Of a DNA stretch of 64,000 bases, positions 1-64,000 are shown piece by piece. Under the pieces are notes generated by a model. That model searched no databases. It was not told the DNA's origin and saw nothing but the letters and a program-made list of their open reading frames with translations. Made by a program: the position numbers and the translations under genes. Where the stretch lies: contig CAWILO010000005.1 in assembly GCA_963836955.1 (NCBI GenBank), positions 207,466-271,465 of the forward strand, read 5' to 3'. The DNA comes from an uncultured delta proteobacterium (lineage in GTDB: Bacteria > Desulfobacterota > Binatia > Binatales > Binataceae). Position 1 is the stretch's first letter. Every line of letters begins with the position of its first letter.

Positions 1-1011
1 CCGGCGACGCTCGGCAATCAGCGCGAATATGCGCGGCTCGCCAAAGAGCGCTCGCAGCTTTCCGAGGCGGCGCATTGCGCGCGCGAATATATCCGCGTCG
101 CGGACGAAATCGCGGGCCACAAAGCGATCCTCGACGGCGACGACGCCGACTTGCGTGAACTCGCCAAGGCCGAGATGCCGGCATTGCAGAAAAATCTCGC
201 GGCACTCGAAGAGAAGCTCAAGGAGCTGCTGACGCCGCGCGATCCCAACGACGAGAAGAACGTTATCCTGGAAATACGGGCGGGCACTGGCGGGGAAGAA
301 GCATCCCTCTTTGCCGGTGACCTGTACCGGATGTACACCCGCTACGCCGAGCGGCATGGATTCAAGATCGAGCCGCTGAGCCTGAGCGAGACCGGACTGG
401 GCGGAATCAAGGAAGTGATCGCGCTGGTCAGCGGGCGCGGCGCATACTCGCGGCTGAAGTACGAAGGCGGAGTGCATCGCGTGCAGCGGGTGCCGGAGAC
501 GGAAGGCTCGGGACGCATCCACACGTCGGCGGTGACGGTCGCGGTAATGCCGGAGGCGGATGAGGTCGAGGTCAATATAAATGAGGCCAAGGACCTGCGA
601 ATCGACGTGATGCGCGCGTCGGGGCCGGGCGGGCAGAGCGTCAACACGACAGACTCTGCGGTGCGAATCACGCACATACCGAGCGGCATGGTGATCATTC
701 AGCGTGACGAGAAATCGCAGCACAAGAACAAGGCGAAGGCGTTGAAAATCCTGCGGGCGCGGCTGCTGGAGCAGGCGCAGTCGGAGCAACAGGCGAAAAT
801 CGCGCAGACGCGGAAATCGATGGTGGGGACGGGCGACCGATCGGAGCGAATCCGCACGTACAATTTTCCGCAATCACGCGTGACAGACCATCGCGTCAAC
901 GTGACAATTCATCAGCTCGACAATTTTCTCGACGGCGACGTCGATCCGATCATCGACGCGCTGGCGGCCTACGATCGCGAGCAGTCGCTGAGCGCGTCAG
1001 CGCAGCCATGA
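1..1011 (+). CDS. prfA: peptide chain release factor 1, 5' end truncated by window edge
   Basis: Frame-1 ORF runs from the window start to 1011. It carries the GGQ motif (RASGPGGQSVNTTDSAVRITHIPSG) and RF1-type domain order, and sits upstream of prmC as in the conserved operon. Confidence 0.9.
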   Translation, partial: PATLGNQREYARLAKERSQLSEAAHCAREYIRVADEIAGHKAILDGDDADLRELAKAEMPALQKNLAALEEKLKELLTPRDPNDEKNVILEIRAGTGGEEASLFAGDLYRMYTRYAERHGFKIEPLSLSETGLGGIKEVIALVSGRGAYSRLKYEGGVHRVQRVPETEGSGRIHTSAVTVAVMPEADEVEVNINEAKDLRIDVMRASGPGGQSVNTTDSAVRITHIPSGMVIIQRDEKSQHKNKAKALKILRARLLEQAQSEQQAKIAQTRKSMVGTGDRSERIRTYNFPQSRVTDHRVNVTIHQLDNFLDGDVDPIIDALAAYDREQSLSASAQP

Positions 1012-1886
1012 GCGACGCGCTCGCGCGGCGCGCGTTGCAGGAGATAGACAAGGCGGCGCGGCGGCTCGCTGACGCGGGCATCGAATCGTCGCGACTCGAC
1101 GCGGAACTCCTGATGGCGGCGGCGACAGGCGTTACGCGCGAGGCGGTGCTCACTGGCTCAATCGAACTGTCACCGCCGACACTGAAAAATTTCGACGCTT
1201 CGATCGCACGGCGCGAAAAGCGCGAGCCGGTCGCGTACATTCTCGGGCACAAGGAATTCTATTCGCTAGATTTCGAGGTCAGTCCTGCAGTGCTGATTCC
1301 GCGACCTGAGACGGAATTCGTTGTCACCGCGGCACTCGAGTGTATTGCAGGGAAAGCCAATGCACGCGTACTCGACATCGGCACTGGATCGGGCGCAATT
1401 GCGATCGCGATCGTTGTCAACGCGCCGAACATGCAGGTCACGGCGATCGATATTTCTGCCGACGCGATTGCGGTGGCGTCGCGCAACGCCCGGATTCATC
1501 GGGTCGAGGATCGCGTGACGCTGCGGCGCGCCGACTGCTTCGATGTCCTCGATGGTCGCGCGGCCCTCGGCTCGTTCGACGCTATAGTCTCAAATCCGCC
1601 TTACCTGGATGACGCGGAGATCGCAGCCTTGGAGCCCGATGTGCGCGGCTACGAGCCGCGGGTTGCGATGAGCGCGGGAGCGGGCGGGCTCAACATTCTT
1701 CGACGGATTGTGGCGGGCGCGCCGGCGCATCTTGCGAACGACGGCGAGCTGATCGTGGAAGTGGCGGCGGGGCAGGCTGCTGCGGTCGCGAAACTCTTCG
1801 AGGAAGCAAGCTTGAAGGTCGTCTCTGTGATAAACGATCTCGCGGGGCGTCCGCGCGTCGTGCGCGCGCGAAGGGCAGGGGCGTAG
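1008..1886 (+). CDS. prmC: release factor glutamine N5-methyltransferase
   Basis: SAM-binding motif VLDIGTGSGAIAI and catalytic NPPY motif (VSNPPYL). Start overlaps the prfA stop (ATGA). Confidence 0.85.
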   Translation: MSDALARRALQEIDKAARRLADAGIESSRLDAELLMAAATGVTREAVLTGSIELSPPTLKNFDASIARREKREPVAYILGHKEFYSLDFEVSPAVLIPRPETEFVVTAALECIAGKANARVLDIGTGSGAIAIAIVVNAPNMQVTAIDISADAIAVASRNARIHRVEDRVTLRRADCFDVLDGRAALGSFDAIVSNPPYLDDAEIAALEPDVRGYEPRVAMSAGAGGLNILRRIVAGAPAHLANDGELIVEVAAGQAAAVAKLFEEASLKVVSVINDLAGRPRVVRARRAGA

Positions 1887-1892
1887 TCAGCA

Positions 1893-3149
1893 ATGGAAAA
1901 AATGATAATTCACGGCGGTGCTCCGCTGCGCGGAACCGTCACGCTGAGCGGCAGTAAGAACGCCGCGCTGCCTATCATGATGGCGGCGCTGCTCACGTCG
2001 GAGCCGATTCAGCTCAGCAACGTGCCGCGGCTGCGCGACGTGAAAACCGCGATGGAGCTGCTCATCCAGCTCGGCGTCGCAGCGCGCTGGATCGATGAGC
2101 ATCGGGTCGAGCTTCACGCGGCAAAGGTTACCTCGCACGAGGCCTCGTACGAACTGGTCAAGACGATGCGCGCGTCGTTCGTCGTGCTTGGTCCGTTGCT
2201 GGCGCGAACCGGACGCGCGCGCGTTTCGACTCCGGGAGGATGCGCGATAGGCGCACGGCCGGTAAATTTGCATATCTCGGGAATTCGCTCGCTCGGCAGC
2301 AAGATCCAGTTTCGTCACGGCTACGTAGAGGCGCATGCCGAGAAACTGACCGGTGGCAGAATCTGGCTGGATTCGCCGTCGGTCGGCGCGACCGAGAATA
2401 TTTTGATGGCGGCGGTCACCGCACATGGTCACACCACGATCGAAAATGCGGCGCGCGAGCCTGAGGTTCAGGATCTCGCACGGCTGCTGGTCAAGATGGG
2501 TGCGAAAATTAGCGGCGCCGGCACGCACGTACTGGAAATCGAGGGAGTCGACCGGCTGCACGGAGCCGAGCACGAAGTCATACCAGACAGAATCGAGGCT
2601 GGCTCGATGATGGTGGCGGCGGCGATCACTGGTGGTGACGTCACGATTGCAAATGCTCCGATCGAGCATCTCGACGCGGTCGCGACCAAGCTGCGCGAGG
2701 CGGGCGTCATGGTCGAGGCGAATGGAAAAGGCCTTCGCGTCACGCGCAACGACAAAATCAAGTCGGTCGAGCTGCGCACGCTGCCGTACCCGGGGTTTCC
2801 TACAGATCTCCAGGCGCAGATGATGGCGATGCTGACGCAGGCGGACGGCACCTCGGTCATCACGGAGACGATTTTCGAAAACCGGTTCATGCATGCGCAG
2901 GAACTGGCTCGCATGGGCGCCGACATCGTGATGAAGGGACCGACCGCCGTTGTCCGCGGGCCGTCGAAGCTGAGCGGCGCTCCGGTCATGGCGACCGATC
3001 TGCGCGCCAGCATGGGTTTGATAATCGCGGGGCTCGCGGCAACACACACGACCGAGCTGAGCCGTATCTACCATCTCGACCGCGGCTATGAGGCGCTCGA
3101 CGCCAAACTGTCGCGACTCGGCGCGCGAATCGAGCGCGCCCAGGAATAG
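1893..3149 (+). CDS. murA: UDP-N-acetylglucosamine 1-carboxyvinyltransferase
   Basis: 418 aa with MurA N-terminus (IHGGAPLRGTVTLSGSKNAALPIMMAALL) and full-length EPT fold pattern. Confidence 0.9.
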   Translation: MEKMIIHGGAPLRGTVTLSGSKNAALPIMMAALLTSEPIQLSNVPRLRDVKTAMELLIQLGVAARWIDEHRVELHAAKVTSHEASYELVKTMRASFVVLGPLLARTGRARVSTPGGCAIGARPVNLHISGIRSLGSKIQFRHGYVEAHAEKLTGGRIWLDSPSVGATENILMAAVTAHGHTTIENAAREPEVQDLARLLVKMGAKISGAGTHVLEIEGVDRLHGAEHEVIPDRIEAGSMMVAAAITGGDVTIANAPIEHLDAVATKLREAGVMVEANGKGLRVTRNDKIKSVELRTLPYPGFPTDLQAQMMAMLTQADGTSVITETIFENRFMHAQELARMGADIVMKGPTAVVRGPSKLSGAPVMATDLRASMGLIIAGLAATHTTELSRIYHLDRGYEALDAKLSRLGARIERAQE

Positions 3150-3179
3150 TTCGAAGCAGTTTCTAAAGGTTCAATTCGC

Positions 3180-4589
3180 ATGAGGCCCCGGGTTCTCAAG
3201 TCCCAGACTCCTGAGTTTAGAAAATTTCTCGCGGCGATACTTGCGCGCCGCGGCGGCGACGACAGCGCCGGCGTCGATCAAGCGGTCGCGAAGATAATCG
3301 CCGACGTGCGCAAGCACGGCGATCGTGCGCTGATCGATCTGACGGCAAAGTTTGACGGCGTGAAGCTTACCCCAGCGACGATTCGGGTGACGCCCGCCGA
3401 GCGGCATTCAGCGATCAATCGAATTGCGGCTGAAGATCGCCACGCGCTGGAGCTGGCTGCGGAACGAGTCGCGGAGTTCCATCGCCGCACGATGGAGAAA
3501 TCGTTCATCTATCGTGACAAGTCGGGGATGCGCCTCGGCCAGATGGTCCAACCAATGCACCGGGTTGGAATCTACGTGCCCGGTGGACTCGGCGCGTATC
3601 CGTCGTCGGTGTTGATGAATGCGATTCCCGCCAAGGTCGCGGGCGTTGCGGAAATCGTGATGGTCTCGCCACCGTCGGCGGAGGGCGAGCGACTCGCGGT
3701 GCTTGCGGCCGCGGAAATCGCGGCCGTCGACGAATTCTACCGCGTCGGCGGAGCGCAGGCGGTCGCGGCGCTCGCATACGGCACGGAAACTATCAAGCCG
3801 GTCGACAAAATCGTCGGGCCCGGCAACGCCTTCGTACAGGCCGCCAAGCGGATGGTTTACGGCGTTACCGATATCGACAAGATGGCGGGGCCGAGCGAGG
3901 TGCTGGTGATAGCCGACGAGCGCGCGCGTCCCGAATGGATCGCCGCCGACCTGATCGCGCAGGCCGAGCATGGTTCGGGCGACGAGGCGGCCGTGCTGCT
4001 GACAACGTCGGCGAGTATCGCGCAGCGCGTGGCCGAGGAGATCGAAATCGCGCTGAGAAGCCTGCCGCGTGCCCGCCAAGTCGAGGCCGCACTGGTCAAA
4101 AGGGGAGCGATGGTCGTCGTACAGGATTTGAATGAGGCCTTCGACCTGGCCAACGAGATAGCACCGGAGCATCTCGAGCTCGACGTGCGCAATCCGTCGC
4201 GATGGCTGCCGAGGGTCAAAGCGGCGGGCGCGGTTTTTCTCGGGCCGCTGACGCCGGCTCCGCTTGGCGACTATCTTGCGGGCCCGAATCACGTGCTGCC
4301 GACGGGCGGAGCGGCGCGTTTCGCGTCGCCTTTGGGTGCATACGATTTCCTGAAACGAACCAGTATAATCGAGGCCTCGATGGGCGCGATTGCGGCGCTC
4401 GGACCGGCCGTGGCGCATCTGGCGCGGATGGAAGGGTTCGAGGGTCATGCGCGCGCGATGGAACTTCGAGCGGGCGCTGATGGGAAGGCGAAACGGGCAG
4501 GCGGAAATCGAAATGCAAAGCCGGCAGGGGTGACCTCTGCACCCAGTATTAATGCAAAACAAACGAAAGAAACTACGAAACGAAACTAA
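3180..4589 (+). CDS. hisD: histidinol dehydrogenase with an unusual basic C-terminal tail of about 35 aa
   Basis: 469 aa. HisD-like throughout (GIYVPGGLGAYPSSVLMNAIPAKVAGV; QAEHGSGDEAAVLL). Typical HisD is about 430 aa; the Lys/Arg-rich tail overlaps the hisB start. Confidence 0.85.
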   Translation: MRPRVLKSQTPEFRKFLAAILARRGGDDSAGVDQAVAKIIADVRKHGDRALIDLTAKFDGVKLTPATIRVTPAERHSAINRIAAEDRHALELAAERVAEFHRRTMEKSFIYRDKSGMRLGQMVQPMHRVGIYVPGGLGAYPSSVLMNAIPAKVAGVAEIVMVSPPSAEGERLAVLAAAEIAAVDEFYRVGGAQAVAALAYGTETIKPVDKIVGPGNAFVQAAKRMVYGVTDIDKMAGPSEVLVIADERARPEWIAADLIAQAEHGSGDEAAVLLTTSASIAQRVAEEIEIALRSLPRARQVEAALVKRGAMVVVQDLNEAFDLANEIAPEHLELDVRNPSRWLPRVKAAGAVFLGPLTPAPLGDYLAGPNHVLPTGGAARFASPLGAYDFLKRTSIIEASMGAIAALGPAVAHLARMEGFEGHARAMELRAGADGKAKRAGGNRNAKPAGVTSAPSINAKQTKETTKRN

Positions 4590-5217
4590 GACGGCCGGTG
4601 CAGTCACGCTACTGCCGCCTGCCAAGTCGAAGCGTAGCGCGGAGGTCGAGCGCAAGACACGAGAGACTTCGGTGACCGTCGCACTGAAGCTCGACGGAGC
4701 AGGGCGTGGCGAAGCAAAGACCGGGGTGCCGTTCCTCGATCACATGCTGGAAAGTTTCGCGCGGCACGGATTTTTCGACCTCAAGGTCGAAGCCAGCGGC
4801 GATTTACATATAGACGATCACCACACGGTCGAGGACGTCGGGATCGTCGTCGGCAAGGCGTTTCGACAGGCGCTCGGCGATCGCGCCGGAATCAAGCGCT
4901 TTGGCGAGGCCACGGTCCCGCTCGACGAGGCCGTATGTACGGCGATTGTCGATATCAGTGGGCGCGCGTATCTCGGCTACAACGTCCTGATCAGCCAGGA
5001 ACGGGTCGGCAACTTCCAGACCGAGTTGGTGCATGACTTCATGAAGGCGCTGACGGACGAAGTCGGGATGAATCTGCATCTCAACCTGGTCAGCGGCCGC
5101 AACCCGCATCACATAATCGAGGCGACTTTCAAGGCGTTGGCGCGCGCGATGGACCATGCGACGGCGCGCGAGCCGCGGCTTTCCGGCGTGCTTTCGACCA
5201 AGGGCACGCTCAGCTAG
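4552..5217 (+). CDS. hisB: imidazoleglycerol-phosphate dehydratase
   Basis: IGPD motifs (RSAEVERKTRETSV; HIDDHHTVEDVGIV; GRNPHHIIEATFKA). The N-terminal 27 aa are non-conserved and the start is uncertain; the only in-frame ATG is at 4552. Confidence 0.8.
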   Translation: MQNKRKKLRNETKTAGAVTLLPPAKSKRSAEVERKTRETSVTVALKLDGAGRGEAKTGVPFLDHMLESFARHGFFDLKVEASGDLHIDDHHTVEDVGIVVGKAFRQALGDRAGIKRFGEATVPLDEAVCTAIVDISGRAYLGYNVLISQERVGNFQTELVHDFMKALTDEVGMNLHLNLVSGRNPHHIIEATFKALARAMDHATAREPRLSGVLSTKGTLS

Positions 5218-5222
5218 CCAGC

Positions 5223-5960
5223 TTGTTCGAGAAGTTCACCGTTATTCCCGCAATCGACCTGAAGGGCGGCAAAGTCGTGCGTCTGCTGCGCGGCGACATG
5301 AACCAGGCGACCGTCTATGGCGGCGACCCCGGTCAGACCGCACGAAGTTTCGAGGAAGAGGGCGCAGAGCTTATTCACATCGTCGATCTTGACGGTGCAA
5401 TCGCCGGGGCTCCGCGGAATGTCGACGCGATCGCGAAAATTCGGGCGGCGGTGAAATGCGCGATCGACGTCAGCGGCGGGCTCCGGACGATCGAGTCAGT
5501 TCGCGCGGGATTCGCGGCCGGGGCGGACAGGATCTCGATTGGCTCGGCCGCGTTGCTCGATCCAGAGTTGCTGACTCGGGCGTGTATCGAATTCCCCGGG
5601 CGAGTCTTCGGCTCAATTGACGTGCGGGACGGGCGGCTGACCATCAAGGGATGGGTGGAAACGAGTGAGCTCACGATCGCCGATGCGGCCGCTCGGTTTC
5701 GCACCGCGGGTGTCGCCGCTGTGATATTGACGGACGTCTCCCGCGACGGTGCGCAGACGGGAGTCGATGCGACGCGAGCGGCGGAGACCGCCAAGACGGT
5801 CCAGCTGCCGGTGATTGCGTCGGGCGGTGTCGCGAGCCTCGAAGACATTCGAACCCTTCGAGCAAGATTCGAGGCCGGAATCGTGGGCGTCGTCGTGGGA
5901 CGGGCTCTGTACGAAGGCAATTTCAGGCTGAGCGACGCGCTTTCAGCAGCTCGCAGTTAA
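5223..5960 (+). CDS. hisA: ProFAR isomerase (HisA)
   Basis: 245 aa with the HisA/HisF TIM-barrel N-terminus (VIPAIDLKGGKVVRL) and the C-terminal PVIASGGV motif. Confidence 0.85.
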   Translation: MFEKFTVIPAIDLKGGKVVRLLRGDMNQATVYGGDPGQTARSFEEEGAELIHIVDLDGAIAGAPRNVDAIAKIRAAVKCAIDVSGGLRTIESVRAGFAAGADRISIGSAALLDPELLTRACIEFPGRVFGSIDVRDGRLTIKGWVETSELTIADAAARFRTAGVAAVILTDVSRDGAQTGVDATRAAETAKTVQLPVIASGGVASLEDIRTLRARFEAGIVGVVVGRALYEGNFRLSDALSAARS

Positions 5961-5989
5961 CCGGACATCCGATTCGAACGTATCGCGAG

Positions 5990-6418
5990 CGTTGTCGCTA
6001 TAGCTACTTAATAACCCTCTAAATAGCCACGCCCTTTCTTTGTTTCCCTTGTGATTCAGGTAGTTGGTCTGGCCATAGGGCTCCGCACAGGCGCGACGCC
6101 AGCAGGCGTCGTAGTGTGCGTATTTGCTTACAGACGGTTAATTGAGGTCAATGCCCAATATTTCATGGCTATAGTCAGATTGAGTGGACATAGTATGCTT
6201 GACATATGCATGATGTATGTAGAAAATGTCGAAACTGGATATAGACATGAATTCTCAGTCTGAACTAAACGTAACCTATCAAGAGCAAATAGCGACCAGG
6301 ACTGAGTTGTCTAAATGGCGTATGTTGGTATTAGCTAGTAGATATCTTCTACATAATGGGTAGATTATCCTACAATCTGTAAAGTCACCGAGAGCGTGGG
6401 AGTATATCGATTCCCGCG
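5990..6418. promoter_or_regulatory. AT-rich (about 40% GC) non-coding leader upstream of the flp pilin genes; probable promoter and regulatory region
   Basis: About 430 bp with no credible ORF and a sharp GC drop relative to flanks. It lies directly upstream of the flp pilin genes. Confidence 0.35.
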
Positions 6419-6454
6419 ATGATTGATCGAAGTAAACGGACGGAGGGACACGAA

Positions 6455-6625
6455 ATGGATCTGATCAGGAAACTGTACGTGAAGGGCGACACGTTCGCGC
6501 GCGGCCAGACGATGGCTGAGTATGCGCTTATCCTCGCAGCCGTCGCAGTGATTGTCTACGCCGGATACCAGACGATGGGCACGACGATCACCGCGCTGCT
6601 AACCAGCGTCGACGGCAAGCTGTAG
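6455..6625 (+). CDS. flp: Flp/Fap family pilin, copy 1
   Basis: Prepilin processing motif G/QTMAEYALI followed by a hydrophobic helix (LAAVAVIVYAGY). The ORF finder starts at 6419; the ATG at 6455 (MDLIRK) is more likely. Confidence 0.7.
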   Translation: MDLIRKLYVKGDTFARGQTMAEYALILAAVAVIVYAGYQTMGTTITALLTSVDGKL

Positions 6626-6719
6626 TCGAACGGATATCGTCGCCAAGAACAGAGTTGGCCAAACCCCGGTGGGAGGCGTCGCGCCCCCACCTAACCAGGG
6701 CAGTTGGGAGCGCGTTTGT

Positions 6720-6887
6720 ATGGACCTGCTGAAAAGGGTGGCGGGGTTTTTCCGCCTGTCGAGGGGGCAGACGATGGCGGAGTATGCGTTGCTCCTGGCG
6801 TCCGTGGCGGTCATCGCCTATGCCGGCTATCAGAAGATGGGCACGTCCATCACGGCGGTACTGAGCAACGTTGATAGCAAGCTATAG
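6720..6887 (+). CDS. flp: Flp/Fap family pilin, copy 2 (tandem paralog)
   Basis: Same G/QTMAEYALL motif and hydrophobic core. C-terminus TAVLSNVDSKL parallels copy 1 (TALLTSVDGKL). Likely start is MDLLKR at 6720. Confidence 0.7.
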   Translation: MDLLKRVAGFFRLSRGQTMAEYALLLASVAVIAYAGYQKMGTSITAVLSNVDSKL

Positions 6888-7056
6888 GTGGTCGAACTGT
6901 CTGATCCTGACGCGTCAAGGGGCGATGTATCGCCGTTGCCACTGGAAGTAGCAAGCGAGCCAACGTCGCGAAGGGTTTTTGGCGAAAAAGGAATAGAAAC
7001 AAATGCACTTTGGCTGGCACAGCCGATGCGTGTCTGGGCTAACGCTGGAGAAGCGT

Positions 7057-7596
7057 ATGGGTACCTTTGACCGTCGCAGAGTAGACCAGGCCCGCTCAAT
7101 CCCACCGACCGCCGGACCTTCACGTTTCGGAGTGGCGAAGGGTCAGACCGCGGTCGAGTTCGCCATGGTCGCGCTACTTTTCTTTTTGCTGATCTTCGCG
7201 GTCATAGACTATGCGCGGGCTTTTTTCGTGCAGATGAACGTTCAGCAGGCGGTGCAGGATGCGGGACGGTTTGCGTCCACCGGCAACCATCTTACGAATC
7301 CCTCAACCGGCGCCCCTGATACTCGCGTACAGTCAATCATTCAGACGGTTGAAAACGAGGTTGTGGGAGTGCCCGGAGTAAATCCCAACAATCTTCAAAT
7401 TTCCGCCGTATCGGCCACCACCGGCGCGCCGACCGCAGGGGCGGGCGGCCCGGGAGACATCGTGACGCTGAGCCTCACCACCAACCTGCCATTGATGACA
7501 CCCCTGATTGCTCGGCTATTTTCCGGCGGGAATTATACCTTCATTTCGAGCGCGACTTTCAAGAACGAACCCTTTGACCCCGCCAACACGAACTAG
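7057..7596 (+). CDS. tadE: TadE-like pseudopilin
   Basis: TadE-like N-terminus GQTAVEFAMVALLFFLLIFAVIDYARAF. Likely start is MGTFDRR; the ORF finder started at 7003. Confidence 0.65.
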   Translation: MGTFDRRRVDQARSIPPTAGPSRFGVAKGQTAVEFAMVALLFFLLIFAVIDYARAFFVQMNVQQAVQDAGRFASTGNHLTNPSTGAPDTRVQSIIQTVENEVVGVPGVNPNNLQISAVSATTGAPTAGAGGPGDIVTLSLTTNLPLMTPLIARLFSGGNYTFISSATFKNEPFDPANTN

Positions 7597-7607
7597 GCTA
7601 GCGAAAG

Positions 7608-8153
7608 ATGTCATCGTCGTATCGTGCCGCCCGCAAGAAGCTCACATCAGCCGAATCCGGTCAGGCGGCGGTAGAGCTTGCGATGATCGTGACCCTGCTC
7701 TCGATTCTCATTTGCGCTGCGATCGATTTCGGCCGCGCGCTGAATTACATGCAGATTATCGCGGAGCTGACCCGACAAGGCTCGATGCTGGCGTCACGCG
7801 GTGAGCCCCTGGCAAACGCCGTCAAAGACGTAGGTACTGGGTCATCGGGCCTGGATCTAAGCGCCGGCTCCACAAAAGGCGAAGTCATTATTACCCAGGT
7901 TACCAACGTAAACGGCACCTATACCATCACCGGCCAGTCATCGCAGGGAAGTTTGGGGGCAGCCAGTAAGGTGGGGTCAGGAGTCGGAGCTACGGCTACC
8001 GTACCGTCTTCAGTGAGTGGCGACCTCCAAGTAGGCCAGACAATTTTCGTTACCGAGATATTCTACACATTTCAGCCGTTCACTCCGATCGGAGCAATGA
8101 CAAATAACGCCGTCTCCCTGCCGTCGACGCTATATGACTCGGCATATTTCTAA
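7608..8153 (+). CDS. tadF: TadE/TadF-like pseudopilin (second paralog)
   Basis: N-terminus GQAAVELAMIVTLLSILICAAIDFGRAL matches the TadE-like pattern. Confidence 0.6.
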   Translation: MSSSYRAARKKLTSAESGQAAVELAMIVTLLSILICAAIDFGRALNYMQIIAELTRQGSMLASRGEPLANAVKDVGTGSSGLDLSAGSTKGEVIITQVTNVNGTYTITGQSSQGSLGAASKVGSGVGATATVPSSVSGDLQVGQTIFVTEIFYTFQPFTPIGAMTNNAVSLPSTLYDSAYF

Positions 8154-8168
8154 GGACAACTGAAAGAG

Positions 8169-9407
8169 GTGAGTCTCTTGCATCAAAGAAAAACTGACAA
8201 ACACGAGAAGGGGCAAATTTTCATAGTGCTCGCCATCCTGATCCCTATTCTGATTGTGTTTGTCGGTCTTTCAGTCGACCTTGGTATGGCTTACTTAACC
8301 AAGACGACGTTGTCCAAGGCGGTCGATGCGGCCGCGCTCGCTGCCATGCGCAATATCAATCAAGGCCAGTCCAAGGCTGCCGCCGTCGCGACCAGTGCGT
8401 TTAACGCCAACTATCAGAGTGTACTGGGCTTTAGCGGCAATACCCCGACGCCCACAGTGGCGTGGAGTACAGACGCCAACGGAAACACGCTTGTTACTAT
8501 AAGTGCCACGGCCACACTCAACACATCCTTCATCCGAGTGTTGTCGATCCTGCCCGGGGTCGGCAGCACCTATAATACGTTGAGCATCTCTGAAAGCGCA
8601 CAAGCCATTCGCAATCCGCTGGTGATGTCGCTGATATTGGACAGATCGGGCTCCATGAATAACAACGGCGGAGCGGCCGCGCTTCCGGGCGCTGTGACCA
8701 CGTTTATAAGTTATTTCGATCAGACTGTGGACAACGCCGCTGAAATCAGTTTCTCGGGCGCCGACACCGTCGATTTCAAGATGAATACCAGCTTCATTCA
8801 GCCGATTACGAATGCAGTGGAAGGTCTGACTTACTCAGGCGGTACCTTCGCCCAAGGCGGCTTGCAAGACGGAGAAGCGCAGATTCTGACTAAGCCGCTG
8901 ACTCCGAACATAATAAGAGTAGCGGTCTTTTTTACCGACGGTTACGCCAATACCAACAACGACAACCTGCAATGTAATCCTCCGTCCCTCAAGACCACGA
9001 ACAGGAACTACGGCGGATGCGCGCCTATCGAGTTCGGCACGGTCTTTTTTATGAATCCGGCAACGGGTGATTGGAACGGGAACAACTGTAATGCGAAAAC
9101 CTTTCCCGTGCAGGCGCCGGGCGTCGGCAACTCGATGAACGTAACCAACATCACCAACGATGCGACTTATCGAACTGAGCAACTCGCCACCAAGATGCGC
9201 ACGAATGACAAGATTACGATTTACTCGATCGGGCTGGGCAACCTGATTATCAAGCCGTACCTGCAAGATATCGCCAATGATCCTGCCGCCGCCACGTACG
9301 ACGCCACGCAGCCAGTCGGCCAGGCGGTCTTCGCACCTGACGCGAGCCAGTTGCAGACCGTGTTCCAGATCATCGCGTCAAAGATTCTGCTGCGCCTCTC
9401 GCAATAG
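8169..9407 (+). CDS. tadG: TadG-like Flp pilus-assembly protein with a von Willebrand factor A domain
   Basis: N-terminal TM plus Tad-like segment (GQIFIVLAILIPILIVFVGLSVDLGMAY). vWA MIDAS motif LILDRSGSM, with downstream FFTDG and SIGLG motifs. Confidence 0.7.
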   Translation: MSLLHQRKTDKHEKGQIFIVLAILIPILIVFVGLSVDLGMAYLTKTTLSKAVDAAALAAMRNINQGQSKAAAVATSAFNANYQSVLGFSGNTPTPTVAWSTDANGNTLVTISATATLNTSFIRVLSILPGVGSTYNTLSISESAQAIRNPLVMSLILDRSGSMNNNGGAAALPGAVTTFISYFDQTVDNAAEISFSGADTVDFKMNTSFIQPITNAVEGLTYSGGTFAQGGLQDGEAQILTKPLTPNIIRVAVFFTDGYANTNNDNLQCNPPSLKTTNRNYGGCAPIEFGTVFFMNPATGDWNGNNCNAKTFPVQAPGVGNSMNVTNITNDATYRTEQLATKMRTNDKITIYSIGLGNLIIKPYLQDIANDPAAATYDATQPVGQAVFAPDASQLQTVFQIIASKILLRLSQ

Positions 9408-9446
9408 AGACGCCCGCACGCTATTACCAGCTCTCACACACCCGGG

Positions 9447-10472
9447 TCAGGTTGCGCCGTTGGGAGGACGTAGCCTGACCCGCGGATTCACGCACCATCG
9501 CGGCACGCGGCCCTCGAACACCGACAGGATATTGTCCACCGCCATCGCAGCCATCCTCGCGCGGGCAGTGATGCTCGCGCTGCCAATGTGAGGCGTGACT
9601 ATAACGATCTCGAGGCGCAGCAGCGGATCGCTGGAGGCGATCGGCTCGGGATCAGTCACGTCGAGACCCGCGCCGGCCAGACGGCGCGATTTCAGCGCCG
9701 CAATCATCGCAGCTTGATCGACGACCGCGCCGCGCGCCGTATTGATTAGAATCGCGCCGGGCTTCATCAGCGCGAGCTCACGCGCGCCAATCAGGTGGCG
9801 CGTCTTCGGCGTCAGCGGCACGTGAATCGATACGTAGTCCGATTCGGCCAGCAGGCGACGCAGACTGACGCCGACGGCGTCAGCAAGTTCGTTCTTCAGA
9901 GGCGGTGTTCGCTTACTCGATCGATGTTTGAGATAGCGCACGCGCATCCCGAAGCCAATCGCGCGCCGTGCCATCGCCTGCCCAATTGCGCCAAACCCGA
10001 CGAGCCCGAGAGTGCCGCCATGAATGTCTCGCCCAAGCATCGTCATCGGTCCCCACGTGCGCCAACTACCCGCGCGCACGTGACGGTCGGCCTCGGCGAT
10101 TCGCCTCGCGGTGGCCATAAGGAGGCCGAAGGCAAGGTCCGCGGTGGCCTCGGTCAGGACTCCGGGAGTGTGACCGACCGCGATTCCCGCGCGCGTCGCG
10201 GCGTCGATATCGATATTGTCCACGCCGACGGCCAGGTTGCTGACGACGCGCAGCCGCGGCGCGCCCGCTATGATGCGAGCGTCGAGCTTGTCGGTGACCA
10301 TCGAGAGTATCGCGTCGGCGTCTGCCAGCGCGTTTCGTAGCGCTGCCGCTGGCGGCGGCATCTCGCCCGGCCACACCTCAACTGAGGCCGCGGCGCGAAG
10401 CCGGTCGAGCGCGGCGTGATCGATCGCGCGGGTGACGAAGACTTTTCGGTGCAGGCGGGCGGGACGTGGCAT
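9447..10472 (-). CDS. D-isomer-specific 2-hydroxyacid dehydrogenase (glyoxylate/hydroxypyruvate reductase-like)
   Basis: NAD-binding motif GLVGFGAIGQAMARRA and catalytic region (INTARGAVVD; VTPHIGSAS). Start set at MPRPARL; the longer ORF would overlap the neighbouring gene. Confidence 0.8.
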   Translation of the reverse strand: MPRPARLHRKVFVTRAIDHAALDRLRAAASVEVWPGEMPPPAAALRNALADADAILSMVTDKLDARIIAGAPRLRVVSNLAVGVDNIDIDAATRAGIAVGHTPGVLTEATADLAFGLLMATARRIAEADRHVRAGSWRTWGPMTMLGRDIHGGTLGLVGFGAIGQAMARRAIGFGMRVRYLKHRSSKRTPPLKNELADAVGVSLRRLLAESDYVSIHVPLTPKTRHLIGARELALMKPGAILINTARGAVVDQAAMIAALKSRRLAGAGLDVTDPEPIASSDPLLRLEIVIVTPHIGSASITARARMAAMAVDNILSVFEGRVPRWCVNPRVRLRPPNGAT

Positions 10473-10506
10473 GCGGTAGGGTATCTCCGACGGTTCAAAT
10501 AGTTCT

Positions 10507-12702
10507 TTGGCTCTGCTATACGCGACAAGCGTGAGTGACTCCATCGTTTCATCGGTAATATCGTCGGCTCGAGCGAGCGGGCGGTCGGTTCTCACTGAAA
10601 TCGAGAGCAAGCGAATCCTGCATGCTCTCGGCCTGCCGGTCGTCGTGCCGGAGGTGGCAGCCACACCCGACGACGCCGTGCGGGCAGCGTCGCGAATCGG
10701 ATTTCCGGTAGTGCTGAAAGTCCTTTCGCCGGATGTGAGTCACAAGAGCGACGTCGGCGGTGTCGAGTTGAATCTCGAAAGTGAGAGCGCAGTTCGTGAC
10801 GCGTTCGAGCAAATCCGTGGCAATCTCGCCGCGAAGGCTCCTGGAGCAGGCTTCGGAGGCGTTGCCGTCCAGCCCATGGCGAAGAGTGGCATCGAGCTGA
10901 TCGCAGGGACGTTCCGCGACGACCGATTCGGCCCGATGGTTATGGTGGGGCTCGGCGGTGTGATGGTCGAAGTGATGAAGGATACGGCGCTGGCACTGGC
11001 GCCGATTGGCGGCCGCGAGGCGTCGCAGATGCTCAGGCGGCTCCGAGGCGCTCAGATTCTGCAAGGTGTGCGCGGCCAGCCAGGAGTCGATAACGACGCG
11101 ATCGTATCGCTGCTCGAGACCGTCTCGGGAATCGCCTGGACGCATCCGGAAATCGCCGAGATGGATCTCAATCCGGTCGTCGCGTACGAGGACGGACTCG
11201 CGATCCTGGACGCGCGAATCGTACTCGCCGCGGGTCCGTCCGGGACGCTGCAGCCGGACCCGAATCGCGCGGCGCGGCTGAAAAATCTTGAGCATGCGTT
11301 CAACCCGCGCACCGTCGTGGTTATCGGCGACAAGCGGATGGGCGGATACATGTGGCTGCGCGCGATGGCGCATCTGAAGGGCAAGCTCTACTCGGTCCAG
11401 ATCGATCCCAACGAGATACCTGGAATCGAGGCGATGGGCGTGGAGAATCGCAAGAGCCTTGCCGAGATCACCGAACCAATCGATTACGCGGTCAGCGCCG
11501 TCCCGCGGCAAATCGCCCCGCGAATTTTGAAGGATTGCGTTGCCAACCGGGTCGGCTCGATAGGATTTTTCACCTCGGGATTTTCAGAAACGTCGGAGGA
11601 GCTTGGAATCCGCCTGGAATCCGAGCTGCGCGATATCGCCGTCAACTCGGAAATTGCGCTGGTTGGCCCAAATTGCATGGGCTTGTACAGCCCGGGCGCC
11701 GGACTGTGCAATTTTCCCGAGGAGAAAGTGGGCGACGCGGGCGATGTCTGCTTCATCTCGCAAAGCGGCACGCACACGATCAACTTTTGCCTCCAGGCGC
11801 CAACCCACGGGATCACGGTCAACAAGGCCGCGTCGATCGGCAACGTTCTGGTACTCGAAGCGGCGGACTATATCGATCTGATGGCAGCCGAACCCGCGAC
11901 TCGCGTGATCGGGATGTATATCGAAGGGGTGCGCGACGGGCGGCGCTTCTTCGACAGCGTCAGGCACGCAGCCGAGAGTCATCCGGTCGTCATCTGGAAG
12001 GGCGGAGTGACCGAAGCGGGCGCACGCGCGACGTTTTCGCACACTGGGTCGCTGGCGACGGCCGAAGCGACCTGGCGTACCGTCGTGCGGCAAAGTGGCG
12101 CGGTCGAGGTGGTGAGCCTCGACGCGATGCTCGACGCGGTCCAGCTGTTCGCGCGCGCCAAGCGCATTGGTGGCAAACGGATGGGCCTGGTTGCGATGAC
12201 CGGTGGCCAGTCCGTCGTAATCACCGACACGTTTGCGACGGCGGGGCTCGAAATTCCGACGCTATCGGAGTCGTCCTACGACGAGTTGAAAACGTTCTTC
12301 AACATAATCGGCGGAAGCTACCGCAATCCGCTCGACGCGGGCGGCACGATCGGCGCCGGGCACCATCAGGGTAACCTCGAACGCATCCTCGAGATTCTCG
12401 AGCGCGATCCTGTAATCGACGCGATCGTGCTGGAGGTCGGCACGGGGCTGCGCGCGGCGCGATGGACCACGCACGAGGACGAGATCACGGGGCTGCTCGA
12501 TAAGCTGGCGGATTTTGCACAACGCTCGACCAAGCCGTTCGCTATCGTGATGCATCCTGCGCACGTCGAGACGATCGTCGCGCGGGGCAAGGAGCTTGCG
12601 CGCACGCGCGGGCTGGTCGTGTTCGACAGTTTCGAGCGTGCCGCAGCAGCGTTCCGGACGGCAGCAGACTACTGGACAAATCGAGCCCGTCTGGGCAGTT
12701 AA
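10507..12702 (+). CDS. ADP-forming acyl-CoA synthetase (NDP-forming acetate--CoA ligase family), fused ATP-grasp then CoA-binding/ligase-CoA domains
   Basis: 731 aa. N-terminal ATP-grasp (SKRILHALGLPV..VVLKV..DVGGVEL). CoA-binding (RTVVVIGD) and ligase-CoA regions (ISQSGT; FSHTGSLA) follow. Confidence 0.75.
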   Translation: MALLYATSVSDSIVSSVISSARASGRSVLTEIESKRILHALGLPVVVPEVAATPDDAVRAASRIGFPVVLKVLSPDVSHKSDVGGVELNLESESAVRDAFEQIRGNLAAKAPGAGFGGVAVQPMAKSGIELIAGTFRDDRFGPMVMVGLGGVMVEVMKDTALALAPIGGREASQMLRRLRGAQILQGVRGQPGVDNDAIVSLLETVSGIAWTHPEIAEMDLNPVVAYEDGLAILDARIVLAAGPSGTLQPDPNRAARLKNLEHAFNPRTVVVIGDKRMGGYMWLRAMAHLKGKLYSVQIDPNEIPGIEAMGVENRKSLAEITEPIDYAVSAVPRQIAPRILKDCVANRVGSIGFFTSGFSETSEELGIRLESELRDIAVNSEIALVGPNCMGLYSPGAGLCNFPEEKVGDAGDVCFISQSGTHTINFCLQAPTHGITVNKAASIGNVLVLEAADYIDLMAAEPATRVIGMYIEGVRDGRRFFDSVRHAAESHPVVIWKGGVTEAGARATFSHTGSLATAEATWRTVVRQSGAVEVVSLDAMLDAVQLFARAKRIGGKRMGLVAMTGGQSVVITDTFATAGLEIPTLSESSYDELKTFFNIIGGSYRNPLDAGGTIGAGHHQGNLERILEILERDPVIDAIVLEVGTGLRAARWTTHEDEITGLLDKLADFAQRSTKPFAIVMHPAHVETIVARGKELARTRGLVVFDSFERAAAAFRTAADYWTNRARLGS

Positions 12703-12785
12703 ACTCGCCTCAGAGCTAGACAGTGGCGTCGCTCCTTGCTGCGTGTTGCTGACTGCGTTGACAGCGCGGCGTAGTCCCCCAAGAC

Positions 12786-13985
12786 TTGGCATCTGAGGTG
12801 CTGAATATGGATCGGCTCATATCCGAAGATGCGCAGCCCTACTTCGAGAAGGTGCAGAAAATCGCGCCGATAATTCGCGAGCACGCCGATCGTGCCGAGC
12901 GCGAGGCACAGATGCCGCGCGAGGTCGCCGATGCGTTCCACAACGCCGGGTTGTTTCGAGTTTTACTTCCGCGCGAAATGGGCGGCGGGGGTCTGACGAT
13001 GCCCGACGTGATGCGGCTGTGCGAAGAAGTCGCGCGTATCGACGCATCCGCCGGATGGAATCTCGTAATATGCTCGGGCGGTCCGATATTTGGACAAAAC
13101 CTCTCGCGCCGGGCATTCGAAGAGATTTACGTCGATCCGCGTGGCGTCACCGCCGGTTCGCTGAATCCGATGACCAGCCAGGTATCGGCGGTCGAGGGCG
13201 GATGGCGTTTCAGCGGAAAGGCAACCAACGCCAGCGGCTCGGCTCACGCGACCTATCTGATGGCGACGGGAATTGTCCTCCACGACGGCGCGCCAAAAAT
13301 TGTCGATGGGTTCCCCCAACTGATTGCGGGGATGTTTCCTATCACGCATGCAAAGATATTGAACACCTGGTCCACCGCCGGGATGCGCGGTACCGGCAGC
13401 AACGATTGCGTGTTCGAAAATGTCTTCGTTCCCGATGAATTCACCTTCGATTGGCTCAACGCGAAGTCGCTGTGGCAGCGCGGTCCGCTCGGCAACATCC
13501 CATTGCAGCTGCTGATGGCGGGCAGCCTGGTAGCGCCGATCTTCGGTGCGGCGCGCCATGCGCTCGACACGCTGAACGAGATTGCGCAGGCGAAAGTCCC
13601 GGTGGCCAGTCGCGGCACATTGCGTGAGCGCCCAATCGCACAGACCCAGTTCGCGCAAGCGGAAGGTCTTCTTCAGGCGGCGCGTGCATATTTCTACAAT
13701 TCCAGTGAAGAGATCTGGCGCAAGGGAGAGGCCGGCGAGAGCTTCAGCGTCGAGGACCGAGCGCATGCGCGGCTCGCAGTAGTTACCGCTGCGAAGCTGG
13801 CGGTGCAGGCGGTTGATCTGGTCGCGGATGCGGCCGGGATGAGTTCGGCGCAAACCTCGTGTCCCATCGAGCGATGCTGGCGCGACGTGCACACCGCCTC
13901 GCAGCACGTGCTGATGAACACGTCCCGTTTCGAGGTGGTGGGACGCGTACTGTTCGGACTGGATCCAGGTTCGCCGGTGATCTGA
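12786..13985 (+). CDS. acyl-CoA dehydrogenase-fold flavin-dependent monooxygenase (HpaH/HsaA-like)
   Basis: 399 aa with an ACAD-like N-terminal/middle/C-terminal fold pattern. No CoA-binding signature, which is typical of group D flavin monooxygenases. Confidence 0.6.
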   Translation: MASEVLNMDRLISEDAQPYFEKVQKIAPIIREHADRAEREAQMPREVADAFHNAGLFRVLLPREMGGGGLTMPDVMRLCEEVARIDASAGWNLVICSGGPIFGQNLSRRAFEEIYVDPRGVTAGSLNPMTSQVSAVEGGWRFSGKATNASGSAHATYLMATGIVLHDGAPKIVDGFPQLIAGMFPITHAKILNTWSTAGMRGTGSNDCVFENVFVPDEFTFDWLNAKSLWQRGPLGNIPLQLLMAGSLVAPIFGAARHALDTLNEIAQAKVPVASRGTLRERPIAQTQFAQAEGLLQAARAYFYNSSEEIWRKGEAGESFSVEDRAHARLAVVTAAKLAVQAVDLVADAAGMSSAQTSCPIERCWRDVHTASQHVLMNTSRFEVVGRVLFGLDPGSPVI

Positions 13986-14015
13986 CCTGTTCCCTCGAAC
14001 CGTTGGCTATGAAAA

Positions 14016-15410
14016 CTACCGGGGCGGGGCGAGCACCGTCATCACCGTGCCCATCGTCGCGTCGCCATCCAGGAATGCCAGCCATCGACCTCTCAGCGAC
14101 CAACCCATCGTGACGATGCCTTGCGCGGGACCGGCGGCCAATAGAAACGCGCTGTCGTAGTGAAGCGAGTAGGTCACGATTTTTCGCCATGGCACCGGCT
14201 TGCTCGGCGCATAGATTTGCATCGCGGCTTCGTCCGCTCCCTTCGAATAGGCCATCGTGCTCTGCGCGAGCATTTCCGGCACCGTGTCGAAGCCGAGAGA
14301 TTTTACATCGACCTCAGCCTGGTCGGGTTTCGCTACTGCGACTTGCGCGAGCATCGCTGTTTCGGGCATCTCGAGCGCGCGCTTGAAGGTAAGTTGCTGA
14401 TTGCCCAGCGTGACGATAGCGCCGCCAGCCGCGAATGATGCAGCGCCCGTCGACACTCCCATCAGATGTTCGTCGCCGGTCGCGATGTTGTACCTCCAGA
14501 TGGCGATCGTATGGCGAGTGGGGTCAGGCCCGACGTAGAGGAATGAACCCTCGTCGTCCTTGTCCCAATCCAGCACGTGAATGGGCTCGCGCACGTGAAA
14601 CCGGGTGCAGGTCGAGTTGCGGCGGTCGAGGATAACCGGCGGGGCGTCCGCGTCGCCCTGGCCGACCGCATAGACACCATGCGCGCTCCAACTGAGCGCC
14701 GACATCGGGCATGAGAACTTCACCGGCGCGACGGAGCCGGCGCCCGAGACGACGATCAACTGCAATCCGTCCGCAGGAGTTGGCGGCGGATCGACGTCAG
14801 CTTGATCCGGATCGGACTTGGGCGCCTCTTCAGCAACGCCGGGTTCCGGGGGAGGTTCAGGATGGCGTCGCAGCGCAAGCGCGATCGTCGCATTGCTCAG
14901 CCAACTCATCGAGATGGAATCGTAGTGGCCGTTGAAGCTGGCGATCACGTTGCCGGGCCCGCTGGCGATCAGGTCGCGAACGACTACATCGACTCGACTG
15001 CCACCGCCGGCGACCATTGCAGTCGCAAGCGTCAGGCCGTCGGGGTTCGCAGCGACGTCAGCAATGGTTCCCTCTTCGGCCGCGCCCGGCCCCGTCTCGG
15101 CGGCCAGGATACGGCCGGTCCGCCACTCGGCGCCTCCCAGGCCGTACATAATCGTGTGGCCACCCTGCGTCCCGATGACGCCGATCTCTTCGCCGTTCTG
15201 CAGCCAGATTGGCGGGTGCGTCGGAATCGGCGCAAATCCCTGCGGCATCCCAACGTTGGTCAGCACCTTGATGCCGTTGGTGACCTGAAGCGTGGTCGAG
15301 CGCGCGAGAAACGGCGGCGGCCCCGGTTTGGGCGCATCCGCAGTCGTGGAGCATGACGCAATGCTCACGGCAGTCAGAGCAAGAATCCAGATGAGGACAG
15401 ACCTGAGCAT
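14016..15410 (-). CDS. hypothetical lipoprotein
   Basis: Signal peptide with lipobox (LTAVSIASCS). 464 aa, Gly/Ala-rich, no recognisable catalytic motif. Confidence 0.5.
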   Translation of the reverse strand: MLRSVLIWILALTAVSIASCSTTADAPKPGPPPFLARSTTLQVTNGIKVLTNVGMPQGFAPIPTHPPIWLQNGEEIGVIGTQGGHTIMYGLGGAEWRTGRILAAETGPGAAEEGTIADVAANPDGLTLATAMVAGGGSRVDVVVRDLIASGPGNVIASFNGHYDSISMSWLSNATIALALRRHPEPPPEPGVAEEAPKSDPDQADVDPPPTPADGLQLIVVSGAGSVAPVKFSCPMSALSWSAHGVYAVGQGDADAPPVILDRRNSTCTRFHVREPIHVLDWDKDDEGSFLYVGPDPTRHTIAIWRYNIATGDEHLMGVSTGAASFAAGGAIVTLGNQQLTFKRALEMPETAMLAQVAVAKPDQAEVDVKSLGFDTVPEMLAQSTMAYSKGADEAAMQIYAPSKPVPWRKIVTYSLHYDSAFLLAAGPAQGIVTMGWSLRGRWLAFLDGDATMGTVMTVLAPPR

Positions 15411-15462
15411 CGAAAAGCGATAGTGTATTTGGAGCGATCAAAAAAGGCGACCGATTCAGCAG

Positions 15463-17280
15463 ATGAAGAACCCGTTCAAAGAACGATTGTGGATAAGCCG
15501 GGAGGTTCGACTCGCGATTGTCGTCGCGATTCTGTGCGCAGTCGGCGCGGTCGCGTGCGCCGCCGGCGACTGGAAGGCGGGAATCGCCATCCTGGGAATC
15601 GCTGCGGCCATGGTTGCGGCGTTCTGGTTTGCCGTCGTCAAGCCCGCGCGAATACCACGTGGGGCAATCGTGATAGTTCGACTGGCGGGTCCGATCGAAG
15701 AGGACGTGACCAGCTCGCCCTTCGATCAGCTTTTCCGCCGAGGCGCGATGAGCCTCGACCATCTTCGCTACGCGCTCGAGTCTGCAGCCACCGACGACGA
15801 TGTTCGCGCGATCATCGTCGAGATTGGAGGATTCGGCGCCGGTCTGGCCACCGCGCACGAATTGCATCGACTGCTACGCGCCGCGCAAGCTGGCGGTAAG
15901 CGGGTGATCACGCTGTTGCGCGGCGATAGCGCCGGTCTGCGGGAATACCTGGTGGCAGCAGGGGCGGAGGAAATCGTCGCCAATCCAGACACGATGCTCA
16001 CGATGCTCGGAGTCGCGACTGGCGGCGTTTTCCTGAAGAACGCGCTCGACAAGCTGAAGATCCAGGCGCAGACGCTGCAGTGGAAAGAGTACAAGGGCGC
16101 CGCCGAGACGCTCGGCCGGGACACGATGTCGCCGGCGGTGCGCGAGAGCATGGAGGCGATCGTCGCGGACTGGGAGAAAATCCTGGTCGAGACGATCGGC
16201 TCTGCCCGGAAACTCTCTCCTGAAAAAGCGCGCGAGCTGATCGCGGCGGGCTTCGTCAGCACAAAGTTCGCCGTCGAGAATCACCTGATCGATCGCGAAG
16301 GCTATATCGAAGACCTCCGCGCTGAGTTCGATCCCAAAGCAAAGCGCAAAGTGTTCGTCAGCCTGGCGCGCTACCGGCGCCACGCAATCTTCACCCGTGA
16401 ACGCGGGCGGCGCGCACGCATCGCGCTCGTGCACGCCAGCGGGCCGGTGATCGCGGGCGAGGCGCCTGCGACCGGCGAATTCATCAGCGGTGTCGCGACC
16501 GCCGCTCAAATCGATCGCGCGTCGCGCGACGAACGCGTGAGCGCTATCGTGTTTCGGGTCAATTCACCCGGCGGCTCCGCCGTCGGCTCTGACCTGGTTT
16601 GGCGGGCAGTCCGCGAGGCGCAAGGTCGTGGCAAGCCGGTCGTCGTTTCGATGGGCGACGTGGCCGGGTCGGGCGGCTACTACGTCGCAGCCGGCGCCGA
16701 CGCCATCGTGGCGGAGCCGGCGACGATCACCGGCTCCATCGGGGTTGTGTACGCGAAGTTCAATCTCGGCAACATGCTCAATGAGCTCGGCGTCCATTTC
16801 GATTTCGTGAAAAGCGCGCCCATTAGCGATGCGATGTCGATTGCGCGCGGCATGACCGACGCCGAACTCGCGCAGCTCAATGAGACCGTCGGCCATATGT
16901 ACTCGCTGTTCACCGCCAAGGTCGCGCAAGGCCGGCGCCTCAGTCCCGAGCAGGCGGAAGCGGTCGCCAAGGGGCGTATCTGGAGCGGTCTCGCTGCGAA
17001 GGAGCGTGGACTGATCGACGAAGTCGGCGGCCTTTCAACCGCGGTTGGAATCGCACGCGATCGTGCGCACATCGATCAGCATCAGCGCCATCAACTTGTG
17101 ACCTATCGCGCCGAGCGCCGATGGATGGATTTTCGAGGTGCCAGCGCCGAGGTGTCGACGCCGTGGGCGATTCGTGCTGCGGCCGGTGCGCTCGGCATCC
17201 CCAGCCGGTGGGCCCCCGCGATGCTTGAATTACTCGTGCGAGGCGGCGTGATGCTGGTCTGCCCGTTCATCGAGCTATAG
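15463..17280 (+). CDS. sppA: signal peptide peptidase SppA (protease IV, 67K type)
   Basis: 605 aa. N-terminal TM helices and two ClpP/crotonase-like repeats with catalytic-region motifs (SMGDVAGSGGYYVA; IWSGLAAKERGLIDEVGG). Confidence 0.85.
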   Translation: MKNPFKERLWISREVRLAIVVAILCAVGAVACAAGDWKAGIAILGIAAAMVAAFWFAVVKPARIPRGAIVIVRLAGPIEEDVTSSPFDQLFRRGAMSLDHLRYALESAATDDDVRAIIVEIGGFGAGLATAHELHRLLRAAQAGGKRVITLLRGDSAGLREYLVAAGAEEIVANPDTMLTMLGVATGGVFLKNALDKLKIQAQTLQWKEYKGAAETLGRDTMSPAVRESMEAIVADWEKILVETIGSARKLSPEKARELIAAGFVSTKFAVENHLIDREGYIEDLRAEFDPKAKRKVFVSLARYRRHAIFTRERGRRARIALVHASGPVIAGEAPATGEFISGVATAAQIDRASRDERVSAIVFRVNSPGGSAVGSDLVWRAVREAQGRGKPVVVSMGDVAGSGGYYVAAGADAIVAEPATITGSIGVVYAKFNLGNMLNELGVHFDFVKSAPISDAMSIARGMTDAELAQLNETVGHMYSLFTAKVAQGRRLSPEQAEAVAKGRIWSGLAAKERGLIDEVGGLSTAVGIARDRAHIDQHQRHQLVTYRAERRWMDFRGASAEVSTPWAIRAAAGALGIPSRWAPAMLELLVRGGVMLVCPFIEL

Positions 17281-18198
17281 CGGGGAGCGCTGCAGCTCTT
17301 CGCGGATCGAGTACATCTTCTGGCGCGCCTCGGTAATGTAGCCGTCGAGGTTGCGGCGATGATTGGCGAACAGCCCGTCGGACGAGCCGTCCATCACAAT
17401 CAGCGGCTTCATGACGGCGGCCTTGCCAAGCGCGTCGATCGAATCATCGAACAGCGTCTTCAGGATCGGATCGTCCTTGAGCTGTCCGGCGTATTCGCGC
17501 TCGAGCGCGAGCATCATGTGATACATCACGTGCGCGTAACCCTGCGAGTGATAGAAATAGTGATCGCAGTCCCAGCTATGAACGGGACTGCCGTCGTCCT
17601 TGGTGGCGCGGTACAGATTCGCATGGGCGTCGCCAAGCAGGTCGGTCCAGGTCTGGATCAGGCGGATAAGCTCGACGGCCCGCGTGTTGAGCTCGCGCGA
17701 AGAGGGCGGCGTGGTGTGCAGGCCGGCGACGTATGCGCGCAGACGCTGGACGCCGTCGTCATACTTTCCTTCGGGCGACGGCAGAATCCATTTCTCGGCG
17801 TCGTTGCGAAAATCAGTGTCGGCGATCACCAGATTCGGATCGTACTGATTCGAGGAAACCTTGGTCAGGTGATCCTTGAAGATGCGTGTGGTTTCGCGAA
17901 CGGCCTGGATGATTCCAAGTTGGCGGTCGGAGTTGTTGTCCGGCCCGACTTTCGGACCCCATAGGAAGAAATCATTCGGACGCCACCCGAATCCGGTGTG
18001 CAGCTCATGATCCATGATCGCGGCGAGAGTAGAGGCGTAGATCTCGCCGGGTGGGAATGGTTTGTCGGGCGGGAAGAGCTGGTCGATGTTGTAATCGAGA
18101 TGATCGTGATGCTTCTGGCCGAAATGAAGCGCCAGGTTGCCAGCGATCCAGATGAGAAGGAGGGCCGCGGCCCCAATCAGAAGTCGGTTCCGGTTCAT
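17275..18198 (-). CDS. hypothetical membrane-anchored protein
   Basis: Single N-terminal TM helix (LLIGAAALLLIWIAG) followed by a 280 aa soluble domain. No confident family assignment. Confidence 0.5.
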   Translation of the reverse strand: MNRNRLLIGAAALLLIWIAGNLALHFGQKHHDHLDYNIDQLFPPDKPFPPGEIYASTLAAIMDHELHTGFGWRPNDFFLWGPKVGPDNNSDRQLGIIQAVRETTRIFKDHLTKVSSNQYDPNLVIADTDFRNDAEKWILPSPEGKYDDGVQRLRAYVAGLHTTPPSSRELNTRAVELIRLIQTWTDLLGDAHANLYRATKDDGSPVHSWDCDHYFYHSQGYAHVMYHMMLALEREYAGQLKDDPILKTLFDDSIDALGKAAVMKPLIVMDGSSDGLFANHRRNLDGYITEARQKMYSIREELQRSPL

Positions 18199-18256
18199 CG
18201 CAATGAAGTTTGTATCAAGGGGCGATTATTCGGAAGGAACTATATCACTGGCGCTA

Positions 18257-19048
18257 TCATGCCGCGCGCAGTGGAACTGCTGCAGCTGTGGCGCGCTTGA
18301 GCTCGTCGCGGGTGGTACCCAACTGCTTGAGAAATGGAAGCACCGCGCGAGTCAGGAACTGTCGTGGACTGATCCCGCCTTCACCAACTTTGAGATGCTC
18401 GTGGTAGTGCGGGATCAAACCGTCGCCGGGCATTTTGAAATTGGCTATCACGTGCGCGAGATCCGCCAGCGTGCCGACACGATCCTCGCTCATTTCGATC
18501 GCGATCATCTCGCGGTAGAAACCGGCGTGAGCGGCCTCGTCGCGGCTGACGAGAAAGAAAATCGCCTCGAGCGTTTTGTCGCGCTCGAGTTCGGCGCGAT
18601 CTTTCTGTGCCCGATAGGCGAGATAGGTTGCAGATTCCTGCAACGCCCCGTAGCAGCTCATCTGGCGGCGCGTTTCGAACGGAGCTTTCCACCTGCGCGA
18701 GAACACGTCGGTTTCCAGCTTGTCGAATTGCTCCTGCGTGCGCAGTCCTGAGCGGATCAAGTATTCGCGGAACACAAGTCCGTGCCGCGATTCCTCGTAG
18801 CTCCACGCATTCTGAAACCATGCCAGCCCGAACACGCCGCGCAACATCTCGTTGCCGACCGCGGTGTAGTCCGGCAAGTACATCTCCTCGGCGCAATACG
18901 TCTCGATGCGAATCGCGCGTTCTTCGGTGTTGGTGCTGGGAGAAAGCTTGTCCCAGGGCACATCTTCGAAGAGATTCCAACGGCGCTTGCGCTCCGCAGT
19001 CTCGAAGAACTCCATATAGGCGCGGTAGAATTTGTCTTTCGCAGTCAT
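18257..19048 (-). CDS. acyl-ACP desaturase-like di-iron protein (ferritin-like)
   Basis: Di-iron ligand motifs EESRHG and DEAAHAGFY, characteristic of the soluble acyl-ACP desaturase family. Confidence 0.7.
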   Translation of the reverse strand: MTAKDKFYRAYMEFFETAERKRRWNLFEDVPWDKLSPSTNTEERAIRIETYCAEEMYLPDYTAVGNEMLRGVFGLAWFQNAWSYEESRHGLVFREYLIRSGLRTQEQFDKLETDVFSRRWKAPFETRRQMSCYGALQESATYLAYRAQKDRAELERDKTLEAIFFLVSRDEAAHAGFYREMIAIEMSEDRVGTLADLAHVIANFKMPGDGLIPHYHEHLKVGEGGISPRQFLTRAVLPFLKQLGTTRDELKRATAAAVPLRAA

Positions 19049-19150
19049 CAGGCGGGAGCTAGTGGGAGCTACGCGATTTAGTGTAACAGGTGTGCGTCTC
19101 GCGACCTAGCGGAAACTGTTCTTTGTGTGACAAATATCTAGCGAACGAGG

Positions 19151-20428
19151 TCAGAAAATACTTAATAAACGTTTAGTTAGCGACGTGCTTTTTGCAATGT
19201 CGGAGGGCGCTAGCAGCGCGATCGACGCCACCGGCTTGCCGCCTTCCGTCACGTTTGCAGTGCCGATTTGCTGGCCTGCAGTGATCGGAGCTTTGATCGA
19301 TGGCGGCAGATTGTAATCAACCTTGATCGCGTTCTTCTTGTCACCGCGTTTGACGAACACGCCCGCGTCGCTGCCCCAGACCGGCTTGATACTGTCAGTG
19401 TCGGCGCCCGTCACCGCGACGGTTTGTGCGATCGGCGCGCCTTTCTTCGCGACCGGATGCATCTCGTAGTTCAGAAATCCTTGGGAAAGCATCTCCGACG
19501 CTTCCTTGAAATTTGTCAGCTTGTGCTGGCTTCCGAGCACGACCGCAATCAGCCTCAGGTCGCCGCGCTTGGCGGTCGCGACCACGTTGAATCCCGCCTT
19601 GTCGTAGAAGCCGGTCTTGAGGCCGTCGCATCCTGGATACGTCCGGACCATGTGATTGGTGTTGCGCAGCGTGAACGTCCCGGCGCGAAACGGCGCCGTG
19701 TCGATCGACGACCATCGGATCACGTCGGGATATTTGAGCAGCTCGCGCGCGAGAATCGCCTGGTCGTATGCGCTGGCGACGTCGGCCGACTCGCCCTTAC
19801 CGGGTGGCAGACCGTTCACCGAGTAGTAGTGCGAGTCCTTCATTCCGAGCGCGGCGGCCTTCTGATTCATCATCACGACAAATGCTTCAGTCGAGCCCGC
19901 GATATACTCGGCGACCGCCACCGACGCGTCGTTGGCCGAGTGGACGACGACCGCCTTCATCATGCCGTCCAGTGAAAACGTCTCACCTTCCTTGAGGTAG
20001 ACTTGCGAGCCGCCCATCTCGGCTGCTTTGCGCGAGGTGGTTATCTGGTCGGTAAGCTTGAGCGAGCCGTCGTGGATTTTTTCCGCGACAATCAGCATCA
20101 GCATCATCTTCGCCAGCGAGGCGGTCGGCCACGGCGTGTGATCGTTGGCCTCGAAGATGACGGTGCCGGTCGTGGGTTCGACTACGCACGCCTCGGAATA
20201 GGGACCCAGGCCGGTATTCGACGCGTTCACGGCGCTTTCCTCTTCAGAGGCCGCCGCGGGCTTGGCCGCCGCATGATGACGGCGTGCGGCGAGGGCAGGG
20301 TGCGACGACATCAGCGCGGCGAGAGCGATCGTCAGAACGATAAATCCGAATTTTCGGCTAACAGAAATTCCGGCGACCGATTCGCCGGATCGCGAAAGAA
20401 CCTTCATCAAGGACCACCTCCACAGCAT
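19151..20428 (-). CDS. dacC: D-alanyl-D-alanine carboxypeptidase (low-MW PBP, PBP5/DacC family)
   Basis: SxxK (SLAKMM), SxN (SAND) and KTG motifs. Signal peptide and C-terminal PBP5_C-like domain present. Confidence 0.8.
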   Translation of the reverse strand: MLWRWSLMKVLSRSGESVAGISVSRKFGFIVLTIALAALMSSHPALAARRHHAAAKPAAASEEESAVNASNTGLGPYSEACVVEPTTGTVIFEANDHTPWPTASLAKMMLMLIVAEKIHDGSLKLTDQITTSRKAAEMGGSQVYLKEGETFSLDGMMKAVVVHSANDASVAVAEYIAGSTEAFVVMMNQKAAALGMKDSHYYSVNGLPPGKGESADVASAYDQAILARELLKYPDVIRWSSIDTAPFRAGTFTLRNTNHMVRTYPGCDGLKTGFYDKAGFNVVATAKRGDLRLIAVVLGSQHKLTNFKEASEMLSQGFLNYEMHPVAKKGAPIAQTVAVTGADTDSIKPVWGSDAGVFVKRGDKKNAIKVDYNLPPSIKAPITAGQQIGTANVTEGGKPVASIALLAPSDIAKSTSLTKRLLSIF

Positions 20429-20488
20429 CGACCCAACGAACCCATACTAGCCGACGACTCGCGTCGCGGCGAGCATCCAAGGCGACGG

Positions 20489-21556
20489 TCAGAAGCGGTC
20501 GGCCGTCCAGTACACCGATCGCGAATCGGCGAAGAGGTCGAGTGCGTGCGTCGAGGCGGCTTCTGGAACCATCGCGAACCGGCGCGCCAGTTTGTCGGGC
20601 GCGAGGACTCGCCACATGTAGTTGTTGTCGACGTGATGCACGACGGGGCATCCAACGTCGCCCAATGCCTTTTCGAGCGCGGGATCGTGCGCAGTATGCG
20701 TGACCAGAATGGAGGGCTCGTCTGGCTTCGTCGCGCTGTGTAGCAAGGCCGCCCGCTTGTGATCGCCGACGCGCTGGACCGTGACAGAGACGCCAGAAGC
20801 TGATTGGCCGAGGTACTTAAACGTCGCGAGCATCGCGTCAATAGCGCGGGTGACGTAGCCGTACTCCATCACCATCGAGCCGCCGTGGAAACGCGTGACT
20901 CGTGCGTACGCCGCGATTCGTGCGCCGTCGCGACACACGACGAAATACTCCTCGGAGCCTTCGCCGGGATGGAGCGGTTGATTGCCCGCAAACTTGAGAT
21001 TCGCGCGCCACGCTGCGTTATCGCGGACGGCGGTGACATTGAAGCGTCTGCTGTAGCTGAGATGAATCGCGGCGACTTCGGCAAGGTCGCGCTCAGTCTC
21101 GAAACTGTCGATCACAAAACGATCCGGTACCTTCAGCGAAGCCGCAGCCTCCAGGATGCTGAATTTGCGCCCGATCTCACGCCATCCGAACTGGTTGTAG
21201 AAAGTGAGCCGCTCCGCGAACAGCAGCGACACCTCGAATCCCTCGCGCACCATCGTATCGACCGCCAGGCGCATCAGCGCCGACGCAACGCCCTTGTGCC
21301 GATATTCCTCGAGCGTGAAAACGGATCCAATGCCACCCATCGGAACCGATTGTCCACCGAGATTAACGGCGCGATCGAAAATCTGAACAGTCGAGACCAG
21401 GCCTCCCCCGTCGCGCGCAACAAGGCACAATGGATCGCGAAACCCGGGATCGTTGTGGTTGTAGCGCGCAAAAAACTCGCCGCCATCGTTGTACCAATGC
21501 CCAAGCAACTCGAGCACCTCGTCCCGCTCACTATGATGCGCAGCCCGAACTTCCAT
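20489..21556 (-). CDS. GNAT family N-acetyltransferase (Eis-like, with C-terminal extension)
   Basis: GNAT core (RHKGVASALMRLAV) followed by a second domain of about 200 aa. Confidence 0.6.
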   Translation of the reverse strand: MEVRAAHHSERDEVLELLGHWYNDGGEFFARYNHNDPGFRDPLCLVARDGGGLVSTVQIFDRAVNLGGQSVPMGGIGSVFTLEEYRHKGVASALMRLAVDTMVREGFEVSLLFAERLTFYNQFGWREIGRKFSILEAAASLKVPDRFVIDSFETERDLAEVAAIHLSYSRRFNVTAVRDNAAWRANLKFAGNQPLHPGEGSEEYFVVCRDGARIAAYARVTRFHGGSMVMEYGYVTRAIDAMLATFKYLGQSASGVSVTVQRVGDHKRAALLHSATKPDEPSILVTHTAHDPALEKALGDVGCPVVHHVDNNYMWRVLAPDKLARRFAMVPEAASTHALDLFADSRSVYWTADRF

Positions 21557-21591
21557 AATTCAGATTTTGTAACTCACTTAAGCGAGCACGG

Positions 21592-22668
21592 CTACAGCAC
21601 TTTCGCTCGCAGCTGCGGGAACACCTTCGATACTTTGCCTAGTAGATAGTCGCCGTAGGTTCCGCTAACTGTTGCGAGGTCGGTGCCGTCCCATCGACGG
21701 GCATCTCGTCGCTTGCTGGTGGCCGTAGGGTCTGGCGTGAGCACTGTGATCGGTTCCAGTACTGCGTCGAAGCTTGGGTCCAGGAATAGCGGCATCGAGA
21801 TGCGATCCTGCGTCGAGACATTTCGCACGCGATGCAGTGCCGACACGTACCGCCCGGCCGTCAACCGCTCGAGCATGTCGCCGACATTGCAGACGAAGGA
21901 GTCGGGCTCGGGAGGCGCCGGCAGCCATCGGTCTCGATGCCACACTTCGAGGCCTCCGACCTCGTCCTGCCGCAACAGGGTCAGCAGTCCGTAGTCGGTG
22001 TGCTCGCCGACGCCAAGTTCGTTTTCATCTGCACTGGCGGCACAAGGCGGATAGTTGAAGATGCGAAAGAGGACAGTCGGGTCGCGAGTGTAGCGCTCGA
22101 GGAAGTACTCCGGCGCCAGCCCGAGTCCGACGGCAATTCCACGCAACAGTAGTTGGCCGACCGCGGTGACTTGATCCATGTAAGCGAGCAGCCCGTCGCT
22201 GAATCCGGGCAGCTCCGGATAGAGGTTCATCCCGTGCAGCGGCAGACCGGCGCGAACGCGTGCGTCGTCGAGGCCCAGCTCAGTACCGAAGTAGATTCCT
22301 TCCTTGCGATCGGGCCGGCCCGACGTAAGCTCACCGTCCACCCGGAAGTACCCGCGCCACGCACGTCCACCGTGCGCCATCGCGATCGCCATCTTCTGTT
22401 CCAGTGGGAGCGCGAAAAACTTGCGCGCGAGCCTCATCAGTTGCGCCGACAACGCAGGCTCGACTCCATGACCCGTCACGTAGAAAAAGCCAAACTCACA
22501 GCATGCGCGGTCGAGCGCTGCAGCGACGCGAGCCATGTCTCGAGAGCTGTCGCTAAGCGACGCGATATCGATAATCGGGAGCCTTTCAGTCGAGCTCGTC
22601 AACGATCTCCTCAATCGTTCCTTATCAGACCGGTTATGCCCGCGACGAAGATTGCGCTCAGCAGCCAT
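21592..22668 (-). CDS. 2-oxoglutarate/Fe(II)-dependent dioxygenase (isopenicillin-N-synthase-like)
   Basis: N-terminal LPIIDIASL motif and HxD..H iron triad region (GEHTDYGLLTLL..ALHRV). Start trimmed to MAAERN at 22668; the upstream part of the ORF is overlap with the neighbouring gene. Confidence 0.75.
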   Translation of the reverse strand: MAAERNLRRGHNRSDKERLRRSLTSSTERLPIIDIASLSDSSRDMARVAAALDRACCEFGFFYVTGHGVEPALSAQLMRLARKFFALPLEQKMAIAMAHGGRAWRGYFRVDGELTSGRPDRKEGIYFGTELGLDDARVRAGLPLHGMNLYPELPGFSDGLLAYMDQVTAVGQLLLRGIAVGLGLAPEYFLERYTRDPTVLFRIFNYPPCAASADENELGVGEHTDYGLLTLLRQDEVGGLEVWHRDRWLPAPPEPDSFVCNVGDMLERLTAGRYVSALHRVRNVSTQDRISMPLFLDPSFDAVLEPITVLTPDPTATSKRRDARRWDGTDLATVSGTYGDYLLGKVSKVFPQLRAKVL

Positions 22669-24516
22669 CCTGCGATGATCTGCATCCAAAGATAGGTTCG
22701 CAGCGCTGAACCTCGAATTGTAATCTTGCGTCCCGCGATCTCGCACTCGCCCTGCGATGCTTCGTCGGGCCACCAATAATGCTCCTGATGAAGATCGACG
22801 AACGGCAGAAACACGTGAGCGAATACAGCAGGGGATGAAGCCCGGTGACATGGTCGTCGGACGGCGGCGGCAAATTCTCCGGCCACGTCAGACGCATCAC
22901 GCCCGCCCGCTTTCCCATCAGCACGACAGCCCAGCCGACGAGAACAACCAATATTGACCAGTTGAACGCCAACAGCGGCCGATGCCCGTAGCCGATGGTC
23001 GCCTTTAGAAAGTCGCCCGACAGGCGTCCCAGCAGACCCTTCCTCTGGTAACGATCATCTTCCTCTGCGACGAGCACCGTCGCCGCGGCCGCATCCTCGC
23101 CGGTCCCGGCATAGTACTTCGCCAGCTCGTGGTAAGGTTGCGAACAAAATCCCGGGGGCTGAAGCGACAACCATCGAAGCCGGCTGTCAACTGAATTACG
23201 ATCGCCCACCGCGTCTCGTGCACGTCATCCGCAAGATTAGCGGTTCCGGATTCGAGACCGTTGTAAGTGAACCCGTCTATGATCAACTTTCCCGGCGCGG
23301 GCCAGCTCTTCTCGTCGTCCAGCAGCGACTCGACCGACGCGTCGCCAAGATCGAGTCGAGCGCCATTCTCCAGAGTGACGTTGTGCCAGGTAAATGCGCG
23401 CGCGACTGACATGCTCGTCCCGACAAAGCCGTGATCCTCGCCGGGCGCGCCTAAGAATTTTGCGTGGTCAACGATGAAGTTGCTGGCGAAGCGGTCGAAT
23501 GAGAAATTCGCGAGCCCCGTTACCTCGACCTCTCCATCCGTTCCCCAGCCCGCCAGGTAAACGACGCCCTCGACGCTCGCTCCCGGCAGCGCAATCGCGA
23601 CATTGTTTGGATTGATGAAGTGCCCGGAATCGAAGTGCAGATTGCCGCCAATCCTGGCGCCTCCGAGATCCACTGCGCCGTACGACACGAACCCCCGGTT
23701 CAGCCAGACGTTGCCTCCGACCTGGATCAGGTACGCAAACAAAGTTACACGGAGTCGATTGGGGAAAGGATCACCGGGACTTTTCGAATAGCGGAGAATC
23801 GCGCCTCCGAAGTCGAGATCGAGGCCGATCTTCGCGTGATCGAGCACAACCGCACCGACCGCATGAAATCCTTTGCCCAGGGTCAGATTGTCGCGAACGT
23901 TCAGGCCGCTGGCGTGCAGCCCCACCATATAGCTCCCGTCGAGTTCGAGCTCGGGAACTTCGGCGCCGCCGAGATTGATGATCTGTGCGAACACGCAGTT
24001 GCGCAGCACTATTGGAAACGGGACGTTGACGAGAGACAGATCGAAGCCGCCAACGATACGCCCTCCGACGACCCGGATACCCTTGGGATCGACCAGGCTC
24101 GCCGCCTCACGATCAACGCAAATCCATCGGATGAGCGAGGCGCGGATTTCGCGCGACGCGGGCCATTGCTCGGCATGGGCGGGGTCATTGGAGGGATCGG
24201 CGGGACTCGAGCTGGTTCCAGACGCCGCGAACTCACCGCGCTCTACATTGTCGATATCGCTGAACCAGAGCATCGCACGCTCGGCATCACTGAGATTCGA
24301 AAATCTCCGGGACGCCAGCGCGACAAGCCGGCTCGTGGCCGCCGGCGGCGGATGCGACGCGGCCTGGCAGATGTCACCGCCAATGATCATGCCGGCGAAG
24401 ATCGCGCACGAGAGCAATACCACTTCGCGCGTTCTCGACACCAAGCCGATGCTGCGCGCGCTGAATCTCGCGTTCATTCGAGACGCTTCAGAAAGTCGCG
24501 CAGCACGCGATCCCAC
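22658..24516 (-). pseudogene. membrane-anchored beta-helix repeat protein ('membrane-associated oxidoreductase'-like), frameshifted near 23180-23209
   Basis: The 503-aa ORF (23005..24516: signal/TM plus GG-x-L/N-type beta-helical repeats) and the 183-aa ORF (22658..23209: conserved LRWLS..PGF..PY..GYGHRP plus TM tail) are adjacent frames of one gene family. Confidence 0.45.
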
Positions 24517-25517
24517 TTATTCCAGTCGGCGCCGCTTGCGAGATGACCCTTGTCGCTGTCGATCTCGAAGTAGGTCGCATCGACGCCCGCGGCCTTGAGT
24601 TTCGACATCACGTCGGGCGCGATGCTCGGCGGGAACAGCTTGTCGGTACGCGACAGCACGTAGAGCACTCTCGCCCGGATCTTGGCGAAGTCCTTCTCGG
24701 CGTTGTAGTGCTAGCGCGCCCGAGCCAACGCAATCATCGAATTGGGATCGAAGACCCTCGCCCACGGTTCTGCGAGCTGATGGATCGCAGCCTCGCGCTG
24801 CGCCGGATCGGGAAACCTCGGAGCGAGCTCAGCCTCGATACCGTAGCGCTTGAGCGTCGCGACGCGCAGCTCGGTCATGAAGCCGAGCATCTCCGCGTTT
24901 CCATAATGGTGGCCGCCGTTCCATCCTGGAGCCTCGGCAAACCGCGCCCGCAGATCGGCCACCATGCGGCCGCCGTCGGTTGCGTTGGGCGCCGTGACGA
25001 CCGGGACGATCCCGCTCATCGCATCGGGGAACGTGACGCCCCATTGAAACGCCTGGTAGCCGCCGAATGACAGGCCTGCGACTGCCACCAGGTGCTTGAC
25101 GCCGAGCGCGTCGAGCAGCGCGCGCTGAGCGCTAACGATATCGACGAGGGTGTAGTCGGGAAAATCGGGACCGTACGGCTTGCCGGTTTTCGGATTGATG
25201 CTCGCGGGCGCGGTCGAATCGTACGACGATCCGAGCATGTTCGATGACACGACGAAGCATTTGTTGGTGTCGATCGCCTTGCCCGGCCCAATCAGCCCGT
25301 CCCACCATCCGACCTCACCATTCGCATCGAGTCCCGCGGCGTGCTGGCTCGACGTGTAACCATGCGTCACGAGGATCGCGTTGCGTCCGTTTGGCGCGAG
25401 AGTTCCATAAGTCTCGTACGCGAGCTTGAGTTCGGGCAGGACCTCGCCGCTTTGAAGTCTGAAGTTCCTGGTCGAGAAAGTTTTTACTTCGACTACGCCG
25501 AGGGTTTCAATTGCCAT
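24474..25517 (-). pseudogene. metX: homoserine O-acetyltransferase-like alpha/beta hydrolase (MetX family) interrupted by an in-frame TAG at 24711-24713
   Basis: N-terminal part has the nucleophile elbow GLSFGG. The C-terminal 78 aa (..VLYVLSRTDKLFPP..) continue in the same frame straight after the amber codon. Total length about 371 aa matches MetX. Confidence 0.55.
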
Positions 25518-26154
25518 CGTCTTTTCCGCTTTCAGGCGTGCGGCGGAAGGTCCAGAATCTGACTCCGCTGGTCCCGGCTTCCTCGCCATTCACGATCGTG
25601 TCGAAGCCCTGTTTACGATAGAACGCAACGTTGCGCTCGTTTTCGGTCTCGAGGTAGCAGGCGACCTGTTCGGCATCGGCGCGCTCGAGCCCCGGGCGCA
25701 TCAACTCGCCACCGAGTCCGCGACGCTGACGACTCGGCTCGACGCCGAGCAGGAACAGGTACCAGCAAGCGCCCGTCATGTCTCGCTCGCGCGCCTGCCA
25801 TTCGCGTCCAACCACTTCTCGATAGCGCTGATATGCGTCGTTGCCGATGACGTTCGCCATCTGATGCATCCCCGACGCCTCTATATTCTCGCGCGTCCAC
25901 TTCGCATTGGGCGGCAGCCAGAGCGCCACGCCCTCGACGTCTGCGGTCGCATAAACTTCGCCCGCGAGAGTTCCGAAGCGGATCATCCTCGCATACACGT
26001 CAGGCAGCAGCCGGACGCGTTCTGCGGGATCGGAAATAGCGTAGAACATGAGCGGATCGTCGTGAAACGCCCGCGCGAGCGTCGTCGCGGCCGCGGGAAT
26101 TTGATGCTCGGTGAGCCTTACGATTTTCGCACTCACGAGTGCATCGTCGCACAC
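25507..26154 (-). CDS. GNAT family N-acetyltransferase
   Basis: 215 aa with acetyl-CoA-binding motif (RRGLGGELM) and GNAT C-terminal motif (FYRKQGF). Confidence 0.7.
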   Translation of the reverse strand: MCDDALVSAKIVRLTEHQIPAAATTLARAFHDDPLMFYAISDPAERVRLLPDVYARMIRFGTLAGEVYATADVEGVALWLPPNAKWTRENIEASGMHQMANVIGNDAYQRYREVVGREWQARERDMTGACWYLFLLGVEPSRQRRGLGGELMRPGLERADAEQVACYLETENERNVAFYRKQGFDTIVNGEEAGTSGVRFWTFRRTPESGKDDGN

Positions 26155-26215
26155 CTTGCAGCCGAAAGCACAGGACGTCCAAATTGCCGGGAGCGAGCGT
26201 CGGGATGTTCGCAGC

Positions 26216-27190
26216 TTAGCGGAGATCGAGATGGACTGAGGTTGGCGTGCCGCCGCGATTGATCGTGAGATCGATCGCCGACGCGGTCCTGATAGATTGC
26301 ATCAGGCCCAGCGCCTGCATCGGATTGGTGACGGGCTGTCCGTCGATCTTCGTCAGCAAGTCGCCGTCCTGCAGACCGAGCTGATCGAAGACCGAGCCCG
26401 GCGCGACCTGGGAGATCGAGAATCCATCCGTCTTGCCGTCGACGAAGTGGGGCAGGGCGCGCATCTGCGTGAAGAACGCCGCGGGATTCTGCATCGTCTG
26501 CGCGACTTCAGCGCGGTTGGCGACGAATTTTCCTGGACCTAACTTCTTCAGCTCGAGTTTGCTGTCGTCGCTATTGTCGTTGCTGTCGTCGTTGTTGTCG
26601 TTGCTGTCGTCGTCATCGTTGCCCGCCGCGGGATGACCATGCATTCTGCGCCGGATGGCCGCCGGAATTCCTCTGAGCATCGGCGCTCTCACCGCGCCGC
26701 CCAGCTCGGAAGGCGGTACTTCGGGCAGATCCGAAGTCGGAATGTCGATGGCGACGCGATGCCCGCTGCGGTCGATAATCGCGCGGTTGACTTCGACGGC
26801 TACCAGCCGGCCCGCATTCGGAATGTCTTCTCCGACCTGGTACAGCGATTCGTTGCCGGTGTCGTCCTCGATAATCGCATACGGCTTCGATTTGCTCTGG
26901 AGCGAAGTGCCGATCAGCTTCAGGTGCAAGTCCTCGACCACCACCGGCGCGGGCCCGGTCTCCTGCGGCACCGCGTTGAAGATGTCGCGCTTGACGATTC
27001 CGTCGTAGTACGTGCGCGTCCGCGTGCCGGCCGCGGTCCTCGCGGTGGAAGCAGCCACGGGCGCGTCGGGTTCATTGGCAACGGTGCGCTCGATCACGTC
27101 GCGCACGCACATCGCCGAGACGACCGCCAACGCGCCGACCAGCGCGAAGTTCAGAATCGTGACGTGAACTTGTGAGAACCTGAGTTCCAT
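26216..27190 (-). CDS. GspC-like protein: N-terminal TM, acidic low-complexity linker, C-terminal PDZ domain
   Basis: N-terminal TM helix (ILNFALVGALAVV). D/N/S-rich run GNDDDDSNDNNDDSNDNSDDS. C-terminal PDZ-like region (GSVFDQLGLQDGDLLTKIDGQPV). No other T2SS genes nearby. Confidence 0.5.
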   Translation of the reverse strand: MELRFSQVHVTILNFALVGALAVVSAMCVRDVIERTVANEPDAPVAASTARTAAGTRTRTYYDGIVKRDIFNAVPQETGPAPVVVEDLHLKLIGTSLQSKSKPYAIIEDDTGNESLYQVGEDIPNAGRLVAVEVNRAIIDRSGHRVAIDIPTSDLPEVPPSELGGAVRAPMLRGIPAAIRRRMHGHPAAGNDDDDSNDNNDDSNDNSDDSKLELKKLGPGKFVANRAEVAQTMQNPAAFFTQMRALPHFVDGKTDGFSISQVAPGSVFDQLGLQDGDLLTKIDGQPVTNPMQALGLMQSIRTASAIDLTINRGGTPTSVHLDLR

Positions 27191-27267
27191 CTGGCTCGAC
27201 TACACTCGTTCGTCGCAAGATATCAGATCGTCGCGGTGACCGGAAAGCGTCGCATGTTCCGGCCCCA

Positions 27268-28371
27268 CTAATGGGTCGTTACCACGGAAATCGGCAAACT
27301 GCCCGGGTTCGGCGGAGTCTCGGTGTTTACCTCGCCGATCGGTGCGAGCGCTCCGGTCGTGGCATCGATCGAAAATTCTCCGACCGTGCCATTGCCGAAA
27401 TTTGCCACGTACGCATATTTGCCGGTCGGCTCTACCGTGATGCTGATTGGGTCCGAAATCGGGCTGACTTCTGCTGGACTGCTCGTGACCTGCGAAGTCA
27501 GCGTCACTGTGCAAGCGGGTGCGTCCAGACTCTTTGTGAATACCGAGAGCGAGTTCGACTTTGGGTTCGCCGTATAGACGAATTACCCGTTCGGATGCAC
27601 CGCGATTCCGAACGGCAGGCCTTTCGCCGACACGTTGCCGACGTAGGAGAGCAAACCGGTCGCGGTCATTATCTGGAACTCATGAAGCGCGCCGAATGCG
27701 TCATCGGTAACGTACGCACAGGTCGGCGATTCCGCATTGGCAGGCGGTACCGTAGCGATGAGCTCGGGCTGCGGGCTGTCGGCGAGCGGGAGAAAAATTG
27801 TTCCGTTGGGCAACAGAGTACCGCTGGGCTGCACCAGATACTGCGACACGCTCTCATCGAAGAGGTTCACGATGTATGCATAACGTCCGGTCGACTCGAC
27901 CGCCACGCCAAACGGGATCTGGCCCGTATGCGCGGTGCCAATCGGGGTCAGCGCTCCGGTTTTCAGGTTTATCGAATATTCCGAGACCAGCGCATCGGTC
28001 CCGCCCGAGTTGGTTGCATACAGGAATCCGCCATTCGGCGTTATCGCCACGGCCCGCGGTCCATTGACTGCTGGCGCGATGCTGTTCCGGGCAAAAATCA
28101 GTCCTGAGAAACCTCCATCGCCAATATCGAAACCGCGCACGTCGTCATTCTCGTCGGCTGCGTAGATGAATTCGTTGGTCGGATGCACTGCCATCAACCA
28201 GAGGTCCTCCGGAAAGGGCACCATGGAATTGAATGTCCCGACGCTGGTCAGCGCCCCAGTCGCCGTGTTGACTGAATACTCTGAAATCAAGCCATCGCCG
28301 TCGTTCGAAACGTAAAGGAATTCGCCGGTCAGCGGCGGCAAACCGTTGGTAGGCCGCATCCAACGGACCAC
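27268..28371 (-). pseudogene. 7-bladed beta-propeller lactonase-family protein interrupted by an in-frame TAA at 27583-27585
   Basis: Six blade repeats in 27586..28371 (..LYVSNDGDGLISEY.., ..YATNSGG..VSEY..). After the stop the same frame continues with the seventh blade (FVYTANPKSNSLSVF..YAYVANFGNGTVGEF). Confidence 0.55.
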
Positions 28372-28585
28372 AGAGTAGCGATCAGGATTGCGGATAGATT
28401 AGCGACAACGGATCTCTTCGCTCGCCTCATGAACGGTTCCTCCTCCGCTCGTACAAGGAATACGAATCGAATCCAGTCAGTCAGAGCATAACATCGCGCT
28501 GAGTTATGCCTAGGCGGGCGGAATTCAAGCCATGTTGTATGGCTGGAGAGTACTGTTGCTGATTAGGTGAGTCGTCGCGTTGACT

Positions 28586-29953
28586 TTACAGGATCGATTC
28601 AGCCTCGTAGGCGCATCCCTTCACCAGCCGGCCAACATCGTAGTTCCATTCGCCCTTCCACTTGCTGATCACGAGGCTGGCGTTGCTGTGGCCGCTCCGG
28701 ACCAGGTCCATCAGGCGCAACAGGTAGATGCTCTCGTCGTGGCCGAGATTGTTCAATGCTCGCTGACGCTCGAGTCCCTTCGCCGCTATCTGCATCAGCT
28801 CGTAGCCGAGCTCCCGCAGCCTGATTTTTCCCGCCCGCGCGTCGAGACCATTCTTATGCGCCGCGTCAGCGATTTCCAGCCGCTCGCGATAGCTCCATCC
28901 CTTGACCAGGTCCCACGCCGCCCCGAGGCAATCGTCGGTGTAGAGCATCCCCTTCAACAGCGCGGGCAGCGCGAGCATGTACTGCGGCGGCTGGCTGTCG
29001 GCAGTGCGTATCTCGACGTAGCGCTTGAGCCGGACCTCGGTAAATATCGTCGTCAGGTGATTGGTCCAGTCCTCGACGGTGGCGCGCTCGCGTCCGTATC
29101 CGCGCTCGAGATACTGGCGGAAGGTAAGACCGGGCGGCTGCGTCAGATCGATATACTCATGGTTACGAATCAGGAAGTACATCGGCACGTCGAGCGCGAA
29201 CTCGGCGTAATCTTCGAACGAACAATCGGGGCGAAACACGAACTCGGGGACGCCGCTGCGTTCGTTGTCGGTGTCGGTCCAGATATGCCCGCGGAAGCTG
29301 TGATAGCCGTTCAGGCCGCCGTCGCTTAGCGGTGAGTTCGCGAAGATCGCGTACAGCAGCGGCACGATACCCATGCTCACGCGCAGCTTGCGGATAGCGT
29401 CGGCCTCGTCGCTGTAGTCGAGGTTGGCCTGCACGCCCGCCGTTTGCTTCATCATGCGCTGGCCCAACTTTCCCTTGCGCGCCATGTACGGGTACATGAT
29501 GTGGTAGCGGGCTTTCGGCAGCAGCTCGATTTGGTCGATACGGCTGACGGGCTGCATCCCCAGTCCGAGCACGGTCGCGCCGACCTGGCTGGTGAGATCG
29601 ATCAGCTGATGTACGTGCGTCGCGAACTCGGCGTGGGCGCAGTGGATGTCGACGCATTGCTCACCGGACAGCTCGATCTGACCGCCGGGCTCGAGCGTAA
29701 TCGCGGAGCGTTCACCCTTGAGCGCGAGGATATGGTCGTGCTCGTCTTCAGGCTCGAAGCCGTAGTCGGCAGCCATCCGGCGCAGGAGATCCTCGACGCC
29801 GCCGGGACCGGAGTAGGGGATAGCGGTGCCGTCCGCAGTGCGGACTACGACTTTTTCGTATTCGGTGCCTATGCGCCATTGCGCGCGCGGCTTGCCGCCT
29901 TCATGGAAGTAGCGGATGAGGTCGTCTTTCTTTTCAAGCAAATCACTCATCAA
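28586..29953 (-). CDS. gshA: glutamate--cysteine ligase (GCS2/plant-proteobacterial type)
   Basis: 455 aa; family-typical blocks (GTEYEKV; RYHIMYPYM; HIWTDTD; EVRTADS). Confidence 0.8.
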   Translation of the reverse strand: MMSDLLEKKDDLIRYFHEGGKPRAQWRIGTEYEKVVVRTADGTAIPYSGPGGVEDLLRRMAADYGFEPEDEHDHILALKGERSAITLEPGGQIELSGEQCVDIHCAHAEFATHVHQLIDLTSQVGATVLGLGMQPVSRIDQIELLPKARYHIMYPYMARKGKLGQRMMKQTAGVQANLDYSDEADAIRKLRVSMGIVPLLYAIFANSPLSDGGLNGYHSFRGHIWTDTDNERSGVPEFVFRPDCSFEDYAEFALDVPMYFLIRNHEYIDLTQPPGLTFRQYLERGYGRERATVEDWTNHLTTIFTEVRLKRYVEIRTADSQPPQYMLALPALLKGMLYTDDCLGAAWDLVKGWSYRERLEIADAAHKNGLDARAGKIRLRELGYELMQIAAKGLERQRALNNLGHDESIYLLRLMDLVRSGHSNASLVISKWKGEWNYDVGRLVKGCAYEAESIL

Positions 29954-30117
29954 TCAAATCCAATCGCGACTCTCTGAAAAGAAGGCTCCGCCAAGCGCGC
30001 TTATAATGTCCCCGCCAGATACGCGAGGCAAGCACGAACGAAAGGGTTTCGGAGCCGCCGCTGATCCCTCGCACACGCTCCCAATTCTAACAAGGACGAC
30101 GCCCCGCATCTCACTTA

Positions 30118-30176
30118 GTACTGGGTGCAGGGGTCACCCCTGCCCAGGGAAGTGTGAAACCCACGGCGGGTTTCAC
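30118..30176 (+). repeat. palindromic repeat element copy A (core double hairpin)
   Basis: CAGGGGTCACCCCTG hairpin plus GTGAAACCCACGGCGGGTTTCAC hairpin. Near-identical to copies at 32427-32525 (inverted) and 52065-52163. Confidence 0.8.
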
Positions 30177-30243
30177 ATTCAATCCAGTGAGGTCCCTCGA
30201 CTTTGCGCAAAAACGTGTAAGATGGCGCCGGAGAAATTTCGCG

Positions 30244-31746
30244 ATGCCTCAGGTGATACTTGCGATCGATCAGGGTACTACCGGCACGACGGTTTTTGTC
30301 GTCGATGCACGCGGACGGATTCGCGGACGCGCTTACGCCGAGATACGGCAGCTCTACCCGAAGCCCGGATGGGTCGAGCATGATCCCGAAGAAATTTACC
30401 GCTCGGTCGTCACACTTTCGAAAAAAGCGATCGCCGCCGCCAAGATTTCCGCCGGCGCGATCGCCGGAATCGGAATCACCAATCAACGCGAGACGTTCGT
30501 GGTATGGGAGCGGCGCAGCCGCCGCCCGGTTTATCGCGCGATCGTCTGGCAATGCCGCCGCAGCGCCGCTATCTGCGACGCCTTGCGCGAGCGCGAGCCC
30601 GAAGTTGCGAGCCGCACGGGACTGATCATCGATCCGTACTTCTCCGGCACCAAGCTCAAGTGGCTGCTCGACGAAAAGCCCGAACTGCGCGAGCGTGGCG
30701 CGCGCGGCGAGCTGTGCTTCGGCACGATCGATACCTGGCTGGTGCATAAGCTGTCGCGCGGAGCGGAGTTCGTGACCGACTACACCAATGCGTCGCGCAC
30801 GATGATGTTCAACCTGGCGCGCCGGGAATGGGATGACGAGATGCTCGCGATGCTGGGCGTTCCGCGCGAGATGCTGCCCCGCGCCGTCAGTTCGCGCGGC
30901 CCGACTGCAGCGACGGCGGCGGGCACGATCGCGTCGCATGCGATTCCGATCGCCGCGATGATCGGCGACCAGCAATCGGCGCTGTACGGCCAAGGCGCGG
31001 TCGCCGCCGGCGACTCGAAGGCTACTTACGGGACGGGGGCGTTCCTGCTGATGAACACCGGCGACAAGATGGTGCCGTCGAAGAATCGATTGCTCACCAC
31101 GTCGGCACTCGGCCCCGCCGGCGAGCCTGCGTATGCGCTCGAAGGTTCCGTCTTTATCGCGGGCGCCGCCGTGCAATGGCTTCGCGACGGCCTGAAGATC
31201 GTGCGCAACGCCGCGGATACATACGCGGAGGCGCGCGCCAGTCTTGCGATAAATAAGGATCGCACACAGCCCTACGTGGTGCCGGCGTTCGTTGGACTCG
31301 GCGCGCCGCATTGGGATGCGACGGCGAAGGGCGCGATCGTGGGAATCACCCGAGGCACGACCCGTGCCGACGTAATCCGCGCGACGCTCGACAGTATCGC
31401 CTACCAGGTTCGCGACGTAATAGTTGCGATGGAGTCCGACACCGGGCATCCGATGAGCGAGCTGCGCGCCGACGGAGGCGCGACCAAGAATCGCTACCTG
31501 ATGCAGTTCCAGGCGGATATTCTTGGCAAGCCGGTCCTGCGCGCGAAGATCGCCGAAACCACTGCGATGGGCGCGGCGATGCTCGCGGGGCTGGCGATGG
31601 GAGTGTGGAAATCGCCCGATGAGTTGCGGGCGATCGTCAAGGGAGCGGACGTGTTCAAGCCAAAAATGCAAACCGCCGAACGCGAACAATTGCTCGCCGG
31701 ATGGCATGACGCGGTTGCGCGTGTGCTCACGAAGCCGTCGAACTGA
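30244..31746 (+). CDS. glpK: glycerol kinase
   Basis: GlpK N-terminus MPQVILAIDQGTTGT and full-length FGGY kinase pattern. Start trimmed from 30154; the upstream 30 codons are a translated repeat element. Confidence 0.9.
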   Translation: MPQVILAIDQGTTGTTVFVVDARGRIRGRAYAEIRQLYPKPGWVEHDPEEIYRSVVTLSKKAIAAAKISAGAIAGIGITNQRETFVVWERRSRRPVYRAIVWQCRRSAAICDALREREPEVASRTGLIIDPYFSGTKLKWLLDEKPELRERGARGELCFGTIDTWLVHKLSRGAEFVTDYTNASRTMMFNLARREWDDEMLAMLGVPREMLPRAVSSRGPTAATAAGTIASHAIPIAAMIGDQQSALYGQGAVAAGDSKATYGTGAFLLMNTGDKMVPSKNRLLTTSALGPAGEPAYALEGSVFIAGAAVQWLRDGLKIVRNAADTYAEARASLAINKDRTQPYVVPAFVGLGAPHWDATAKGAIVGITRGTTRADVIRATLDSIAYQVRDVIVAMESDTGHPMSELRADGGATKNRYLMQFQADILGKPVLRAKIAETTAMGAAMLAGLAMGVWKSPDELRAIVKGADVFKPKMQTAEREQLLAGWHDAVARVLTKPSN

Positions 31747-31764
31747 ATCGAGGAATCGAAAACA

Positions 31765-32403
31765 ATGCCTGAGAATGGAAAACCGTACGTCACCGCCTTG
31801 TATCCCGAACAGCACGACCAGGCCGCCGACTCGCTCGGCCGCGCCTTCATCAACGATCCGACCTTCAAGGCGATAATTCCGGATATAACCGACCCGGTCG
31901 AGCGCGCGGCCCGCCTGGCAGATCTGTTCCGCGGGATGCTCGCGATCGAACGCCGTTCAGGGCAGCCAGTGTTCGGAATCGTCGACGACAATGGACGTGT
32001 CGTCGCAGCCGCGATGACCGAAGGCGTCGGGCATCCGGGAGCGCTCGGGTTGGTCGCCACCGGCCTTGGACAGATGCCGCGTATGATCCGGGCGATCGGA
32101 ATGGGCGGGTTGTGGCGGGGGCTCAATCTCGTCAGCGTACTGTCAAACAATCATCCTAAGGAGCCGCACCTGTACCTGCAGGTGCTCGGATGCGATCCGC
32201 CGTTCCAAGGTAAAGGTTATGGCAAGGCGTTGGTCGACAGGATCGCGCTCGAGGCAAAGGCGCGGCCTGAAATCGCCGGCGTCTACCTCGAGACGATGAC
32301 CGAAGCCAACGTCGCGTTCTACAGTTCCAGGGGCTATGAAGTCCTGGGCGAGTTGTATCCGCTGGGCGTCAGGACATGGCGGATGTACCAACGGACGAGA
32401 TGA
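31765..32403 (+). CDS. GNAT family N-acetyltransferase
   Basis: 212 aa with GNAT core (QGKGYGKALVDRI) and C-terminal motif (FYSSRGYEV). Confidence 0.7.
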   Translation: MPENGKPYVTALYPEQHDQAADSLGRAFINDPTFKAIIPDITDPVERAARLADLFRGMLAIERRSGQPVFGIVDDNGRVVAAAMTEGVGHPGALGLVATGLGQMPRMIRAIGMGGLWRGLNLVSVLSNNHPKEPHLYLQVLGCDPPFQGKGYGKALVDRIALEAKARPEIAGVYLETMTEANVAFYSSRGYEVLGELYPLGVRTWRMYQRTR

Positions 32404-32426
32404 AACGAGATAGGAGCGAATTGAAT

Positions 32427-32525
32427 GTTAAACCCGCGGTGGGTTTCACACTTCCTTCGGCAGGGGTGACCCCTGCACCCAGCGTCAATCGCAAAGTTGC
32501 GCGCAGCGCACTACTTTGCTCTCGG
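32427..32525 (-). repeat. palindromic repeat element copy B (inverted relative to A and C; extended triple-hairpin form)
   Basis: The reverse complement matches copy C over about 100 bp, including the third hairpin GCAAAGTAGTGCGCTGCGCGCAACTTTGC. Confidence 0.8.
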
Positions 32526-32632
32526 TCACATAAATTCGGTTCCGCTCCCCGCTCTGGAAGGGGTTACTTCCACGATCCGGTTCCCCTTCCCGCGCGGCCC
32601 GAAAAAAGGGGTTAGGGGTTAGGTTCTTCTGG

Positions 32633-32860
32633 TTAGGTCGTGGAGGTTCGTGGATGGATCGTCGTCACGCGAAGTCCCTTTGACGTCCAGCCGACGTCGA
32701 AGCCGACGATATCGCCCTCGCGAATCAGATCGATCCCCGGCATCGTGCCGCCGATTTGCGCGCCCACAACCGCCACGAATGGGAACTCGAAGGGGATCTC
32801 CTTGCCGCTATGCGAGCGCACCACGCCGCGGCCGCGTGCGCGGTCGAGCTTGAGGATCAT
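32633..32860 (-). CDS. small hypothetical protein with cold-shock/OB-fold-like pattern
   Basis: 75 aa from MILKLDRARGRGVV. Spacing of hydrophobic and Gly residues resembles a CSD/OB fold. The longer ORF overlaps the neighbouring gene. Confidence 0.3.
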   Translation of the reverse strand: MILKLDRARGRGVVRSHSGKEIPFEFPFVAVVGAQIGGTMPGIDLIREGDIVGFDVGWTSKGLRVTTIHPRTSTT

Positions 32861-32928
32861 CCCCTGGTAGAAATTTCCCGGAAAGCGCTCGCTGTCATAT
32901 TCTTCATTGGCCACTATACAGATGATAC

Positions 32929-33549
32929 TCAGGACAAGGACTTGTAGTCGATCACCGTCGTCGTCGATTCCATCAGCAACTTTCCCGCGTCGGTCTTTTT
33001 GAGTACCTGCTTGATCGTGCCGCCGGGGACTTCGTCCGAGAGCCATTCCTTGGACGTCGATTCTTCGTGGCCAACCTTGATCGTGCTCTCGACCCAATGC
33101 GCTTTGATTTTCTTGCCGTTGACCGTCACTTCCTCGTCGCCCTCGGTAAGCTTGGCGGGCTTGGTGCCGGGTGGTGGCGCCTCACCGCTGCCACCGCTGG
33201 CGAATAGCGTAATCTTACTCGGAGGCATTTCGGTTTCGCTGCCGGGATCGACGTCGACGCGGGTCTCTTCGAGTACGGCCTTGTCCTTGGTCAGGTCAAC
33301 GAGCTTGGTTGTGATGCGCATTTCCTCGCCCTCGGGCGGCCCGGCAGTAGCGTCGATTACGTTGGGGTCGTCCGAATGCGAGATTACAAACTGCTTCACC
33401 GTGACGTAGCTGCCCGGTTTGAATTGCGACCATTCCTGATATGCGCCGTTGGCGGGCTCCGGCGTTTCGGACGGATGCTCATCGCCTGCTCCCATGAGGA
33501 AAAGACTGGAGCCCAGGATTGCCGCGTAGAGTGTCGGCCGAAACCTCAT
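32929..33549 (-). CDS. secreted hypothetical protein
   Basis: Signal peptide MRFRPTLYAAILGSSLFLMGAG. 206 aa acidic, Lys-rich mature part; no family recognised. Confidence 0.5.
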   Translation of the reverse strand: MRFRPTLYAAILGSSLFLMGAGDEHPSETPEPANGAYQEWSQFKPGSYVTVKQFVISHSDDPNVIDATAGPPEGEEMRITTKLVDLTKDKAVLEETRVDVDPGSETEMPPSKITLFASGGSGEAPPPGTKPAKLTEGDEEVTVNGKKIKAHWVESTIKVGHEESTSKEWLSDEVPGGTIKQVLKKTDAGKLLMESTTTVIDYKSLS

Positions 33550-33741
33550 TGAGTACCTCCTGAGCGACTCAGTCGCCGTCGTAATAGCATTCGAAGTGGA
33601 TGGTATGCGCACGAATCCTACTTAATCAAAAATAATCGTGTCAACCGGGCTTGCACACTCACTGTAGCGCGGTCGCAGTTGACAATGAACATATACAATC
33701 GTAGGTTTTCGAATCGCGAACAGTCGCGTTCAACAGGGGGA

Positions 33742-34110
33742 ATGCGGTCGAATCCGATGGAAACCGATAATCCTGCCGCCCGGAAGAAACTGAAAGAGCG
33801 ATTGCGCCAGCTGATCGGCACCGGCGCGAGTTCTATCGTGCTTGCGACAACGATCCTGAGTGCAATTCCTGCGGACGCAAATGTCGCGGACTTAAATCCC
33901 GCGGGAACTCTTAAGCAGCGCGTCGAGAAGGTGCGTCCGCAAGCGCAAGACGCGGACGCCAATCTGATCAAGCAGGGTGATTCGAAAATCCAGTTGGCCT
34001 GGTGGCGTAACTGGCGCAACGGCGGATGGCGCGGCTGGGGTTGGCCGAACTGGCATAACTGGCCGAACTGGCACAACTGGCATAATTGGCACAACTGGCA
34101 CAATTGGTAG
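33742..34110 (+). CDS. candidate RiPP precursor: signal-peptide-like leader plus C-terminal Trp-rich tandem WxN repeat
   Basis: Strong SD (AGGGGG) before the ATG at 33742. Leader has a positively charged n-region (RKKLKERLRQ), a hydrophobic core (LIGTGASSIVLATTILSAIPA) and an ADA|NV cleavage-like site. The C-terminus is imperfect 9-bp tandem repeats (aactggcay) ending in WPNWHNWPNWHNWHNWHNWHNW and a stop. Confidence 0.5.
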   Translation: MRSNPMETDNPAARKKLKERLRQLIGTGASSIVLATTILSAIPADANVADLNPAGTLKQRVEKVRPQAQDADANLIKQGDSKIQLAWWRNWRNGGWRGWGWPNWHNWPNWHNWHNWHNWHNW

Positions 34111-34173
34111 CACCTGATTCGCAGTAGCATTGCGGCGCGCGTCGCAAAGGCGCAGCGCTGAGCGATATTCAAG

Positions 34174-35343
34174 ATGGCTGCGGGCAATAGATGGCGAATC
34201 GCCGGGCCGCTCGAGCTTCTCGTCTTACAGCCGACTCCGTTTTGTAATCTCGACTGTTCGTACTGCTACCTTCCCGATCGCGACTCGAAGCGCAGGATGT
34301 CTGACGCGACTCTGAATCGCGTCTTTGATTTCGTCTTTTCAAGCGGAATCGTGGAACGCGGATTCACAGTTGTATGGCATGCAGGCGAGCCGATGGTGCT
34401 GCCGGTGGCTTACTACGAACGTGCGATCGAAATTGTCGGCAATCATGATCCGGGCGGCTTGCGAGTCGGGCATTCGTTCCAGACCAATGGCGTGCTGATC
34501 GATGACGCGTGGTGCGATTTTTTCAAGCGGCACGGAGTCAACGTCGGTATCAGCGTTGACGGACCCGCGTTCCTTCACGATCGCAATCGGAAGGCGCGCA
34601 AGGGCGCTGGGACTCATCATCGCGTCATGAAAGGAATTCGAAAACTGCAAAGCCACGACGTGCCGTTCCACGTGATCTCGGTGCTCACGGGAGAGTCACT
34701 CGACTACGCCGACGAGCTTTACGATTTCTATGTCGAGAACGAGATTTGGGAGGTCGCTTTCAATATCGAGGAGATCGAAGGACCGCACACCTCGTCCACG
34801 CTGGGGGCGGCGGTGGTCGAGGACCGCTTCCGGCGTTTTATCGGAAGATTTTTCGATCTTGTCGCGCGCGATGAATTGGCGACGAGCGTGCGCGAGTTCG
34901 ATTCGATGGTTCCGCTGATTCTCGGCGGGAACAGGGGCGAGGTTCCGCTGACTCAGGAAAATGCGCCGTGCTCGATACTCAGTATCGATTGCGAAGGAAA
35001 CTTCACTACCTATTCTCCGGAACTGCTCGGTCTCAAGAGTAGTCACTATGGTGATTTCGCTATAGGCAATGTGAAGACGGATACGCTCGCATCCGCGATC
35101 AACGGCGAGAAGTTTCGCCGCATTAGTAGTGACATTGCGCGCGGACTGAGTAAGTGCCGCGATACTTGTGAGTATTACAGTTTGTGCGGCGGCGGCGCTC
35201 CGGTGAACAAGTACTTCGAGAATGGTTCGTTCGATTCGACCGAGACCATGTTCTGCCGCCTGAATCGCAAGGTTCTGGTCGACATGATCGTCGCGAAGCT
35301 GCAACATCCGGTTGGCGTCCTGGCATCCGTTCAAAATCAGTGA
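34174..35343 (+). CDS. radical SAM/SPASM domain protein (anSME/peptide-maturase family)
   Basis: CxxxCxxC motif (CNLDCSYC). C-terminal SPASM cysteine cluster (CSILSIDCEGN ... CRDTCEYYSLCGGG ... FC). Starts 64 bp after the Trp-repeat gene on the same strand. Confidence 0.85.
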   Translation: MAAGNRWRIAGPLELLVLQPTPFCNLDCSYCYLPDRDSKRRMSDATLNRVFDFVFSSGIVERGFTVVWHAGEPMVLPVAYYERAIEIVGNHDPGGLRVGHSFQTNGVLIDDAWCDFFKRHGVNVGISVDGPAFLHDRNRKARKGAGTHHRVMKGIRKLQSHDVPFHVISVLTGESLDYADELYDFYVENEIWEVAFNIEEIEGPHTSSTLGAAVVEDRFRRFIGRFFDLVARDELATSVREFDSMVPLILGGNRGEVPLTQENAPCSILSIDCEGNFTTYSPELLGLKSSHYGDFAIGNVKTDTLASAINGEKFRRISSDIARGLSKCRDTCEYYSLCGGGAPVNKYFENGSFDSTETMFCRLNRKVLVDMIVAKLQHPVGVLASVQNQ

Positions 35344-35951
35344 AGATCCGCCACGCGGCGCGATACCAGAGCGCGCGGAAGCTGGCGGATCGCGTCCAGG
35401 TGCTCGACGCGTCCGGATGGCGGCGCGCGAACGCGGGCGAGATGGCGTCGCTATGCACTGAGAGCGTCGGCTCGGCCGACGGCGATGTGTCGGTGATCGC
35501 GATACCAAAGCATTTGCTGAAGCGATGGTGGAAGCTGGCCGAATCGCGCGACGGCGATCTGACCAACATCGGTCCTGGGTTCGAGAGCTACGCGCGCGAG
35601 GTTGCCGAATACTTCAACTACAAAAATTGGCCCTTGCCATCTGATGCCGTTATGGAGGTTGTGGTCTCTGGCGGCGAGGATCGTGCGAGCGGGGCGGACG
35701 ATGCGTTCGCACTGCAATCGAGTCGCGCGACCCGTTTCAGCGGCGGCGTTGGGATGACACTAGCGTGCATCAACCTTGGCGACGAGGAGCTCGCGATCGT
35801 TTTGGACGCCGAATCCGGACGGATTCGCGTCATCCTCGAGGCAGGGGAGGGCGTGATGCTGCCCGAGCGCGGTATCCTGTGGAATCGAATGACTATTGGG
35901 AGCTCGGACCTCGCCGTGACATTGACTATCGGGACGCTCTCAACTGACTAG
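35341..35951 (+). CDS. hypothetical protein translationally coupled to the rSAM gene
   Basis: GTG start overlaps the rSAM TGA stop (GTGA). 203 aa; no recognisable family. The ORF-finder version (35184..) overlaps the rSAM 3' end. Confidence 0.4.
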
Positions 35952-35958
35952 TCAATCG

Positions 35959-36249
35959 CTACGGCATCGATTTACAGATCTCCAATTCTCTGAGCGCGTT
36001 GTCGATGTAACCGATCGCGTTGGCCTTGTGCCCTTGATAGTCATTCGCGGCCTCGGCTTGTAGTACATAGCGAGCATGCTGCAGTTCGTTCATCGCTTGT
36101 GAGATGGCAGGGTGGCTACCGGGTGGAGGGCCCGGCGGCGGACCGTAATAGCCTCCGCCGCTGTATGCCGGAGGACCTGATGAGCACGCGGCACAGGCCA
36201 GGAAGATTCCGAAGATCACACCGCTCGCGAAGCACAATCCTTTGACCAC
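35959..36249 (-). CDS. small secreted/lipoprotein-like protein with Gly/Pro-rich segment
   Basis: N-terminal hydrophobic signal ending in Cys (FLACAACSS), then GGGYYGPPPGPPPG, then a helical C-terminus. Confidence 0.4.
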   Translation of the reverse strand: MVKGLCFASGVIFGIFLACAACSSGPPAYSGGGYYGPPPGPPPGSHPAISQAMNELQHARYVLQAEAANDYQGHKANAIGYIDNALRELEICKSMP

Positions 36250-36261
36250 GGAAAACTCCTT

Positions 36262-36675
36262 TCAGGGGAAGTGGCGATCGATGTAGGTAATCGCGGTCTC
36301 GAGGTCGGGCAATATCTTGGTGCAAAAACGGACCATCCAGGGTGAGCATGCGGCAAAACTGAACGGGCTGAAGGCGATCACGAACTTGCCGAGATCGTGC
36401 GCCGCGAAAAATACTTCCATCGCGGTGCCGAGCGAGGGCTTGTTGTAGTTCACCAGCAACAAGTCGGCGTCGCGCACATCCTGAAGATCGAACTCGACTA
36501 TTTCATTGGCGGAGTCGATCTCGCGGTCGCGAAAATTTCGGCGCATCGGATCGAGCAGTATGAATCGTCCGGCGAGGCGTTCCGTGGCGCGAGTGCGCCA
36601 GTCTTTGGCCGCGCGATCCGACTCCGCATCCATGATCGGACCGCACAGATAAATCTTTCGCACCCCGTCCGCCAT
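36262..36675 (-). CDS. nucleoside 2-deoxyribosyltransferase-like protein
   Basis: KIYLCGPI N-terminal motif typical of the NDT/Rossmann-like family. Start taken at MADGVRK. Confidence 0.5.
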   Translation of the reverse strand: MADGVRKIYLCGPIMDAESDRAAKDWRTRATERLAGRFILLDPMRRNFRDREIDSANEIVEFDLQDVRDADLLLVNYNKPSLGTAMEVFFAAHDLGKFVIAFSPFSFAACSPWMVRFCTKILPDLETAITYIDRHFP

Positions 36676-36740
36676 CGCGCCGCAATCTACCATATCCGGG
36701 TCAAAGCCGATAAGTTCTTGGATGGCCGCACCAGCGGCAT

Positions 36741-37535
36741 TTGAGAATGGCGACAGTTGAACGTCTGAAACCGGGTGAGATCAGCGATGCGGCCGACAAT
36801 GCCGAGACGTTGGCGCTGCGCGGCGAAGGCTTAATCAAGGTTTACGGCGGACGCGCGGTCGTCGATAACGTCAACGTCGTTGTCAAACCCGGCGAAGTGG
36901 TCGGATTCCTCGGTCCCAACGGCGCCGGCAAGACGACCACCTTCTACATGCTGGTGGGACTGCTGAAGCCGGACAAGGGACGAATCATGTTCGGCGGCGA
37001 GGACATCACGACGCTGCCGCTCTATCAGCGCGCGCGCCGCGGGATTTCGTACCTGCCGCAGGAGCCCAGTGTCTTCCGTAAGCTGACGGTCGAGCAGAAT
37101 CTGCTGGCGGTCCTGGAAACCTTGCCGCTCAACGAAGAGGAGCGGTACGCGCGCCTGCAGACGCTGCTCGACGAACTCGGAATCGCGAAGCTGGCGAAGT
37201 CGAAGGCGGGAGTGCTGTCCGGCGGTGAGCGCCGACGCGTGGAGATCACGCGGGCGCTGGTGCTCGATCCGGTGTACCTGTGCCTCGACGAGCCGTTTGC
37301 GGGAATCGATCCGATCACCGTCGTCGAGATTCAGCGCGTCGTGTCCTATCTCAAAGAACGGGGCATCGGCGTGCTCATGTCGGACCACAACGTGCACGCG
37401 ACACTGTCGATCATCGATCGCGCGTATATCATTCACTCGGGGAAGATTCTGTTCGAAGGCAAGCCGCGCGACATCGTCGCCAGCGACGCAGTCCGACAGG
37501 TTTTCCTGGGCGAGCGATTCAAGCTTGCGAGATAG
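36741..37535 (+). CDS. lptB: LPS export ABC transporter ATP-binding protein
   Basis: Walker A (GPNGAGKTT), ABC signature (LSGGERRR), Walker B (LCLDEP) and H-loop. LptB-size (about 260 aa) with LptB-like C-terminus. Confidence 0.85.
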   Translation: MRMATVERLKPGEISDAADNAETLALRGEGLIKVYGGRAVVDNVNVVVKPGEVVGFLGPNGAGKTTTFYMLVGLLKPDKGRIMFGGEDITTLPLYQRARRGISYLPQEPSVFRKLTVEQNLLAVLETLPLNEEERYARLQTLLDELGIAKLAKSKAGVLSGGERRRVEITRALVLDPVYLCLDEPFAGIDPITVVEIQRVVSYLKERGIGVLMSDHNVHATLSIIDRAYIIHSGKILFEGKPRDIVASDAVRQVFLGERFKLAR

Positions 37536-37549
37536 CGCGCGGATCCAGA

Positions 37550-38386
37550 TCAGTAGGGATAGGCCGGCCCGCCGTATCCGAATCCTGAACCCGGCATCGG
37601 CGGCGGATAGGTCGGATAGCCGTAACTGCGGTAGCTGGGCGCGTAGCCGGAACTGAATCCGCCGAAGCTTCCACCGTAACCGCCGCTGCCCATCGAAATA
37701 CCGCCCCCGAGCAACATCGGGAGAATCGTCGTCAGCATGCTCGGCGGAGCGTTGTTGTACTGCTGAAACTGTTGCTGTCCCTGCGCCTGGTAAGCATACG
37801 CGTCGGGCGGCATGTTGTTCTGATAGTCCTGGATCGAGCCGGAGTTGGCGTAAGGATCGGAGCCATCCGACGGCATCGCGTTCGCGGACGGAACACCGTT
37901 GGCAGTCGAGCCGGAGCCGCCGCCCTTGCTGCCCGCGAGTTCCGGGGTGATCTTGATCCGATTGTCAACTACGAGCGACGGATCCTTCAAATAATGGCGA
38001 GCCTTCTGCTCGGCGTCGGTCTTGCCGAAGTCGCTTGCGACGAAACCGAACAGAATCACCTGCTTCCCGCCGCTCGGACTGGTGACGACTTGACCACCGA
38101 CCAGTGGCAGCGAGTGATGCTTCAGGTAATCGGACAGACCCTGGCTCTGCGGTGAATCGACAATGCCGCCGGCGACGGTGCCCGCGCTCGATGGAGCGGG
38201 CAAACTCGAAGTGGAATCGTAGCTGTTCGAGGCGCCGACCTGCGCGGCATTAGTCGCGCCGGTCGGATTCTGCACGGGCTCGCATGAGGCCAATCCCGCC
38301 AGCGCCGCCGCCAGCCCGAAGGCCGCCAGGGCATTTCCGATGCGACTCATAGAACGGATTATAGTCCGGTACCACGCACCTAACAA
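37550..38386 (-). CDS. lipoprotein with BON-like domain and Gly/Tyr/Pro-rich C-terminal tail
   Basis: Lipobox LAGLASC; BON-like region (LSDYLKHHSLPLVGGQVV..ILFGFV); low-complexity GYGGSFGG..YPPP tail. Confidence 0.5.
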   Translation of the reverse strand: MLGAWYRTIIRSMSRIGNALAAFGLAAALAGLASCEPVQNPTGATNAAQVGASNSYDSTSSLPAPSSAGTVAGGIVDSPQSQGLSDYLKHHSLPLVGGQVVTSPSGGKQVILFGFVASDFGKTDAEQKARHYLKDPSLVVDNRIKITPELAGSKGGGSGSTANGVPSANAMPSDGSDPYANSGSIQDYQNNMPPDAYAYQAQGQQQFQQYNNAPPSMLTTILPMLLGGGISMGSGGYGGSFGGFSSGYAPSYRSYGYPTYPPPMPGSGFGYGGPAYPY

Positions 38387-38436
38387 TTCGACGAATTCGG
38401 GTCATTTTCGTTTCATTTCGCGATAACCGGTTCGCG

Positions 38437-39132
38437 TTGCGAGAATGCGTTAATCATTGTGCGAGAGCGATTTCCGTAATGCATACGGTTTTCGTTGGCA
38501 CGTTCGGTGCAGTTCCATTCACAGGATGTGGAATGACTATGTGGAATGGAAAGACTATATCGACTAACAAATCGAGCCAGAATCCTCTCGAAAAAGATGA
38601 GACCACGGCGCGAGTTGAAGCCGCGCTTAAGCGATTGAGCCTCGAGGATTCAAAACCCGGCGACCGTCTGTTGAATGCGGCCGTCGCAGGCGCGGTGGTC
38701 GCGCGTCAGCCGGCCGATCAGATGCTGCGAGCGGAAGCGGCCGAGGCCTGGAATTCGATTCAGCCGGTGATCGCGCATCACCTTACCAGCGAAGAAAATG
38801 TTGTTCTTCCGTGGGCGACGTCGCGGGAAGATTTTCCGCATGACCTGGTATTGCGTGCGCGCGAGCAGCATCTGCGACTGCGCGACCTTGCGCGAATAGT
38901 CGATGCGACGTCGTTCATCACCGGGTCGGACGAGGAAGTCACCAAGGCCGGCACCGCTTTGACCGCGTTCGCCGTATGTCTGGACGATCTGATCGACGGC
39001 GAAGAGCGCGACTTGTTCCCGATGCTCCAGCGCTGCCTTTTTCGGCGGTCCCACAAGCGCGTGACTCGAGGCACGTCGGTGTCTACTTCGGGTAGCCGAC
39101 CTCTAGCAGGAAGTCGCGCACCAGTTGATTGA
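38437..39132 (+). CDS. hemerythrin HHE cation-binding domain protein
   Basis: Two H..E..LFP-type motifs (IAHHLTSEENVVLPW; LIDGEERDLFPM). True start probably at 38539 (MTMWNGK). The 3' end overlaps the next gene by about 50 nt. Confidence 0.5.
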   Translation: MRECVNHCARAISVMHTVFVGTFGAVPFTGCGMTMWNGKTISTNKSSQNPLEKDETTARVEAALKRLSLEDSKPGDRLLNAAVAGAVVARQPADQMLRAEAAEAWNSIQPVIAHHLTSEENVVLPWATSREDFPHDLVLRAREQHLRLRDLARIVDATSFITGSDEEVTKAGTALTAFAVCLDDLIDGEERDLFPMLQRCLFRRSHKRVTRGTSVSTSGSRPLAGSRAPVD

Positions 39133-39892
39133 ACACGGGCGCATTCTCGAAATAGATCGAATGGCCGCTGCCGGGTACCGTGCGCAACCGCGAGTTCGGT
39201 AGCGCCGACGCCAGCTTCCTTGTGATGTCGGGCGTGATCAGAGTGTCTTCTTCGCCGACCATGCACAGTATCGGCATCGTCAATCGCCGCTTCACGTCGT
39301 CGAGGTTGTAGCGCAGGCCGACGATGCGCGCGCCGGCGTCGGCGGGAGGACGCGCGCCGTGAATCCGGATCTCGTCGTAGAGAAAAGCCATCTCGGACCG
39401 CCGCGAAAAGTAATCGGCAGCGTACGTCGGTAACGATCCGATCGGCGGAGTCGCATCCACCGGCAGCGCCGCGCGCGCGTCGGGTCTAGGGAAATTCATC
39501 TCGGGCGTGAAGATACCGCCGGGCGTGTCCGCCATCACCATCGCGGCGACTCGTTCAGGATGCTCGAGTGTGTAGCCGACTATAGTCCACCCGCCCATCG
39601 ATTGCCCCACCAGCACGGCTTTTTCGATCTTCAGATAGTCGAGCAGGGCGCCGAGATCGCTCGAGTGCGCGCGATTGAACAGGCCATCGGGATCGGGCGA
39701 GAGGCCGAAGCCGCGCTGATCGACGGTGATGCATTCGAACGAACGCATGAAGTAGGGGACCTGCTGCCACCACGAGAGGTGGTTGCCGCCGAGTCCGTGC
39801 AGGAAGACGATTGGAGCGCCGGCGCCGACGCGTTCGTAGTAGAGCGAGAACTTGCCGATTTCCAATCTACCGGGCGTGATTCGATATTCCAT
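39083..39892 (-). CDS. alpha/beta hydrolase
   Basis: HG oxyanion motif (VFLHGLGG) and nucleophile elbow (GQSMGG). Confidence 0.75.
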   Translation of the reverse strand: MEYRITPGRLEIGKFSLYYERVGAGAPIVFLHGLGGNHLSWWQQVPYFMRSFECITVDQRGFGLSPDPDGLFNRAHSSDLGALLDYLKIEKAVLVGQSMGGWTIVGYTLEHPERVAAMVMADTPGGIFTPEMNFPRPDARAALPVDATPPIGSLPTYAADYFSRRSEMAFLYDEIRIHGARPPADAGARIVGLRYNLDDVKRRLTMPILCMVGEEDTLITPDITRKLASALPNSRLRTVPGSGHSIYFENAPVFNQLVRDFLLEVGYPK

Positions 39893-39937
39893 CGCGACTC
39901 CCCAAACCTCCGTGCAAGGTTTCGTTCAGTTCTACGA

Positions 39938-40546
39938 CTAGCCTTTTCGATTGTCGATGCGAAGCCCTGAAAGCAGTTGCACGACGTTCTCGCCGACTTT
40001 GCGACGCGCGGCTGGCTTGTCGTCGGCGTGGGCGATGAAGATGGCGCCTTCGGTCAACGCACCGATCAACAGATGCGCCAACGAGTCGATCGGTCCCGGC
40101 GCTATGATGCCCTGATCGACGGCCGCCTGCAGTGCAGCCATCACGAGGCGGAGGTTGTACTTGGTGTCGATCTCGCGCCATCGCTCCCATCCGAGGACGG
40201 CGAGGGCGTCGATCAGCACGATTCGCTGTACGGCGGGATCGAGGCAAGCGTCGAGGAAGGCATTGCAGCCAGCGAGCATCCCGTCCCAGGCGCCCGACTT
40301 GATGGACGCAGCCTGAGCTACAACCAGTGAGAGTTTTTGTTCCACGAGATCGAACACGGCCGAGAACAAATCCTGCTTGTCTTTGAAGTGATGGTAGAGC
40401 GCGCCACGGGTGACGCGGGTGCGGCGGGCGACGGTCTCGATATCGGTGTCGGCGTAACCATGGCGTGCGAAGAGCTTGCGTGCGGTTTTTATGAGGGCGG
40501 CGCGGGTGGCCAGCGACTGCTCGAGCTTGCGGCTCTTGACTGCCAT
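39938..40546 (-). CDS. TetR/AcrR family transcriptional regulator
   Basis: N-terminal HTH (TRAALIKTARKLFARHGYADTDIETVARRTRVTRGALYHHF). Confidence 0.85.
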   Translation of the reverse strand: MAVKSRKLEQSLATRAALIKTARKLFARHGYADTDIETVARRTRVTRGALYHHFKDKQDLFSAVFDLVEQKLSLVVAQAASIKSGAWDGMLAGCNAFLDACLDPAVQRIVLIDALAVLGWERWREIDTKYNLRLVMAALQAAVDQGIIAPGPIDSLAHLLIGALTEGAIFIAHADDKPAARRKVGENVVQLLSGLRIDNRKG

Positions 40547-40623
40547 ACTGTTCTCATGTCACATACATACTGTTGGTATGTAAGATACTCACCAATCAAA
40601 TCGTGACAGGAGGCAGGTTAGCA
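40547..40623. promoter_or_regulatory. divergent promoter/operator region between the TetR regulator and the alpha/beta hydrolase
   Basis: Direct repeat CATACTGTT x2 and a near-palindrome ACATACATAC..GTATGTAAG in the 77-bp intergenic region. Confidence 0.35.
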
Positions 40624-41484
40624 ATGAAAGCAGAAGAGTTCCATCACGCGCGCAAGTTCGCGGATACCACTTTCGGTCGAATTGCATACGTCGAGAAGGG
40701 CACGGGCCCGGCGGCGCTGTTCGTTCACGGATTTCCAGTCAACGGTTTCGCGTGGCGCGGCACGTTGGAGGATCTCGCGGCAACGCAGCGATGTATCGCG
40801 TTCGATCTGATGGGGTTGGGCTACACCGAAATCAAGGCGGACCAGGACCTCGGATTCGACCAGCAGGCCGCAATGATCGCCGGCTTTCTCGATCGGCTGG
40901 GCTTGTCGCAAGTGGACCTGGTCGGCAACGACAGTGGCGCGAGTATCAGCCAGGTGTTCGCGGCGCGATATCCGTCGCGTCTGCGCAGCCTGACGATCAC
41001 CAACTGCGAGGTTCACGATCTGTGGCCCAATCCGATGCTGAAAGCGGTGTTCGACCAGTTCGCGGACCCAGCGATCGTCATGGGGCTGAACGCGATGCTG
41101 CAATCGCCGGCGGTCGCACGCCAGGGCTTGGCTTCAGTTTATGAAGACGCCGAGCGCATCCCGGACGAAGCGTTCAAGACTTATCTCGAGCCGGTGCTGT
41201 CGTCGGAGGAGCGGACTAACAGCCTGCGACGCTTTCTAAATCTCGCCAATCTGAAAGTGTTAACCTCGATCGCGCCACAACTGCGGGAGCTCAAGGTGCC
41301 GACGCTGATTGTGTGGGGCGAGGCCGACACGGCATTCGATCTGAAGTCGCCGGAGTGGCTGAAGAACAATATCGGCGGCGTGCGCCGGCTGATCATGGTG
41401 CCGCGCGCGAAACTGTTCTTCCCGGAGGAGCATCCGAAGCTGATGAGCGTGCTGCTGCAGGAGTTCTGGCGCAGCATATCGTGA
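40624..41484 (+). CDS. alpha/beta hydrolase (haloalkane dehalogenase/epoxide hydrolase-like)
   Basis: HG motif (LFVHGFP) and nucleophile elbow (GNDSGASI). Start at MKAEEF. Confidence 0.75.
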   Translation: MKAEEFHHARKFADTTFGRIAYVEKGTGPAALFVHGFPVNGFAWRGTLEDLAATQRCIAFDLMGLGYTEIKADQDLGFDQQAAMIAGFLDRLGLSQVDLVGNDSGASISQVFAARYPSRLRSLTITNCEVHDLWPNPMLKAVFDQFADPAIVMGLNAMLQSPAVARQGLASVYEDAERIPDEAFKTYLEPVLSSEERTNSLRRFLNLANLKVLTSIAPQLRELKVPTLIVWGEADTAFDLKSPEWLKNNIGGVRRLIMVPRAKLFFPEEHPKLMSVLLQEFWRSIS

Positions 41485-41500
41485 GTCGAGGGTCAGATCG

Positions 41501-41926
41501 TCAGCCGGGACCTGCGGCGGTCTGGACGCAAGCGGGGCCGATGAAGCGCCACATTGTTACGTGCGCGCCTTTGGCCCATTTCATCATCCGGGACAATTCG
41601 CGGCCGTCGTCGGACAGAATCAGATCGGCTTCGGGCGAAGCTGGATTGGCGGAGTTCATGCGCATCGAGACTACGCGGCCTTTGAGGGTTCCGCTGCCGA
41701 CGGCTCTCATCCGACCGGTGCCCGCGGCGTAGCTTGTGACAGTCAGCTCGTGGCCGGTTTGTTTGATGAGATGACAATTGGAAGCGACATCGCGCCACGC
41801 GCCGTTGAGATTCCTGGGCCTGGGCAAAACGGCCGGAGCTACGCGATTCTCAGTGCCGTTCATCGGTGGGCTCGGCACTGCGGCAGAGGAGTCCAGCGCG
41901 GCCACCTGGCGTGTCTCGTCAGGCAT
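41501..41926 (-). CDS. hypothetical protein
   Basis: 141-aa ORF with a protein-like composition, in a region of many overlapping GC-rich ORFs. Confidence 0.3.
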   Translation of the reverse strand: MPDETRQVAALDSSAAVPSPPMNGTENRVAPAVLPRPRNLNGAWRDVASNCHLIKQTGHELTVTSYAAGTGRMRAVGSGTLKGRVVSMRMNSANPASPEADLILSDDGRELSRMMKWAKGAHVTMWRFIGPACVQTAAGPG

Positions 41927-42274
41927 CCGCAGCTGGGCGCGAACTCCAGCGGGCCGCAGGCGCAGATGGTTTCCGAGATAGCCGGTTTGGTGGAGTACGC
42001 CGATCAGGCCCGCGGCCGCCGTCAGGGCGGTCGCGATTCCGCTGAACCCCCCGGCATCATGTGCCGCAGACCGACCTTTTCGTTATTCCCCATCCGGCGC
42101 GTCCTTACCTCGAGATAAGTACGACAGGGAATCTTAAGGTAACGGGCAGCGCCGCATCAAGCGAGGCGCAACCACTTTGAAGGACGTCGCGGAGAAAGCG
42201 TGCGGCAGGTTAGCGCGATGCTCTGCGCGGCCTGACTTTGAGCCGTCGCGAACCCCGGCGGGATCGGAGATATA

Positions 42275-42881
42275 TCACGACTGCGATGCCCACGACGAAC
42301 AGAATTCCCACCAGAGCAGGACGCTGAACCGGTCGAGATTGTCGTACCAAGCGTCGGAGGCAGGGACTTGGGGTGCCGACACTCCGATTTGGCTTGCGAA
42401 CTTGTCACGCCATCGCGACATCACGATCAGAAAATTCCACGCCAGGCCGGCGACGAGAACGATCGACCAGAAAAGAACACCGAACTGCTCCGGCACGCGA
42501 CGACGAGTTATGTCGCCAAGCGAAGCCGGGTCGGGGATAATCACGGGAGCGACGCGAACCGGGACCCTTGGAAAATTGACGGCTGGCTCTTCGTATTCTT
42601 GTTCGCGCGGAGCACGTTGAAGGGCGACTGCCGCGGGATCGATCTCGGGATCGGAGGCCTCGCGAATCTGGCGCAGGATGAACAGCATATCCTGTTTGCT
42701 GGACAGCGTTCCCAACAGTGCGCACTTGGATAGCGCCTCGAGCTCCTGGGGGGGTTATCTTGAGGCGCTCGATGAGTTCATAGTCGTTGCGAATCTGATC
42801 CAGAATCTCGCGCTCTTTTCGCGGCACCAGCGTCGAGGGATCATGCGTATCGGGTTTCATCACGGGAAATTTTGACGACAA
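42275..42881 (-). pseudogene. membrane protein (anti-sigma-factor-like topology) frameshifted in a C8/G8 homopolymer at 42746-42753
   Basis: The 158-aa ORF N-terminus (..KEREILDQIRNDYELIERLKITP) and the 146-aa ORF (..LSSKQDMLFILRQIREASDP..TM helix..) join into one protein of about 230 aa if the C run is 7 instead of 8. Confidence 0.4.
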
Positions 42882-43031
42882 TTACGGCTTAAAGCAAGGC
42901 TAAGGTGGTCATGAAACGTATAGAGAGTCAAAATGCCTATAAGCGAACTGAAAAAGCGCAATAGATAAATCATGCTGTAAGTATTACCTACCTAAAGTAC
43001 GGCTCTCTGGCCGGAAAAACGGGGGAATGTC

Positions 43032-43487
43032 ATGGACAGCTGGAAATCACTTCTGGAACCTTCCTCGCTTACTCGCAGCGTCATATTTATTCGTGTCGCC
43101 GTCGGGTTGATTTTCCTGACGCAGGGGATCCTGAAATACCTCGATCCTCATATGGGTGTTCTGAGGTTCGCGCGAATCGGATTCCCGATGCCTGACTTCA
43201 CGGCTCATTTCGTCGGCGCCTTCGAGATCATCTGTGGGATCCTGGTTCTGATCGGCCTGCTCACCAGGCTCGCGAGCATTCCTCTCCTGATCGTGATCCT
43301 GACGGCGATCGCAACCACCAAGATCCCGGAGTTGTTTCATCCCAACCAGGGCTTCTGGTTCATGGTGAGCGACGCGAGGACGGATTTTGCGATGACGATG
43401 AGCTTGCTCTTCCTGATAAGTGTCGGCGGCGGCGCATGGTCGCTCGACGCCCGAATCTGGAAAGAAGAAGCTCGACGCGCGAGCTGA
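43032..43487 (+). CDS. DoxX family membrane protein
   Basis: Four predicted TM helices in a DoxX-like arrangement. SD GGGGGAA upstream of the ATG. Confidence 0.7.
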   Translation: MDSWKSLLEPSSLTRSVIFIRVAVGLIFLTQGILKYLDPHMGVLRFARIGFPMPDFTAHFVGAFEIICGILVLIGLLTRLASIPLLIVILTAIATTKIPELFHPNQGFWFMVSDARTDFAMTMSLLFLISVGGGAWSLDARIWKEEARRAS

Positions 43488-43510
43488 GCGCCTGGCAGGA
43501 ACTCGAACGC

Positions 43511-44620
43511 CTACTGGATGGTCGAGGTTTCGATGTCTTTCGAGTCCGCGGGCAACGTCATCAGCAACCCGTCGTAGCCAAGGATGACACCGCGCGGCCG
43601 GACGTCCGCAACACCGCGCATGAACGCAATCCGCGCTAATACGTTCGGCGTCGGAGGACCGATATGGCTCAGCACGAGCATCTGAACTCCGGCCTGGTTG
43701 GCCTCGGACGCGGCCTCGACAGGGGTCGTGTGGTAGCGGCGGATGTCGGACATGATCTTGGCAATGCGCGCATTACCAAGATGTTCTACCGCTTCCTGAA
43801 TAAGCTTAGTGAGATGCGCAGCCTGCCCTTCGTGAATCAGCACGTTAGCGTCCTTGGAGACCGCGACCAGATTGGCGCACGGTTTAGTATCACCGCTGAT
43901 CACTACCGACCGTCCCTTGTAGTCCAATCGATAGCCGTAGGCGGGCGCCACCGGCGCGTGATCGACGGTGAATGCGGTGACCTTGAGACCGTTCTCTTCC
44001 AACACCGTCGCGGAACCGCCGGCGCATGGCGACGCACCCCGCGGAGTATCGATCTTCACCGCGAGCGGCCGCATCTGCCAGTTCGCTGGGGACATCAGCG
44101 CCGCGCCGTGATGCGCCACGCGGTAACCCTCGTCAAGCGAGTACGCCTGCTCGAATCCCGTCACAACTTGCTCGACTCCCGGCGGACCGTACACGCGCAG
44201 AGGATGGTCCCGTCCTTGCGCCCAGGTCTCCAGGTTGAGTTCGCCGAGGTCGCCGATGTGATCGGAATGAAAATGGGTGAACATGACCGCCGCGACTCGC
44301 GGTGCGGGAATATGCCAGAGCGCGAGGTTCTTCCACGCGCCGGGCCCGGTGTCCACGACGTAGACGTTGCCGCCGGCGAAGACGGCAGTGCAGGCGGCCG
44401 CGCGATTGCGATCAGCCAGTGGATTCCCGGTGCCGCACAACAACACTCGCATCGAATCCGGCGCGAGCAGATCGTTGCGCGTCGCGGCCAGGGTGTTAGC
44501 GATCACTCGCCGGAATATCGCGTCCTGCACCGCGGGGATGTGAATCATCCACCATGCAATCGCGACCAGCGCCGCAACCGCGGCGGCGCTGAGCATCAAT
44601 CTTCGTGACAGGCGCGACAT
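43511..44620 (-). CDS. MBL-fold metallo-hydrolase (RNase Z-like)
   Basis: HxHxDH motif (HFHSDHIGD). N-terminal TM/signal segment. Confidence 0.75.
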   Translation of the reverse strand: MSRLSRRLMLSAAAVAALVAIAWWMIHIPAVQDAIFRRVIANTLAATRNDLLAPDSMRVLLCGTGNPLADRNRAAACTAVFAGGNVYVVDTGPGAWKNLALWHIPAPRVAAVMFTHFHSDHIGDLGELNLETWAQGRDHPLRVYGPPGVEQVVTGFEQAYSLDEGYRVAHHGAALMSPANWQMRPLAVKIDTPRGASPCAGGSATVLEENGLKVTAFTVDHAPVAPAYGYRLDYKGRSVVISGDTKPCANLVAVSKDANVLIHEGQAAHLTKLIQEAVEHLGNARIAKIMSDIRRYHTTPVEAASEANQAGVQMLVLSHIGPPTPNVLARIAFMRGVADVRPRGVILGYDGLLMTLPADSKDIETSTIQ

Positions 44621-44666
44621 CGTGCGTTGGCGTGGACGGATTAGGCTTGCCTTGCGAGGAGTTACG

Positions 44667-44738
44667 TGCCCCGGCCGGGAATCGAACCCGGACTTGAGGT
44701 TCCGGAGACCTCCGTGATGTCCTTTTCACTACCGGGAC
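44667..44738 (-). tRNA. tRNA-Arg (anticodon CCG)
   Basis: Manual fold of the reverse complement. Acceptor GTCCCGG/CCGGGGC (one GU pair), D stem GTGA/TCAC, anticodon stem GAGGT/ACCTC with loop CTCCGGA, T arm CCGGG-TTCGATT-CCCGG, discriminator A. CCA is not encoded. Confidence 0.8.
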
Positions 44739-44799
44739 GAAGGGTGAGGCAAGGAAAAGAACTACATCAGCGATGCGCGGCGGACAAGACGAGCACCGG

Positions 44800-45666
44800 C
44801 TAATACAGAATCGACGGGATGAACGGGAAGCGCGGCTCGTTGTAGAGGCCGACGCTCATCAGCGTCATCTGCTGCATCAGGCGCAGGCCCTTGCTGTAAC
44901 ACCATCGGAGCAGCTCGCCGTTGCGCGACGGGATCAGCGGGCCCACGCCGAGAAATTCACGCGCTGACGAAATCAGCGCCTTGAGCTCCTCGTTCGATTC
45001 ACCGACAGCGTGACCCGCGTATCCGATCGCGGTCGCGTAGCCGGTGATGCGGCCGAGATGCTCGACGACCGCCGCCGTTCCGCCCTCGATCGCGCCGCGC
45101 AATTCGCCGCTACGATCGTGCCCATGCACAACGGCGCAGAGCCGGTTGCATGCGTCGAGGTCGGCGTCGGTGGCGGGGCGAACGACGTAGCCGGAGAGCC
45201 TCTCGTTGATGGGCGTCCCTACCATCACGGAAAGCGGCTCTCGGATTTCGAAACCAAGCTTCGCGTACAGGCTGAGCGAGCGATTGTGATACGCGGTCTG
45301 CACCAGCCTGACGCCGGGCAATCGATTGGCCGCAACGCGATCGAGCATATGCTGCATCATTGCGCGGCCGGCGCCGCTGTTCTGCACGCCGGGATCGACG
45401 CTGATCGGACCGATCCCTGCGATCGCCGAGCGCTCATCCATGAAGTTGCTGCCGGCTATGCATCCGTTCAACTCCGCGACGATACCGTAATGGCCTGGAT
45501 CGGAAATCATGCCACGGACGACGGCGAGGGCAGCCTCCGGCGCGGGGAACTCGTGCGGGAAATTGTGCTGGTCAGCGATTGTGCAGAACGCGCGGTAACA
45601 AATCTCGCCGCAGACCTCGATATCCTCGCGCGTCGCACGCCGAATCTGTGCTTTCGCTTGAGCCAT
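44800..45666 (-). CDS. GNAT family N-acetyltransferase (two-domain)
   Basis: Start trimmed to MAQAKAQIRR; the upstream 158 codons are Arg-rich overlap artefact. GNAT motif (GAGRAMMQHMLD). Confidence 0.65.
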   Translation of the reverse strand: MAQAKAQIRRATREDIEVCGEICYRAFCTIADQHNFPHEFPAPEAALAVVRGMISDPGHYGIVAELNGCIAGSNFMDERSAIAGIGPISVDPGVQNSGAGRAMMQHMLDRVAANRLPGVRLVQTAYHNRSLSLYAKLGFEIREPLSVMVGTPINERLSGYVVRPATDADLDACNRLCAVVHGHDRSGELRGAIEGGTAAVVEHLGRITGYATAIGYAGHAVGESNEELKALISSAREFLGVGPLIPSRNGELLRWCYSKGLRLMQQMTLMSVGLYNEPRFPFIPSILY

Positions 45667-45668
45667 GT

Positions 45669-46502
45669 TTACGCCGAGGCCTTGGTCTCGCGCTGCATCT
45701 CGGCGTGGCGCCGGTCCGCTTCGGGCCGCGTCTGAGCGATCGTCGCAATCAGCTCGTCGTGCAGCCTTCCGTTGGTCGCGACGATGTTCGCGCCGGCCAA
45801 GTCTAGCTCGGAGGCGTCCATGTTCGTCACGCGACCGCGCGCTTCCTCGACCAGCAACGCGCCGGCGGCGACGTCCCAGGGGCGGAGCCCGAACTCCCAG
45901 AATCCATCGGTGCGTCCGGCCGCGACGTACGCAAGATCGAGCGCAGCCGAGCCGGTGCGGCGTACGCCCTGCACGCGCGTCATGAGTTCTTCCCAGAAGC
46001 ATAGGTAGAAGCGCCGACGCTCGCGCCGGTCGTATGCGAAGCCGGTGCATAGCAGGGCGGCGCCCAGGTTGGGCGTCGAGCTGACGCGAATCGGCTTGCC
46101 GTTCAAACGTGCGCCCTGTCCGCGATGGGCGATGAAGCATTCTTTTTTCAGCGCGTCGTAAACCACGCCGAACTGCAGGCGGCCGCGCCGCTCGTACGCG
46201 ATCGACACGCAGAATTGCGGATAGCCGTGCGCGAAGTTGGTGGTGCCGTCGAGCGGGTCAATGATCCATCGATGGTCGCTCTGATGCACGCTGGCGCCGC
46301 TTTCCTCGGCGAGGATCGCGTGGGTGGGATATGCGCGATGAATTACTTCGATGATCGCCGCTTCCGATTCGCGGTCGGCTTCGGTGACGAGGTCGATCGA
46401 GTTCGACTTGCGATTGATCGTGATTCTGCTGAGTCGCTTGAGATGAATTCTGCCGGCAGCACGTGCGGCGCGGAGCCCAACCTGTTCGATTTCATTGATC
46501 AC
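45669..46502 (-). CDS. suhB: inositol monophosphatase family protein
   Basis: IMPase motifs (WIIDPLDGTTNF; WDVAAG). Confidence 0.8.
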   Translation of the reverse strand: MINEIEQVGLRAARAAGRIHLKRLSRITINRKSNSIDLVTEADRESEAAIIEVIHRAYPTHAILAEESGASVHQSDHRWIIDPLDGTTNFAHGYPQFCVSIAYERRGRLQFGVVYDALKKECFIAHRGQGARLNGKPIRVSSTPNLGAALLCTGFAYDRRERRRFYLCFWEELMTRVQGVRRTGSAALDLAYVAAGRTDGFWEFGLRPWDVAAGALLVEEARGRVTNMDASELDLAGANIVATNGRLHDELIATIAQTRPEADRRHAEMQRETKASA

Positions 46503-46585
46503 GGTTAAGGAAGGTATTACTCGCGGTGAGGAGCGTCCAGCGCGACATGCAGATCAATCGACAATCGATGATCCGAGGAGCACAA

Positions 46586-47764
46586 CTACCAGCGCGGGGT
46601 TTCGGCCAGGCCAATGCCGAGTGCGACCTTGCCGAGCAGTTCGCGGGCGCGAGCGTTGGACAAGGGATGATTCGGGCCTGCGCGAACGTCACGGTAATGG
46701 CGTTCCATCGGGAATTTTTTCAACATCCCGTGCGCGCCGACGACCTCCATGCAGTAGTCCACCGCCCGTATCGCGTTGTTGGTCGCGACATACTTCGGCA
46801 TCACGACTCGCGCCAGGCCATTCTCGCCTTTGAATGAATCGCGTTCGTAAATGTAGTCGCGGGCGACGCCGAGATAGAGCGCGCGCGACTGCGCGATCAG
46901 CGCTTCGGCCTCCGCGATGGCAAACTGGATGCCCGGCAGATATTTGATCGTCCGCGGCTGCGTTAACGGTTTGAGGCGGCCGGCAAATTCCTTGGCGAAC
47001 TTCAGCGCGGCAATCGCGACGCCGGTGTATGTCGCGGCGACAGAAATGCCGAACCATGCGAACAGCGAAATCGCCTGGTCGTTGACCGGGCCGATGGGCC
47101 GCGACTCCGCCATCGCGATCGCCGGCACGCGCACATCCTTGATCACCAGGTCATGGCTGGCCGTCGCGCGCATTCCCATAGCGTCCCACGTCTCGATCAG
47201 CTCGAAGCCGGGGGTGCCGCGAGGCACGACGAAGGTGGCCGACGCGGGAGGATTCGAGTCCTCGATCGTCGCCATCACCATGAACAGATCGATTACGGGC
47301 GAGAGGCTGGTGAAGGTCTTGCGGCCGTTGAGAACGTAGGTCTCCCCGTCGCGGCGCGCGCGAGTCGCGAAGTAACCCCAGTCGCCGCCGGTCTCGGGCT
47401 CGCTGATTCCGCCGCCGAGGATTTGATGGCCGCGGCCGATGACGTCGAAGAACAATTCCTCCTGCGGGCGGCCGGTGGCGCGCTCGACCATGCTGCCGAT
47501 GCCGAACAGATGCATGTTGATGGCGATCGTAGTCGCGGCGCATCCCTGCGCGAGCTGCTCCTGGCAGAGCGCAAAATCCTCGAGGTCGGCGCCGAGCCCG
47601 CCGTGTTTTTCGGGAATGACGAGCGCGGTATATCCAGCCGCTTTCATCTCGTCGACGTTTTCTACTGGGAATGTATTGGCGCGATCGTGTTCTCCGGCGC
47701 GAGTGGCAAAGTCGGCGGCAAGCTCCGCCGCAGGCGGCACAAGTTTATGGCGTCGATCAGACAT
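46586..47764 (-). CDS. acyl-CoA dehydrogenase
   Basis: ACAD N/M/C domain pattern (GGISEPETGGD; YLGVARDY). Start trimmed to MSDRRHKL. Confidence 0.8.
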   Translation of the reverse strand: MSDRRHKLVPPAAELAADFATRAGEHDRANTFPVENVDEMKAAGYTALVIPEKHGGLGADLEDFALCQEQLAQGCAATTIAINMHLFGIGSMVERATGRPQEELFFDVIGRGHQILGGGISEPETGGDWGYFATRARRDGETYVLNGRKTFTSLSPVIDLFMVMATIEDSNPPASATFVVPRGTPGFELIETWDAMGMRATASHDLVIKDVRVPAIAMAESRPIGPVNDQAISLFAWFGISVAATYTGVAIAALKFAKEFAGRLKPLTQPRTIKYLPGIQFAIAEAEALIAQSRALYLGVARDYIYERDSFKGENGLARVVMPKYVATNNAIRAVDYCMEVVGAHGMLKKFPMERHYRDVRAGPNHPLSNARARELLGKVALGIGLAETPRW

Positions 47765-47978
47765 CAGATGAACTCCGCATCGAAAAGTGCAGCGGAAACA
47801 GTGCCATGAAAGCGACGCCCGAAGAAACCTGCTCGCCGAGTGCCGGAGCGTTGGGAGAGCTGACGAGCGGGGCGGTTGCTGCGACTTCATCTCGTGAAGA
47901 CTGGACGCAGAGTTACACCGGGCGGAAACTATCAAGACGAGTGTTTTGGAGAAATAAAACCTAAATTCTGGATCGACT

Positions 47979-48428
47979 ATGAAAACGATCGATGAATTGG
48001 TGCGTGAGCTTGCTGACCGCGAAGCCATCCGCGATCTTCCAATCCGCTACTGTGATTGCATATGCCGAAATGATCTGGAGGGCCTGGTGAGTCTCTTCAC
48101 CGAGGACGGCGCTTTTATTGTAAAAGACCCCGAGAATGAAGTTGTTACGCGTGGCCGCACCGGACTTAGGAAAATGTACAAAAATCTGATCGGCGACGTG
48201 CACCCCAAGCCCTACACCCACACCCACGTCGTCGAATTGCACGGCGCGAACAGCGCGACGGGCAGATGCTACGTCGAGCTGCGCAGCGCGAAGATCAATA
48301 TGGAATGGATCGGCTCAGGCTACTACGAAGACGACTACGTAAAAGTACGCGATGAATGGAAATTCGCCTCTCGCCGCCTGATCGAAGTCGGCATGGCCAC
48401 ATCGTTAAGAACCTTCATGGTGAGTTAG
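47979..48428 (+). CDS. SnoaL-like/NTF2-fold protein
   Basis: 149 aa. NTF2-like pattern (AIRDLPIRYCDCICRNDLEGLVSLFTEDGAF). Confidence 0.55.
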   Translation: MKTIDELVRELADREAIRDLPIRYCDCICRNDLEGLVSLFTEDGAFIVKDPENEVVTRGRTGLRKMYKNLIGDVHPKPYTHTHVVELHGANSATGRCYVELRSAKINMEWIGSGYYEDDYVKVRDEWKFASRRLIEVGMATSLRTFMVS

Positions 48429-48457
48429 ACAACCGATCCAGGGGCTGGACATCCGGA

Positions 48458-49030
48458 TCAATCGTCGACGCGCGATCGGCGCTTCTTCGTCGCGCTTGTC
48501 TCCGTTGCTCTGGTAGTCACTTGGCGCCGAAGCGCATCCGGCATCCCGTCGTGCGATCCTAATCGCTTTCGCGGAACGTCTTCCCACCATTCGATCCACG
48601 GTAGCTCGCCGCGGCGATGCGGATGGAGGGGATAGTAGATCCGATTGTCGCGGCGCGACGCCTCGCCCCCAATCAGGAGTAGGGCTTCACGCTCGCCGTT
48701 GTTGATGAAGCAATGAGTGATGCCAGTCCCAGAAGGAAAGGCGGCAAAGTCACCACGCCGCATCGCGTGAGGTGAGCCGTCTATCCAGACGTCAACCTCG
48801 CCCTCCAGAACGTACACAAACTCCTCTTCCTTCTCCTCGGCGTGCGGCCATGAACTTCGCTCACCAGGCGGCAGCCGCATAAGATTGACGCCAATCTTGA
48901 CCAGGCCCGCAGCTTGTCCGATGTCTCTCGAATAACCGGTGTGCTCGTCGCTATTTGGGTAGTGATGACGTCTCTCGGGAACCGACGCAGACGCAATGAT
49001 GAATGGCGGTCTCTTGGTGCGATTCGACAT
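48458..49030 (-). CDS. cupin domain protein
   Basis: Cupin motifs (HAEEKEEEFVYVLEGE; GDFAAFP.G.GITHCF). Confidence 0.6.
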   Translation of the reverse strand: MSNRTKRPPFIIASASVPERRHHYPNSDEHTGYSRDIGQAAGLVKIGVNLMRLPPGERSSWPHAEEKEEEFVYVLEGEVDVWIDGSPHAMRRGDFAAFPSGTGITHCFINNGEREALLLIGGEASRRDNRIYYPLHPHRRGELPWIEWWEDVPRKRLGSHDGMPDALRRQVTTRATETSATKKRRSRVDD

Positions 49031-49109
49031 GCCTTCCTATAACACGAGCGGGAAACGAGACCGAGGCTTTCTCTTCCGGCATGGCAGTAACCGAAGACCA
49101 GGAGCAGTT

Positions 49110-50516
49110 TTATTTTGCAGGCGGAGAATTCGTAGTCGAATCAGCGGATCGCGGCGCGGATTGCGCCATCATCAGGCGCTGCGCGTACGGCATGATCGTC
49201 GTGAACAGATCGACTTGCGAGTCGAGCGATTTGCCGAGACCGCTCAGCAGGCCCATCATGCGGCCGACCAACAAAACGTCGGCAGGAACTTCGACGACCG
49301 GATTGGCGCGGATCGCTCGCGGGAGATCCTCCGAGAACTGCTCGACCAGGTCCTTGTCCGCGTAAGCCTTCTTCGACTTGATGGTGCTGCCGAGAAACAA
49401 GTCGGCAAACGCGAGCAGCGTATCGGGAGTGCCCGAGCGCGTGCGGAAGCCCAGCTCCTGGAACGCGGCGATGATTCCGTCGCGATTCGAAGTAAGGATC
49501 GAAAACGTCAACCGCACGATGCCGTCACGGAACGAGGGCGGGAAATCCTTGGCCAGGCCGAAATCAAGCAGCACGATTTTGGGACCGGGCTGAATGAGGA
49601 TGTTGCCGGGATGCGGATCGGCGTGGAAAAAACCGTCGCGCAGGACCTGGTCGCAGAAAATCTCGATCAACTTCTGCGCGACGAGATGCTTGTCGATTCC
49701 TGCGTGCTCGAGCGCCTCGACGTCGGTGACCTTGATGCCCTCGACGAGTTCCATCGTGAGCACGCGCCGCGTGGTGAATTCGCGATAGACCTCGGGAACG
49801 ATCACGCTGGAGTCCCCGGCGAAGTTTCGGCGCATCGTCGCCGAATTGTCGGCCTCGTGAATGAAATCCAACTCCATCGGGACGTACTTGAGCGCCTCAC
49901 GCATCAGGATCCGATAGTCGAAGTCGTGCTCGAGCTTCGCGAGCCAGTAGAGCACCGTCGTCATGTTGCGAAGATCGGCGCGAACGATGCCGTCGATGCC
50001 TGGATACTGCACCTTGACCGCGCATCGACGGCCGTCGTGAAGGCGCGCCTGATGCACCTGCGCGAGCGATGCCGACGCAAGCGGCGCCGGATCTAACTCC
50101 GCGTAAACGGACTCGAGCGGACGCCGGAGCTCGCGCTCGACCTGCTCGCGGATCATCGGAAATGGGCGCGGCGGTACGCGATCGTGCAGACCGGAGAGAG
50201 TGGATACCCATTCGTCGGGGAGCACGTCGGCGCGAGTCGCGATAAACTGGCATGCCTTGATCAGCAAGCCTTCCAGACGGATCGCGGTGCTGTTGAGCGC
50301 TTGCGCGGCGCGGAGGTCCTGGCGGCGATATAGCTCGGCCTTGTTGCGGTCGCTGATGAAGCGCGTCCAGAGCTGCGTGCCTTTGTAGCCCGCGTACACG
50401 TACGCCGCGAGCCAGACGACGTTCGAGAAGCGCCAGGCACGAGTGGCGAGGCCGGGCTTGGGCACGTCGGCGGGAAAATCGAAGCTGCGGTCGATAATCG
50501 GGTTAGTCATGCGCAA
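49110..50516 (-). CDS. ubiB: ABC1/UbiB family atypical kinase
   Basis: ABC1 motifs (ASASLAQVHQARL; AVKVQYPG; HADPHPGNIL; LLDFG). Confidence 0.8.
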   Translation of the reverse strand: MRMTNPIIDRSFDFPADVPKPGLATRAWRFSNVVWLAAYVYAGYKGTQLWTRFISDRNKAELYRRQDLRAAQALNSTAIRLEGLLIKACQFIATRADVLPDEWVSTLSGLHDRVPPRPFPMIREQVERELRRPLESVYAELDPAPLASASLAQVHQARLHDGRRCAVKVQYPGIDGIVRADLRNMTTVLYWLAKLEHDFDYRILMREALKYVPMELDFIHEADNSATMRRNFAGDSSVIVPEVYREFTTRRVLTMELVEGIKVTDVEALEHAGIDKHLVAQKLIEIFCDQVLRDGFFHADPHPGNILIQPGPKIVLLDFGLAKDFPPSFRDGIVRLTFSILTSNRDGIIAAFQELGFRTRSGTPDTLLAFADLFLGSTIKSKKAYADKDLVEQFSEDLPRAIRANPVVEVPADVLLVGRMMGLLSGLGKSLDSQVDLFTTIMPYAQRLMMAQSAPRSADSTTNSPPAK

Positions 50517-50583
50517 CAGTCAAAACAAATCCTATTTGATGCGTATGACTCTGAGAACAGACTGTCCATTTCGCCGCATTAGA

Positions 50584-50632
50584 AGTCGCTTGACTGATGA
50601 TAAGCGACTCGAATATTCTCTCGCTCCATGAA
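50584..50632 (+). promoter_or_regulatory. candidate sigma70-type promoter with overlapping 8-bp perfect inverted repeat (operator-like)
   Basis: TTGACT (50590-95), 18-nt spacer, TATTCT. AGTCGCTT(N10)AAGCGACT palindrome spans the -35. Confidence 0.35.
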
Positions 50633-50710
50633 GCCAAGTAGTGTTGTACGTCAAGTCCCCAATTCAATGAGGGTCCTCCTGAATTGAGACGGACATCGAT
50701 ACTTGGCTCT

Positions 50711-50752
50711 AAAAGGCCCCGGGCGCTTGCGAGCCCCGGGGCTTTTTCTTTT
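50711..50752 (+). terminator. intrinsic terminator-like hairpin plus T-run in the leader just upstream of the MFS transporter start
   Basis: AAAAGGCCCCGGG-cgcttgcgag-CCCGGGGCTTTTTCTTTT. A perfect 8-bp GC stem extended by A/T pairs, then a T tract. Confidence 0.6.
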
Positions 50753-50763
50753 GGCGCGACAGA

Positions 50764-52035
50764 TTGGATAGGGAAATTTCCGTGGATATTGTACGACCTC
50801 ATGCTCCGACAATTCGCGATATTATCCGCCGCTACTACACGGTATGGGGACTGTACTCGTTCGCCGGTGGATTTCTTTTCGGCGTCTACCCAATCTTCCT
50901 GCGCTCGCGCGGACTCAGCCAGTTTCAGATAAACAGCGTACTGGCGACGTACTTCCTCGTCCTGTTCCTGACCGACGTGCCTACCGGTGCGTTCGCCGAT
51001 CTGCTGGGCAGGCGCCGCTCGTACGTGCTGGGCGCGTCGCTCCGGGTCTGCGCGTTCCTGCTGTATTTCGTCGCGCATCATTACTACGTGTTCCTCATCG
51101 CGGAGAGTATCGACGGTATCGGCACGACCTTCGGCAATGGCGCGATTGACGCGTGGGGCGTCGATGCGCTCGACCAGGCCGGCTACGACGGACTCAAGGA
51201 CCGGCTGTTCTCGCGCATCTCGCAACTGACGACGATTGGCTTCATGGGGTCGGCGATGATCGGCGCGTACGTCGCCGACGTCAATGTCGCATGGCCGTGG
51301 CTGCTCGGCGCCGGCGGCTACATTATCGCCGGCACGATGGGCGCATTTTTGATGCACGACGAGCCTCCGCGCGCGACGACCGTCAGGATCGCGGCGATCC
51401 CGCGGCAAGTCGCCGCCAACGTGGGCGACGGTATTCGCGCCGGACTGGGCGCGCACACCGTGCTTATGCTGAGCATCGCGAACGCCATCACGTTCGCGGC
51501 GTGGGCGCCGTATTGGATTTCGTGGCCGATCATGTTCAACGAGAGCCTCGGCGTAGGCGTGTGGGTCATCGGTTGGATCTATTGCGGTTTGTCGGCCGCG
51601 CGGCTGATCGGTGCGGAGGTAAGCGCGCGGCTGGTCGTGGACGAATCGCAGCGTGCGGCGCGGGTGAGCATGATGGTTATCGCCGCGAGCGCGATGCTGT
51701 TCCTGGCGGGGCTGTTCGGCGGCCGGCCGGCGGTGTCGCTCGCGATGCTGTTCATCATGAATCTGTTCACGGGCGCGATGATGCCGTTGGTTCAGAGCTG
51801 GTTCAACGAGCAGATCGAATCGGGCAATCGCGCGACCCTGTTGTCATTCAACAGCACCTTCCAGACGATGGGCGGTGCAGCAGGCCTGCTGTTAGCCGGG
51901 CGAATCGCGGACACGGCTGGAATACCGTTCGAGTGGCAGATCGCGGGGCTGATCTCGATGTGCGCCGCGCCGGTGTATTGGGCAACGCGCCGTCGCGAGG
52001 ACGAAGAGGTAGCGCTCGCAGGCACCGCGAAGTGA
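50764..52035 (+). CDS. MFS transporter
   Basis: 423 aa, about 12 predicted TM helices, MFS motif region (GAFADLLGRRRS). Start codon uncertain (TTG 50764 or GTG 50785). Confidence 0.8.
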   Translation: MDREISVDIVRPHAPTIRDIIRRYYTVWGLYSFAGGFLFGVYPIFLRSRGLSQFQINSVLATYFLVLFLTDVPTGAFADLLGRRRSYVLGASLRVCAFLLYFVAHHYYVFLIAESIDGIGTTFGNGAIDAWGVDALDQAGYDGLKDRLFSRISQLTTIGFMGSAMIGAYVADVNVAWPWLLGAGGYIIAGTMGAFLMHDEPPRATTVRIAAIPRQVAANVGDGIRAGLGAHTVLMLSIANAITFAAWAPYWISWPIMFNESLGVGVWVIGWIYCGLSAARLIGAEVSARLVVDESQRAARVSMMVIAASAMLFLAGLFGGRPAVSLAMLFIMNLFTGAMMPLVQSWFNEQIESGNRATLLSFNSTFQTMGGAAGLLLAGRIADTAGIPFEWQIAGLISMCAAPVYWATRRREDEEVALAGTAK

Positions 52036-52064
52036 GCGAGTCACAAAGACGGATCTTCTGTCGA

Positions 52065-52163
52065 CCGAGAGCAAAGTAGTGCGCTGCGCGCAACTTTGCG
52101 ATTGACACTGGCTGCAGGGGTCACCCCTGCCCAGGGAAGTGTGAAACCCACGGTGGGTTTCAC
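52065..52163 (+). repeat. palindromic repeat element copy C (extended triple-hairpin form)
   Basis: Matches copy B (reverse complement) over about 100 bp and copy A over the 3' 58 bp. Confidence 0.8.
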
Positions 52164-52234
52164 TACGTCAAGTTCCTAACGGCCGCGCCCCTACTAGCGG
52201 CGTAGGCGGGCGTCCGTTAAAACTTATAGGTCTT

Positions 52235-53443
52235 ATGGATTTCCCACGAATCAAGCGGCTGCCACCCTATGTCTTCAACGCGATCGGTGAATTGTGCCTG
52301 CAGGCGCGGCGAGCCGGTGAGGACATAATCGACTTCGGGATGGGAAATCCTGACGAAGCGACCCCGCCACACATCGTGGCGAAGCTGGTCGAGGCGGCTA
52401 CCAAGAACGCGAACCATCGCTACTCGGTCTCGCGCGGGGTGTACAAGCTGCGGCTTGCGATCTGCGATTGGTACAAGCGGCGCTACGGCGTCGAACTCGA
52501 TCCCGATTCGGAAGCGATCGTCACGATCGGATCGAAGGAAGGGATCGCGCACCTGGCGCTGGCGATTCTCGACCAGGGTGACGTGGTGCTCGCGCCGACG
52601 CCGACCTATCCGATTCATCAGTATGGATGCATCATTGCGGGCGCGCAGGTGCAGGGTGTGCCGATTCGCCGCGGCGAGGAATTTTTCGACGAGCTGATGT
52701 CGACGGTGAATCGATGCTGGCCGCGGCCGAAGTTCCTCATCATGAACTTCCCGCATAACCCGACTACTGCGACCGTCGATTTGCACTTCATGAATCGGGT
52801 GGTCGAGTTCGCGCGCGAAAACGACATCATGGTCGCGCAGGATTTTGCGTACGCGGACCTGTGCTTCGACGGATACAAGGCGCCGTCGATGATGCAGGTG
52901 GCGGGCGCGAAGGATATCGGCGTCGAGTTCTTCACGCTGTCGAAGAGTTACAACATGCCGGGCTGGCGCGTCGGATTCGCGGTCGGCAATCGCGAGATGA
53001 TCGCGGCGCTGGCGCGACTGAAATCGTACTTCGACTACGGGATGTTCGCGCCGGTGCAGGTCGCGGCGATCGCGGCGCTCAACGGGCCGCAGGAATGCGT
53101 CGCCGAGATCAACGCGACGTACAAGCGCCGGCGCGACGTGCTGGTCGACGGACTCAACCGCGCCGGTTGGCCGGTCGAGAAGCCCAAGGCGACGATGTTC
53201 GTGTGGGCGCCGATTCCGGAGCCGTTTCGCGCGATGGGCTCGCTCGAGTTCTCGAAGTTCCTGCTCGCGGAGGCCAAGGTCGCGGTCTCGCCGGGCATCG
53301 GCTTCGGGCAGGACGGCGACGGCTTCGTGCGCTTCGCGTTAATCGAGAACGAGCATCGCACGCGCCAGGCTATTCGCGGAATTCGTCACGCGCTGCGCGC
53401 CGGTCACGCCGAAATCCCGGTGCGCACGGCCAGCGCCTCCTGA
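52235..53443 (+). CDS. class I/II pyridoxal-phosphate aminotransferase (alanine/aspartate aminotransferase-like)
   Basis: 402 aa. PLP-lysine region ([15 protein letters not shown]); N-terminal KRLPPYVF motif typical of AlaC-like enzymes. Confidence 0.8.
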
Positions 53444-53472
53444 GCGCAATCGCCAAAGCATCGGGGGATGAG

Positions 53473-54780
53473 TTGAAGCCGGTACGGATTGCCCTGCTCG
53501 GATGCGGAACCGTGGGAGGCGGTGTGGTGAAGCTGCTGCTGCGCAATCCTGACAAGTACGAACGCATCCTCGGCGCGCCGCTCGAGCTCGCTGCCGTCGC
53601 CGATCGAAGCCTCAAGCCTGACGACGTGCCTGGTCTGCCGGCGAAACTAATTACGCGCGATTCCGCAGCAGTAGTCACCCGTCCTGATATCGATATCGTC
53701 GTCGAGCTGTTTGGCGGTCATGAACCTGCGCGCGCATTGATCATGAAGGCCCTGGCCGCCGGCAAGGACGTCGTTACCGGCAACAAGGCATTGCTTGCGG
53801 AGCATGGCGGCGAGATCTTTCGCTTGGCTGGCAAGCACGGCCTTGCGGTTGGCTTCGAGGCGAGCGTCGGCGGTGGCGTGCCGATTATCCGCACACTGCG
53901 CGAGGCGCTGGCGGGAGATCGCCAACGCGCCGTTTACGGAATCGTCAACGGCACCTGCAATTCCATTCTCACCACCATGACGGACAACGGCGTCGAGTTC
54001 AGCTCCGCACTGGCCGACGCGCAGGCGAAAGGTTTAGCCGAGGCGAACCCGGCCGTCGATGTCGAGGGACATGACTCTGCGCACAAACTTTGCCTGCTGG
54101 TCACGCTCGCATTCGGTGTGCTGGTAAAACCGGCGCAGATTTACACCGAAGGGATCACGCAAATCACGCAGTCCGATATCGCGTATGCGCGCGAGCTGGG
54201 CTACGCGATCAAGCTGCTCGCGATAGGCAAGGATGACGACGGCGCCATCGAGGCGCGCGTGCATCCCACGATGATCCCGCAACGCCATCTGCTGGCGGGC
54301 GTGGGCGGCGCCTTCAATGCTATCTATATCCACGGCGATGCGCTTGGCGCGACCATGTATTCCGGGCTCGGCGCGGGCGAGATGCCTTCGGCGACGGCGG
54401 TGATGGCCGACATACTCGAAATCGCGCGGCATCGATTGGCCGAAGGTTCGGCGCGAACGCACGCGTTTGGATTTCCGATTCACCTGATGAAGGGCGCCAG
54501 TGTCAAGCCAATGGACGACGTGGTATGCGAGTATTACCTGCGGTTCATGGCGCAGAATAAGCCCGGGGTGCTCGGCGCGATCGCGTCGGTGCTGGGCCGG
54601 CATGGGCTGTCGATCGCGTCGGTTATCCAGAAGGATCGCGGAACGGCGCGGACGGTGCCGGTCATCATGCGGACGCATGACGCGCCCGAGCGCAGCCTGA
54701 AACGCGCGCTGGCGGAGATTCGTAGGAAGAAAATCGTGCAATCGGCCCCCGCATTTATTCGAATCGAGGAGAACCTTTAG
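53473..54780 (+). CDS. hom: homoserine dehydrogenase
   Basis: NAD-binding N-terminus (VRIALLGCGTVGGGV), catalytic domain and C-terminal ACT domain (YYLRFMAQNKPGVLGAIASVLG). Start set at TTG 53473; the 639-aa ORF upstream part is alternate-frame overlap with the aminotransferase. Confidence 0.85.
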   Translation: MKPVRIALLGCGTVGGGVVKLLLRNPDKYERILGAPLELAAVADRSLKPDDVPGLPAKLITRDSAAVVTRPDIDIVVELFGGHEPARALIMKALAAGKDVVTGNKALLAEHGGEIFRLAGKHGLAVGFEASVGGGVPIIRTLREALAGDRQRAVYGIVNGTCNSILTTMTDNGVEFSSALADAQAKGLAEANPAVDVEGHDSAHKLCLLVTLAFGVLVKPAQIYTEGITQITQSDIAYARELGYAIKLLAIGKDDDGAIEARVHPTMIPQRHLLAGVGGAFNAIYIHGDALGATMYSGLGAGEMPSATAVMADILEIARHRLAEGSARTHAFGFPIHLMKGASVKPMDDVVCEYYLRFMAQNKPGVLGAIASVLGRHGLSIASVIQKDRGTARTVPVIMRTHDAPERSLKRALAEIRRKKIVQSAPAFIRIEENL

Positions 54781-54783
54781 TCG

Positions 54784-55884
54784 ATGGCGGCGGACTCGAA
54801 GAGCGGATCGAAAAATCGGCGGCTGTTTCACTGGCCCGGCCTTATCGAGCACTACCGACGCTTCCTGCCGGTGACTGATTCGACGCCGATCGTCACGCTG
54901 AACGAGGGCAACACGCCGCTTATCGAGGCGCCCTCAATCGCAGAGCGGCTCGGCTTGAACATCAAGGTTTACTTTAAGTTCGAGGGCGCCAACCCGACTG
55001 GCTCATTCAAGGACCGGGGCATGACCCTGGCTATTTCGAAGGCGCTGGGCGAGAGCGCTCGCGCCGTGATCTGCGCCTCGACCGGGAACACGGCAGCGTC
55101 GGCGGCAGCGTACGCAGGCCGCGCGGGTCTGAAGGCGTTCGTGCTGATTCCCAAAGGCGCAGTCGCACTGGGCAAGTTGTCGCAGAGCGTGATGCATGGT
55201 GCGCGGGTGCTCGAAGTGATTGGCAACTTCGATATCTGTCTCAAGGTGGTGCGCGACGTCGCCGAGCGCGATCCGGTCAAGATTCGGCTGGTGAACAGCG
55301 TGAATCCCGATCGAATCGCGGGGCAGAAAACGGCGGCGTTCGAGATTTGCGATCAACTGGGCGACGCGCCAACGCATCATTTTCTGCCGGTCGGGAACGC
55401 CGGGAATATCACGGCGTACTGGGCGGGCTACCAGGAATACAAGTCGGTGGGACTGAGCGAGCGGATTCCCAAGATGATGGGCTACCAGGCGTCGGAGTCA
55501 GCTCCAATCGTCGTCGGTCATCCGATCGACGATCCGCACACCGTGGCGACAGCGATTAAAATCGGCAATCCCGCGAGCTGGAAGGGCGCAACCGACGCGC
55601 GCGACGAGTCGGGCGGGATCATCGACATGGTCACCGATTCGGAAATCCTCGCGGCGTATCGGCTAATCGCGGCGGGCGGCGTGTTTGCCGAGCCGGCGTC
55701 TGCCGCTTCTGTCGCGGGCCTGCTCAAGTACGCGGGTGCCGGGCTGCTCAAGCCGGGATCGGTGGTGGTCTGCACGCTCACGGGTCACGGCCTGAAGGAT
55801 CCCGACACAGCGCTGAAAAACTTAAGTAATACGATCGTGGTCGAACCGGACATCGCGAAAGTGTTGAAAATTCTCGACGAGTAA
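54784..55884 (+). CDS. thrC: threonine synthase
   Basis: PLP-lysine motif (NPTGSFKDRGM) and full-length ThrC pattern. Confidence 0.9.
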   Translation: MAADSKSGSKNRRLFHWPGLIEHYRRFLPVTDSTPIVTLNEGNTPLIEAPSIAERLGLNIKVYFKFEGANPTGSFKDRGMTLAISKALGESARAVICASTGNTAASAAAYAGRAGLKAFVLIPKGAVALGKLSQSVMHGARVLEVIGNFDICLKVVRDVAERDPVKIRLVNSVNPDRIAGQKTAAFEICDQLGDAPTHHFLPVGNAGNITAYWAGYQEYKSVGLSERIPKMMGYQASESAPIVVGHPIDDPHTVATAIKIGNPASWKGATDARDESGGIIDMVTDSEILAAYRLIAAGGVFAEPASAASVAGLLKYAGAGLLKPGSVVVCTLTGHGLKDPDTALKNLSNTIVVEPDIAKVLKILDE

Positions 55885-55894
55885 TCCGAGTCAG

Positions 55895-56809
55895 ATGAAG
55901 ATGGAAAGAACCGACGAGCTCGCGATGTTTCGCACGGCGCTCGAGATCGCCGATCTTCATCCGGACGCAGTCAGGTTGCCCGACGACCATCAGGTGATCA
56001 TCGGCGCGCTCCGCTTTCATTACCTCGACTGGGGCGGATCGGGCGCGCCGATCCTTTTCCTGCACGGCGGCGGCATCAACGCGCATACCTGGGATTGCGT
56101 TGCGGTGATGTTGCGCGAACGCTATCGATGCATCGCACTCGATCAACGTGGTCATGGCGACAGCGAATGGTCACCGGTCGTCGACTACCGAATCGCGGCC
56201 CATGTTGGCGATATCGAGGGCTTTGTCACGGCGATGGGATTGGAGCGTCCGATCGTGGTCGGGCAATCGATGGGCGGTCTCAATACGATCGCCTATGCGT
56301 CGCGCCACAGCGACACGATGCGCGCGATGGTGATTGTCGATGTCGCGCCGGAGGTCAGCGCTTCAGGCGCGGAGCGGATTCGCGCATTCTCGTCCACGCC
56401 CGAGCTGGATTCGGCACAGGAATTTCTGGAACGCGCGGTCAAGTTCAATCCGTTGCGCGATCCCGGGGTGTTGCGCCGCAGCCTCTACTACAATCTGCGC
56501 GAGACGCCCGCTGGCAAATGGACGTTCAAGCATGATCAACGACGTCGTTCCGAAGACGCGATGCGATCCTTCACCGAGGATCGCGAGCGGCTCGTGTCAG
56601 AACTCTCCAGGATCAAATGCCCAACCCTGGTAGTCCGCGGGGCGTTGAGCGACGTACTGACCGACGACGCCGCCGAGAAATTCGCGCGCTCGCTGCCTGA
56701 TGGCCGATGGGTGCGGGTCGAGAAGTCGGGTCACAACGTGCAGGGCGACAATCCGCGAGCGCTGCTTGATGCGATGCTCACCTTTTTCAGCCAAGCGGGA
56801 ATTTCCTGA
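55895..56809 (+). CDS. alpha/beta hydrolase
   Basis: HG motif (LFLHGGG) and nucleophile elbow (GQSMGG). Confidence 0.75.
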   Translation: MKMERTDELAMFRTALEIADLHPDAVRLPDDHQVIIGALRFHYLDWGGSGAPILFLHGGGINAHTWDCVAVMLRERYRCIALDQRGHGDSEWSPVVDYRIAAHVGDIEGFVTAMGLERPIVVGQSMGGLNTIAYASRHSDTMRAMVIVDVAPEVSASGAERIRAFSSTPELDSAQEFLERAVKFNPLRDPGVLRRSLYYNLRETPAGKWTFKHDQRRRSEDAMRSFTEDRERLVSELSRIKCPTLVVRGALSDVLTDDAAEKFARSLPDGRWVRVEKSGHNVQGDNPRALLDAMLTFFSQAGIS

Positions 56810-58038
56810 TGAAGTACATCATCATTCATGGCGATGGGATGGCCGATTGGGCGTGCGACGAGCTCGGCGGCAAGACGCCGCTTGCGGCTGCGCACAAGCC
56901 CAACATGGACCTGACGGCGACGCGCGGGACGCTCGGGATGGTCGCGACGATTCCCAAGGGCATGCCGTCGGGCAGCGACGTCGGCACGATGACGATGCTC
57001 GGCTACGACCCGGCGAGGTATCACACTGGACGCGCACCGATTGAAGCGGCGAGCCAGGGAATCGAGATGGGGCCGCGTGACGTGGTGTTTCGGATGAATC
57101 TCGTGTCGCTGAAACCGGGCGAGGGCGGCGCGATGATCATGAACGATTTCACGTCGGGCCATATTACCAGCGAGGAGGCGGCGCAGATCGTCGCGGACCT
57201 GCGCAAGGAATTGGCGGGCGACGGAATCGAGTTTTTCAACGGCGTCAGCTACCGGCATCTGATGATGTGGCGTGGCGGCATCGCGACGACGCATCTCACG
57301 CCTCCGCACGACATCACGGGCAAGCCCGTCGAGGATCACCTGCCCAAGGGTGCAGGCGCGGATCTGCTGCGGGACTTGACGCGGCGTTCGGCGGCGATTT
57401 TGCGCGAGCATCCGGTGAACAAGGCGCGTCGCGACGCCGGCAAGGCTGAGGCAAGTTCGGTGTGGTTCTGGGGGCAGGGCACGCGGCCGTCGGTGCCGAC
57501 GCTCAAGGAGCGCTTCGGTGTCGAGGGCTCGGTGATTTCGGCGGTCGACCTCGTCAACGGGCTCGGGCGGCTCGCCGGCCTGAACCTGATCAAGGTTCCC
57601 GGGGCGACCGGATTTCTCGATACTGATTACGCTGCGAAGGGACGTTACGGCCTCGAATCGCTCAAGACGCGCGACTTCCTGCTGCTTCATATCGAAGCGC
57701 CGGACGAAGCCGGACACATGGGACGCGCCGATCTGAAGAAGGAAGCGATCGAGCGCATCGACCAGTTGATAATCGGGCCGATGCTCGCGGGGCTTGGGAC
57801 GCTTGGTGATTTCGCGATCCTGCTGATGCCCGATCACGCAACTCCAAGCCAACTCAAGACTCATTCGCCGGAACCCGTGCCGTTCGCGCTGATGACCTCG
57901 GCGCAGTTCAAGTCGGGCGGCGGCGTGCCGCACCGCTACACCGAAAGCGACGGCGCCGCGACGGGCATACTCGTCGGCGACGGCTATCACCTGATAGAAT
58001 CGCTATTCGGTAGCCCCTTGAAGACCACATCGAACTGA
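56809..58038 (+). CDS. ApgM-type (archaeal-type cofactor-independent) phosphoglycerate mutase homolog; candidate non-orthologous homoserine kinase
   Basis: 409 aa. Metalloenzyme-superfamily pattern (IIIHGDGMAD; LHIEAPDEAGH; PDHATP). Start overlaps the preceding stop. Located in the hom-thrC cluster. Confidence 0.75.
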   Translation: MKYIIIHGDGMADWACDELGGKTPLAAAHKPNMDLTATRGTLGMVATIPKGMPSGSDVGTMTMLGYDPARYHTGRAPIEAASQGIEMGPRDVVFRMNLVSLKPGEGGAMIMNDFTSGHITSEEAAQIVADLRKELAGDGIEFFNGVSYRHLMMWRGGIATTHLTPPHDITGKPVEDHLPKGAGADLLRDLTRRSAAILREHPVNKARRDAGKAEASSVWFWGQGTRPSVPTLKERFGVEGSVISAVDLVNGLGRLAGLNLIKVPGATGFLDTDYAAKGRYGLESLKTRDFLLLHIEAPDEAGHMGRADLKKEAIERIDQLIIGPMLAGLGTLGDFAILLMPDHATPSQLKTHSPEPVPFALMTSAQFKSGGGVPHRYTESDGAATGILVGDGYHLIESLFGSPLKTTSN

Positions 58039-58053
58039 CCCCGGGAGGCCTGG

Positions 58054-59007
58054 ATGGAGCGGAATCTTGCCCTCGAAGTGGTGCGCGCGACGGAAGCGGC
58101 GGCGCTGGCAGCGGCGCGGTTCATCGGCAAAGGCGACGAGCGGATGGCGGATCGTGCTGCGTGCGACGCGATGCGCAAGACGCTGAACTCGGTCGCGATG
58201 GACGGCAAGATCGTGATCGGCGAGGGCAAAGAGGGCGACGCCGAGTTTCTCTACGAGGGCGAAATCGTCGGCACTGGCGCGGGAACTGAAATCGACGTCG
58301 CACTCGACGCGATCGAGGGTCCCATTATTTGTGCGACCGGCGGTCCCAACGCGCTGTCGTGCGTAGCGCTGGCGGAGCGCGGCCGAATCCTGCGCTGCCC
58401 CGACACCTACATGGACAAGGTCGCGTGCGGGCCGGCAGGACGCGGCGTGATCGATATCGACAGGTCGCCAACCGACAATCTCAAGGCACTGGCCGAAGCC
58501 AAAAAAGTCTACGTCGAAGATCTACGGGTCGCGATTCTCGATCGGCCCCGGCATGAGAAGTTGATCAATGAAGTCCGGCGCGCCGGCGCCGGGATCAAGC
58601 TTATCTCTGCCGGTGACTTGTCCGCCGCGATCGCCACCACCCGGCCCGAGAGCGAAATCGACATGCTGATCGGAATCGGCGGAGCGCATCAGGGCGTGCT
58701 CGCGGGAGCTGCGATTCGTTCCGCGGGCGGCGAGATGCAATGCCGATTCGTGCCGCGCAACTCCGAAGAAGCGGAGGCGTGCCTCGCGATGGGGATCATG
58801 GACTTGAAGCATCGCTACACGCTGGAGGAACTGGCGGGCGAGAACGTGATGTTCGCGGCGACCGGCGTGACCACCGGCGACTATCTGCGCGGCGTGCGAT
58901 TTTTCTCCGGCGGCGCCAATACCAACAGCGTCGTCATGCGCTCGAAGACCCGCACCATCCGTTTCATCGAGGCGATTCATCATTTCGACTTCAAGCCCGA
59001 GTACTAA
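58054..59007 (+). CDS. glpX: fructose-1,6-bisphosphatase class II
   Basis: GlpX motifs (DRAACDAMR; IGEGKEGDAEFLYEGE; GGAHQGVLAGAA). Confidence 0.85.
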   Translation: MERNLALEVVRATEAAALAAARFIGKGDERMADRAACDAMRKTLNSVAMDGKIVIGEGKEGDAEFLYEGEIVGTGAGTEIDVALDAIEGPIICATGGPNALSCVALAERGRILRCPDTYMDKVACGPAGRGVIDIDRSPTDNLKALAEAKKVYVEDLRVAILDRPRHEKLINEVRRAGAGIKLISAGDLSAAIATTRPESEIDMLIGIGGAHQGVLAGAAIRSAGGEMQCRFVPRNSEEAEACLAMGIMDLKHRYTLEELAGENVMFAATGVTTGDYLRGVRFFSGGANTNSVVMRSKTRTIRFIEAIHHFDFKPEY

Positions 59008-59033
59008 AGCCGGTGCAGGAAGGTAGTTGAAAT

Positions 59034-59225
59034 ATGTGGCTGCGCGTGACGATGGATGACAAACCGGTGATGATTTACGGCGATCGGGTGCTGAGAATCG
59101 CGGAGATTCCGGGCGAGGAAGGGAAACGTGGATGCCACGTGTATCTCTCGCTCACCGAGTACCTGGTCGTCGATCAATCGCTGCGCGAGATGATGATTTC
59201 GCTCGGCTTCGAAGAGCGGCAGTAA
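59034..59225 (+). CDS. small hypothetical protein (weak FlbD-like pattern)
   Basis: 63 aa. Hydrophobic periodicity loosely resembles FlbD-family small proteins. No flagellar context nearby. Confidence 0.3.
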   Translation: MWLRVTMDDKPVMIYGDRVLRIAEIPGEEGKRGCHVYLSLTEYLVVDQSLREMMISLGFEERQ

Positions 59226-59228
59226 TCC

Positions 59229-60014
59229 TTGCCAGAATCGGAATCGCCTAGAGAGGGCGACGTAGTCGTTCGCCGAGGCGGACGAGTCGACGGGCTGTTC
59301 GGCGCGATGAAGCCGGGCGTCGTACTCGACATCCCGGCGGGCGGAGCCGTCCAGTCGCGGGCGCTCTCGCAACTAGGCTACCGCGTCGTGTCGGTCGACC
59401 TCTTTCCCGCCGCGCGCCGCGAGCCCACTGCCGCATGGATCTGCGCCGATGCCAACGACGTGCTGCCGTTTCGCGACGCGGCCTTCGACTACGTGTTGTC
59501 GCGCGAAGGAATCGAGCATCTCGAGGATCAGATGGGATTTCTCCGCAACTGCGCACGGGTGATTCGGCCGGGCGGGAAGATCGTGCTGACGACGCCCAAC
59601 CTGATGCATCTGTCGGCGCGTGCGAGCAGCTTTCTTACCGGTCAGCGCAATCTGCGCCGCGGCCTGATGAATGAGATCCAGACGCCGCGCAGCCGCGATC
59701 CGCGGCGGATTTATCACGGCCACGCGTTCATGCTCGACTATTATCGCGCGCGCTACATGATGCGCCTCACGGGCTTCGACCATCTCGAAGTTTATACTGA
59801 CAGGTGGAGTCCGACGTCGGTGGCGATGTCGCCGATCGTCCCGATTCTCTGGATGGCGATGAAATTCTCGGCCGCGACATCCGCCAGGAATGCACGCCGT
59901 CCGGGGCATCGCCCTCCGCGGGACGAGGTCACCCGCGAGATCATCTCCCACGTCCTTTCACCCGCACTTCTCTACGGCAAGCGAATGATAATTGTCGCCG
60001 ATCGCATCACCTAG
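59229..60014 (+). CDS. class I SAM-dependent methyltransferase
   Basis: Motif I-like VLDIPAGGA and post-I motifs (IRPGGKIVLTTPN). Confidence 0.65.
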   Translation: MPESESPREGDVVVRRGGRVDGLFGAMKPGVVLDIPAGGAVQSRALSQLGYRVVSVDLFPAARREPTAAWICADANDVLPFRDAAFDYVLSREGIEHLEDQMGFLRNCARVIRPGGKIVLTTPNLMHLSARASSFLTGQRNLRRGLMNEIQTPRSRDPRRIYHGHAFMLDYYRARYMMRLTGFDHLEVYTDRWSPTSVAMSPIVPILWMAMKFSAATSARNARRPGHRPPRDEVTREIISHVLSPALLYGKRMIIVADRIT

Positions 60015-60063
60015 TCACGAAGCAGCGACAACGGAGCGGTGACAGTGCAAGACCTAAATCATT

Positions 60064-60085
60064 GGATGCAGGGTCACCCCTGCCT
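60064..60085 (+). repeat. partial repeat element copy D (first hairpin only)
   Basis: GCAGGGTCACCCCTGCC, one G shorter than in copies A-C. Confidence 0.5.
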
Positions 60086-60596
60086 ACATCATCTGCAAAG
60101 CCTGGCAGGTGTGCGATTCGGGTTTGAACTGACCGCTGAGACACGACAGCTTGGCGGCATCGATTAGCGCCGGCTCGTCCCATTTCGTCGGCCACGGCCC
60201 GGTATTGACGGCGGCGCACGCCTGGTTGTTGCCCATCGAACACCACGCACTCAACTCTCCATGCAGCACCGCCATCTGCTGGCACGCGTCCTGTTTGCCG
60301 GCATTACAGGCAGGGGTTCCCGTCAGAATCGGCGCAGTGGACTCGATCAGGACCTTGGTGTCACTCACCTGCTGCACGATTGTATGACACGCAGCCTCGT
60401 TACCTTCGTTGCATCGCTGGGTTGATTCGGCGCGAACCTTCTCGACAAAATCCTCCGCCGGCCCTGTGCATCCCGAGGCGCCGAGCAGCGCGACCGCGAG
60501 CGCGAACATGCTGACGACGGCGGCCAGGCTCGCGGCGTGCGCTCTGGATTCGGCGGGCATCGGCGCATTGTTTCGCGCGCGATTAGTGTCACGCAA
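60084..60596 (-). CDS. Cys-rich lipoprotein
   Basis: Lipobox LLGASGC; 10 additional Cys in the mature part. Confidence 0.5.
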   Translation of the reverse strand: MRDTNRARNNAPMPAESRAHAASLAAVVSMFALAVALLGASGCTGPAEDFVEKVRAESTQRCNEGNEAACHTIVQQVSDTKVLIESTAPILTGTPACNAGKQDACQQMAVLHGELSAWCSMGNNQACAAVNTGPWPTKWDEPALIDAAKLSCLSGQFKPESHTCQALQMM

Positions 60597-60653
60597 GCCT
60601 CAGCGCCATCCGCGGGGGTTGACAGTCAAAGCGCGGAGGGCGGAATTAGAAGC

Positions 60654-61433
60654 GTGGAACTCAAAAATATAATTTTCGAAAAAGCTGCGATTGCAACGCT
60701 CGCCGTGAACCGGCCGGATGCGCTCAACGCGTTGAATCGCGACGTGCTCGAGGAAATGGCGCGCGTGATTCGCGAGGTGCGTCACGACTCGTCGGTGCGC
60801 GTGCTTATCGTCACAGGCGCGGGCGAGCGCGCGTTCGTCGCGGGCGCGGATATCGCGGCGATGGCAAAAATGTCGGCCGCTGACGGCCTCGATTTCTCGC
60901 GGCTGGGCCATCGCGTGATGGAGAGTTTCGAGGACCTGCCGATTCCCGTCATCGCGGCCGTCAACGGCTTTGCGCTCGGCGGCGGACTCGAGCTGGCGCT
61001 CGCGTGCGACCTGATCATCGCGAGCGAGAAGGCGCGGTTCGGGCAGCCCGAGATAAATCTCGGACTCATCCCGGGCTTCGGCGGCACGCAGCGTTTGCCG
61101 CATCGAATCGGGCATAACAAGGCGCGCGAGCTTATCATGACGGGCGACATGTTCGACGCGAAGACCGCGTTGGAGCTGGGCCTCGCCAACCAGGTCGTGG
61201 CGCCCGGCGATCTGATCGAGACCGCGCGCAAGCTGGCCGAGAAACTCGCTACTAAATCCGCGTTCGCGCTTCGCCAGGCAAAGGCTGCGCTACGGGCCGC
61301 ATTCACGATGGAAGAGGACGCGGGCCTGCGCTTCGAGCAGGAGGCGTTCGGCGTAGTGTTCGGCAGCGCTGACAGGGTCGAAGGGACGAGCGCATTCGTC
61401 GAGAAGCGCCCGCCCAAGTGGCAGCACAAGTAG
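60654..61433 (+). CDS. enoyl-CoA hydratase/crotonase
   Basis: Crotonase motifs (AAVNGFALGGGLELALACD; GLIPGFGGTQRL). GTG start after a GGAGGG SD. Confidence 0.85.
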   Translation: MELKNIIFEKAAIATLAVNRPDALNALNRDVLEEMARVIREVRHDSSVRVLIVTGAGERAFVAGADIAAMAKMSAADGLDFSRLGHRVMESFEDLPIPVIAAVNGFALGGGLELALACDLIIASEKARFGQPEINLGLIPGFGGTQRLPHRIGHNKARELIMTGDMFDAKTALELGLANQVVAPGDLIETARKLAEKLATKSAFALRQAKAALRAAFTMEEDAGLRFEQEAFGVVFGSADRVEGTSAFVEKRPPKWQHK

Positions 61434-61587
61434 CGTTCAGATCGTCTGATTCTTGAGCAGCGAGTCTTCGCGATACTTCCACGCTTCGAGAATTTTCGTC
61501 TCTGTCATTTCTCCGTAACTGACTCTCGTTATGGTTTGCCGCCTGAAGAGGCGGGCTCCATAAACCGTTACCAGGGAGGAAGAACGG

Positions 61588-63099
61588 ATGATCGAGCAAC
61601 AAAAATCGAGGCGGAAGAAATACCTGCGAATCGTACCAATCGTCGGGCTCGCGCTGATGGCATTCTCGCCGCCAGCGGGCGCGTTTGAGCACGGTCCATT
61701 CGGTGGCCCTGTCGTCTGGACCAGGAACAGCGCGCCTAGCGAAACGATGATCAAAGGGGGTGGGTGGACGTTGGAACAATCGGGAGCGGCCAACGGCCTG
61801 AAGTCGTCCGGCTATTGCGATGCAAGTCAAAATCAGATCGGCAATCCCGGCATCGAGCGAATGCAACCGTACTACTTCCCGACAATTTTCGGGGCTGGGA
61901 CTCACCTACAGGGATATTTTGACTGGCGTCCCAAAGATATTGATGAGGCGGTCGCCGCCGCATTTTCTGACGATGCCGGCCATACCTGGACCTTCCAGAG
62001 CAAGGTGCTGGAACTGCGGAAAGATTGTCCCACCCAGGCGAACAAGGAACCGGACGGCGAAAAAGACGCCGTCGGCGGCAACAACGCCGACAACGGCGAC
62101 GATGACGGCCAGGGGCATCAGTACATAATCAAGATCGCGGGCCACACCTACCTCTACACGCTCGTGCGAGCGGCGGGTCACATCGACGTAGACGATCTCG
62201 GCATTCACGACCTGTCTTCCACGGTTGCGAATCCATTGAACGGGGCTCCAGCGCTCACGGATGCTCCGACGGATCAATCGCCTCCGGGTACTCCGGAATT
62301 TCCGGTCCATACCATCGGCCTGCTGAATCCTGACGGGATTCTCGCCTCGATTCCGGGCACGTGGCCGTTGAAGGTCATTTATGAGCAGAAGATTCTGAAC
62401 GGCGACAATACCGGCTCGACAGCGCTTCCGGCCGCGCAGCAGTGTAACACGGCTTGGGCAGGCTTCTATGCTGCTAACGGCGGACTTTCGCCCAACGACG
62501 ACATCACCTACTTGCGCCTGGCGACGACCACTGACGGAGTACATTTTACGGATCTGGGTCAATTGCAGGGACTCAATGATCCCACGACGGTGTCGATCGA
62601 GGGCACGCGCTGGCTCGCGACAGCCGGCACCGTTATCAAGTTGTTTGGTGGACGATACGGGCTGCTGTTCTCCGGCGGTAATTGCATCGACGCCGACTCC
62701 GATTCGTTCCACTACATCGGTTATGCCGAATCGAATGATCTGCTCAACTGGACGGTGGTTAACGGCCTCAACAATCCGATCGCCTCGGTCTTCCCAGCGA
62801 CGGTTTCGGTGAACGCCCAAGGCGTCCCCGCCACCGGCCCCGGAACTTCCAATGTCACGATCCCTTCTGGCGAGCCGGTTGTGGGCGATACGCCTGGATT
62901 CTTTGCGGGCCGCGTCTATGCGCCGAGCGCGACCCAGTTGGATTTCAACGACATCACGGTGATCTTCGCGGGATATCACACCCAGAAGCCAAAGAACGGC
63001 CTGGGCGACTATCGGACTATCGGCAGAGTCAGCCTGCATTCTTCGCAATTTCTGGAAGAGGTCGGACCGGTTGGTGGTGGCGAGGGTGACGGCGACTAG
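61588..63099 (+). CDS. secreted hypothetical protein
   Basis: Signal peptide (IVPIVGLALMAFSPPAGA). 503 aa rich in Gly/Asn/Asp/Thr; no family recognised. Confidence 0.5.
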   Translation: MIEQQKSRRKKYLRIVPIVGLALMAFSPPAGAFEHGPFGGPVVWTRNSAPSETMIKGGGWTLEQSGAANGLKSSGYCDASQNQIGNPGIERMQPYYFPTIFGAGTHLQGYFDWRPKDIDEAVAAAFSDDAGHTWTFQSKVLELRKDCPTQANKEPDGEKDAVGGNNADNGDDDGQGHQYIIKIAGHTYLYTLVRAAGHIDVDDLGIHDLSSTVANPLNGAPALTDAPTDQSPPGTPEFPVHTIGLLNPDGILASIPGTWPLKVIYEQKILNGDNTGSTALPAAQQCNTAWAGFYAANGGLSPNDDITYLRLATTTDGVHFTDLGQLQGLNDPTTVSIEGTRWLATAGTVIKLFGGRYGLLFSGGNCIDADSDSFHYIGYAESNDLLNWTVVNGLNNPIASVFPATVSVNAQGVPATGPGTSNVTIPSGEPVVGDTPGFFAGRVYAPSATQLDFNDITVIFAGYHTQKPKNGLGDYRTIGRVSLHSSQFLEEVGPVGGGEGDGD

Positions 63100-63335
63100 T
63101 CTGTCACGCTGCTCGCGACGCATATTGTACGATTGGGTGCCGGGGCGCGATCGTCCCGGCACCCGAATTCACAGGCTAAGGACGCGGCGCTGGTGCTCGA
63201 TTTGCGATGGGGGCGAGAGGGTTGACGACTTCGGGCCCCTGTGGGAAACTTCGGCAAAAGAGAAGGACCGCGCCGCCGCACGGGCGGCGTTAGTCTTTCT
63301 GATAGCATCATCATCGAATAGTTCGGAGGATCTTC

Positions 63336-63776
63336 ATGGCTGAGCAGGCTCAAGCTACTGACACGGGACCGCGCCCGATCGTTCCATGGCTGAAATTGGC
63401 GCCCAAGCCCCATCTCGAAGGTATCAAATGCGCGTGCGGCGCAATCTATCTCGATCCCAAGCGCGTCGCATGCTCGAAATGCGGCGAAACTGACAAGTTC
63501 AAGCCGCAGACATTGTCCGACAAGGGCAAGGTGTACGTGTTTTCGGTCGTCCACCAGTCATATCCGGGAATCAAGACGCCGTACGTAACGGCGATTGTCG
63601 ATCTGCCCGAGGGCGTCAGCGTCCGCGCTAATCTGACCGGCGTCGATCCCGAGCAGGCGCAAAAAGAACCCAACAAGATTTTCAACTTACCGGTCGAGTT
63701 GGTGACCGGCGTTGCGGCCAAGGATCGCGAAGGGCACGACGTAGTGGCTTTTTCGTACCAGCCGAGTAAAAATTAG
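63336..63776 (+). CDS. Zn-ribbon/OB-fold protein (DUF35 family, thiolase-associated)
   Basis: CxxC...CxxC Zn ribbon (CACGAIYLDPKRVACSKCG) followed by an OB fold. Sits immediately upstream of a thiolase-like gene. Confidence 0.65.
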   Translation: MAEQAQATDTGPRPIVPWLKLAPKPHLEGIKCACGAIYLDPKRVACSKCGETDKFKPQTLSDKGKVYVFSVVHQSYPGIKTPYVTAIVDLPEGVSVRANLTGVDPEQAQKEPNKIFNLPVELVTGVAAKDREGHDVVAFSYQPSKN

Positions 63777-63855
63777 GGTGCCCAGCAAGCGCTAGCGCGG
63801 CGAACAACTTTACGACGGACCTGAGCTTCGGGCCGGGCCGCCAGGAGGAATCAAG

Positions 63856-64000
63856 ATGCGAAATGTTTATGTTCTCGGAACCGGGATGATCAAATTTGGA
63901 CGCTATCCCGACAAGACCGTTCCGGAACTGGGCGGCCAGGCGGTGCTCCTCGCGCTCAAGGACGCTGGAGTCGGAATCAAGGACGTCGAGATGTTTGCCT
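63856..64000 (+). CDS. thiolase-like (SCP-x/acetyl-CoA acetyltransferase family), 3' truncated by window edge
   Basis: N-terminus MRNVYVLGTGMIKFGRY is typical of the thiolase partners of DUF35 proteins. Confidence 0.6.
   Translation, partial: MRNVYVLGTGMIKFGRYPDKTVPELGGQAVLLALKDAGVGIKDVEMFA

Follow-up and report, generated by a model that had tools for sequence, protein, structure and literature searches.

Between hisA and a convergent gene for a 2-hydroxyacid dehydrogenase lies a module consisting, in order, of an AT-rich leader, flp1, flp2, tadE1, tadE2, and tadG(vWA) (Table 1). The window referred to throughout is the whole 64-kb stretch of DNA that was analysed. The initial annotation named two Flp pilins, two TadE-type proteins, and a TadG-vWA protein, and Pfam matches and motifs bear out each of these identifications; no NCBIfam model names any of the five proteins. 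All five open reading frames (ORFs) are intact, and the segment is a well-preserved, ordinary operon encoding the fibre subunits of a Tad adhesion pilus together with its sticky tip.

Table 1. Features of the hisA-linked module, with two more distant genes of the window
Feature	Position	Strand	Evidence or remark
hisA	5223-5960		left neighbour of module
AT-rich leader	5961-6454	+	hisA stop codon to flp1 ATG
Palindrome TCGCTATAGCTAC	5995-6007		35 nt past hisA stop codon
Putative sigma-70-like promoter TTGACA-17 nt-GAAAAT for flp1-flp2	6199-6227	+	consensus scan, 10/12 matches
Conserved box in 5'UTR region	6228-6290		leader alignment
Inferred ~220-nt 5'UTR of flp1	6234-6454	+	leader alignment; start inferred from promoter
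5'UTR hairpin	6395-6418		RNAalifold
Shine-Dalgarno GGAGGG of flp1	6442-6447		
flp1, Flp-type prepilin, 56 aa, leader MDLIRKLYVKGDTFARG / mature QTMAEYAL...	6455-6625	+	Pfam Flp_Fap 31.8 bits
GC-rich hairpin GGTGGGAGGCG-TCG-CGCCCCCACC, downstream of flp1, without T-run	6668-6691	+	RNAfold of 6620-6725
flp2, divergent Flp paralogue, 55 aa	6720-6887	+	Pfam Flp_Fap 23.4 bits
Inverted repeat TTGCCA-N7-TAGCAA, candidate sigma-54 activator site	6936-6954		
Putative sigma-54 -24/-12 promoter TGGCACAGCCGATGCG	7015-7030	+	26 nt before tadE1 ATG
Shine-Dalgarno GGAGA of tadE1	7047-7051		
tadE1, tadE-like minor pilin 1, 179 aa from ATG 7057, G/QTAVEF site	7057-7596	+	PF07811 53.5 bits
tadE2, tadE/tadF-like minor pilin 2, 181 aa, G/QAAVEL site	7608-8153	+	PF07811 33.9 bits
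tadG, TadG-like modular minor pilin, C-terminal vWA domain and MIDAS motif, 412 aa	8169-9407	+	PF13400 45.7 bits, PF00092 41.5 bits
gspC	26216-27190		stand-alone gene
tRNA	44666-44738		only tRNA of window

Pilin and minor-pilin genes

flp1 and flp2 encode proteins with the form of short prepilins, about 50-80 aa long and with a hydrophobic helix behind a G/XXXXEY cleavage site. Both carry the processing motif G/QTMAEYAL, and the cleavage sites read ARG/QTMAEYALILAAVAV in the 56-aa protein and SRG/QTMAEYALLLASVAV in the 55-aa protein. Both score below the gathering cut-off of Flp_Fap (PF04964; 32.2), flp1 by a narrow margin. The flp1 product is 80-91% identical to 120 listed Flp proteins, some of them labelled Candidatus Binatus, and these homologues have a precomputed PF04964 assignment. 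The mature products of the two genes share 77% identity, and the genes themselves form a direct repeat of 128 nt (76% identical). The GC-rich hairpin downstream of flp1 may act in attenuation or transcript stabilisation.

The products of tadE1 and tadE2, genes separated by 11 nt, both exceed the TadE cut-off (PF07811; 22.9). Among homologues, 70 of 85 for the first and 64 of 85 for the second have the G/QxxxE motif.

The pilin segment of TadG (residues 15-61) exceeds the PF13400 cut-off of 22.3. [quoted passage not shown] Unlike Flp and both TadE proteins, TadG has no glutamate at position +5 of the processing site. The AF2 model of the monomer (pLDDT 89.2, pTM 0.82) shows a long N-terminal helix (14-61), a pilin beta-sheet (96-148), and a vWA fold. 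Its best PDB match in a Foldseek search is the S. sanguinis minor pilin PilB (7B7P/7BA2; E about 2e-13), with the pilus tip adhesins SpaC and Mfa5 next in rank. PilB, like TadG, joins a pilin module to a vWA adhesin domain, and the alignment covers 390 columns, nearly the full length; unlike TadG, it belongs to the type IVa pilus of a monoderm bacterium. The two proteins share 14% identity, with a TM-score of 0.41 and an rmsd of about 10 angstroms. The domain arrangement is thus shared, but not the relative orientation.

The tadE-tadE-tadG(vWA) trio is the conserved core of the module. Its order is kept in 80 of 91 related loci, and its hosts are Binataceae, Acidobacteriota, Verrucomicrobiia, and Nevskiaceae. 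This fixed order lends indirect support to a predicted position of TadG at the pilus tip together with two minor pilins. Several metagenome-assembled genomes (MAGs) contain two or three diverged cassettes, and the type of cassette at the hisA site differs among genomes. The trio evolves fast and behaves as a portable unit in four phyla, usually away from motor genes, which lie within 10 kb of it in only 12 of the 91 loci. This pattern matches the recent view of a Tad "tip complex" and extends it to uncultured soil lineages.

Leader and promoter regions

The initial annotation described the leader as AT-rich and 430 bp long; its GC content of 0.449 agrees with the former, but it measures 494 bp. 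The 400-bp stretches with the lowest GC in the window fall within it, and orthologous leaders range from 438 to 497 bp with a GC content of 0.43-0.49. The palindrome TCGCTATAGCTAC occurs in its exact form only once in the window and is conserved in L003, L006, L009, and L058.

Initially the leader was taken as a likely binding site for a nucleoid protein or regulator. Comparison of the leaders points instead to a putative sigma-70-like promoter that is conserved, as is the long 5'UTR behind it. The TTGACA of the putative -35 element and the G-A-A-T of the -10 element are invariant, or nearly so, across all nine hisA-linked orthologous leaders. Besides the conserved box, the 5'UTR contains a hairpin whose nine pairs are kept in nearly all nine sequences, with compensatory changes in three of the nine pairs. 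The leader RNA has no Rfam match.

A putative sigma-54 promoter and a palindrome, both missed by the initial annotation, precede tadE1. TGGCACAGCCGATGCG matches 9 of the 11 specified positions of the consensus (GG-N10-GC core; TGGCAC-N5-TTGCW), and TGGCA..G.C.ATGC is invariant in 10 of 10 aligned orthologues and paralogues, with variable flanks. Sigma-54 scores of at least 9 were obtained upstream of tadE1 in 25 of 83 loci, compared with 21 of 415 random segments; across the whole window sigma-54-like matches are not enriched (16 found, 24 expected). The inverted repeat upstream of this promoter is the sole match to TTGC[CTA]A-N6-18-T[AGT]GCAA in the 64 kb, and its TTGC and GT-GCA positions do not vary among 10 aligned regions upstream of cassettes, suggesting that a sigma-54 activator may bind here. 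No Sigma54_activat domain was found in the window. Sigma-54 activators are encoded beside the machine or cassette in L038, L035, L036, L012, L087, L098, and Acidobacteriota loci. Both promoter assignments are putative and based on sequence conservation. Different promoter types for pilin and tip supply would provide a testable model of piliation switching.

Base composition and location of the Tad machinery

The initial annotation noted that the segment is lower in GC than its flanks, and it is indeed the lowest-GC 3.4-kb stretch of the window: the GC content of 5961-9407 is 0.544, about 4.5 sd below that of other 3.4-kb windows (mean 0.612, sd 0.015, minimum 0.574). This favours a recent genomic island, in which the interval between hisA and the dehydrogenase gene would have received a low-GC pilin module of foreign origin that now borrows a resident machine. 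Codon usage divides on this point. tadE1, tadE2, and tadG are mildly shifted (observed minus expected GC of -0.03 to -0.04, z about -2 to -3), as for an island, but the flp genes are host-like, with no GC dip and GC3 values (0.83 for flp1, 0.84 for flp2) above the reference-gene mean of 0.75. About half of the GC deficit of TadG is due to amino-acid composition, the GC expected from its residues being 0.570 against 0.619 in reference genes. The dip arises from the non-coding leader, amino-acid composition, and the mild codon shift in tadE1, tadE2, and tadG.

Variation at the site also speaks for an island. Cassette types at the hisA site vary, and TadG is 40-66% identical among relatives, compared with 64-79% for hisA and 65-91% for an ATP-grasp ligase. 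Some Binataceae (L012/L021) have IS elements, an inverted cassette, and extra Tad genes in the same interval, and one MAG contains a 3.6-kb cassette segment in two copies that are 99.7% identical. Against this, the module is not patchy in its occurrence: it occupies the hisA site in all Binatus-like loci fetched (L001, L003-6, L009-10, L014, L016-18, L020, L042, L050, L052, L058, and L067), across deep divergence, and the same dip is common to the orthologous loci (GC 0.54-0.55 for relatives' modules, 0.63-0.65 for the rest). There is no tRNA gene within 35 kb of the module, no integrase domain in the Pfam-scanned ORFs of the window, and no flanking direct repeat other than short ones at chance level. 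Because the module is common to the same site in many relatives of the uncultured soil bacterium Candidatus Binatus, it does not appear to be a recently imported island; the separate acquisition suggested initially is largely refuted as a recent event, and we consider it improbable. A low-GC patch of surface-protein genes beside housekeeping genes need not mean horizontal transfer.

In the canonical tad locus of Aggregatibacter actinomycetemcomitans, flp-tadV-rcpCAB-tadZABCDEFG form one operon. The module shares with this locus the Flp, TadE, TadF, and TadG families and G/XXXXE[YF] sites; unlike in A. actinomycetemcomitans, the pilin and minor-pilin genes of the window are detached from the machine and preceded by two types of promoter, and TadG has a vWA domain. 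Pfam scans of the other ~55 probable-gene ORFs above the ORF cut-off, with synteny for the rest, revealed no T2SSE ATPase, T2SSF, secretin, RcpC, TadZ/ParA-like protein, or A24 peptidase in the 64-kb window; a few ORFs of the window have no Pfam match at all. The absence of secretion machinery reported initially is thereby upheld. The window holds no complete Tad locus ("widespread colonization island"), and machinery is also absent from the 10 kb of upstream synteny in relatives.

The alternative of a split locus served by machinery encoded elsewhere finds support in Binataceae relatives, which have a separate machine locus and near-identical Flp. This locus, flp-rcpC-secretin-tadZ-cpaF-tadB-tadC, adjoins haem-biosynthesis genes (L093/L096, L098) and is accompanied by a sigma-54 activator. 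The CpaF of L098 is labelled Candidatus Binatus sp. by NCBI, and the metagenome assembly that yielded L098 also yielded the hisA-linked L005. The Flp encoded directly upstream of rcpC in L093/L096 is 82% identical overall to flp1, and L098 has the same arrangement; the mature Flp proteins of the machine and hisA loci are about 90% identical. In another Binataceae locus (L038), one of the 12 mentioned above, motor genes lie within 10 kb of the trio, with Pfam matches to RcpC, secretin, ParA-like TadZ, T2SSE, two T2SSF, and a sigma-54 response regulator. The flp copy number at the hisA site is 0-3 among Binatus-like loci. In L001/L018 (a 3.57-Mb contig) the trio occupies this site without flp, and the pilins must therefore come from elsewhere. 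Neither the window nor any fetched locus yielded a prepilin peptidase, and no contig was found to carry both a hisA-linked module and a machine locus.

The lack of machinery in the 64 kb, and within 10 kb of the trio in 79 of the 91 related loci, would also fit an orphan remnant: the lineage would have lost its Tad machine, and the genes would be decaying or have a role independent of a pilus, for example as a membrane-anchored vWA protein. TadG, having no glutamate at +5, might indeed remain anchored in the membrane. Such a remnant is hard to reconcile with five intact ORFs, conserved processing motifs and MIDAS, conserved promoters, and a mature Flp that is 80-91% conserved across many contigs. 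Relatives moreover have machine loci, including the one with the Candidatus Binatus CpaF, and we regard loss of the machine as very unlikely.

Equally doubtful is service by another type IV filament machine (a T2SS or type IVa pilus) in place of a CpaF-type Tad machine. In its favour, the stand-alone gspC lies 17 kb away, and in three Verrucomicrobiia loci the trio is 3-6 kb from a PilB/GspE-type ATPase rather than CpaF. In Binataceae, Acidobacteriota, and Nevskiaceae, however, the trio-adjacent ATPase is always of the CpaF type (GGTG[SAT]GKTT, RMRPDRI) and is accompanied by TadB/C, TadZ, and RcpC. Flp pilins with a G/XXXXEY site are, furthermore, reportedly Tad-specific (2007 review by Tomich, Planet and Figurski), which also counts against such a machine.

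Proposed pilus assembly and comparison with known systems

We propose, with good confidence, that these genes encode the pilins and tip of a Tad (Flp, type IVc) pilus and form a pair of operons set apart from the genes for the assembly machine. As a finding this is routine annotation, namely a Tad fibre-and-tip operon split from its machine. The sigma-70-like promoter, with its ~220-nt leader RNA, would supply the two Flp major-pilin paralogues, while the sigma-54 promoter and its upstream palindrome would control the tightly packed tadE-tadE-tadG trio. Flp and both TadE proteins carry a G/XXXXE[YFL] site at which a TadV/CpaA-type prepilin peptidase is predicted to act. Together with the pilin-like N-terminal part of TadG, both TadE-type proteins may then build a priming complex of three helices. 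It would initiate the fibre, remain at the tip, and display the vWA/MIDAS domain of TadG, which would act as a metal-dependent adhesin or a force sensor. Processing, polymerisation, and secretion would be carried out by a machine encoded elsewhere (rcpC, secretin, tadZ, cpaF, tadB, tadC, prepilin peptidase, and a sigma-54 response regulator). By analogy with the relatives, this particular genome presumably encodes such a machine and an acting regulator.

In Myxococcus xanthus, four KilLMN (TadE/F/G-like) tip clusters are scattered over the genome, and one of them includes an Flp gene, KilO (PMC12075869). The Kil clusters resemble the module in being three-gene TadE/TadF/TadG-like minor-pilin cassettes, three of the four away from the machine, with several paralogous cassettes per genome and a large TadG-like subunit bearing a variable outer domain. 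KilN4 has a domain of unknown fold where the TadG of the window has vWA, and the Kil system acts in contact-dependent prey killing, whereas nothing in the window indicates predation. Unlike the Kil clusters, the cassette of the window adjoins two Flp genes of the major type and has a fixed place at a housekeeping site.

A more far-reaching scheme would have a single sigma-54-controlled Tad machine in Binataceae, an uncultured soil lineage, re-tooled with several interchangeable tadE-tadE-tadG(vWA) tip cassettes, as with the Myxococcus Kil tips. The hisA-linked locus would then be a second, sigma-54-independent pilin supply under a previously undescribed conserved leader RNA of ~220 nt. We offer this scheme as speculative, and it is probably not correct as a whole.

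In Caulobacter crescentus, a model of the pilus tip combines the vWA minor pilin CpaL with CpaJ and CpaK (PMC12607857). At about 626 aa, CpaL is larger than TadG and has two beta-rich domains inserted in its vWA fold (PMC12607857). Both proteins combine a pilin-like module with a vWA domain containing a DxSxS...T...D MIDAS. CpaJ and CpaK are TadE-type minor pilins, like the proposed partners of TadG, and the PDB neighbours reported for CpaL (PilB 7B7P, SpaC, and Mfa5; PMC12607857) are also those of TadG.

Gene content and composition of the hisA-linked locus

The locus between hisA and the 2-hydroxyacid dehydrogenase gene is an operon for Tad pilins and minor pilins, among them a vWA protein of the TadG/CpaL type as the proposed tip subunit. 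Pfam scores, together with the Flp hallmark G/QTMAEYAL present in the products of both flp1 and flp2, confirm the gene content claimed in the initial annotation, namely two Flp pilins, two TadE-like proteins and a TadG-vWA protein. The Flp Pfam scores (31.8 bits for flp1, 23.4 bits for flp2) fall below the 32.2-bit cut-off; flp1 is 80-91% identical to annotated Flp pilins among the matches listed. Together, flp1 and flp2 form a tandem duplicate that has diverged, with 76% identity over 128 nt and mature peptides 77% identical. No NCBIfam model names any of the five proteins, and the named proteins nearest to TadG are from Candidatus Binatus sp.

Features of the hisA-linked locus, the rest of the window and related loci (positions without a locus prefix refer to the window)
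Feature	Position	Strand	Remarks
hisD	3180-4589	+	upstream flank
hisB	4552-5217	+	upstream flank
hisA	5223-5960	+	directly before 494-bp gap
Inverted repeat, 17 nt	5960-5976 / 10693-10709		94% complementary; flanks Tad module and 2-hydroxyacid dehydrogenase
Palindrome TCGCTATAGCTAC	5995-6007		35 nt past hisA stop codon
Predicted sigma-70-type promoter	6199-6227	+	TTGACA-17-GA(G/A)AAT; essentially invariant in nine aligned leaders
Conserved transcribed box	6228-6290	+	after promoter, nine-leader alignment
Hairpin	6395-6418	+	kept, with a few compensatory changes
flp1	6455-6625	+	Shine-Dalgarno GGAGGG at 6442-6447
flp2	6720-6887	+	G/QTMAEYAL hallmark
Candidate element TTGCCA-N7-TAGCAA	6936-6954		conserved island in flp2-tadE1 spacer
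Predicted sigma-54 -24/-12 element	7015-7030		TGGCAC-N5-ATGCG; 26 nt before tadE1 start codon
TadE-family gene 1 (tadE1)	7057-7596	+	Pfam TadE above threshold
TadE-family gene 2 (tadE2)	7608-8153	+	Pfam TadE above threshold
tadG (412 aa)	8169-9407	+	N-terminal Tad/TadE pilin-like segment and vWA domain; Pfam Tad, VWA above threshold
2-hydroxyacid dehydrogenase	9447-10664	-	convergent with the five-gene module
Pfam-less long ORF	14016-15410	-
Pfam-less long ORF	23005-24516	-
Stand-alone gspC	26216-27190	-	NCBIfam GspC_delta 152.7 bits (cut-off 150); Pfam T2SSC and PDZ
Pfam-less long ORF	61588-63099	+
Machine-locus flp array and sigma-54 -24/-12 element TGGCACGAGAGATGCT	L098 2245-2260 and 2449-3418; L096 9805-9820		element ~190 nt upstream of first flp
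PilB/GspE-type ATPase near trio	L065 12954-14666; L073 9782-11494; L085 16825-18690		Verrucomicrobiia

The locus was also claimed to be poorer in GC than its flanks and to lack the Tad machinery, and both statements are borne out. GC is 0.544 over 5961-9407 against a mean of 0.612 (sd 0.015, minimum 0.574) in the remaining 3.4-kb windows and 61% for the window as a whole, and the lowest-GC 400-bp stretches fall in the leader, the AT-rich hisA-flp1 gap (GC 0.449). Pfam scans of ~60 probable-gene ORFs revealed no T2SSE ATPase, T2SSF, secretin, RcpC, ParA-like TadZ or A24 peptidase in the window. Expected GC was calculated for each gene by encoding its own amino acids with the codon usage of a set of 46 reference genes. 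The value for TadG is already low from residues alone (0.570 vs 0.619), and the observed GC of tadE1, tadE2 and tadG falls short of the expected value by another 0.03-0.04 (z about -2 to -3), a mild shift in codon usage that does not extend to the flp genes, whose GC3 (0.83-0.84) exceeds the reference-gene mean of 0.75.

Separate acquisition of this low-GC segment had been offered as one of two readings; we find no support for it. Relatives whose TadG is only 40-66% identical share the neighbourhood L31 - RF1 - prmC - EPSP-synthase-family gene (murA/aroA type) - hisD - hisB - hisA - gap on the left and flp - tadE - tadE - tadG - (2-hydroxyacid dehydrogenase) - ATP-grasp ligase on the right, and their modules show the same dip (GC 0.54-0.55 vs 0.63-0.65 in the rest of each locus). 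This shared order and composition indicates that the hisA-linked arrangement is old and vertically kept. Its island-like look is explained by the rapid evolution of surface-protein genes combined with the AT-rich regulatory stretch. The 17-nt inverted repeat is not conserved in the orthologous leaders and is therefore probably due to chance. The sole tRNA of the window is at 44666.

The site itself varies in content. The cassette type differs between relatives, TadG being 40-66% identical where hisA is at 64-79% and the ligase at 65-91%, flp copy number ranges from 0 (L001/L018) to 3 (L016), and one locus (L014) carries a second tadE-tadE-tadG trio in tandem. In one Binataceae genome (L012/L021) the hisA-2-hydroxyacid-dehydrogenase interval is enlarged: besides a trio in inverted orientation it contains two additional genes for 366-aa Tad-domain proteins, a gene for a sigma-54 response regulator and IS transposase genes (DDE_Tnp_1, rve). 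Tad-related genes seem to build up at this site. Further downstream, a PhdYeFM/ParE toxin-antitoxin pair follows the acyl-CoA dehydrogenase gene in L003-L006 (L003 15826-16372) and is absent from the matching junction of the window (13985-14016). Three long window ORFs (464-503 aa) with host-like GC3 have no Pfam match; the first of them keeps its place in the gene order of relatives, and its counterparts lack a Pfam match too.

Predicted promoters of the flp pair and the tip cassette

Alignment of nine hisA-linked leaders revealed, besides the tabulated promoter, box and hairpin, an invariant ribosome-binding region before flp1. The upstream half is poorly conserved except for the palindrome, which is kept in five of the nine leaders while its surroundings are not, and which may serve as a binding site for a regulator or as a 3' element of hisA. 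Scanned against Rfam at E up to 10, the span 5800-9600 gave just two chance microRNA matches, so the leader does not correspond to a known riboswitch. Leaving the hairpin aside, the predicted 5'UTR structure shows little covariation (RNAalifold covariation term -0.74 kcal/mol). A possible 45-aa upstream ORF within the leader (6226-6363) was rejected because its start codon overlaps the -10 element and because a 10-nt deletion disrupts its frame in the orthologous leader of L014.

Within the flp2-tadE1 spacer, ten aligned orthologues and paralogues share two short conserved islands amid variable flanks, one of which resembles a sigma-54 element. Across loci, strong matches to the sigma-54 consensus occur more often upstream of tadE1 (25/83) than in random segments (21/415). 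The related motif TGGCAC-N5-.TGC. also precedes flp at two loci encoding the Tad machine (rcpC, secretin, tadZ, cpaF, tadB and tadC; L096 and L098) and rcpC at L038, and many loci have a sigma-54 response regulator next to either the machine or the cassette. On this evidence the tip cassette appears to be part of the machine's sigma-54 regulon. Whereas machine-locus flp genes are preceded by a putative sigma-54 element, the hisA-linked flp pair appears to be under its own sigma-70-type promoter and long leader. Such two-promoter regulation, read from sequence, would be a new detail of the locus. At the machine loci flp is present in as many as four tandem copies, of which the fourth is divergent and has no Pfam match.

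A Tad machine at a separate locus in the lineage

A search with the TadG alignment, keeping one genome per species, yielded 80 loci from Binataceae, Acidobacteriota, Verrucomicrobiia and Nevskiaceae; the label "uncultured delta proteobacterium" is common among the Binataceae records. By tblastn mapping, the tadE-tadE-tadG order is kept in 80/91 loci, flp lies within 2.6 kb upstream of the cassette in only 15/74, and a machine gene lies within the fetched 10 kb in only 12/91. At Binataceae L038, confirmed by Pfam, the order is trio - sigma-54 response regulator - (convergent) tadC - tadB - cpaF - tadZ - secretin - rcpC, and in Acidobacteriota and Nevskiaceae loci with a nearby machine the trio likewise lies beside CpaF-type ATPases. 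In three Verrucomicrobiia loci it lies 3-6 kb from a PilB/GspE-type ATPase (571-622 aa, GPTGSGKTS), not a CpaF-type one.

Several Binataceae MAGs hold multiple cassettes. In MFD05705.bin.1.131 a 3.6-kb segment comprising a trio and the following HTH_17 gene is present twice at 99.7% identity (L030 8994-12631, L031 2021-5658), either a recent duplication or an assembly/binning duplicate. An HTH_17 gene downstream of this cassette type is also found in L007, L008, L012 and L025.

Using the L038 CpaF as query, we recovered CpaF proteins that carry the label Candidatus Binatus sp. The gene order at their loci is DUF192 - flp (1 to 4 copies) - rcpC - secretin - tadZ - cpaF - tadB - tadC (- GT87 - sigma-54 regulator); these loci adjoin haem-biosynthesis genes and encode an Flp 82% identical to flp1. 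Mature Flp of machine locus L098 and hisA-linked locus L005 are about 90% identical; the two loci lie on separate Mb-scale contigs from the same metagenome assembly, which suggests a single genome, although a shared assembly is not proof. When the contigs of the TadG, Flp and CpaF matches listed are compared by length, only Flp and CpaF coincide (319,507 and 242,900 bp), and no TadG contig corresponds to a CpaF contig. Candidatus Binatus-labelled CpaF loci with near-identical Flp therefore argue that the lineage has a Tad machine at a separate locus. The suggestion that the locus is split and uses machinery encoded elsewhere thus holds for the lineage; for the window's own genome we infer that the machine is present. 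A literature search on pili in Binatota/Binatia found no relevant report.

The window also encodes a stand-alone gspC, beside genes for a hydrolase, a GNAT acetyltransferase and a lactonase, with no other type II secretion gene in the 64 kb. This is a second case in this genome of envelope-machine genes being scattered.

Proposed role of the trio

Both TadE proteins have a prepilin site G/QxxxE[FL], present in 70/85 and 64/85 homologues, respectively. The N-terminal site of TadG is G/QIFIV, without glutamate at +5. [quoted passage not shown] An AlphaFold2 model of TadG (pLDDT 89.2, pTM 0.82) places a helix (14-61) before a pilin-type sheet and a vWA fold. Its top PDB neighbour, near full length, is the modular minor pilin PilB of Streptococcus sanguinis (E about 2e-13), followed by SpaC, a Catenulispora vWA protein, mussel PTMP1, LapA-vWA and Mfa5. 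The same neighbour set was reported for Caulobacter CpaL, which has been modelled at the Tad pilus tip together with CpaJ and CpaK (PMC12607857). For Myxococcus, each of four dispersed TadE/F/G-like "Tip" clusters is reported to prime the Kil pilus (PMC12075869). Based on the prepilin sites, the invariant MIDAS, the model's neighbours and the CpaL and Kil precedents, our reading is that the trio may form the priming and tip complex of a pilus, in which the vWA/MIDAS domain of TadG would be exposed as an adhesin or force sensor and the flp genes would supply the fibre subunits.

Follow-up and report, generated by a model that had tools for sequence, protein, structure and literature searches.

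REP and BIME sequences, known from Escherichia coli and other Enterobacteria, are short imperfect palindromes rich in GC that lie outside genes in hundreds of copies per genome and in either orientation. They are found mostly just 3′ of genes, form mosaics with other motifs and are clustered in some spacers; the E. coli REP is a single unit with a 5′ GTAG and is linked to a RAYT. BOX elements of Streptococcus pneumoniae are intergenic as well and are assembled from boxA, boxB and boxC in the fixed order A-Bn-C, with predicted stable stem-loops. Rho-independent terminators are GC-rich hairpins with a U-tract, placed a few nt past stop codons. In Pseudomonas, REPINs are inverted doublets able to form a single long hairpin, accompanied by singlets that resemble decayed doublet halves (Bertels and Rainey 2011, PMC3116915; PMC3337134). 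The two hairpin elements on either side of a glpK-GNAT gene pair, here called copy A and copy B, very probably belong to a hairpin repeat of Candidatus Binatus/Binataceae that is dispersed, non-coding and modular, REP/BIME-like and vertically inherited at this locus, and are not the ends of a mobile cassette.

Copy A occupies 30084-30183 on the forward strand of the window (the whole 64,000-nt stretch of DNA that was analysed) and consists of a degenerate H4 module (30084-30112), the core H2 (30121-30144), H3 (30152-30176) and an ATTCAAT tail; it scores 93 bits with a covariance model. Copy B (32404-32527, reverse strand; 84 bits) has a 23-nt tail immediately behind the GNAT stop codon, and then, by window position, H3 (32427-32451), H2 (32459-32482) and H1 (32491-32519). 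Between them, outside the elements, lie glpK (30244-31746, forward strand; FGGY_N and FGGY_C domains) and the GNAT acetyltransferase gene (31765-32403, forward strand). A repeat search of the window paired 30121-30183 with 32420-32482 over 63 nt at 94% complementarity, in agreement with the original prediction that near-identical reverse complements flank the two genes. Both hairpin types that it had described, CAGGGGTCACCCCTG and GTGAAACCC-N5-GGGTTTCAC, are present in A and in B, and dinucleotide-preserving shuffles give 0.01 expected chance matches per hairpin motif. Folding of A and B compared with shuffled sequence gave z of -3.2 to -5.2 on the element strand. The additional stretch of about 40 nt ascribed to an extended form of B is real, but it is a third hairpin module, H1; this module is missing from A, which carries the degenerate H4 instead. 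The end of copy A lies 68 nt from the glpK ATG. As had been proposed, copy A gives rise to a spurious N-terminal extension of glpK: the GTG at 30154 is inside H3, and homologues together with the conserved ATGCCTCAGGTGAT place the true start at the ATG at 30244.

The positions given for A and B were right, but the pair is not unique, and the covariance model finds five copies in the 64-kb window. Copy C (52063-52169, forward strand; 78 bits) is a full H1-H2-H3 unit in the spacer between an MFS transporter gene (stop at 52035) and an aminotransferase gene (ATG at 52235), sharing 93% identity with B along 101 nt (52063-52163); its orthologues in three relatives (L015, L083, L084) carry different 5′ modules. 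Copy D (4508-4550, reverse strand) is reduced to H2 (4523-4546) with one stem mismatch (30 bits, E 1.6e-7) and lies at the hisD/hisB junction, within the C-terminal tail encoded by hisD, whose Histidinol_dh domain stops at residue 430 of 469. Copy E (60020-60098, forward strand), in a convergent intergenic spacer, joins a degenerate H5-like module (AGCAGCGACAACGGAGCGGTGAC) to an H2 with a 1-nt deletion; the covariance model detects it at 60058-60098 (21 bits, E 8e-5). Copy B also shares the 229-nt spacer downstream of the GNAT gene with a second, unrelated repeat family (32528-32632), represented by one complete unit, GATCCGGTTCCCCTTCCCGCGCGGCCCGAAAAAAGGGGTTAGGGGTTAGG (32575-32629), and a partial one at about 32532-32566; BLAST matches this interval to many unrelated Binataceae loci. 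It is followed by a small convergent ORF (32633-32914, reverse strand; conserved part about 92 aa), which is without a Pfam match and is the right neighbour of the GNAT gene in all relatives.

Among the matches listed for a 19-nt core probe there are more than 118 tiles of 8 kb, in about 40 Binataceae MAGs; nearly all of the listed tiles come from Binatus/Binataceae MAGs, and single genomes contribute several of them. Such occurrence at many unrelated intergenic sites is what the original prediction had named as the mark of a generic REP-type element rather than a bracket. Copies not ascertained through the probe amount to 35 in 843 kb of tiles, overall density is about 1 per 13-24 kb, and the hundreds of copies per genome that this suggests are an extrapolation rather than a count. 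The core H2, CTGGGT-GCAGGGG-TCA-CCCCTGC-C, is a near-perfect 17-bp palindrome with the conserved leader TTAATAC(T/C)GGGT. On its 5′ side there is no further module or one of H4, H1, H1b and H5; on its 3′ side there is none or one of H3, H3b, H3′ and H6. The resulting architectures include H2+H3 (31 copies), H4+H2+H3 (22), H1b+H2+H3 (21) and H2 alone (15), in addition to combinations with H3′, H3b, H6 and H5. A core identical to H2 is also present in Polymorphobacter (Alphaproteobacteria). Typical mosaics also turn up on five IMG/VR contigs that look like pieces of host DNA.

Placement is almost strictly intergenic (136/140 copies). By orientation of the flanking genes relative to the element, 45 copies fall in the -- class, 35 in ++, 35 between convergent and 21 between divergent genes. 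A family that is dispersed, intergenic, mosaic and found in both orientations fits the REP/BIME-like or MITE-like option among those first put forward. The H3 end has a polarity of its own: a stop codon lies near it in 47/79 H2+H3 copies, at 5-37 nt (median 29 nt, IQR 17-34), and distances on the 5′ side are widely spread, also when the outermost module is taken as the starting point. In some relatives the TGA of a hairpin loop is the gene's own stop, including that of the GNAT gene. Neighbouring copies 0.3-4 kb apart are arranged +- (8), -+ (8), -- (5) and ++ (3), so that 16/24 pairs are inverted; they enclose one to five ordinary genes, and ten genes enclosed by inverted copies, when compared with Pfam, gave only ordinary enzymes. 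The inverted setting of A and B around two genes is, on this reading, a by-product of high copy density. Inverted composites, with the order H3-H2-H4, a spacer (given as 60-150 nt and also as 150-185 nt) and H4-H2-H3, occur at 8-10 loci, and single units outnumber these doublets.

The history of the locus was followed by comparing glpK-GNAT in 12 relatives. The window's glpK and GNAT products have no exact match on record, and the host is placed by relatives with 86-97% amino-acid identity. Three of the 12 (L121, L124, L122) have GCS2, glpK, the GNAT gene and the small ORF in this order without the elements, and five others (L002, L206, L207, L208, L213) carry A and B at orthologous places. 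The B site is also occupied in Binatus soli, by diverged H2 variants, and is empty in L121 and L124, where two convergent stops lie about 20 nt apart. On this comparison the order glpK-GNAT-small ORF is ancestral, and of the two element sites that of B appears to be the older. The right flank (the small ORF, then a radical-SAM or ABC block) is constant with or without elements. Homology at the locus stops at the 5′ edge of H2. Copy A and the spacer from it to the ATG are kept in six genomes with differing upstream DNA, and module content differs between orthologous sites.

These observations bear directly on the idea, part of the original prediction, of a bracket left by mobilisation or inversion, in which A and B would be the terminal inverted repeats of a composite glpK-GNAT module able to move or invert. 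Inverted copies do stand at both ends of a two-gene unit, and the five other genomes with the A...B arrangement have different left flanks, one with an IS1595 transposase nearby. However, left flanks also vary in relatives without the A...B pair (a 1.1-kb insert in L121, a Kelch gene in B. soli), the right flank is the same in every genome, and the gene order exists without the elements. A is nearer to C (96% identity, 57 nt) than to B, and A and B differ in module make-up; their H3 ends face inward, opposite to the inverted composites of the family. No inverted or relocated glpK-GNAT unit was seen among the relatives compared, the B site seems to predate the A site, and inverted neighbours are common elsewhere in the family. 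A mobile module is thus extremely improbable, and the bracket interpretation is abandoned.

Compensatory substitutions maintain the hairpin stems. Of the alignment cells in the H3 stem, 93.6% are paired, with double changes at three pairs (UA<->CG 12, AU<->GC 19), and its covariation score was reached by 0/500 shuffles. Compensatory changes also occur in H1 (4/9 pairs) and H4 (2/5 pairs). Invariance of the H2 sequence in the alignment is partly forced, since loci were chosen by an exact H2 probe; copies found independently of the probe have compensatory H2 stem variants (e.g. GGGCTCAGCCC and GGCGTCACCGC), which speaks for the fold and not for the sequence. Covariation extends beyond the stems. 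The highest mutual information in the alignment is that between linker column 29 and H3-loop column 49 (C-G 43, G-C 37, other 3), and linker column 35 always equals stem column 41 (64 and 19, 0 exceptions), which itself pairs with column 57. The 29/49 and 35/41/57 sets are interleaved along the sequence and all four combinations are present, so single crossovers between subfamilies cannot account for the pattern. Inspection gave no consistent helix between the post-H3 tail (CCCCTTCCCC) and the purine-rich linker, and no consistent alternative registers for column 35 = 41.

Compensatory change and folding z of -3 to -5 would also be expected if the hairpins acted mainly in cis as RNA, as terminators lacking a U-tract, 3′-end stabilisers or a glpK 5′-UTR regulator, the family then being a collection of functional RNA modules and not selfish DNA. 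This reading, possible though doubtful, gains from the closeness of H3 ends to stop codons and from the retention of copy A with its spacer to the glpK ATG across six genomes; copy A could have a local role for glpK as candidate promoter, 5′-UTR context or insulation. Against it, the elements stand in both orientations to flanking genes, including the 21 copies between divergent genes, and orthologous sites differ in modules. Neither H2 nor H3 is followed by a T-run, and scanning 29800-32800 for terminators gave 3 sites, no higher than the 2.7 expected by shuffling, none of them at H2 or H3. With Rfam 15, the window yields only a tRNA-Arg at the gathering score, and three element-rich loci stay unmatched even at E<=1. 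In the core stems nearly every pair is Watson-Crick, and terminal pairs point opposite ways, which leaves no clear signal of G-U versus A-C strand asymmetry in the stems. Canonical promoters were not found at A or B. The earlier suggestion of paired terminators or regulatory RNAs finds no support, given the same lack of a U-tract, Rfam match and strand bias.

Classical MITEs, which are insertion sequences with internal deletions, bounded by terminal inverted repeats and target-site duplications and moved by a DDE transposase, are a very unlikely identity for the family. The 8-10 long inverted composites do look like MITEs with terminal repeats of about 100 nt. However, most copies are single units whose ends are unrelated, and so are without terminal inverted repeats; modules recombine freely, and no full-length insertion sequence matching the element was found in the sampled loci. 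Target-site duplications, which had been suggested as something to look for around A and B, were not definable at the one clean filled versus empty B site, where gene ends have diverged. The strong conservation of the 17-bp H2 palindrome, together with the identical core in Polymorphobacter, could instead suggest a duplex-DNA site for a host protein (a nucleoid-associated protein or regulatory dimer) or a DNA-uptake sequence. This is highly improbable: compensatory variants point to a fold, a density of 1 per 13-24 kb with strict intergenic placement does not fit an uptake sequence, and attached hairpin modules are unexpected for an operator.

The preferred reading remains a REP/BIME-like repeat, with the following history at the locus. 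A and B were each inserted into a spacer of a pre-existing block of GCS2, glpK-GNAT and small ORF. B arrived ahead of the divergence from Binatus soli, whereas A dates from the common ancestor of one subclade, and both have since been inherited vertically. Copies are long-lived at orthologous sites, with modules gained, lost or swapped in place. Copies might spread as single-stranded DNA in a folded form that a HUH/RAYT-type transposase acting in trans would recognise, and transcribed copies might serve as passive 3′-end hairpins that stabilise mRNA or damp read-through. With E. coli RayT as query, phmmer gave nothing at E<=10 among the ORFs of the window and of 118 tiles (0.9 Mb, about 2% of the genomes, in which <1 RAYT locus is expected). 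Of 149 H2 copies, 5 have GTAG near the 5′ foot and none has CTAC at the 3′ foot.

Some room for a new recognition mechanism is left by the covariation outside the stems, the stop-codon polarity, the stepwise addition of H3 beside an H2 already in place, the lack of GTAG and the Polymorphobacter core. For H2-H3, candidate features would be tertiary or guide-type pairing between loop and linker, a transposase other than a classical RAYT, targeting of gene 3′ ends and movement across phyla; such a mechanism is considered unlikely.

The result does not describe a new kind of mobile gene cassette. A literature search on the core sequences, or on Binatia with REP, returned nothing relevant, and the RepRanger survey has no mention of Binatota; on that search, this is the first REP/BIME-type family found described for this uncultured soil phylum. 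Its repeats cause false N-terminal extensions (glpK) and altered C-termini (hisD, and the GNAT stop in relatives). They are also likely break or chimera points in Binatota MAG assemblies, which is relevant for gene callers and binning tools. The modular build, stop-codon polarity and extra-helical covariation are handles for finding the mobilising enzyme.

Among the known systems, the REP and BIME sequences of E. coli and Enterobacteria are alike in palindrome type, extragenic position (with hundreds of copies per genome inferred here), free orientation, preference for gene 3′ sides, mosaic build and occasional clustering in spacers. Unlike E. coli REP, the Binatota family has an unrelated sequence, lacks the 5′ GTAG and has no linked RAYT here; it combines two or three different hairpins where REP has a single unit, and its host is an uncultured Binatota. 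Pseudomonas REPINs are matched by inverted doublets foldable into one long hairpin (L034, L036, L037, L067, L087, L090, L091) and by singlets resembling decayed doublet halves, but doublets are a minority here (about 8-10/150), and at about 300 nt they are much longer and have variable spacers. Rho-independent terminators share the GC-rich hairpin a few nt past stop codons; the elements described here differ in having no U-tract, in lying also upstream of genes and between divergent genes, and in forming a repeat family with conserved loops and linkers. BOX, a comparison drawn from general knowledge, is similar in its modular build from few sub-elements, its intergenic position and its predicted stem-loops, whereas in the Binatota family alternative modules compete for the same place, 5′ or 3′, next to a core that stays constant, in an unrelated sequence and host.

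The hairpin repeat occurs in the window in five copies, A to E. Copy A (about 30118-30183, + strand) and copy B (32420-32527, opposite strand) are the inverted, near-identical pair described in the original prediction; a repeat search of the window pairs 30121-30183 with 32420-32482 over 63 nt at 94% complementarity. Both fold much better than shuffled controls. In motif scans, the 17-nt motif of the core hairpin H2 gave 8 strand-matches at 4 sites (0.01 expected), and the GTGAAACCC-N5-GGGTTTCAC motif gave 3 matches (0.01 expected). The A/B pair is not unique in the window: repeat and motif searches recovered a third full copy, C (52063-52163; identity 93% with B over 101 nt, 96% with A over 57 nt), and a core-only copy, D (4523-4546). 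The fifth copy, E (60058-60098), is degenerate, follows a decayed H5-like module and was picked up by a covariance model trained on 83 members of the family.

Copy D, in the stretch 4508-4589, falls within the final 39 codons of the hisD ORF (3180-4589). The Histidinol_dh domain stops before D, at residue 430 of 469, and the ORF overlaps the start of hisB (from 4552); the hisD C-terminus appears to have been rewritten by the repeat. Elsewhere in the window, two 128-nt copies of another sequence (6498-6625 and 6760-6887) are 76% identical and begin 262 nt apart; they correspond to adjacent small ORFs of 68 and 72 aa and look like a tandem gene duplication. Eight tandem 9-nt units at 34042-34113 (TGGCCGAAC, TGGCATAAC, TGGCACAAC), overlapped by ORFs on both strands, encode a W-(P/H)-N tripeptide repeat in the + frame.

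Alignment of the window copies reveals a modular element, with the hairpins H1 (GAGAGCAAAGTAGTGCGCTGCGCGCAACTTTGCGATT), H2 (CTGGGTGCAGGGGTCACCCCTGCC, the core) and H3 (GTGTGAAACCCACGGCGGGTTTCAC). Copy A is a degenerate H4 with H2 and H3, B and C are each H1-H2-H3, and D is H2 without other modules. An oriented listing of 155 copies, combined with a module scan, shows a mosaic family: the 5' slot holds nothing, H4 (GTTCTAACAGGGACGAAGTCCCGCATCTT), H1/H1b or H5, then comes H2, and the 3' slot holds nothing, H3/H3b, H3' (GCGGGGCGCGCAGCCCCGC) or H6. Modules also turn over at a single site. H2-H3 is kept in the MFS/aminotransferase spacer of four genomes, but their 5' modules differ: the window has H1, L015 a different H1 variant with about 280 nt more, L083 none and L084 an H4-like one. 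The linker/loop type switches as well.

Every variable stem shows compensatory change. H3 has double substitutions in three pairs, 93.6% of its cells are paired, and its covariation score was reached by 0 of 500 shuffles; compensatory changes affect 4 of 9 pairs in H1 and 2 of 5 in H4. The apparent invariance of H2 is in part a product of choosing loci by an exact H2 probe, and copies outside that selection carry compensatory variants such as GGGCTCAGCCC. Long inverted composites, H3-H2-H4, a variable spacer, then H4-H2-H3, about 300 nt in all, occur at 8-10 loci (including L034 7646-7906, L036 7400-7597, L037 4675-4875, L067 6042-6255, L087 5845-6048, L090 4039-4327 and L091 2592-2854). They could fold as a single long hairpin and are candidate REPIN-like replicating units.

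Covariation in the 83-copy alignment is strongest outside the stems. Linker column 29 (30145 in copy A) covaries with H3-loop column 49 (30165), the pair being C-G in 43, G-C in 37 and other in 3 of the 83 H2+H3 copies. Linker column 35 always carries the same base as column 41, the stem partner of column 57. These sets interleave along the sequence and occur in all four combinations, which simple descent from two subfamilies by single crossovers cannot explain. The linker itself, AAGGAGGTG or AAGGAAGTG, is Shine-Dalgarno-like. A structural explanation for either set was sought and none was found; the pattern hints at an unusual recognition mechanism for the family.

A scan of 185,579 species' genomes matched the 19-nt core in at least 118 8-kb tiles. 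Among the tiles listed, nearly all belong to Candidatus Binatus or other Binataceae MAGs, several per genome and many labelled "uncultured delta proteobacterium"; window proteins are 86-97% identical to those of Binataceae MAGs, which places the window in a Binataceae genome. There are 147 H2 copies in the listed tiles; 35 are additional to the tile-selecting copy and give a density of 1 per 24 kb, and the window has 1 per 13 kb. Extrapolated to a 4.6-Mb genome, this is about 200-350 copies. In IMG/VR, five contigs classed as viral (L201-L205) carry typical mosaics, e.g. H4-H2-H3 and H1-H2-H3; they are probably pieces of Binataceae chromosomes or flanks of prophages. A few of the tiles listed come from Polymorphobacter (Alphaproteobacteria; L005, L030, L060, L071, L075, L080), with multiple intergenic repeats in which an identical core, GGGTGCAGGGGTCACCCCTGCC, is followed by CGCCGGAGGC in place of H3; in a single copy the core is GGGCTCAGCCC, a compensatory variant. 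This REP core common to two phyla could reflect horizontal transfer or convergence.

Placement has a clear polarity. With genes called by a codon-usage gene caller trained on the family's loci, 136 of 140 copies are intergenic. Both orientations are used; flanking genes, in element orientation, are -- at 45 copies, ++ at 35, convergent at 35 and divergent at 21, against background spacers of 504 tandem, 123 convergent and 130 divergent. Of 79 H3 sides, 47 face a stop codon, with a median distance of 29 nt (IQR 17-34; median 5 nt for H3'), and the others face a start codon, with a median distance of 78 nt; 5'-side distances are broad, even when taken from the outermost module. Copies A (68 nt to the glpK ATG), B (24 nt from the GNAT stop) and C (72 nt to the aminotransferase ATG) all agree with these distance classes.

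Between A and B lie glpK (FGGY_N and FGGY_C domains) and a GNAT acetyltransferase gene. The long glpK ORF begins at GTG 30154, within the second hairpin. Alignments with homologues begin only at residues 24-30 of this ORF and ATGCCTCAGGTGAT is conserved, which places the true start at ATG 30244; copy A was thus correctly taken as a spurious N-terminal extension. Relatives' loci came from a metagenome scan, tiles that chanced to hold the locus and eight contigs with GNAT homologues. The order GCS2(-), glpK(+) GNAT(+), small ORF(-) exists without any element in L121, L124 and L122. The GNAT stop lies about 20 nt from the convergent stop in L121 and L124 versus 229 nt in the window, which marks B as an insertion. 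Both A and B are found in L002, L206, L207, L213 and L208 (GNAT identity 86-92%), and all carriers share the same right side, the small ORF followed by the downstream block. Their left flanks vary (GCS2 directly; GCS2, MFS and a 310-aa ORF; an IS1595 region; other genes). Variation is also seen in relatives lacking the element, L121 having a 1.1-kb insert and B. soli a Kelch gene; this spacer is therefore variable independently of the repeats. All carriers share an orthologous stretch running from H2 up to the glpK ATG, and homology ends at the 5' edge of H2.

At B, the GNAT frame of L207, L208, L213 and Binatus soli extends into H2 and stops at the TGA of its loop (CAG GGG TGA; for Binatus soli, CAG GGC TGA), so that the stop codon comes from the repeat (L207 5620-5660, L208 5620-5660, L213 4620-4660, L212 4620-4650). 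The window and L206 have an additional tail, H3 and linker (about 70 nt) separating GNAT from H2. The comparison points to stepwise gain of modules at B, which would be an old insertion.

One option in the original prediction was that A and B are a bracket left by mobilisation or inversion of glpK and GNAT. Element-free synteny and the constant right flank in relatives lead to rejection of this reading, and such pairs are common elsewhere: other copies 0.3-4 kb apart are arranged +- (8), -+ (8), -- (5) or ++ (3) and enclose ordinary enzyme genes. The glpK-GNAT bracket is one of many coincidental pairs, kept by descent in a subclade.

In L208, an IS1595-family transposase gene and two H1b-H2-H3 units in tandem lie in the variable stretch before glpK (692-1621 and 2879-3416). 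In L209 (3489-4868; GNAT 80% identical), the glpK beside GNAT is split into ORFs of 391 and 56 aa and is only 42-47% identical to the window gene, having decayed or been replaced, and GNAT is followed by an inserted enoyl-CoA hydratase gene. In the window, copy B adjoins another dispersed repeat, GATCCGGTTCCCCTTCCCGCGCGGCCCGAAAAAAGGGGTTAGGGGTTAGG (32528-32632, full unit 32575-32629), which is unrelated to the hairpin family and recurs at many Binataceae loci, frequently split into two halves; the CCCCTTCCCC motif is also a common tail after H3 in other copies. A further short hairpin repeat, GCCTCTCTCTATCAGGGAGAGGC, occurs with variants in Binataceae intergenic DNA (L121 870-900, L212 2425-2450, L092 about 2990), including upstream of glpK in relatives without copy A.

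Terminators, regulatory RNAs and MITE-like elements had also been proposed. No T-runs follow H2 or H3, terminator and promoter scans stay at background level, stem mismatches give no clear RNA-strand signal, no Rfam family matches the hairpins, and single units have no terminal inverted repeats. Among the papers searched, none has the core sequences. No homologue of E. coli RayT, the transposase tied to REP sequences, was present in the 0.9 Mb sampled, a sample expected to hold less than one RAYT locus. The family's main relevance lies in genome annotation and in its hints of an unusual recognition mechanism. Dispersed, intergenic, mosaic copies support the REP/BIME-like option; unlike RAYT-associated REPs, the Binataceae repeat lacks their GTAG hallmark, and it joins the REP/BIME-like repeats as a new member, in a poorly studied phylum.

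Follow-up and report, generated by a model that had tools for sequence, protein, structure and literature searches.

The closest described system is the OscA/OscB triceptide pathway, also known as GrrA/GrrM or the GRRM system, whose maturase and precursor are represented by the models TIGR04261 and TIGR04260, respectively (Nguyen et al., Nat. Chem. 2020, as summarised in PMC11002830). OscB (IPR026357) is reported to act on Ω-x-N/D motifs and to form three-residue cyclophanes by linking Trp-C7 to Asn/Asp-Cβ and Phe-C4 to Asn-Cβ (PMC11002830). In another triceptide cluster, that of minviopeptin, the α-ketoglutarate (αKG)-dependent non-heme iron enzyme MicC (PDB 9VKM), which carries the triad H160-D162-H253, acts on cyclophane-bearing cores, cleaving the N-Cα bond at Gly and leaving a C-terminal amide (PMC12912966). 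HtkC, encoded in a further triceptide cluster, is an uncharacterised precursor-binding protein (PMC11499958). RiPP precursors with Sec signals also have a precedent in the bufferins, whose authors expect macrocyclic peptides to be poor SecY substrates (PMC11626156).

The locus considered here lies in a stretch of 64,000 nt (the window, within which all positions are given) and consists of three genes on the + strand, encoding a precursor (33757–34110, 117 aa), a GrrM/OscB-family radical SAM/SPASM peptide maturase (34174–35343, 389 aa), and a MicC-family double-stranded β-helix (DSBH, cupin-like) protein without the 2-His-1-Asp iron site (35340–35951, 203 aa). With a probability of about 0.8, these genes form a GrrM/OscB-type cluster for a triceptide (cyclophane RiPP), carried by a Binatia-like bacterium, a reading in which family membership and the substrate motif come from homology and the chemistry would be that of the characterised OscB. 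Such a system is largely ordinary and of a known, already characterised kind; the parts of interest beyond the known family are the signal-peptide-like leader and the iron-site-less MicC-like partner.

The maturase is, on its profile scores, a clear member of the GrrM/OscB family. Among the anSME, XyeB, DarE, and GRRM-system models named in the initial annotation of this DNA, the last prevails: TIGR04261, built for the cyclophane-forming radical SAM/SPASM peptide maturases GrrM/OscB, matches with 480.2 bits (cutoff 310), the alignment running from residue 18 to 377 and over model positions 1–362 of 363. Given this membership and the Ω-x-N/D chemistry of OscB (PMC11002830), the earlier proposal of a triceptide system, in which an aromatic-x-Asn precursor is paired with a radical SAM/SPASM enzyme, is supported. 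The CNLDCSYC sequence pointed out in the same ORF corresponds to C24, C28, and C31 (CX3CX2C), invariant in 66/66 relatives, and Pfam Radical_SAM matches with 70 bits. At the C-terminal end, C328, C332, C338, and C361 are likewise invariant in 66/66 relatives, C273 is Cys in 31/66, and Pfam SPASM scores 19.0 bits, below its cutoff of 21.5. With only four invariant C-terminal Cys residues and a sub-threshold SPASM match, the auxiliary-cluster complement may differ from that of a canonical SPASM domain.

In the ORF list, the maximal precursor ORF extends from a TTG at 33679 to 34110 (+), and this start had been adopted initially. Since 182 homologues, with a length of about 108 aa, begin at MESD or VESD, the true start is most likely the ATG at 33757 (METDNPAARKK..., 117 aa). 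The radical SAM gene follows on the same strand as described, at a spacing of 63 bp from the precursor stop rather than the 64 bp given before. The reported translational coupling of the third gene holds as well: its GTG start at 35340 overlaps the TGA of the radical SAM gene at 35341–35343 (GTGA), and the same 4-bp overlap occurs in 13 other loci besides the window. A scan for promoters and terminators gave sites no more numerous than in shuffled sequence, and a hairpin in the 63-bp intergenic region is no more stable than those of shuffles (z = 0.18).

The C-terminal end of the precursor ORF, WWRNWRNGGWRGWGWPNWHNWPNWHNWHNWHNWHNW, holds exactly nine W-x-N units, where nine or more had been counted. 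They fall in the predicted 36-residue core peptide W82–W117 (34000–34107, +) and, being of the OscB motif type (PMC11002830), represent predicted Trp-to-Asn-Cβ cross-link sites; equivalent cores are found in 56/83 loci. Part of the nine units is accounted for by the imperfect 9-bp tandem repeat that had been noticed at first, which Tandem Repeats Finder recovers at 34048–34107 as 6.7 copies of AACTGGCAC with 82% matches, encoding N-W-H/P units, together with 18- and 27-bp periodicities (87–90% matches). Seven W-x-N units follow GWGW in the window precursor versus four in its nearest Binatia homologues; by this comparison, the repeat is expanded relative to the closest relatives. That the His-rich core might be a conserved metal-binding element was considered and rejected, since the x position is occupied by R, G, or P in close relatives (for example WRNWGNW).

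No useful match to the precursor was obtained with Pfam and NCBIfam, and the GrrA/OscA1 model TIGR04260 (cutoff 31 bits) does not match it even at E ≤ 10. The link is provided by homologues: the same model gives 23.5 bits for P0033, 51.6 for P0111, and 99.6 for the precursor of a cyanobacterial locus (L057), and the window precursor finds P0111 at E 2.7e-8. Through P0033 and P0111, a precursor whose family had initially gone unrecognised can be tied to TIGR04260 as a divergent relative. Precursors of 18 lineages, classical cyanobacterial precursors among them, show on inspection a common layout of a hydrophobic N-terminus, an ERhxxhR helix, and C-terminal aromatic-x-N repeats, and precursors with this GrrA-type layout are placed upstream of GrrM. 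In the window, the helix contains the conserved leader motif TLKQRVEKVRPQ (33907–33942, +; pattern h-x-E/Q-R-h-x-x-h-R/K). Equivalents, such as VSERLAAIRDAV, IQERVKTVRESL, and VEERLHRVRISL, follow the hydrophobic segment and precede the core in precursors of many phyla, and the motif is a candidate recognition element for the maturase. The system thus resembles OscA/OscB in its maturase, which scores above the TIGR04261 cutoff, in the repeated aromatic-x-Asn units of a precursor encoded directly upstream, and in the precursor layout, whereas it differs in a Trp-rich, Gly-poor precursor that falls below the TIGR04260 model, in a Binatia-like rather than cyanobacterial host, and in the presence of a triad-less MicC-like gene.

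The pairing of repeat ORF and maturase is far beyond chance. When a repeat ORF is defined by at least five aromatic-x-N/D motifs within the last 45 residues, one is found directly upstream of the maturase in 56/83 GrrM-family loci, against 0/6001 among the other ORFs of those loci, which bears out the expected co-occurrence of WxN-repeat ORFs with radical SAM genes in related genomes. The linked loci span Binatia, Planctomycetota, Verrucomicrobiota, Acidobacteriota, Alphaproteobacteria, and Cyanobacteria, and the family is a large one, with at least 582 relatives among GTDB species genomes. Clustering of neighbouring ORFs yields only precursors, the maturase, and either the MicC-like gene (a raw cluster of 32 loci, 29 once shadow and truncated ORFs are removed) or, in 22 loci, an alternative secreted protein.

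The third gene, initially left as unknown, could be placed with family profiles. Pfam and NCBIfam gave nothing useful, phmmer with the protein alone against PDB returned a chance match only, and Foldseek against PDB found generic cupins and prolyl hydroxylases with TM scores of 0.4–0.5, 9VKM not being among the matches listed. The predicted structure nevertheless has a well-folded DSBH core (pLDDT 86), and profiles of the family match MicC (9VKM) over its full length, with E 4.5e-65 for alignment A4 and 2.4e-5 for A8, which contains triad-less sequences only; a third profile, A3, matches it with E 6.8e-14. In hhalign, a Binatia-only profile is related only weakly to the triad-containing profile (probability 6.7%), whereas A8 and A7 align with 99.8% probability (E 1.7e-27) once intermediate lineages are added. 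The homology to MicC therefore depends on intermediate sequences, there being no PDB match for the protein alone. On this basis, the third protein belongs to the MicC family as a DSBH protein whose iron ligands have been lost. The columns of the His-Asp-His triad, present in 51/53 non-Binatia members of A4 (66 sequences), read gap/gap/W in the window protein and all Binatia homologues. In total, more than 100 diverse relatives are without this iron site, whereas the Adonisia turfae orthologue (L042:5173–6054) has kept its HDH. Like MicC, it is encoded next to a cyclophane-forming radical SAM gene and shares the DSBH fold; unlike MicC, it has none of the three ligands, and its chain is shorter by about 90 residues. 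Since a MicC homologue without iron ligands would no longer act as an oxygenase, the protein is probably non-catalytic and a cytoplasmic binding partner of the precursor, its product, or the maturase. It is not to be annotated as a functional MicC.

The precursor N-terminus had been described as signal-peptide-like, and the description now extends to the family as a whole. Residues 1–41 (33757–33879, +) comprise a charged n-region, the uncharged segment GTGASSIVLATTILSAIPA, and a putative cleavage site between ADA and NV. Signal-peptide status is judged here by a home-made heuristic rather than a validated predictor: in the window precursor and in 106/120 homologues, the n-region carries a net positive charge, about 20 uncharged residues include a hydrophobic core, and positions −1/−3 near residue 39–41 are taken by small residues. 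The signal-like layout is present in cyanobacterial GrrA-type precursors, too. A lipobox Cys is absent from the precursor N-terminus. The lack of a dedicated protease or transporter nearby, noted for the window alone at the outset, likewise proves to be a family-wide trait, as clustering of all neighbouring ORFs in 83 loci gives no conserved peptidase or exporter; the ABC ATPase 1.4 kb downstream of the cluster is LptB. Given that neither a dedicated transporter nor a dedicated protease is conserved alongside these genes, we infer that the modified peptide may be exported by Sec. A literature search, which did not extend to the primary OscB/GrrM papers (Nat. Chem. 2020; JACS 2022), gave no relevant report joining 'triceptide' and 'signal peptide'. 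The nearest parallel is offered by the bufferins (PMC11626156), which likewise have a long precursor with an N-terminal signal peptide (signal-like here, by the heuristic), modification in the cytoplasm (presumed here), no dedicated exporter or leader protease in the cluster, and a wide distribution in environmental bacteria. In contrast, bufferins carry thiooxazoles made by an MNIO enzyme instead of radical SAM cyclophanes, their Sec export is proven whereas here it is only suggested, and the macrocycles of the window peptide would need to be made before export.

In the proposed mechanism, a precursor that starts with a signal-peptide-like N-terminus and continues through a short, conserved leader helix (..QRVEKVR..) and a linker to the core with its nine W-x-N units would be modified in the cytoplasm. 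The radical SAM enzyme would split SAM reductively, the resulting 5'-deoxyadenosyl radical would take a hydrogen from Asn Cβ, and the Asn Cβ radical would attack the indole of the Trp two residues upstream (at C7 in OscB). Each W-x-N unit could thereby become a three-residue cyclophane, giving up to nine cross-links at −2 Da each. The modified peptide would then leave by the general secretory pathway, with signal peptidase cutting near the ADA/NV junction, and the MicC homologue would serve as a binding partner instead of an oxygenase. Combined and generalised, these last steps suggest a tentative and rather doubtful picture in which GrrA-type precursors are true pre-pro-peptides, multiply cyclised in the cytoplasm and leaving via the general secretory pathway without a dedicated exporter or protease, while the widespread iron-site-less MicC-like protein is a dedicated cytoplasmic partner that holds the precursor or checks the cyclised core before export, so that a protein descended from an oxygenase would serve as a chaperone in an envelope RiPP system with a housekeeping-like role in soil bacteria.

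Two other readings concern the enzyme itself. Darobactin-type cross-links (Trp-Trp ether and/or Trp-Lys C-C) in place of Trp-Asn cyclophanes might be suspected from the W-x-N-W spacing in which the core is rich, from the common ancestry of cyclophane-forming enzymes and daropeptide maturases (PMC12912966), and from weak matches to DynA, DarW, and DarE. DarE, DynA, and AmcB indeed share with it a broader clade, that of the radical SAM/SPASM peptide maturases which form cyclophanes or ethers in Trp-containing cores. The window enzyme, however, is below the cutoff of every such model (AmcB, NF041718, 311/425 bits; DynA 168/450; DarW 119/650; DarE, NF038005, 103.6/650; XyeB 93/450), against 480/310 for GrrM/OscB, and its core, which contains no Lys, no WNW, and no W-N-W-x-K, differs from W-N-W-S-K-S-F. 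Darobactin-type chemistry is accordingly very improbable, and the likeness to darobactin drawn at first does not hold in the family sense. A literature search on AmcB gave no matches. It is also conceivable that the enzyme is an anaerobic sulfatase maturase, with the repeat ORF incidental or its antisense reading, CQLCQL, the real gene. For this reading, anSME/AtsB (TIGR03942) is the closest non-RiPP relative of the maturase, the relatives L001–L003 have a sulfatase gene some 7 kb upstream, and an antisense ORF of 189 aa is present at 33618–34187. Yet the anSME score of 191.3 bits is well under the cutoff of 349, the neighbouring ORFs tested, including the large ones in about 12 kb upstream in the window, contain no sulfatase partner, and the substrate would be a repeat peptide whose ORF is tied to the enzyme across phyla. 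Moreover, 12/12 Binatia-type loci keep the sense frame of the precursor open, whereas stops interrupt every antisense frame in several of these loci, the CQLCQL frame being open for only 56–85 codons in 7/11 other Binatia-type loci. The coding frame of the repeat ORF is, by this comparison, the sense one, as first proposed, and the family scores, frame comparison, and locus linkage together effectively refute the sulfatase-maturase or antisense reading. As a parallel short of family membership, enzymes of the anSME type also modify substrates with a signal peptide while these are still in the cytoplasm, ahead of their export.

Within the triceptide reading, the leader and the third protein each allow another interpretation. 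The hydrophobic N-terminal segment may be, instead of a cleaved Sec signal, a membrane anchor (N-in, C-out) or a part of the leader recognised by the maturase or the MicC-like protein, so that the product would stay cell-associated or be freed by an unlinked protease or exporter, or by Tat in a few lineages. In its favour, the n-region of about 23 aa and the whole segment of 41 aa are longer than in typical Sec signals, the Sec call comes from a heuristic scan, and simple Sec export of a nine-fold cyclised core is disfavoured if macrocycles are poor SecY substrates (PMC11626156). Canonical twin-arginine motifs do occur (NRRNFLD in L020, SRRSLLR in L028), but with such a motif in only 6/176 precursors, Tat is rejected as a general explanation. 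Further against a non-Sec leader, most homologues retain a small −1/−3 site after a Pro (P-A-x-A) where the hydrophobic stretch ends, and none of the 83 loci points to a conserved alternative exporter or protease nearby. An uncleaved or otherwise used leader is possible, if on the whole unlikely. Less probable still is that the third protein remains an enzyme with a different active site (cupin-type or metal-independent), performing a second modification or a cleavage like that of MicC at Gly. It is conserved, translationally coupled, and well folded, its homologue is catalytic on cyclophane-bearing cores (PMC12912966), and Gly residues are available in the window core (NGGWRGWGW). However, a deletion has removed the HxD segment, Trp stands in place of the distal His, the Arg common after this His is absent, and the only two His residues of the window protein, H5 and H58, are outside the DSBH core. 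Only W27, K95, and N145 are invariant in the triad-less alignment, so no conserved metal-ligand set is left.

As a GrrM/OscB-type triceptide cluster, the locus extends a characterised RiPP family by a member from Binatia and by a precursor type rich in Trp and poor in Gly, which is mostly confirmatory. If the leader does drive Sec export, a radical SAM macrocyclic RiPP class would be using the general secretory pathway, which would put to the test the idea that SecY handles macrocycles poorly. Among the MicC-like proteins, a large cross-phylum branch has lost the iron site and kept the translational coupling to the maturase, and would provide a clear and testable example of RiPP biosynthesis keeping an enzyme fold for a role other than catalysis. 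In keeping with the size of this branch, all three ligands are missing from 100 of the best 150 library representatives, and one more distant member also adjoins a GrrM-like enzyme.

Three tightly packed genes on the plus strand of the window, a small tryptophan-rich repeat ORF, a radical SAM ORF and a third ORF, bear out the gene arrangement of the initial annotation, which had proposed a triceptide or darobactin-like RiPP system. The radical SAM enzyme (389 aa, 34174–35343, 63 bp after the precursor gene, CNLDCSYC at residues 24–31) matches the entire NCBIfam model TIGR04261 ('cyclophane-forming radical SAM/SPASM peptide maturase GrrM/OscB') with 480 bits against a cutoff of 310, and falls below the cutoff in every other family, namely AmcB (311/425), the anaerobic sulfatase maturase (191/349), DynA (168/450), DarE (104/650) and XyeB (93/450). 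The enzyme is thus not drawn towards the sulfatase maturases, and the darobactin analogy fails on its DarE score. OscB (IPR026357) forms three-residue cyclophanes by joining Trp-C7 to the Cβ of Asn or Asp, and also Phe-C4 to Asn-Cβ, as summarised from Nguyen et al. (Nat. Chem. 2020) in PMC11002830; because of this linkage, the W-x-N core is exactly the substrate type of the GrrM/OscB family. Both the model score and the core support the triceptide reading, and the system, as judged from its sequence, is a member of a named and experimentally characterised family. Among 66 relatives of the enzyme, the radical SAM cysteines and C328, C332, C338 and C361 are invariant, C114 is present in 62 and C273 is Cys in 31; the Pfam SPASM score of the window enzyme lies slightly under the threshold, and its auxiliary Fe-S complement may fall short of that of the canonical seven-Cys SPASM domain.

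The small repeat ORF extends maximally over 33679–34110 (+) and ends in WWRNWRNGGWRGWGWPNWHNWPNWHNWHNWHNWHNW, with nine W-x-N units. Since its 182 database homologues, about 108 aa long, begin with MESD or VESD, the true precursor start is most likely the ATG at 33757 (METDNPAARKK...), which corrects the start annotated initially and gives a product of 117 aa. At the 5′ end of the maximal ORF, the TTG sits in a TTGACA, with TAGGTT 17 nt further on (33679–33707); a weak promoter, not called by a consensus scan, may lie here instead of a start codon. The possibility that the antisense CQLCQL frame is the real gene was weighed by comparing the window with 11 further loci of this type (L001, L004 and L010–L018). 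While no stop interrupts the sense frame in the window or in any of the 11, the CQLCQL frame is broken in seven of them, where it spans only 56–85 codons, and the remaining antisense frames are interrupted in others. In addition, differences from close relatives fall mostly at codon position 3, and synonymous changes outnumber non-synonymous ones (36 versus 17 for L001). These comparisons identify the gene as the sense peptide, not the antisense ORF, and show at the codon level a conserved precursor gene under purifying selection. In some assemblies the precursor is frame-shifted inside the repeat and the radical SAM gene is in two pieces (P0026, P0027; L003:8394–9568); errors of sequencing or assembly are the probable cause, with pseudogenes a lesser possibility.

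The DNA that encodes the core contains, according to Tandem Repeats Finder, an imperfect 9-bp tandem repeat (AACTGGCAC, 6.7 copies, 34048–34107), overlain by 18- and 27-bp super-periods at 87–90% identity, which suggest recent tandem duplication of the W-x-N array. This array (34042–34107) has seven units after GWGW in the window versus four in the nearest Binatia relatives. An alphaproteobacterial precursor (L089:3122–3958) carries a long unbroken WNN run, with 16 Trp in its final 45 residues, and repeat number is therefore highly labile in the family.

When GTDB species, each represented by a single genome, were scanned with a four-enzyme alignment, at least 582 enzyme relatives were recovered, the best 80 of which come from Binatia (labelled 'uncultured delta proteobacterium' or Candidatus Binatus), Planctomycetota, Verrucomicrobiota, Acidobacteriota, Gemmatimonadota, Eremiobacterota, Cyanobacteria and many Alphaproteobacteria, such as Bradyrhizobium and Stellaceae. 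The co-occurrence check put forward initially proved positive: an ORF with at least five aromatic-x-N/D motifs within its final 45 residues lies immediately 5′ of the enzyme in 56 of 83 non-redundant loci (46 of them Trp-based), against none of the 6001 other ORFs of these loci. Given that the enzymes checked at distant loci also all exceed the TIGR04261 cutoff (L004, 473; L007, 415; L042, 550; L057, 634 bits), W-x-N repeat precursors are the norm in the GrrM/OscB family.

The precursor family had initially not been recognised. The window peptide indeed does not reach the cutoff (31 bits) of TIGR04260 ('GrrA/OscA1 family cyclophane-containing rSAM-modified RiPP'), but its homologues grade into that family, from 23.5 bits (P0033) through 51.6 (P0111) to 99.6 for a classical cyanobacterial precursor. 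By inspection, the window precursor, its homologues and the cyanobacterial precursor have one layout in common, consisting of a charged N-terminus, a hydrophobic uncharged stretch of about 20 residues with P-A-x-A at its end, a linker, a short helix-like conserved motif (QRVEKVR in the window; ERLAAIR, ERVKTVR or ERLHRVR elsewhere), and a second linker followed by the repeats, which usually open with LAWW or LAWG. A simple heuristic, which is not a validated predictor, found in 106 of 120 homologues an n-region of net positive charge, a hydrophobic core and small −1/−3 residues near residue 39–41; the signal-peptide-like leader noted at the outset thus appears real and family-wide. No lipobox was found in the precursors, and a twin-arginine motif occurs in only six of 176 even with a loose pattern. 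Two precursors just 5′ of a radical SAM gene carry canonical twin arginines (NRRNFLD in L020, Isosphaeraceae; SRRSLLR in L028), and some lineages may use Tat.

The initial observation that the window has no dedicated protease or transporter nearby extends to the family: when every ORF lying up to 3.5 kb from the enzyme was clustered across 83 loci, no conserved peptidase or transporter emerged. The ABC ATPase downstream of the cluster in the window is LptB, with synteny restricted to Binatia. Putative export by the general secretory pathway is the simplest reading, and bufferins provide a proven precedent of RiPP precursors with Sec signals (PMC11626156). Caution is due because, as the bufferin authors argued, macrocycles should be poor at passing SecY (PMC11626156), which also makes the point testable. 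About 7 kb upstream of the cluster, a GspC-like protein with T2SSC and PDZ domains is encoded (26216–27190, −); no further type II secretion genes were found among the window ORFs tested.

The start of the third gene (GTG 35340–35951, +) overlaps the radical SAM stop codon (TGA), and the gene product has no Pfam or NCBIfam match. Homologues lie directly 3′ of the enzyme in 29 of 83 loci, with the 4-bp start–stop overlap present in the window and 13 other loci, and occur in Binatia, Planctomycetota, Verrucomicrobiota, Myxococcota, several proteobacterial lineages, Gemmatimonas and the cyanobacterium Adonisia. The AlphaFold2 model, built from a 66-sequence alignment, is confident (pLDDT 86, pTM 0.85), and family profiles match a single solved structure, MicC (PDB 9VKM, E 4.5e-65). 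MicC is an αKG-dependent non-heme iron enzyme of the minviopeptin triceptide cluster, which cleaves the N–Cα bond at Gly to leave a C-terminal amide by means of an H160-D162-H253 triad (PMC12912966). In the 66-sequence alignment, HxD...H is kept in 51 of 53 non-Binatia members, many of them cyanobacterial and some from Bacteroidota, with the following Arg also kept in 41 of the 51. In contrast, the window protein and every Binatia homologue have the HxD segment deleted and the distal His replaced by Trp, and the triad is also lost in most other non-cyanobacterial lineages. Since an alignment of 24 triad-less proteins alone finds MicC as its sole significant PDB match (E 2.4e-5), the homology is evidently independent of the intact members; the triad-less alignment also matches the triad-containing alignment (99.8% probability, E 1.7e-27), whereas the Binatia-only profile, too shallow to show homology, reaches 6.7%. 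When 1.84 billion cluster representatives were searched with a profile, 745 family members came up at E ≤ 1e-3; of the top 150, the ligands are all absent from 100, partly retained in 27 and complete in 23. Another triad-less member, more distantly related, is likewise encoded just 3′ of a GrrM-like enzyme. The residues that the two branches share mostly precede the β-helix in sequence (W27, R28, E34, P56), with NLG and PGE motifs in addition. The third protein would accordingly seem to be no longer an oxygenase while still binding the precursor, the cyclised core or the maturase; that MicC recognises the modified core and not the leader (PMC12912966) fits a product-binding role. In Nostoc (L091:3258–8232), an intact-triad MicC-like protein is encoded with a Nif11-leader precursor, a DynA/DarE-like radical SAM enzyme, two JmjC-like proteins and a C39-peptidase ABC exporter, and the MicC family therefore also serves cyclophane clusters with classical leaders.

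In the proposed pathway, the 117-aa precursor is made from its conserved gene and would then be acted on by the GrrM/OscB-type enzyme, whose family membership is established and whose chemistry is taken from OscB, so that Trp becomes linked with Asn-Cβ in as many as nine W-x-N units. The MicC-like protein would bind and assist without catalysis, and the peptide would be exported and cut near ADA|NV to a 76-residue pro-peptide, possibly with further trimming. Conserved metal binding through His residues of the core is unlikely because x is H, R, P or G among close relatives. The interest that remains is moderate and lies in the signal-like leader, seen throughout the family with no exporter linked to it, and in the large branch of MicC-like partners devoid of the iron site, neither of which was found in the literature searched, the two primary OscB/GrrM papers being outside its coverage.

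Beside lptB, a 278-aa ORF (37550–38386, −) without a family match combines a hydrophobic segment at its N-terminus (AAFGLAAALAGLASC) with a low-complexity C-terminus rich in Gly, Tyr, Pro and Ser (..GGYGGSFGGFSSGYAPSYRSYGYPTYPPP..). A 566-aa ORF (30115–31815, −), antisense to glpK and completely overlapping it, resembles a high-GC shadow ORF rather than a gene. In 22 alphaproteobacterial GrrM loci (L007:9663–10415 and 21 others), a secreted protein of about 250 aa, which has no Pfam match and ends in ..HNPNRLNLxL..DNTI..AFWE, takes the place of the MicC-like gene, and such alphaproteobacterial loci often carry a second precursor gene of the WRNGG-repeat type (L007:7430–7843).

Follow-up and report, generated by a model that had tools for sequence, protein, structure and literature searches.

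A lineage-wide, REP/BIME-like family of mosaic palindromic repeats in Binataceae

By likeness of form, the closest known kind of object to the repeats described here is the REP/BIME class of Enterobacteria and Pseudomonas. REPs are short GC-rich imperfect palindromes (21-65 nt), almost all of them extragenic, that occur in hundreds of copies per genome, often just past stop codons. They build mosaics with other conserved motifs, persist at orthologous sites across species, fall into within-family subtypes and are conserved out to the 5' foot of the hairpin. The Binataceae elements share each of these features, the number per genome by extrapolation. REP/REPIN populations persist for long periods by vertical inheritance with occasional amplification and conversion, and REP-RAYT systems hold a single-copy RAYT (Y1 HUH) gene flanked by the same REPs. 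Three differences stand out. Alternating or inverted doublets are typical of BIMEs and REPINs, whereas Binataceae units are mostly single or in direct arrays; accessory hairpins that can replace one another lie, always in a set order, on either side of the Binataceae core; and REPs have a tetranucleotide guide, GT[AG]G, conserved on the 5' side of the hairpin foot (PMC6006769). The Binataceae elements lack this guide, their flank being AC[TC]GGGT, and the GTAG in the stem of one upstream module (U1a, below) is not at a hairpin foot.

For a design of fixed order and alternative modules, the closest analogues are the BOX elements of Streptococcus pneumoniae and the NIMEs of Neisseria (dRS3 plus variable segments). 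Like these, the Binataceae elements draw on few module types in fixed order with variable choice or number, are intergenic, have stable secondary structure and encode no transposase within the element. Unlike them, every module is a GC-rich palindrome and one invariant core anchors the alternatives; sequences and host phylum are also unrelated. The PATEs derived from IS200/IS605 offer a third comparison: the subterminal hairpins differ between one end and the other, terminal inverted repeats are lacking, no target duplication is visible and orientation may be biased with respect to strand composition. In PATEs the left and right hairpins are alike and one transposase binds both, whereas the Binataceae upstream hairpins are unrelated to the core and downstream ones and the orientation bias is modest. 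Nor was a tnpA gene found here: a scan for the HUH...YxxNP motif gave no match in 0.94 Mb, taken as 8-kb blocks per genome that are too small to be informative.

These comparisons concern a three-hairpin repeat, copy C, in a 64-kb stretch of Binataceae DNA (the window). Our preferred reading, which we give a probability of roughly 0.7, is that copy C belongs to a family of DNA repeats, mosaic, palindromic and for the most part intergenic, that runs through the whole Binataceae lineage (Binatota) and is analogous to REP/BIME. The element spans 52063..52172 (+) and lies in the 199-nt spacer between the stop codon of an MFS transporter gene (TGA 52033-52035) and the ATG of an aminotransferase gene (52235); flanking genes here and below were assigned by Pfam. 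Its parts, all on the + strand, are an upstream module, U1a (GAGAGC-hairpin-GCGATT, 52067..52103), whose hairpin at 52071-52099 pairs 7+5 bp with one A.A mismatch and one T.G wobble; a core hairpin, H2 (52108..52134, core 52113-52131), with a 7-bp stem, a TCA loop and a CTGG/CCAG extension; and a downstream hairpin, H3 (module D1; 52141..52163), with a 9-10 bp stem and the loop ACGGT at 52150-52154. Hairpin sizes are thus 27 nt for H2 (7-bp stem plus 4-bp extension), 23 nt for H3 and 29 nt for U1a. The 121 nt around copy C fold into the three hairpins on both strands, as RNA or DNA, at -54.9 kcal/mol (z = -5.0) for + strand RNA, -52.6 kcal/mol (z = -4.2) for - strand RNA and z = -6.0 for DNA.

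The sequence-only reading had matched copy C to the reverse complement of copy B over about 100 bp, and this stands: copy C (52063-52172, +) and copy B (32418-32527, -) match at 93% over 101 nt, the repeat-search arms 32427-32527 and 52063-52163 being 101 nt long and 93% complementary. It had also seen in B and C an extra upstream hairpin that copy A lacks. That hairpin, GCAAAGTAGTGCGCTGCGCGCAACTTTGC, occurs exactly twice in the window, at 52071-52099(+) and 32491-32519(-); copy A, without the GCAAAGTAG hairpin, has a degenerate and different upstream module in its place (ttctaacaaggacgacgccccgcatct, about 30085-30113). The H2 core TGCAGGGGTCACCCCTGCC and the third hairpin H3 (GTGAAACCC-loop-GGGTTTCAC) are present in A, B and C. 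Could independent GC-rich hairpins resemble one another by chance or base composition? The high G+C (about 62%) is all that speaks for this; it is refuted, and its probability negligible, given that dinucleotide-preserving shuffles yield an expectation of 0 matches for each of the three modules, that B and C agree so closely and that hundreds of copies exist elsewhere.

A covariance model built from 113 family members and run unfiltered on the window found exactly five copies. The strongest match was copy A (30118-30182, 91.5 bits, E = 3.9e-27), followed by copy B (32421-32485, 83.4 bits, E = 1.4e-24) and copy C (52105-52169, 78.6 bits, E = 4.4e-23). Copy E (4508-4549, -; 28.1 bits, E = 4e-7) had been missed by the earlier count of four, all of which were matched, and the partial fourth copy, D (60059-60098), was confirmed at a weak but significant 18.7 bits (E = 4e-4).

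Copy A, between divergent GCS2 and FGGY-kinase genes, is a degenerate U2-H2-D1 element at 30085..30190 (+), made of a U2 module (30085-30113), an H2 core (30126-30144) and H3 (30154-30176), with a short tail at its end. Copy B (32418..32630, -) starts 15 nt past the stop of a GNAT gene at 32403 and comprises H3 (32427-32449), the H2 core (32459-32477) and the U1a hairpin (32491-32519), followed by about 100 nt more upstream, to about 32630, that hold further repeated modules. Among the modules chained to it at 32528-32630 (-) are a CCCCTTCCC-loop-GGGAAGGGGAACCGGA hairpin and a CCTAACCCCTAACCCC motif, 2.5 units of a telomere-like 7-mer; further repeated modules also occur at L111:3060-3118. Copy D (60024..60098, +), downstream of a methyltransferase gene, is a decayed U3-H2 element with a U3-like module GCGACAACGGAGCG at 60024-60041, an H2 shortened by one deleted nucleotide (60067-60084) and a remnant of the 3' arm of H3. 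Copy E (4508..4553, -) consists of H2 only, its core (4523-4541) having one mismatch. Variable copy length had been taken for the mark of a decaying family; this fits D and E, which look decayed or minimal, and fails for A (58 nt) against B and C (100 nt), where the difference comes from alternative upstream modules.

Copy E also shows that not all copies are strictly intergenic, as had been stated. It lies within the 3' tail (the last 35 codons) of the hisD ORF (3180-4589), which runs about 35 codons beyond the end of the Pfam domain and through the repeat (...AKPAGVTSAPSINAKQTKETTKRN*; window 4470-4589), and it abuts the hisB ATG at 4552. The linker of copy E makes this ATG (cccagtattaATG), the sole in-frame start of hisB, and hisD and hisB therefore overlap by 38 nt. 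Copy E seems to have remodelled the ends of both genes.

The window holds other features as well. Eight tandem 9-nt units (TGGCCGAAC / TGGCATAAC ...) at 33990-34113 code for the C-terminal end of a small ORF (33679-34110, +), whose product closes with an unusual Trp-x-Asn repeat (...WPNWHNWPNWHNWHNWHNWHNW*). A 128-nt direct repeat (6498-6625 / 6760-6887; 76% identity, 262 nt apart) lies in a stretch for which the codon-usage caller made no gene calls. The only Rfam match at gathering score is a tRNA gene at 44667-44738 (-).

We scanned species-representative genomes with the 19-nt H2 core and found the exact core in at least 118 genome blocks, nearly all from about 35 Candidatus Binatus / Binataceae MAGs that carry the NCBI label 'uncultured delta proteobacterium'. 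At least 174 H2 copies lay in about 0.9 Mb of Binataceae blocks, and a metagenome scan with the U1a pattern added at least about 70 true U1a elements on contigs. The window itself is 84-89% identical to its closest syntenic Binataceae blocks. Non-seed copies occur about once per 15 kb in the retrieved blocks and once per 13 kb in the window (5 in 64 kb), a density that, extrapolated, would give about 300 copies per 4.6-Mb chromosome. Sequence subtypes of the H2-H3 dyad are common to most genomes, and one genome-specific burst was seen, five copies of a GCGAA-loop type in a single MAG. The sequence-only reading had hung its proposal on covariation in the stems and on copies elsewhere in the genome; compensatory changes are present in H3, H2, U1 and U2, and the many copies in related genomes and metagenomes make this a dispersed repeat family. 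Neither the core sequence nor any Binatota repeat turned up in a literature search, and as far as the searchable literature shows the family is apparently undescribed.

Four IMG/VR contigs labelled viral (L120, L122, L123 and L124) bear typical Binataceae elements, including U2/U1a, H2, D1 and arrays; these contigs may be proviruses or misfiled host fragments. Outside the family's main lineage, an identical 25-nt sequence, ACCGGGTGCAGGGGTCACCCCTGCC, forms REPIN-like inverted doublets in Polymorphobacter (Alphaproteobacteria), where it is extended by CGCCGGAGGC at seven loci (L005, L030, L060, L071, L075, L080 and L121). A GGGC/GCCC stem variant is found in both Polymorphobacter and Binataceae. 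The shared 25-mer and variant favour a transferable recognising protein over coincidence.

The flanks of at least about 170 copies define a fixed polarity: an upstream hairpin, a T-rich linker ending in AC[TC]GGGT, H2 and a downstream hairpin, with conservation in the aligned flanks reaching from roughly -70 to +80 around H2. The core hairpin TGCAGGGGTCACCCCTGCC is near-invariant, its variation being under-sampled because H2 was the search pattern. Around it are arranged at least four alternative upstream modules, among them U1a (GAGAGCAAAGTAGTGCGCTGCGCGCAACTTTGCGATT, in copies B and C), U1b (GAGAGCAAAATGGCGTCCTCGCCATTTTGCGATT), U2 (TTCTAACAGGGACGAAGTCCCGCATC) and U3 (CGCGCGCGACAACGGAGCGCGGCCTTAA), and at least three downstream modules or none: D1, which is H3, often with the tail ATTMAATAAAGTGATTTMCCCTTCCC; D2, GCGGGGC-loop-GCCCCGC; and D3, GCCCGCCGCGCAGGCGATTA. 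Among the roughly 70 metagenome matches listed, U1a was partnered by D3 in 48, D1 in 20 and D2 in 2. The U1a-H2-D1 arrangement of copy C thus recurs in a minority of elements and is no 'full-length' master copy.

Of the 174 H2 copies listed, 24 form inverted pairs, spaced 103-242 nt apart and all U-to-U; a further 11 direct tandem pairs were counted among the same copies, and the remainder are single. Clusters in L035, L061, L063, L065 and L105 are direct repeats of U-H2 units. We also observed inserts within elements. In two genomes (L026:1808-1873; L092, about 2697-2763) a 26-nt insert (agcctgtcctgagcgaagccgaagga), which resembles the GTCATCCTGAGCGAAGCGAAGGA-type palindromes lying further upstream of many elements, interrupts H2, so that H2 is itself an insertion target. 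Several metagenome copies (loci L181, L199 and L224) have a CCGAGACGGTGTCGATG-type insert between H2 and D3.

Comparison of syntenic block pairs (84-90% nucleotide identity) showed 43 shared copy positions and 18 presence/absence differences. Two sites are cleanly filled or empty: a 270-nt inverted doublet in L087 sits between convergent stop codons that are adjacent in L016, and within an operon an 82-nt element in L116 takes the place of 10 nt of L106. No target-site duplication was visible in seven filled/empty comparisons, with flanks diverged by 10-16%. At shared positions, orientation was the same in 32 of 33 pairs and downstream class in 29 of 33, whereas the upstream module agreed in only 12 of 33 (36%, against 28% for random pairs). 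Copy C is an example: the upstream module is U1b in the orthologue of L015, a disrupted U2-like one in that of L084 and absent from that of L083, and all retain H2-H3 directly before one conserved promoter-like block, an arrangement shared by four species in total. Such copy dynamics match what is described for REP/REPIN populations.

That block is worth noting for itself. CTACTAGCGGCGTAGGCGGGCGTCCGTTAAAACTTATAG, at 52189-52229 in the window, is conserved directly before the aminotransferase gene in three further Binataceae species, and in the window and L083 its end is 5-6 nt away from the ATG; its sequence has the look of a promoter that would give a leaderless or near-leaderless mRNA.

In size (100-150 nt), position between genes, copy number and presence/absence polymorphism the elements resemble a classical MITE, which derives by deletion from an insertion sequence of the DDE-transposase type and has terminal inverted repeats and target-site duplications. 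They are built otherwise, with U-side and D-side (or tail) ends that are unrelated to each other and an interior that is a chain of independent, interchangeable palindromes, and no duplication is visible at the filled and empty sites with their diverged flanks. We consider this origin very improbable, the classical form being excluded because terminal inverted repeats are absent.

A more serious rival is that the elements are cis-acting structured RNAs of 3'-UTRs or intergenic regions that stabilise mRNA, terminate transcription or insulate genes, maintained by selection on the RNA with spread secondary. Placement bears on this in both directions. Using a simple, approximate codon-usage caller, we found 6 of 167 copies inside called ORFs, mostly at ORF ends. 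The 105 classifiable copies (E standing for the element) comprised 34 in antisense (<E<) and 23 in sense (>E>) between co-directional genes, 29 between convergent genes (>E<) and 19 between divergent ones (<E>), against 427 co-directional, 89 convergent and 95 divergent background spacers. Copies are enriched two-fold in convergent spacers. Where a downstream gene faces the D end, its stop codon is 0-38 nt away in 50 of 57 cases, and the distances from the end of H3 to that stop cluster at 23-31 nt, as long as the tail itself. Between convergent genes, inverted doublets are U-to-U in 12 cases against 0, with D ends toward the flanking genes, so that both genes meet the same end of the element. 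Abutment of the D end on stop codons, this uniform display and the position of copy C and its orthologues directly upstream of the promoter-like block in four species all speak for a cis-acting RNA. The lack of orientation preference speaks against it: the 23 sense and 34 antisense copies in co-directional spacers do not differ significantly, and there is no depletion from divergent spacers (18% of copies, 15.5% of background). So does the free swapping of upstream modules at orthologous loci.

Orientation follows strand composition to some degree. The forward strand of the element lies on the C-rich strand in 64% of copies, rising to 79% at |skew| > 0.04, and 11 of the 12 co-directional cases in which skew and the direction of neighbouring genes conflict follow the skew. 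Removing the coding-strand component leaves a bias of 59-62%, and two of the five copies in the window obey the rule. A replication-strand orientation bias is suggested, confounded with gene orientation.

Stems are 98-99% Watson-Crick with compensatory changes, strong conservation that a cis-acting RNA would also display. In H3, 98.8% of the cells of the 113-sequence alignment are paired, and at three pairs both sides have changed together (AU->GC in 23 cells, UA->CG in 16 and GC->AU/UA/CG in 8). H2 is paired in 99.9%, a figure inflated since H2 was the search pattern, and its innermost pair switches GC->CG/UA. Compensatory variety of a like kind is found in U1 and U2, one U1a pair being C-G, T.G (the state in the window) or T-A among metagenome copies. 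Selection on RNA pairing alone would tolerate G.U; these stems give no enrichment of G.T over A.C mismatches (5 against 3 in H3, 4 against 4 in U1 and 0 against 2 in U2). Searches of Rfam at gathering and permissive thresholds gave no match to the element, the best E values being 7.6 and 8.1. None of the 25 terminator-like sites in a scan of 44001-64000 falls on copy C or D, and no hairpin is followed by a T-run, H3 leading into ATTMAAT and H2 into a G/A-rich linker. Symmetric stems, occurrence in both orientations, the lack of an Rfam match and the lack of T-runs together disfavour a dedicated, strand-specific RNA gene and favour a palindromic repeat at the DNA level. With copies also being gained and lost, the suggestion of a small structured RNA gene in the sequence-only reading was not borne out.

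One feature goes beyond the stems: a single covarying G:C<->C:G pair, X:Y, joins the foot of H2 to the loop of H3. X, the second base beyond the H2 stem, is C at 52132 in copy C; Y, at the centre of the five-base H3 loop, is G at 52152. In the 113-sequence alignment the pair is CG in 50 sequences, GC in 46 and otherwise in 6; in a stricter set of 85 copies the split is 42/39 with 4 discordant, a mutual information of 0.82 bit. The pair next to X:Y is C:G in 104 of the 113 sequences. The covariation was replicated in 42 further distinct copies from metagenome or viral-labelled contigs (26 G:C, 11 C:G, 3 discordant), and orthologues often differ in state, copy C being C:G and its counterparts in L083, L084 and L015 G:C.

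Three simpler accounts of X:Y were set aside. Plain subfamily linkage was rejected, since polymorphic sites located between the two positions have no more than 0.02-0.15 bit in common with X or Y. The idea of a larger palindrome or of an inversion was rejected as well, X having no partner downstream of H3 (mutual information <=0.08 bit at every position). Flipping of the H3 loop by hairpin inversion accounts for the change in Y and not for the coupled change in X.

The X:Y covariation makes plain that folding of a single strand is important. It would be explained if two base pairs joined the loop to the linker and stacked on H2, in the topology of an H-type pseudoknot. In IS200/IS605 elements a guide pairs with the cleavage site (PMC6006769). 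The X:Y pair, between a hairpin foot and a distant nucleotide, recalls this arrangement, and a guide/target-type pairing like that at IS200/IS605 ends would, by analogy, also account for the covariation. Since a G:C<->C:G exchange is strand-symmetric, X:Y does not tell RNA from single-stranded DNA, nor one strand from the other. The covariation, recurring in new copies, thus suits a pseudoknot-like RNA fold too, and the many copies at conserved orthologous positions together with the X:Y pair would also fit a selected RNA function. Weighing all of this, we regard a primarily cis-acting RNA as unlikely.

A bolder joint reading, which we entertain as doubtful, would make the H2-H3 dyad a three-dimensional ligand, with a 2-bp contact (C,X)/(Y,G), stacking into a rod and selection holding X:Y as G:C or C:G across Binataceae. 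On the same joint footing, this would be a new hairpin-plus-pseudoknot mode of recognition by an HUH-type mobilising enzyme or an RNA-binding factor, and the ACCGGGTGCAGGGGTCACCCCTGCC doublets in the alphaproteobacterium would reflect a repeat/enzyme system transferred between phyla.

For the DNA-repeat reading that we prefer, the mechanism would run as follows. Units would fold in single-stranded DNA and be copied or moved by a hairpin-recognising HUH/Y1 enzyme, RAYT- or IS200/IS605-like; by analogy with those systems, the family probably spread by such a single-strand transposase. Ectopic gene conversion would additionally reshuffle modules. Units that become fixed at gene 3' ends would be co-transcribed, and there they may work like REPs, their hairpins protecting mRNA or impeding read-through. 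An ORF between two H2 arrays in L063 was considered as a Y1 transposase or REPtron and rejected, its sequence resembling, by eye, a secreted protein.

The Binatota, abundant in soil and peat, are uncultured, and the searchable literature reports no repeat families from them. At the extrapolated 300 or so copies per genome, the family would therefore fill a large share of their scarce intergenic DNA. Its members can confound the calling of gene starts and stops, as at hisD/hisB in the window, and they can readily serve as markers in typing strains and in binning contigs of Binataceae. With copies in the hundreds spread over dozens of species, they form a natural data set on the persistence, module swapping and foldability of REP-like elements, and the X:Y covariation offers a concrete, testable way to ask what recognises the hairpins. 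The family is a new, lineage-wide, REP/BIME-like mosaic, a fairly ordinary kind of object whose one surprise is the X:Y pair.
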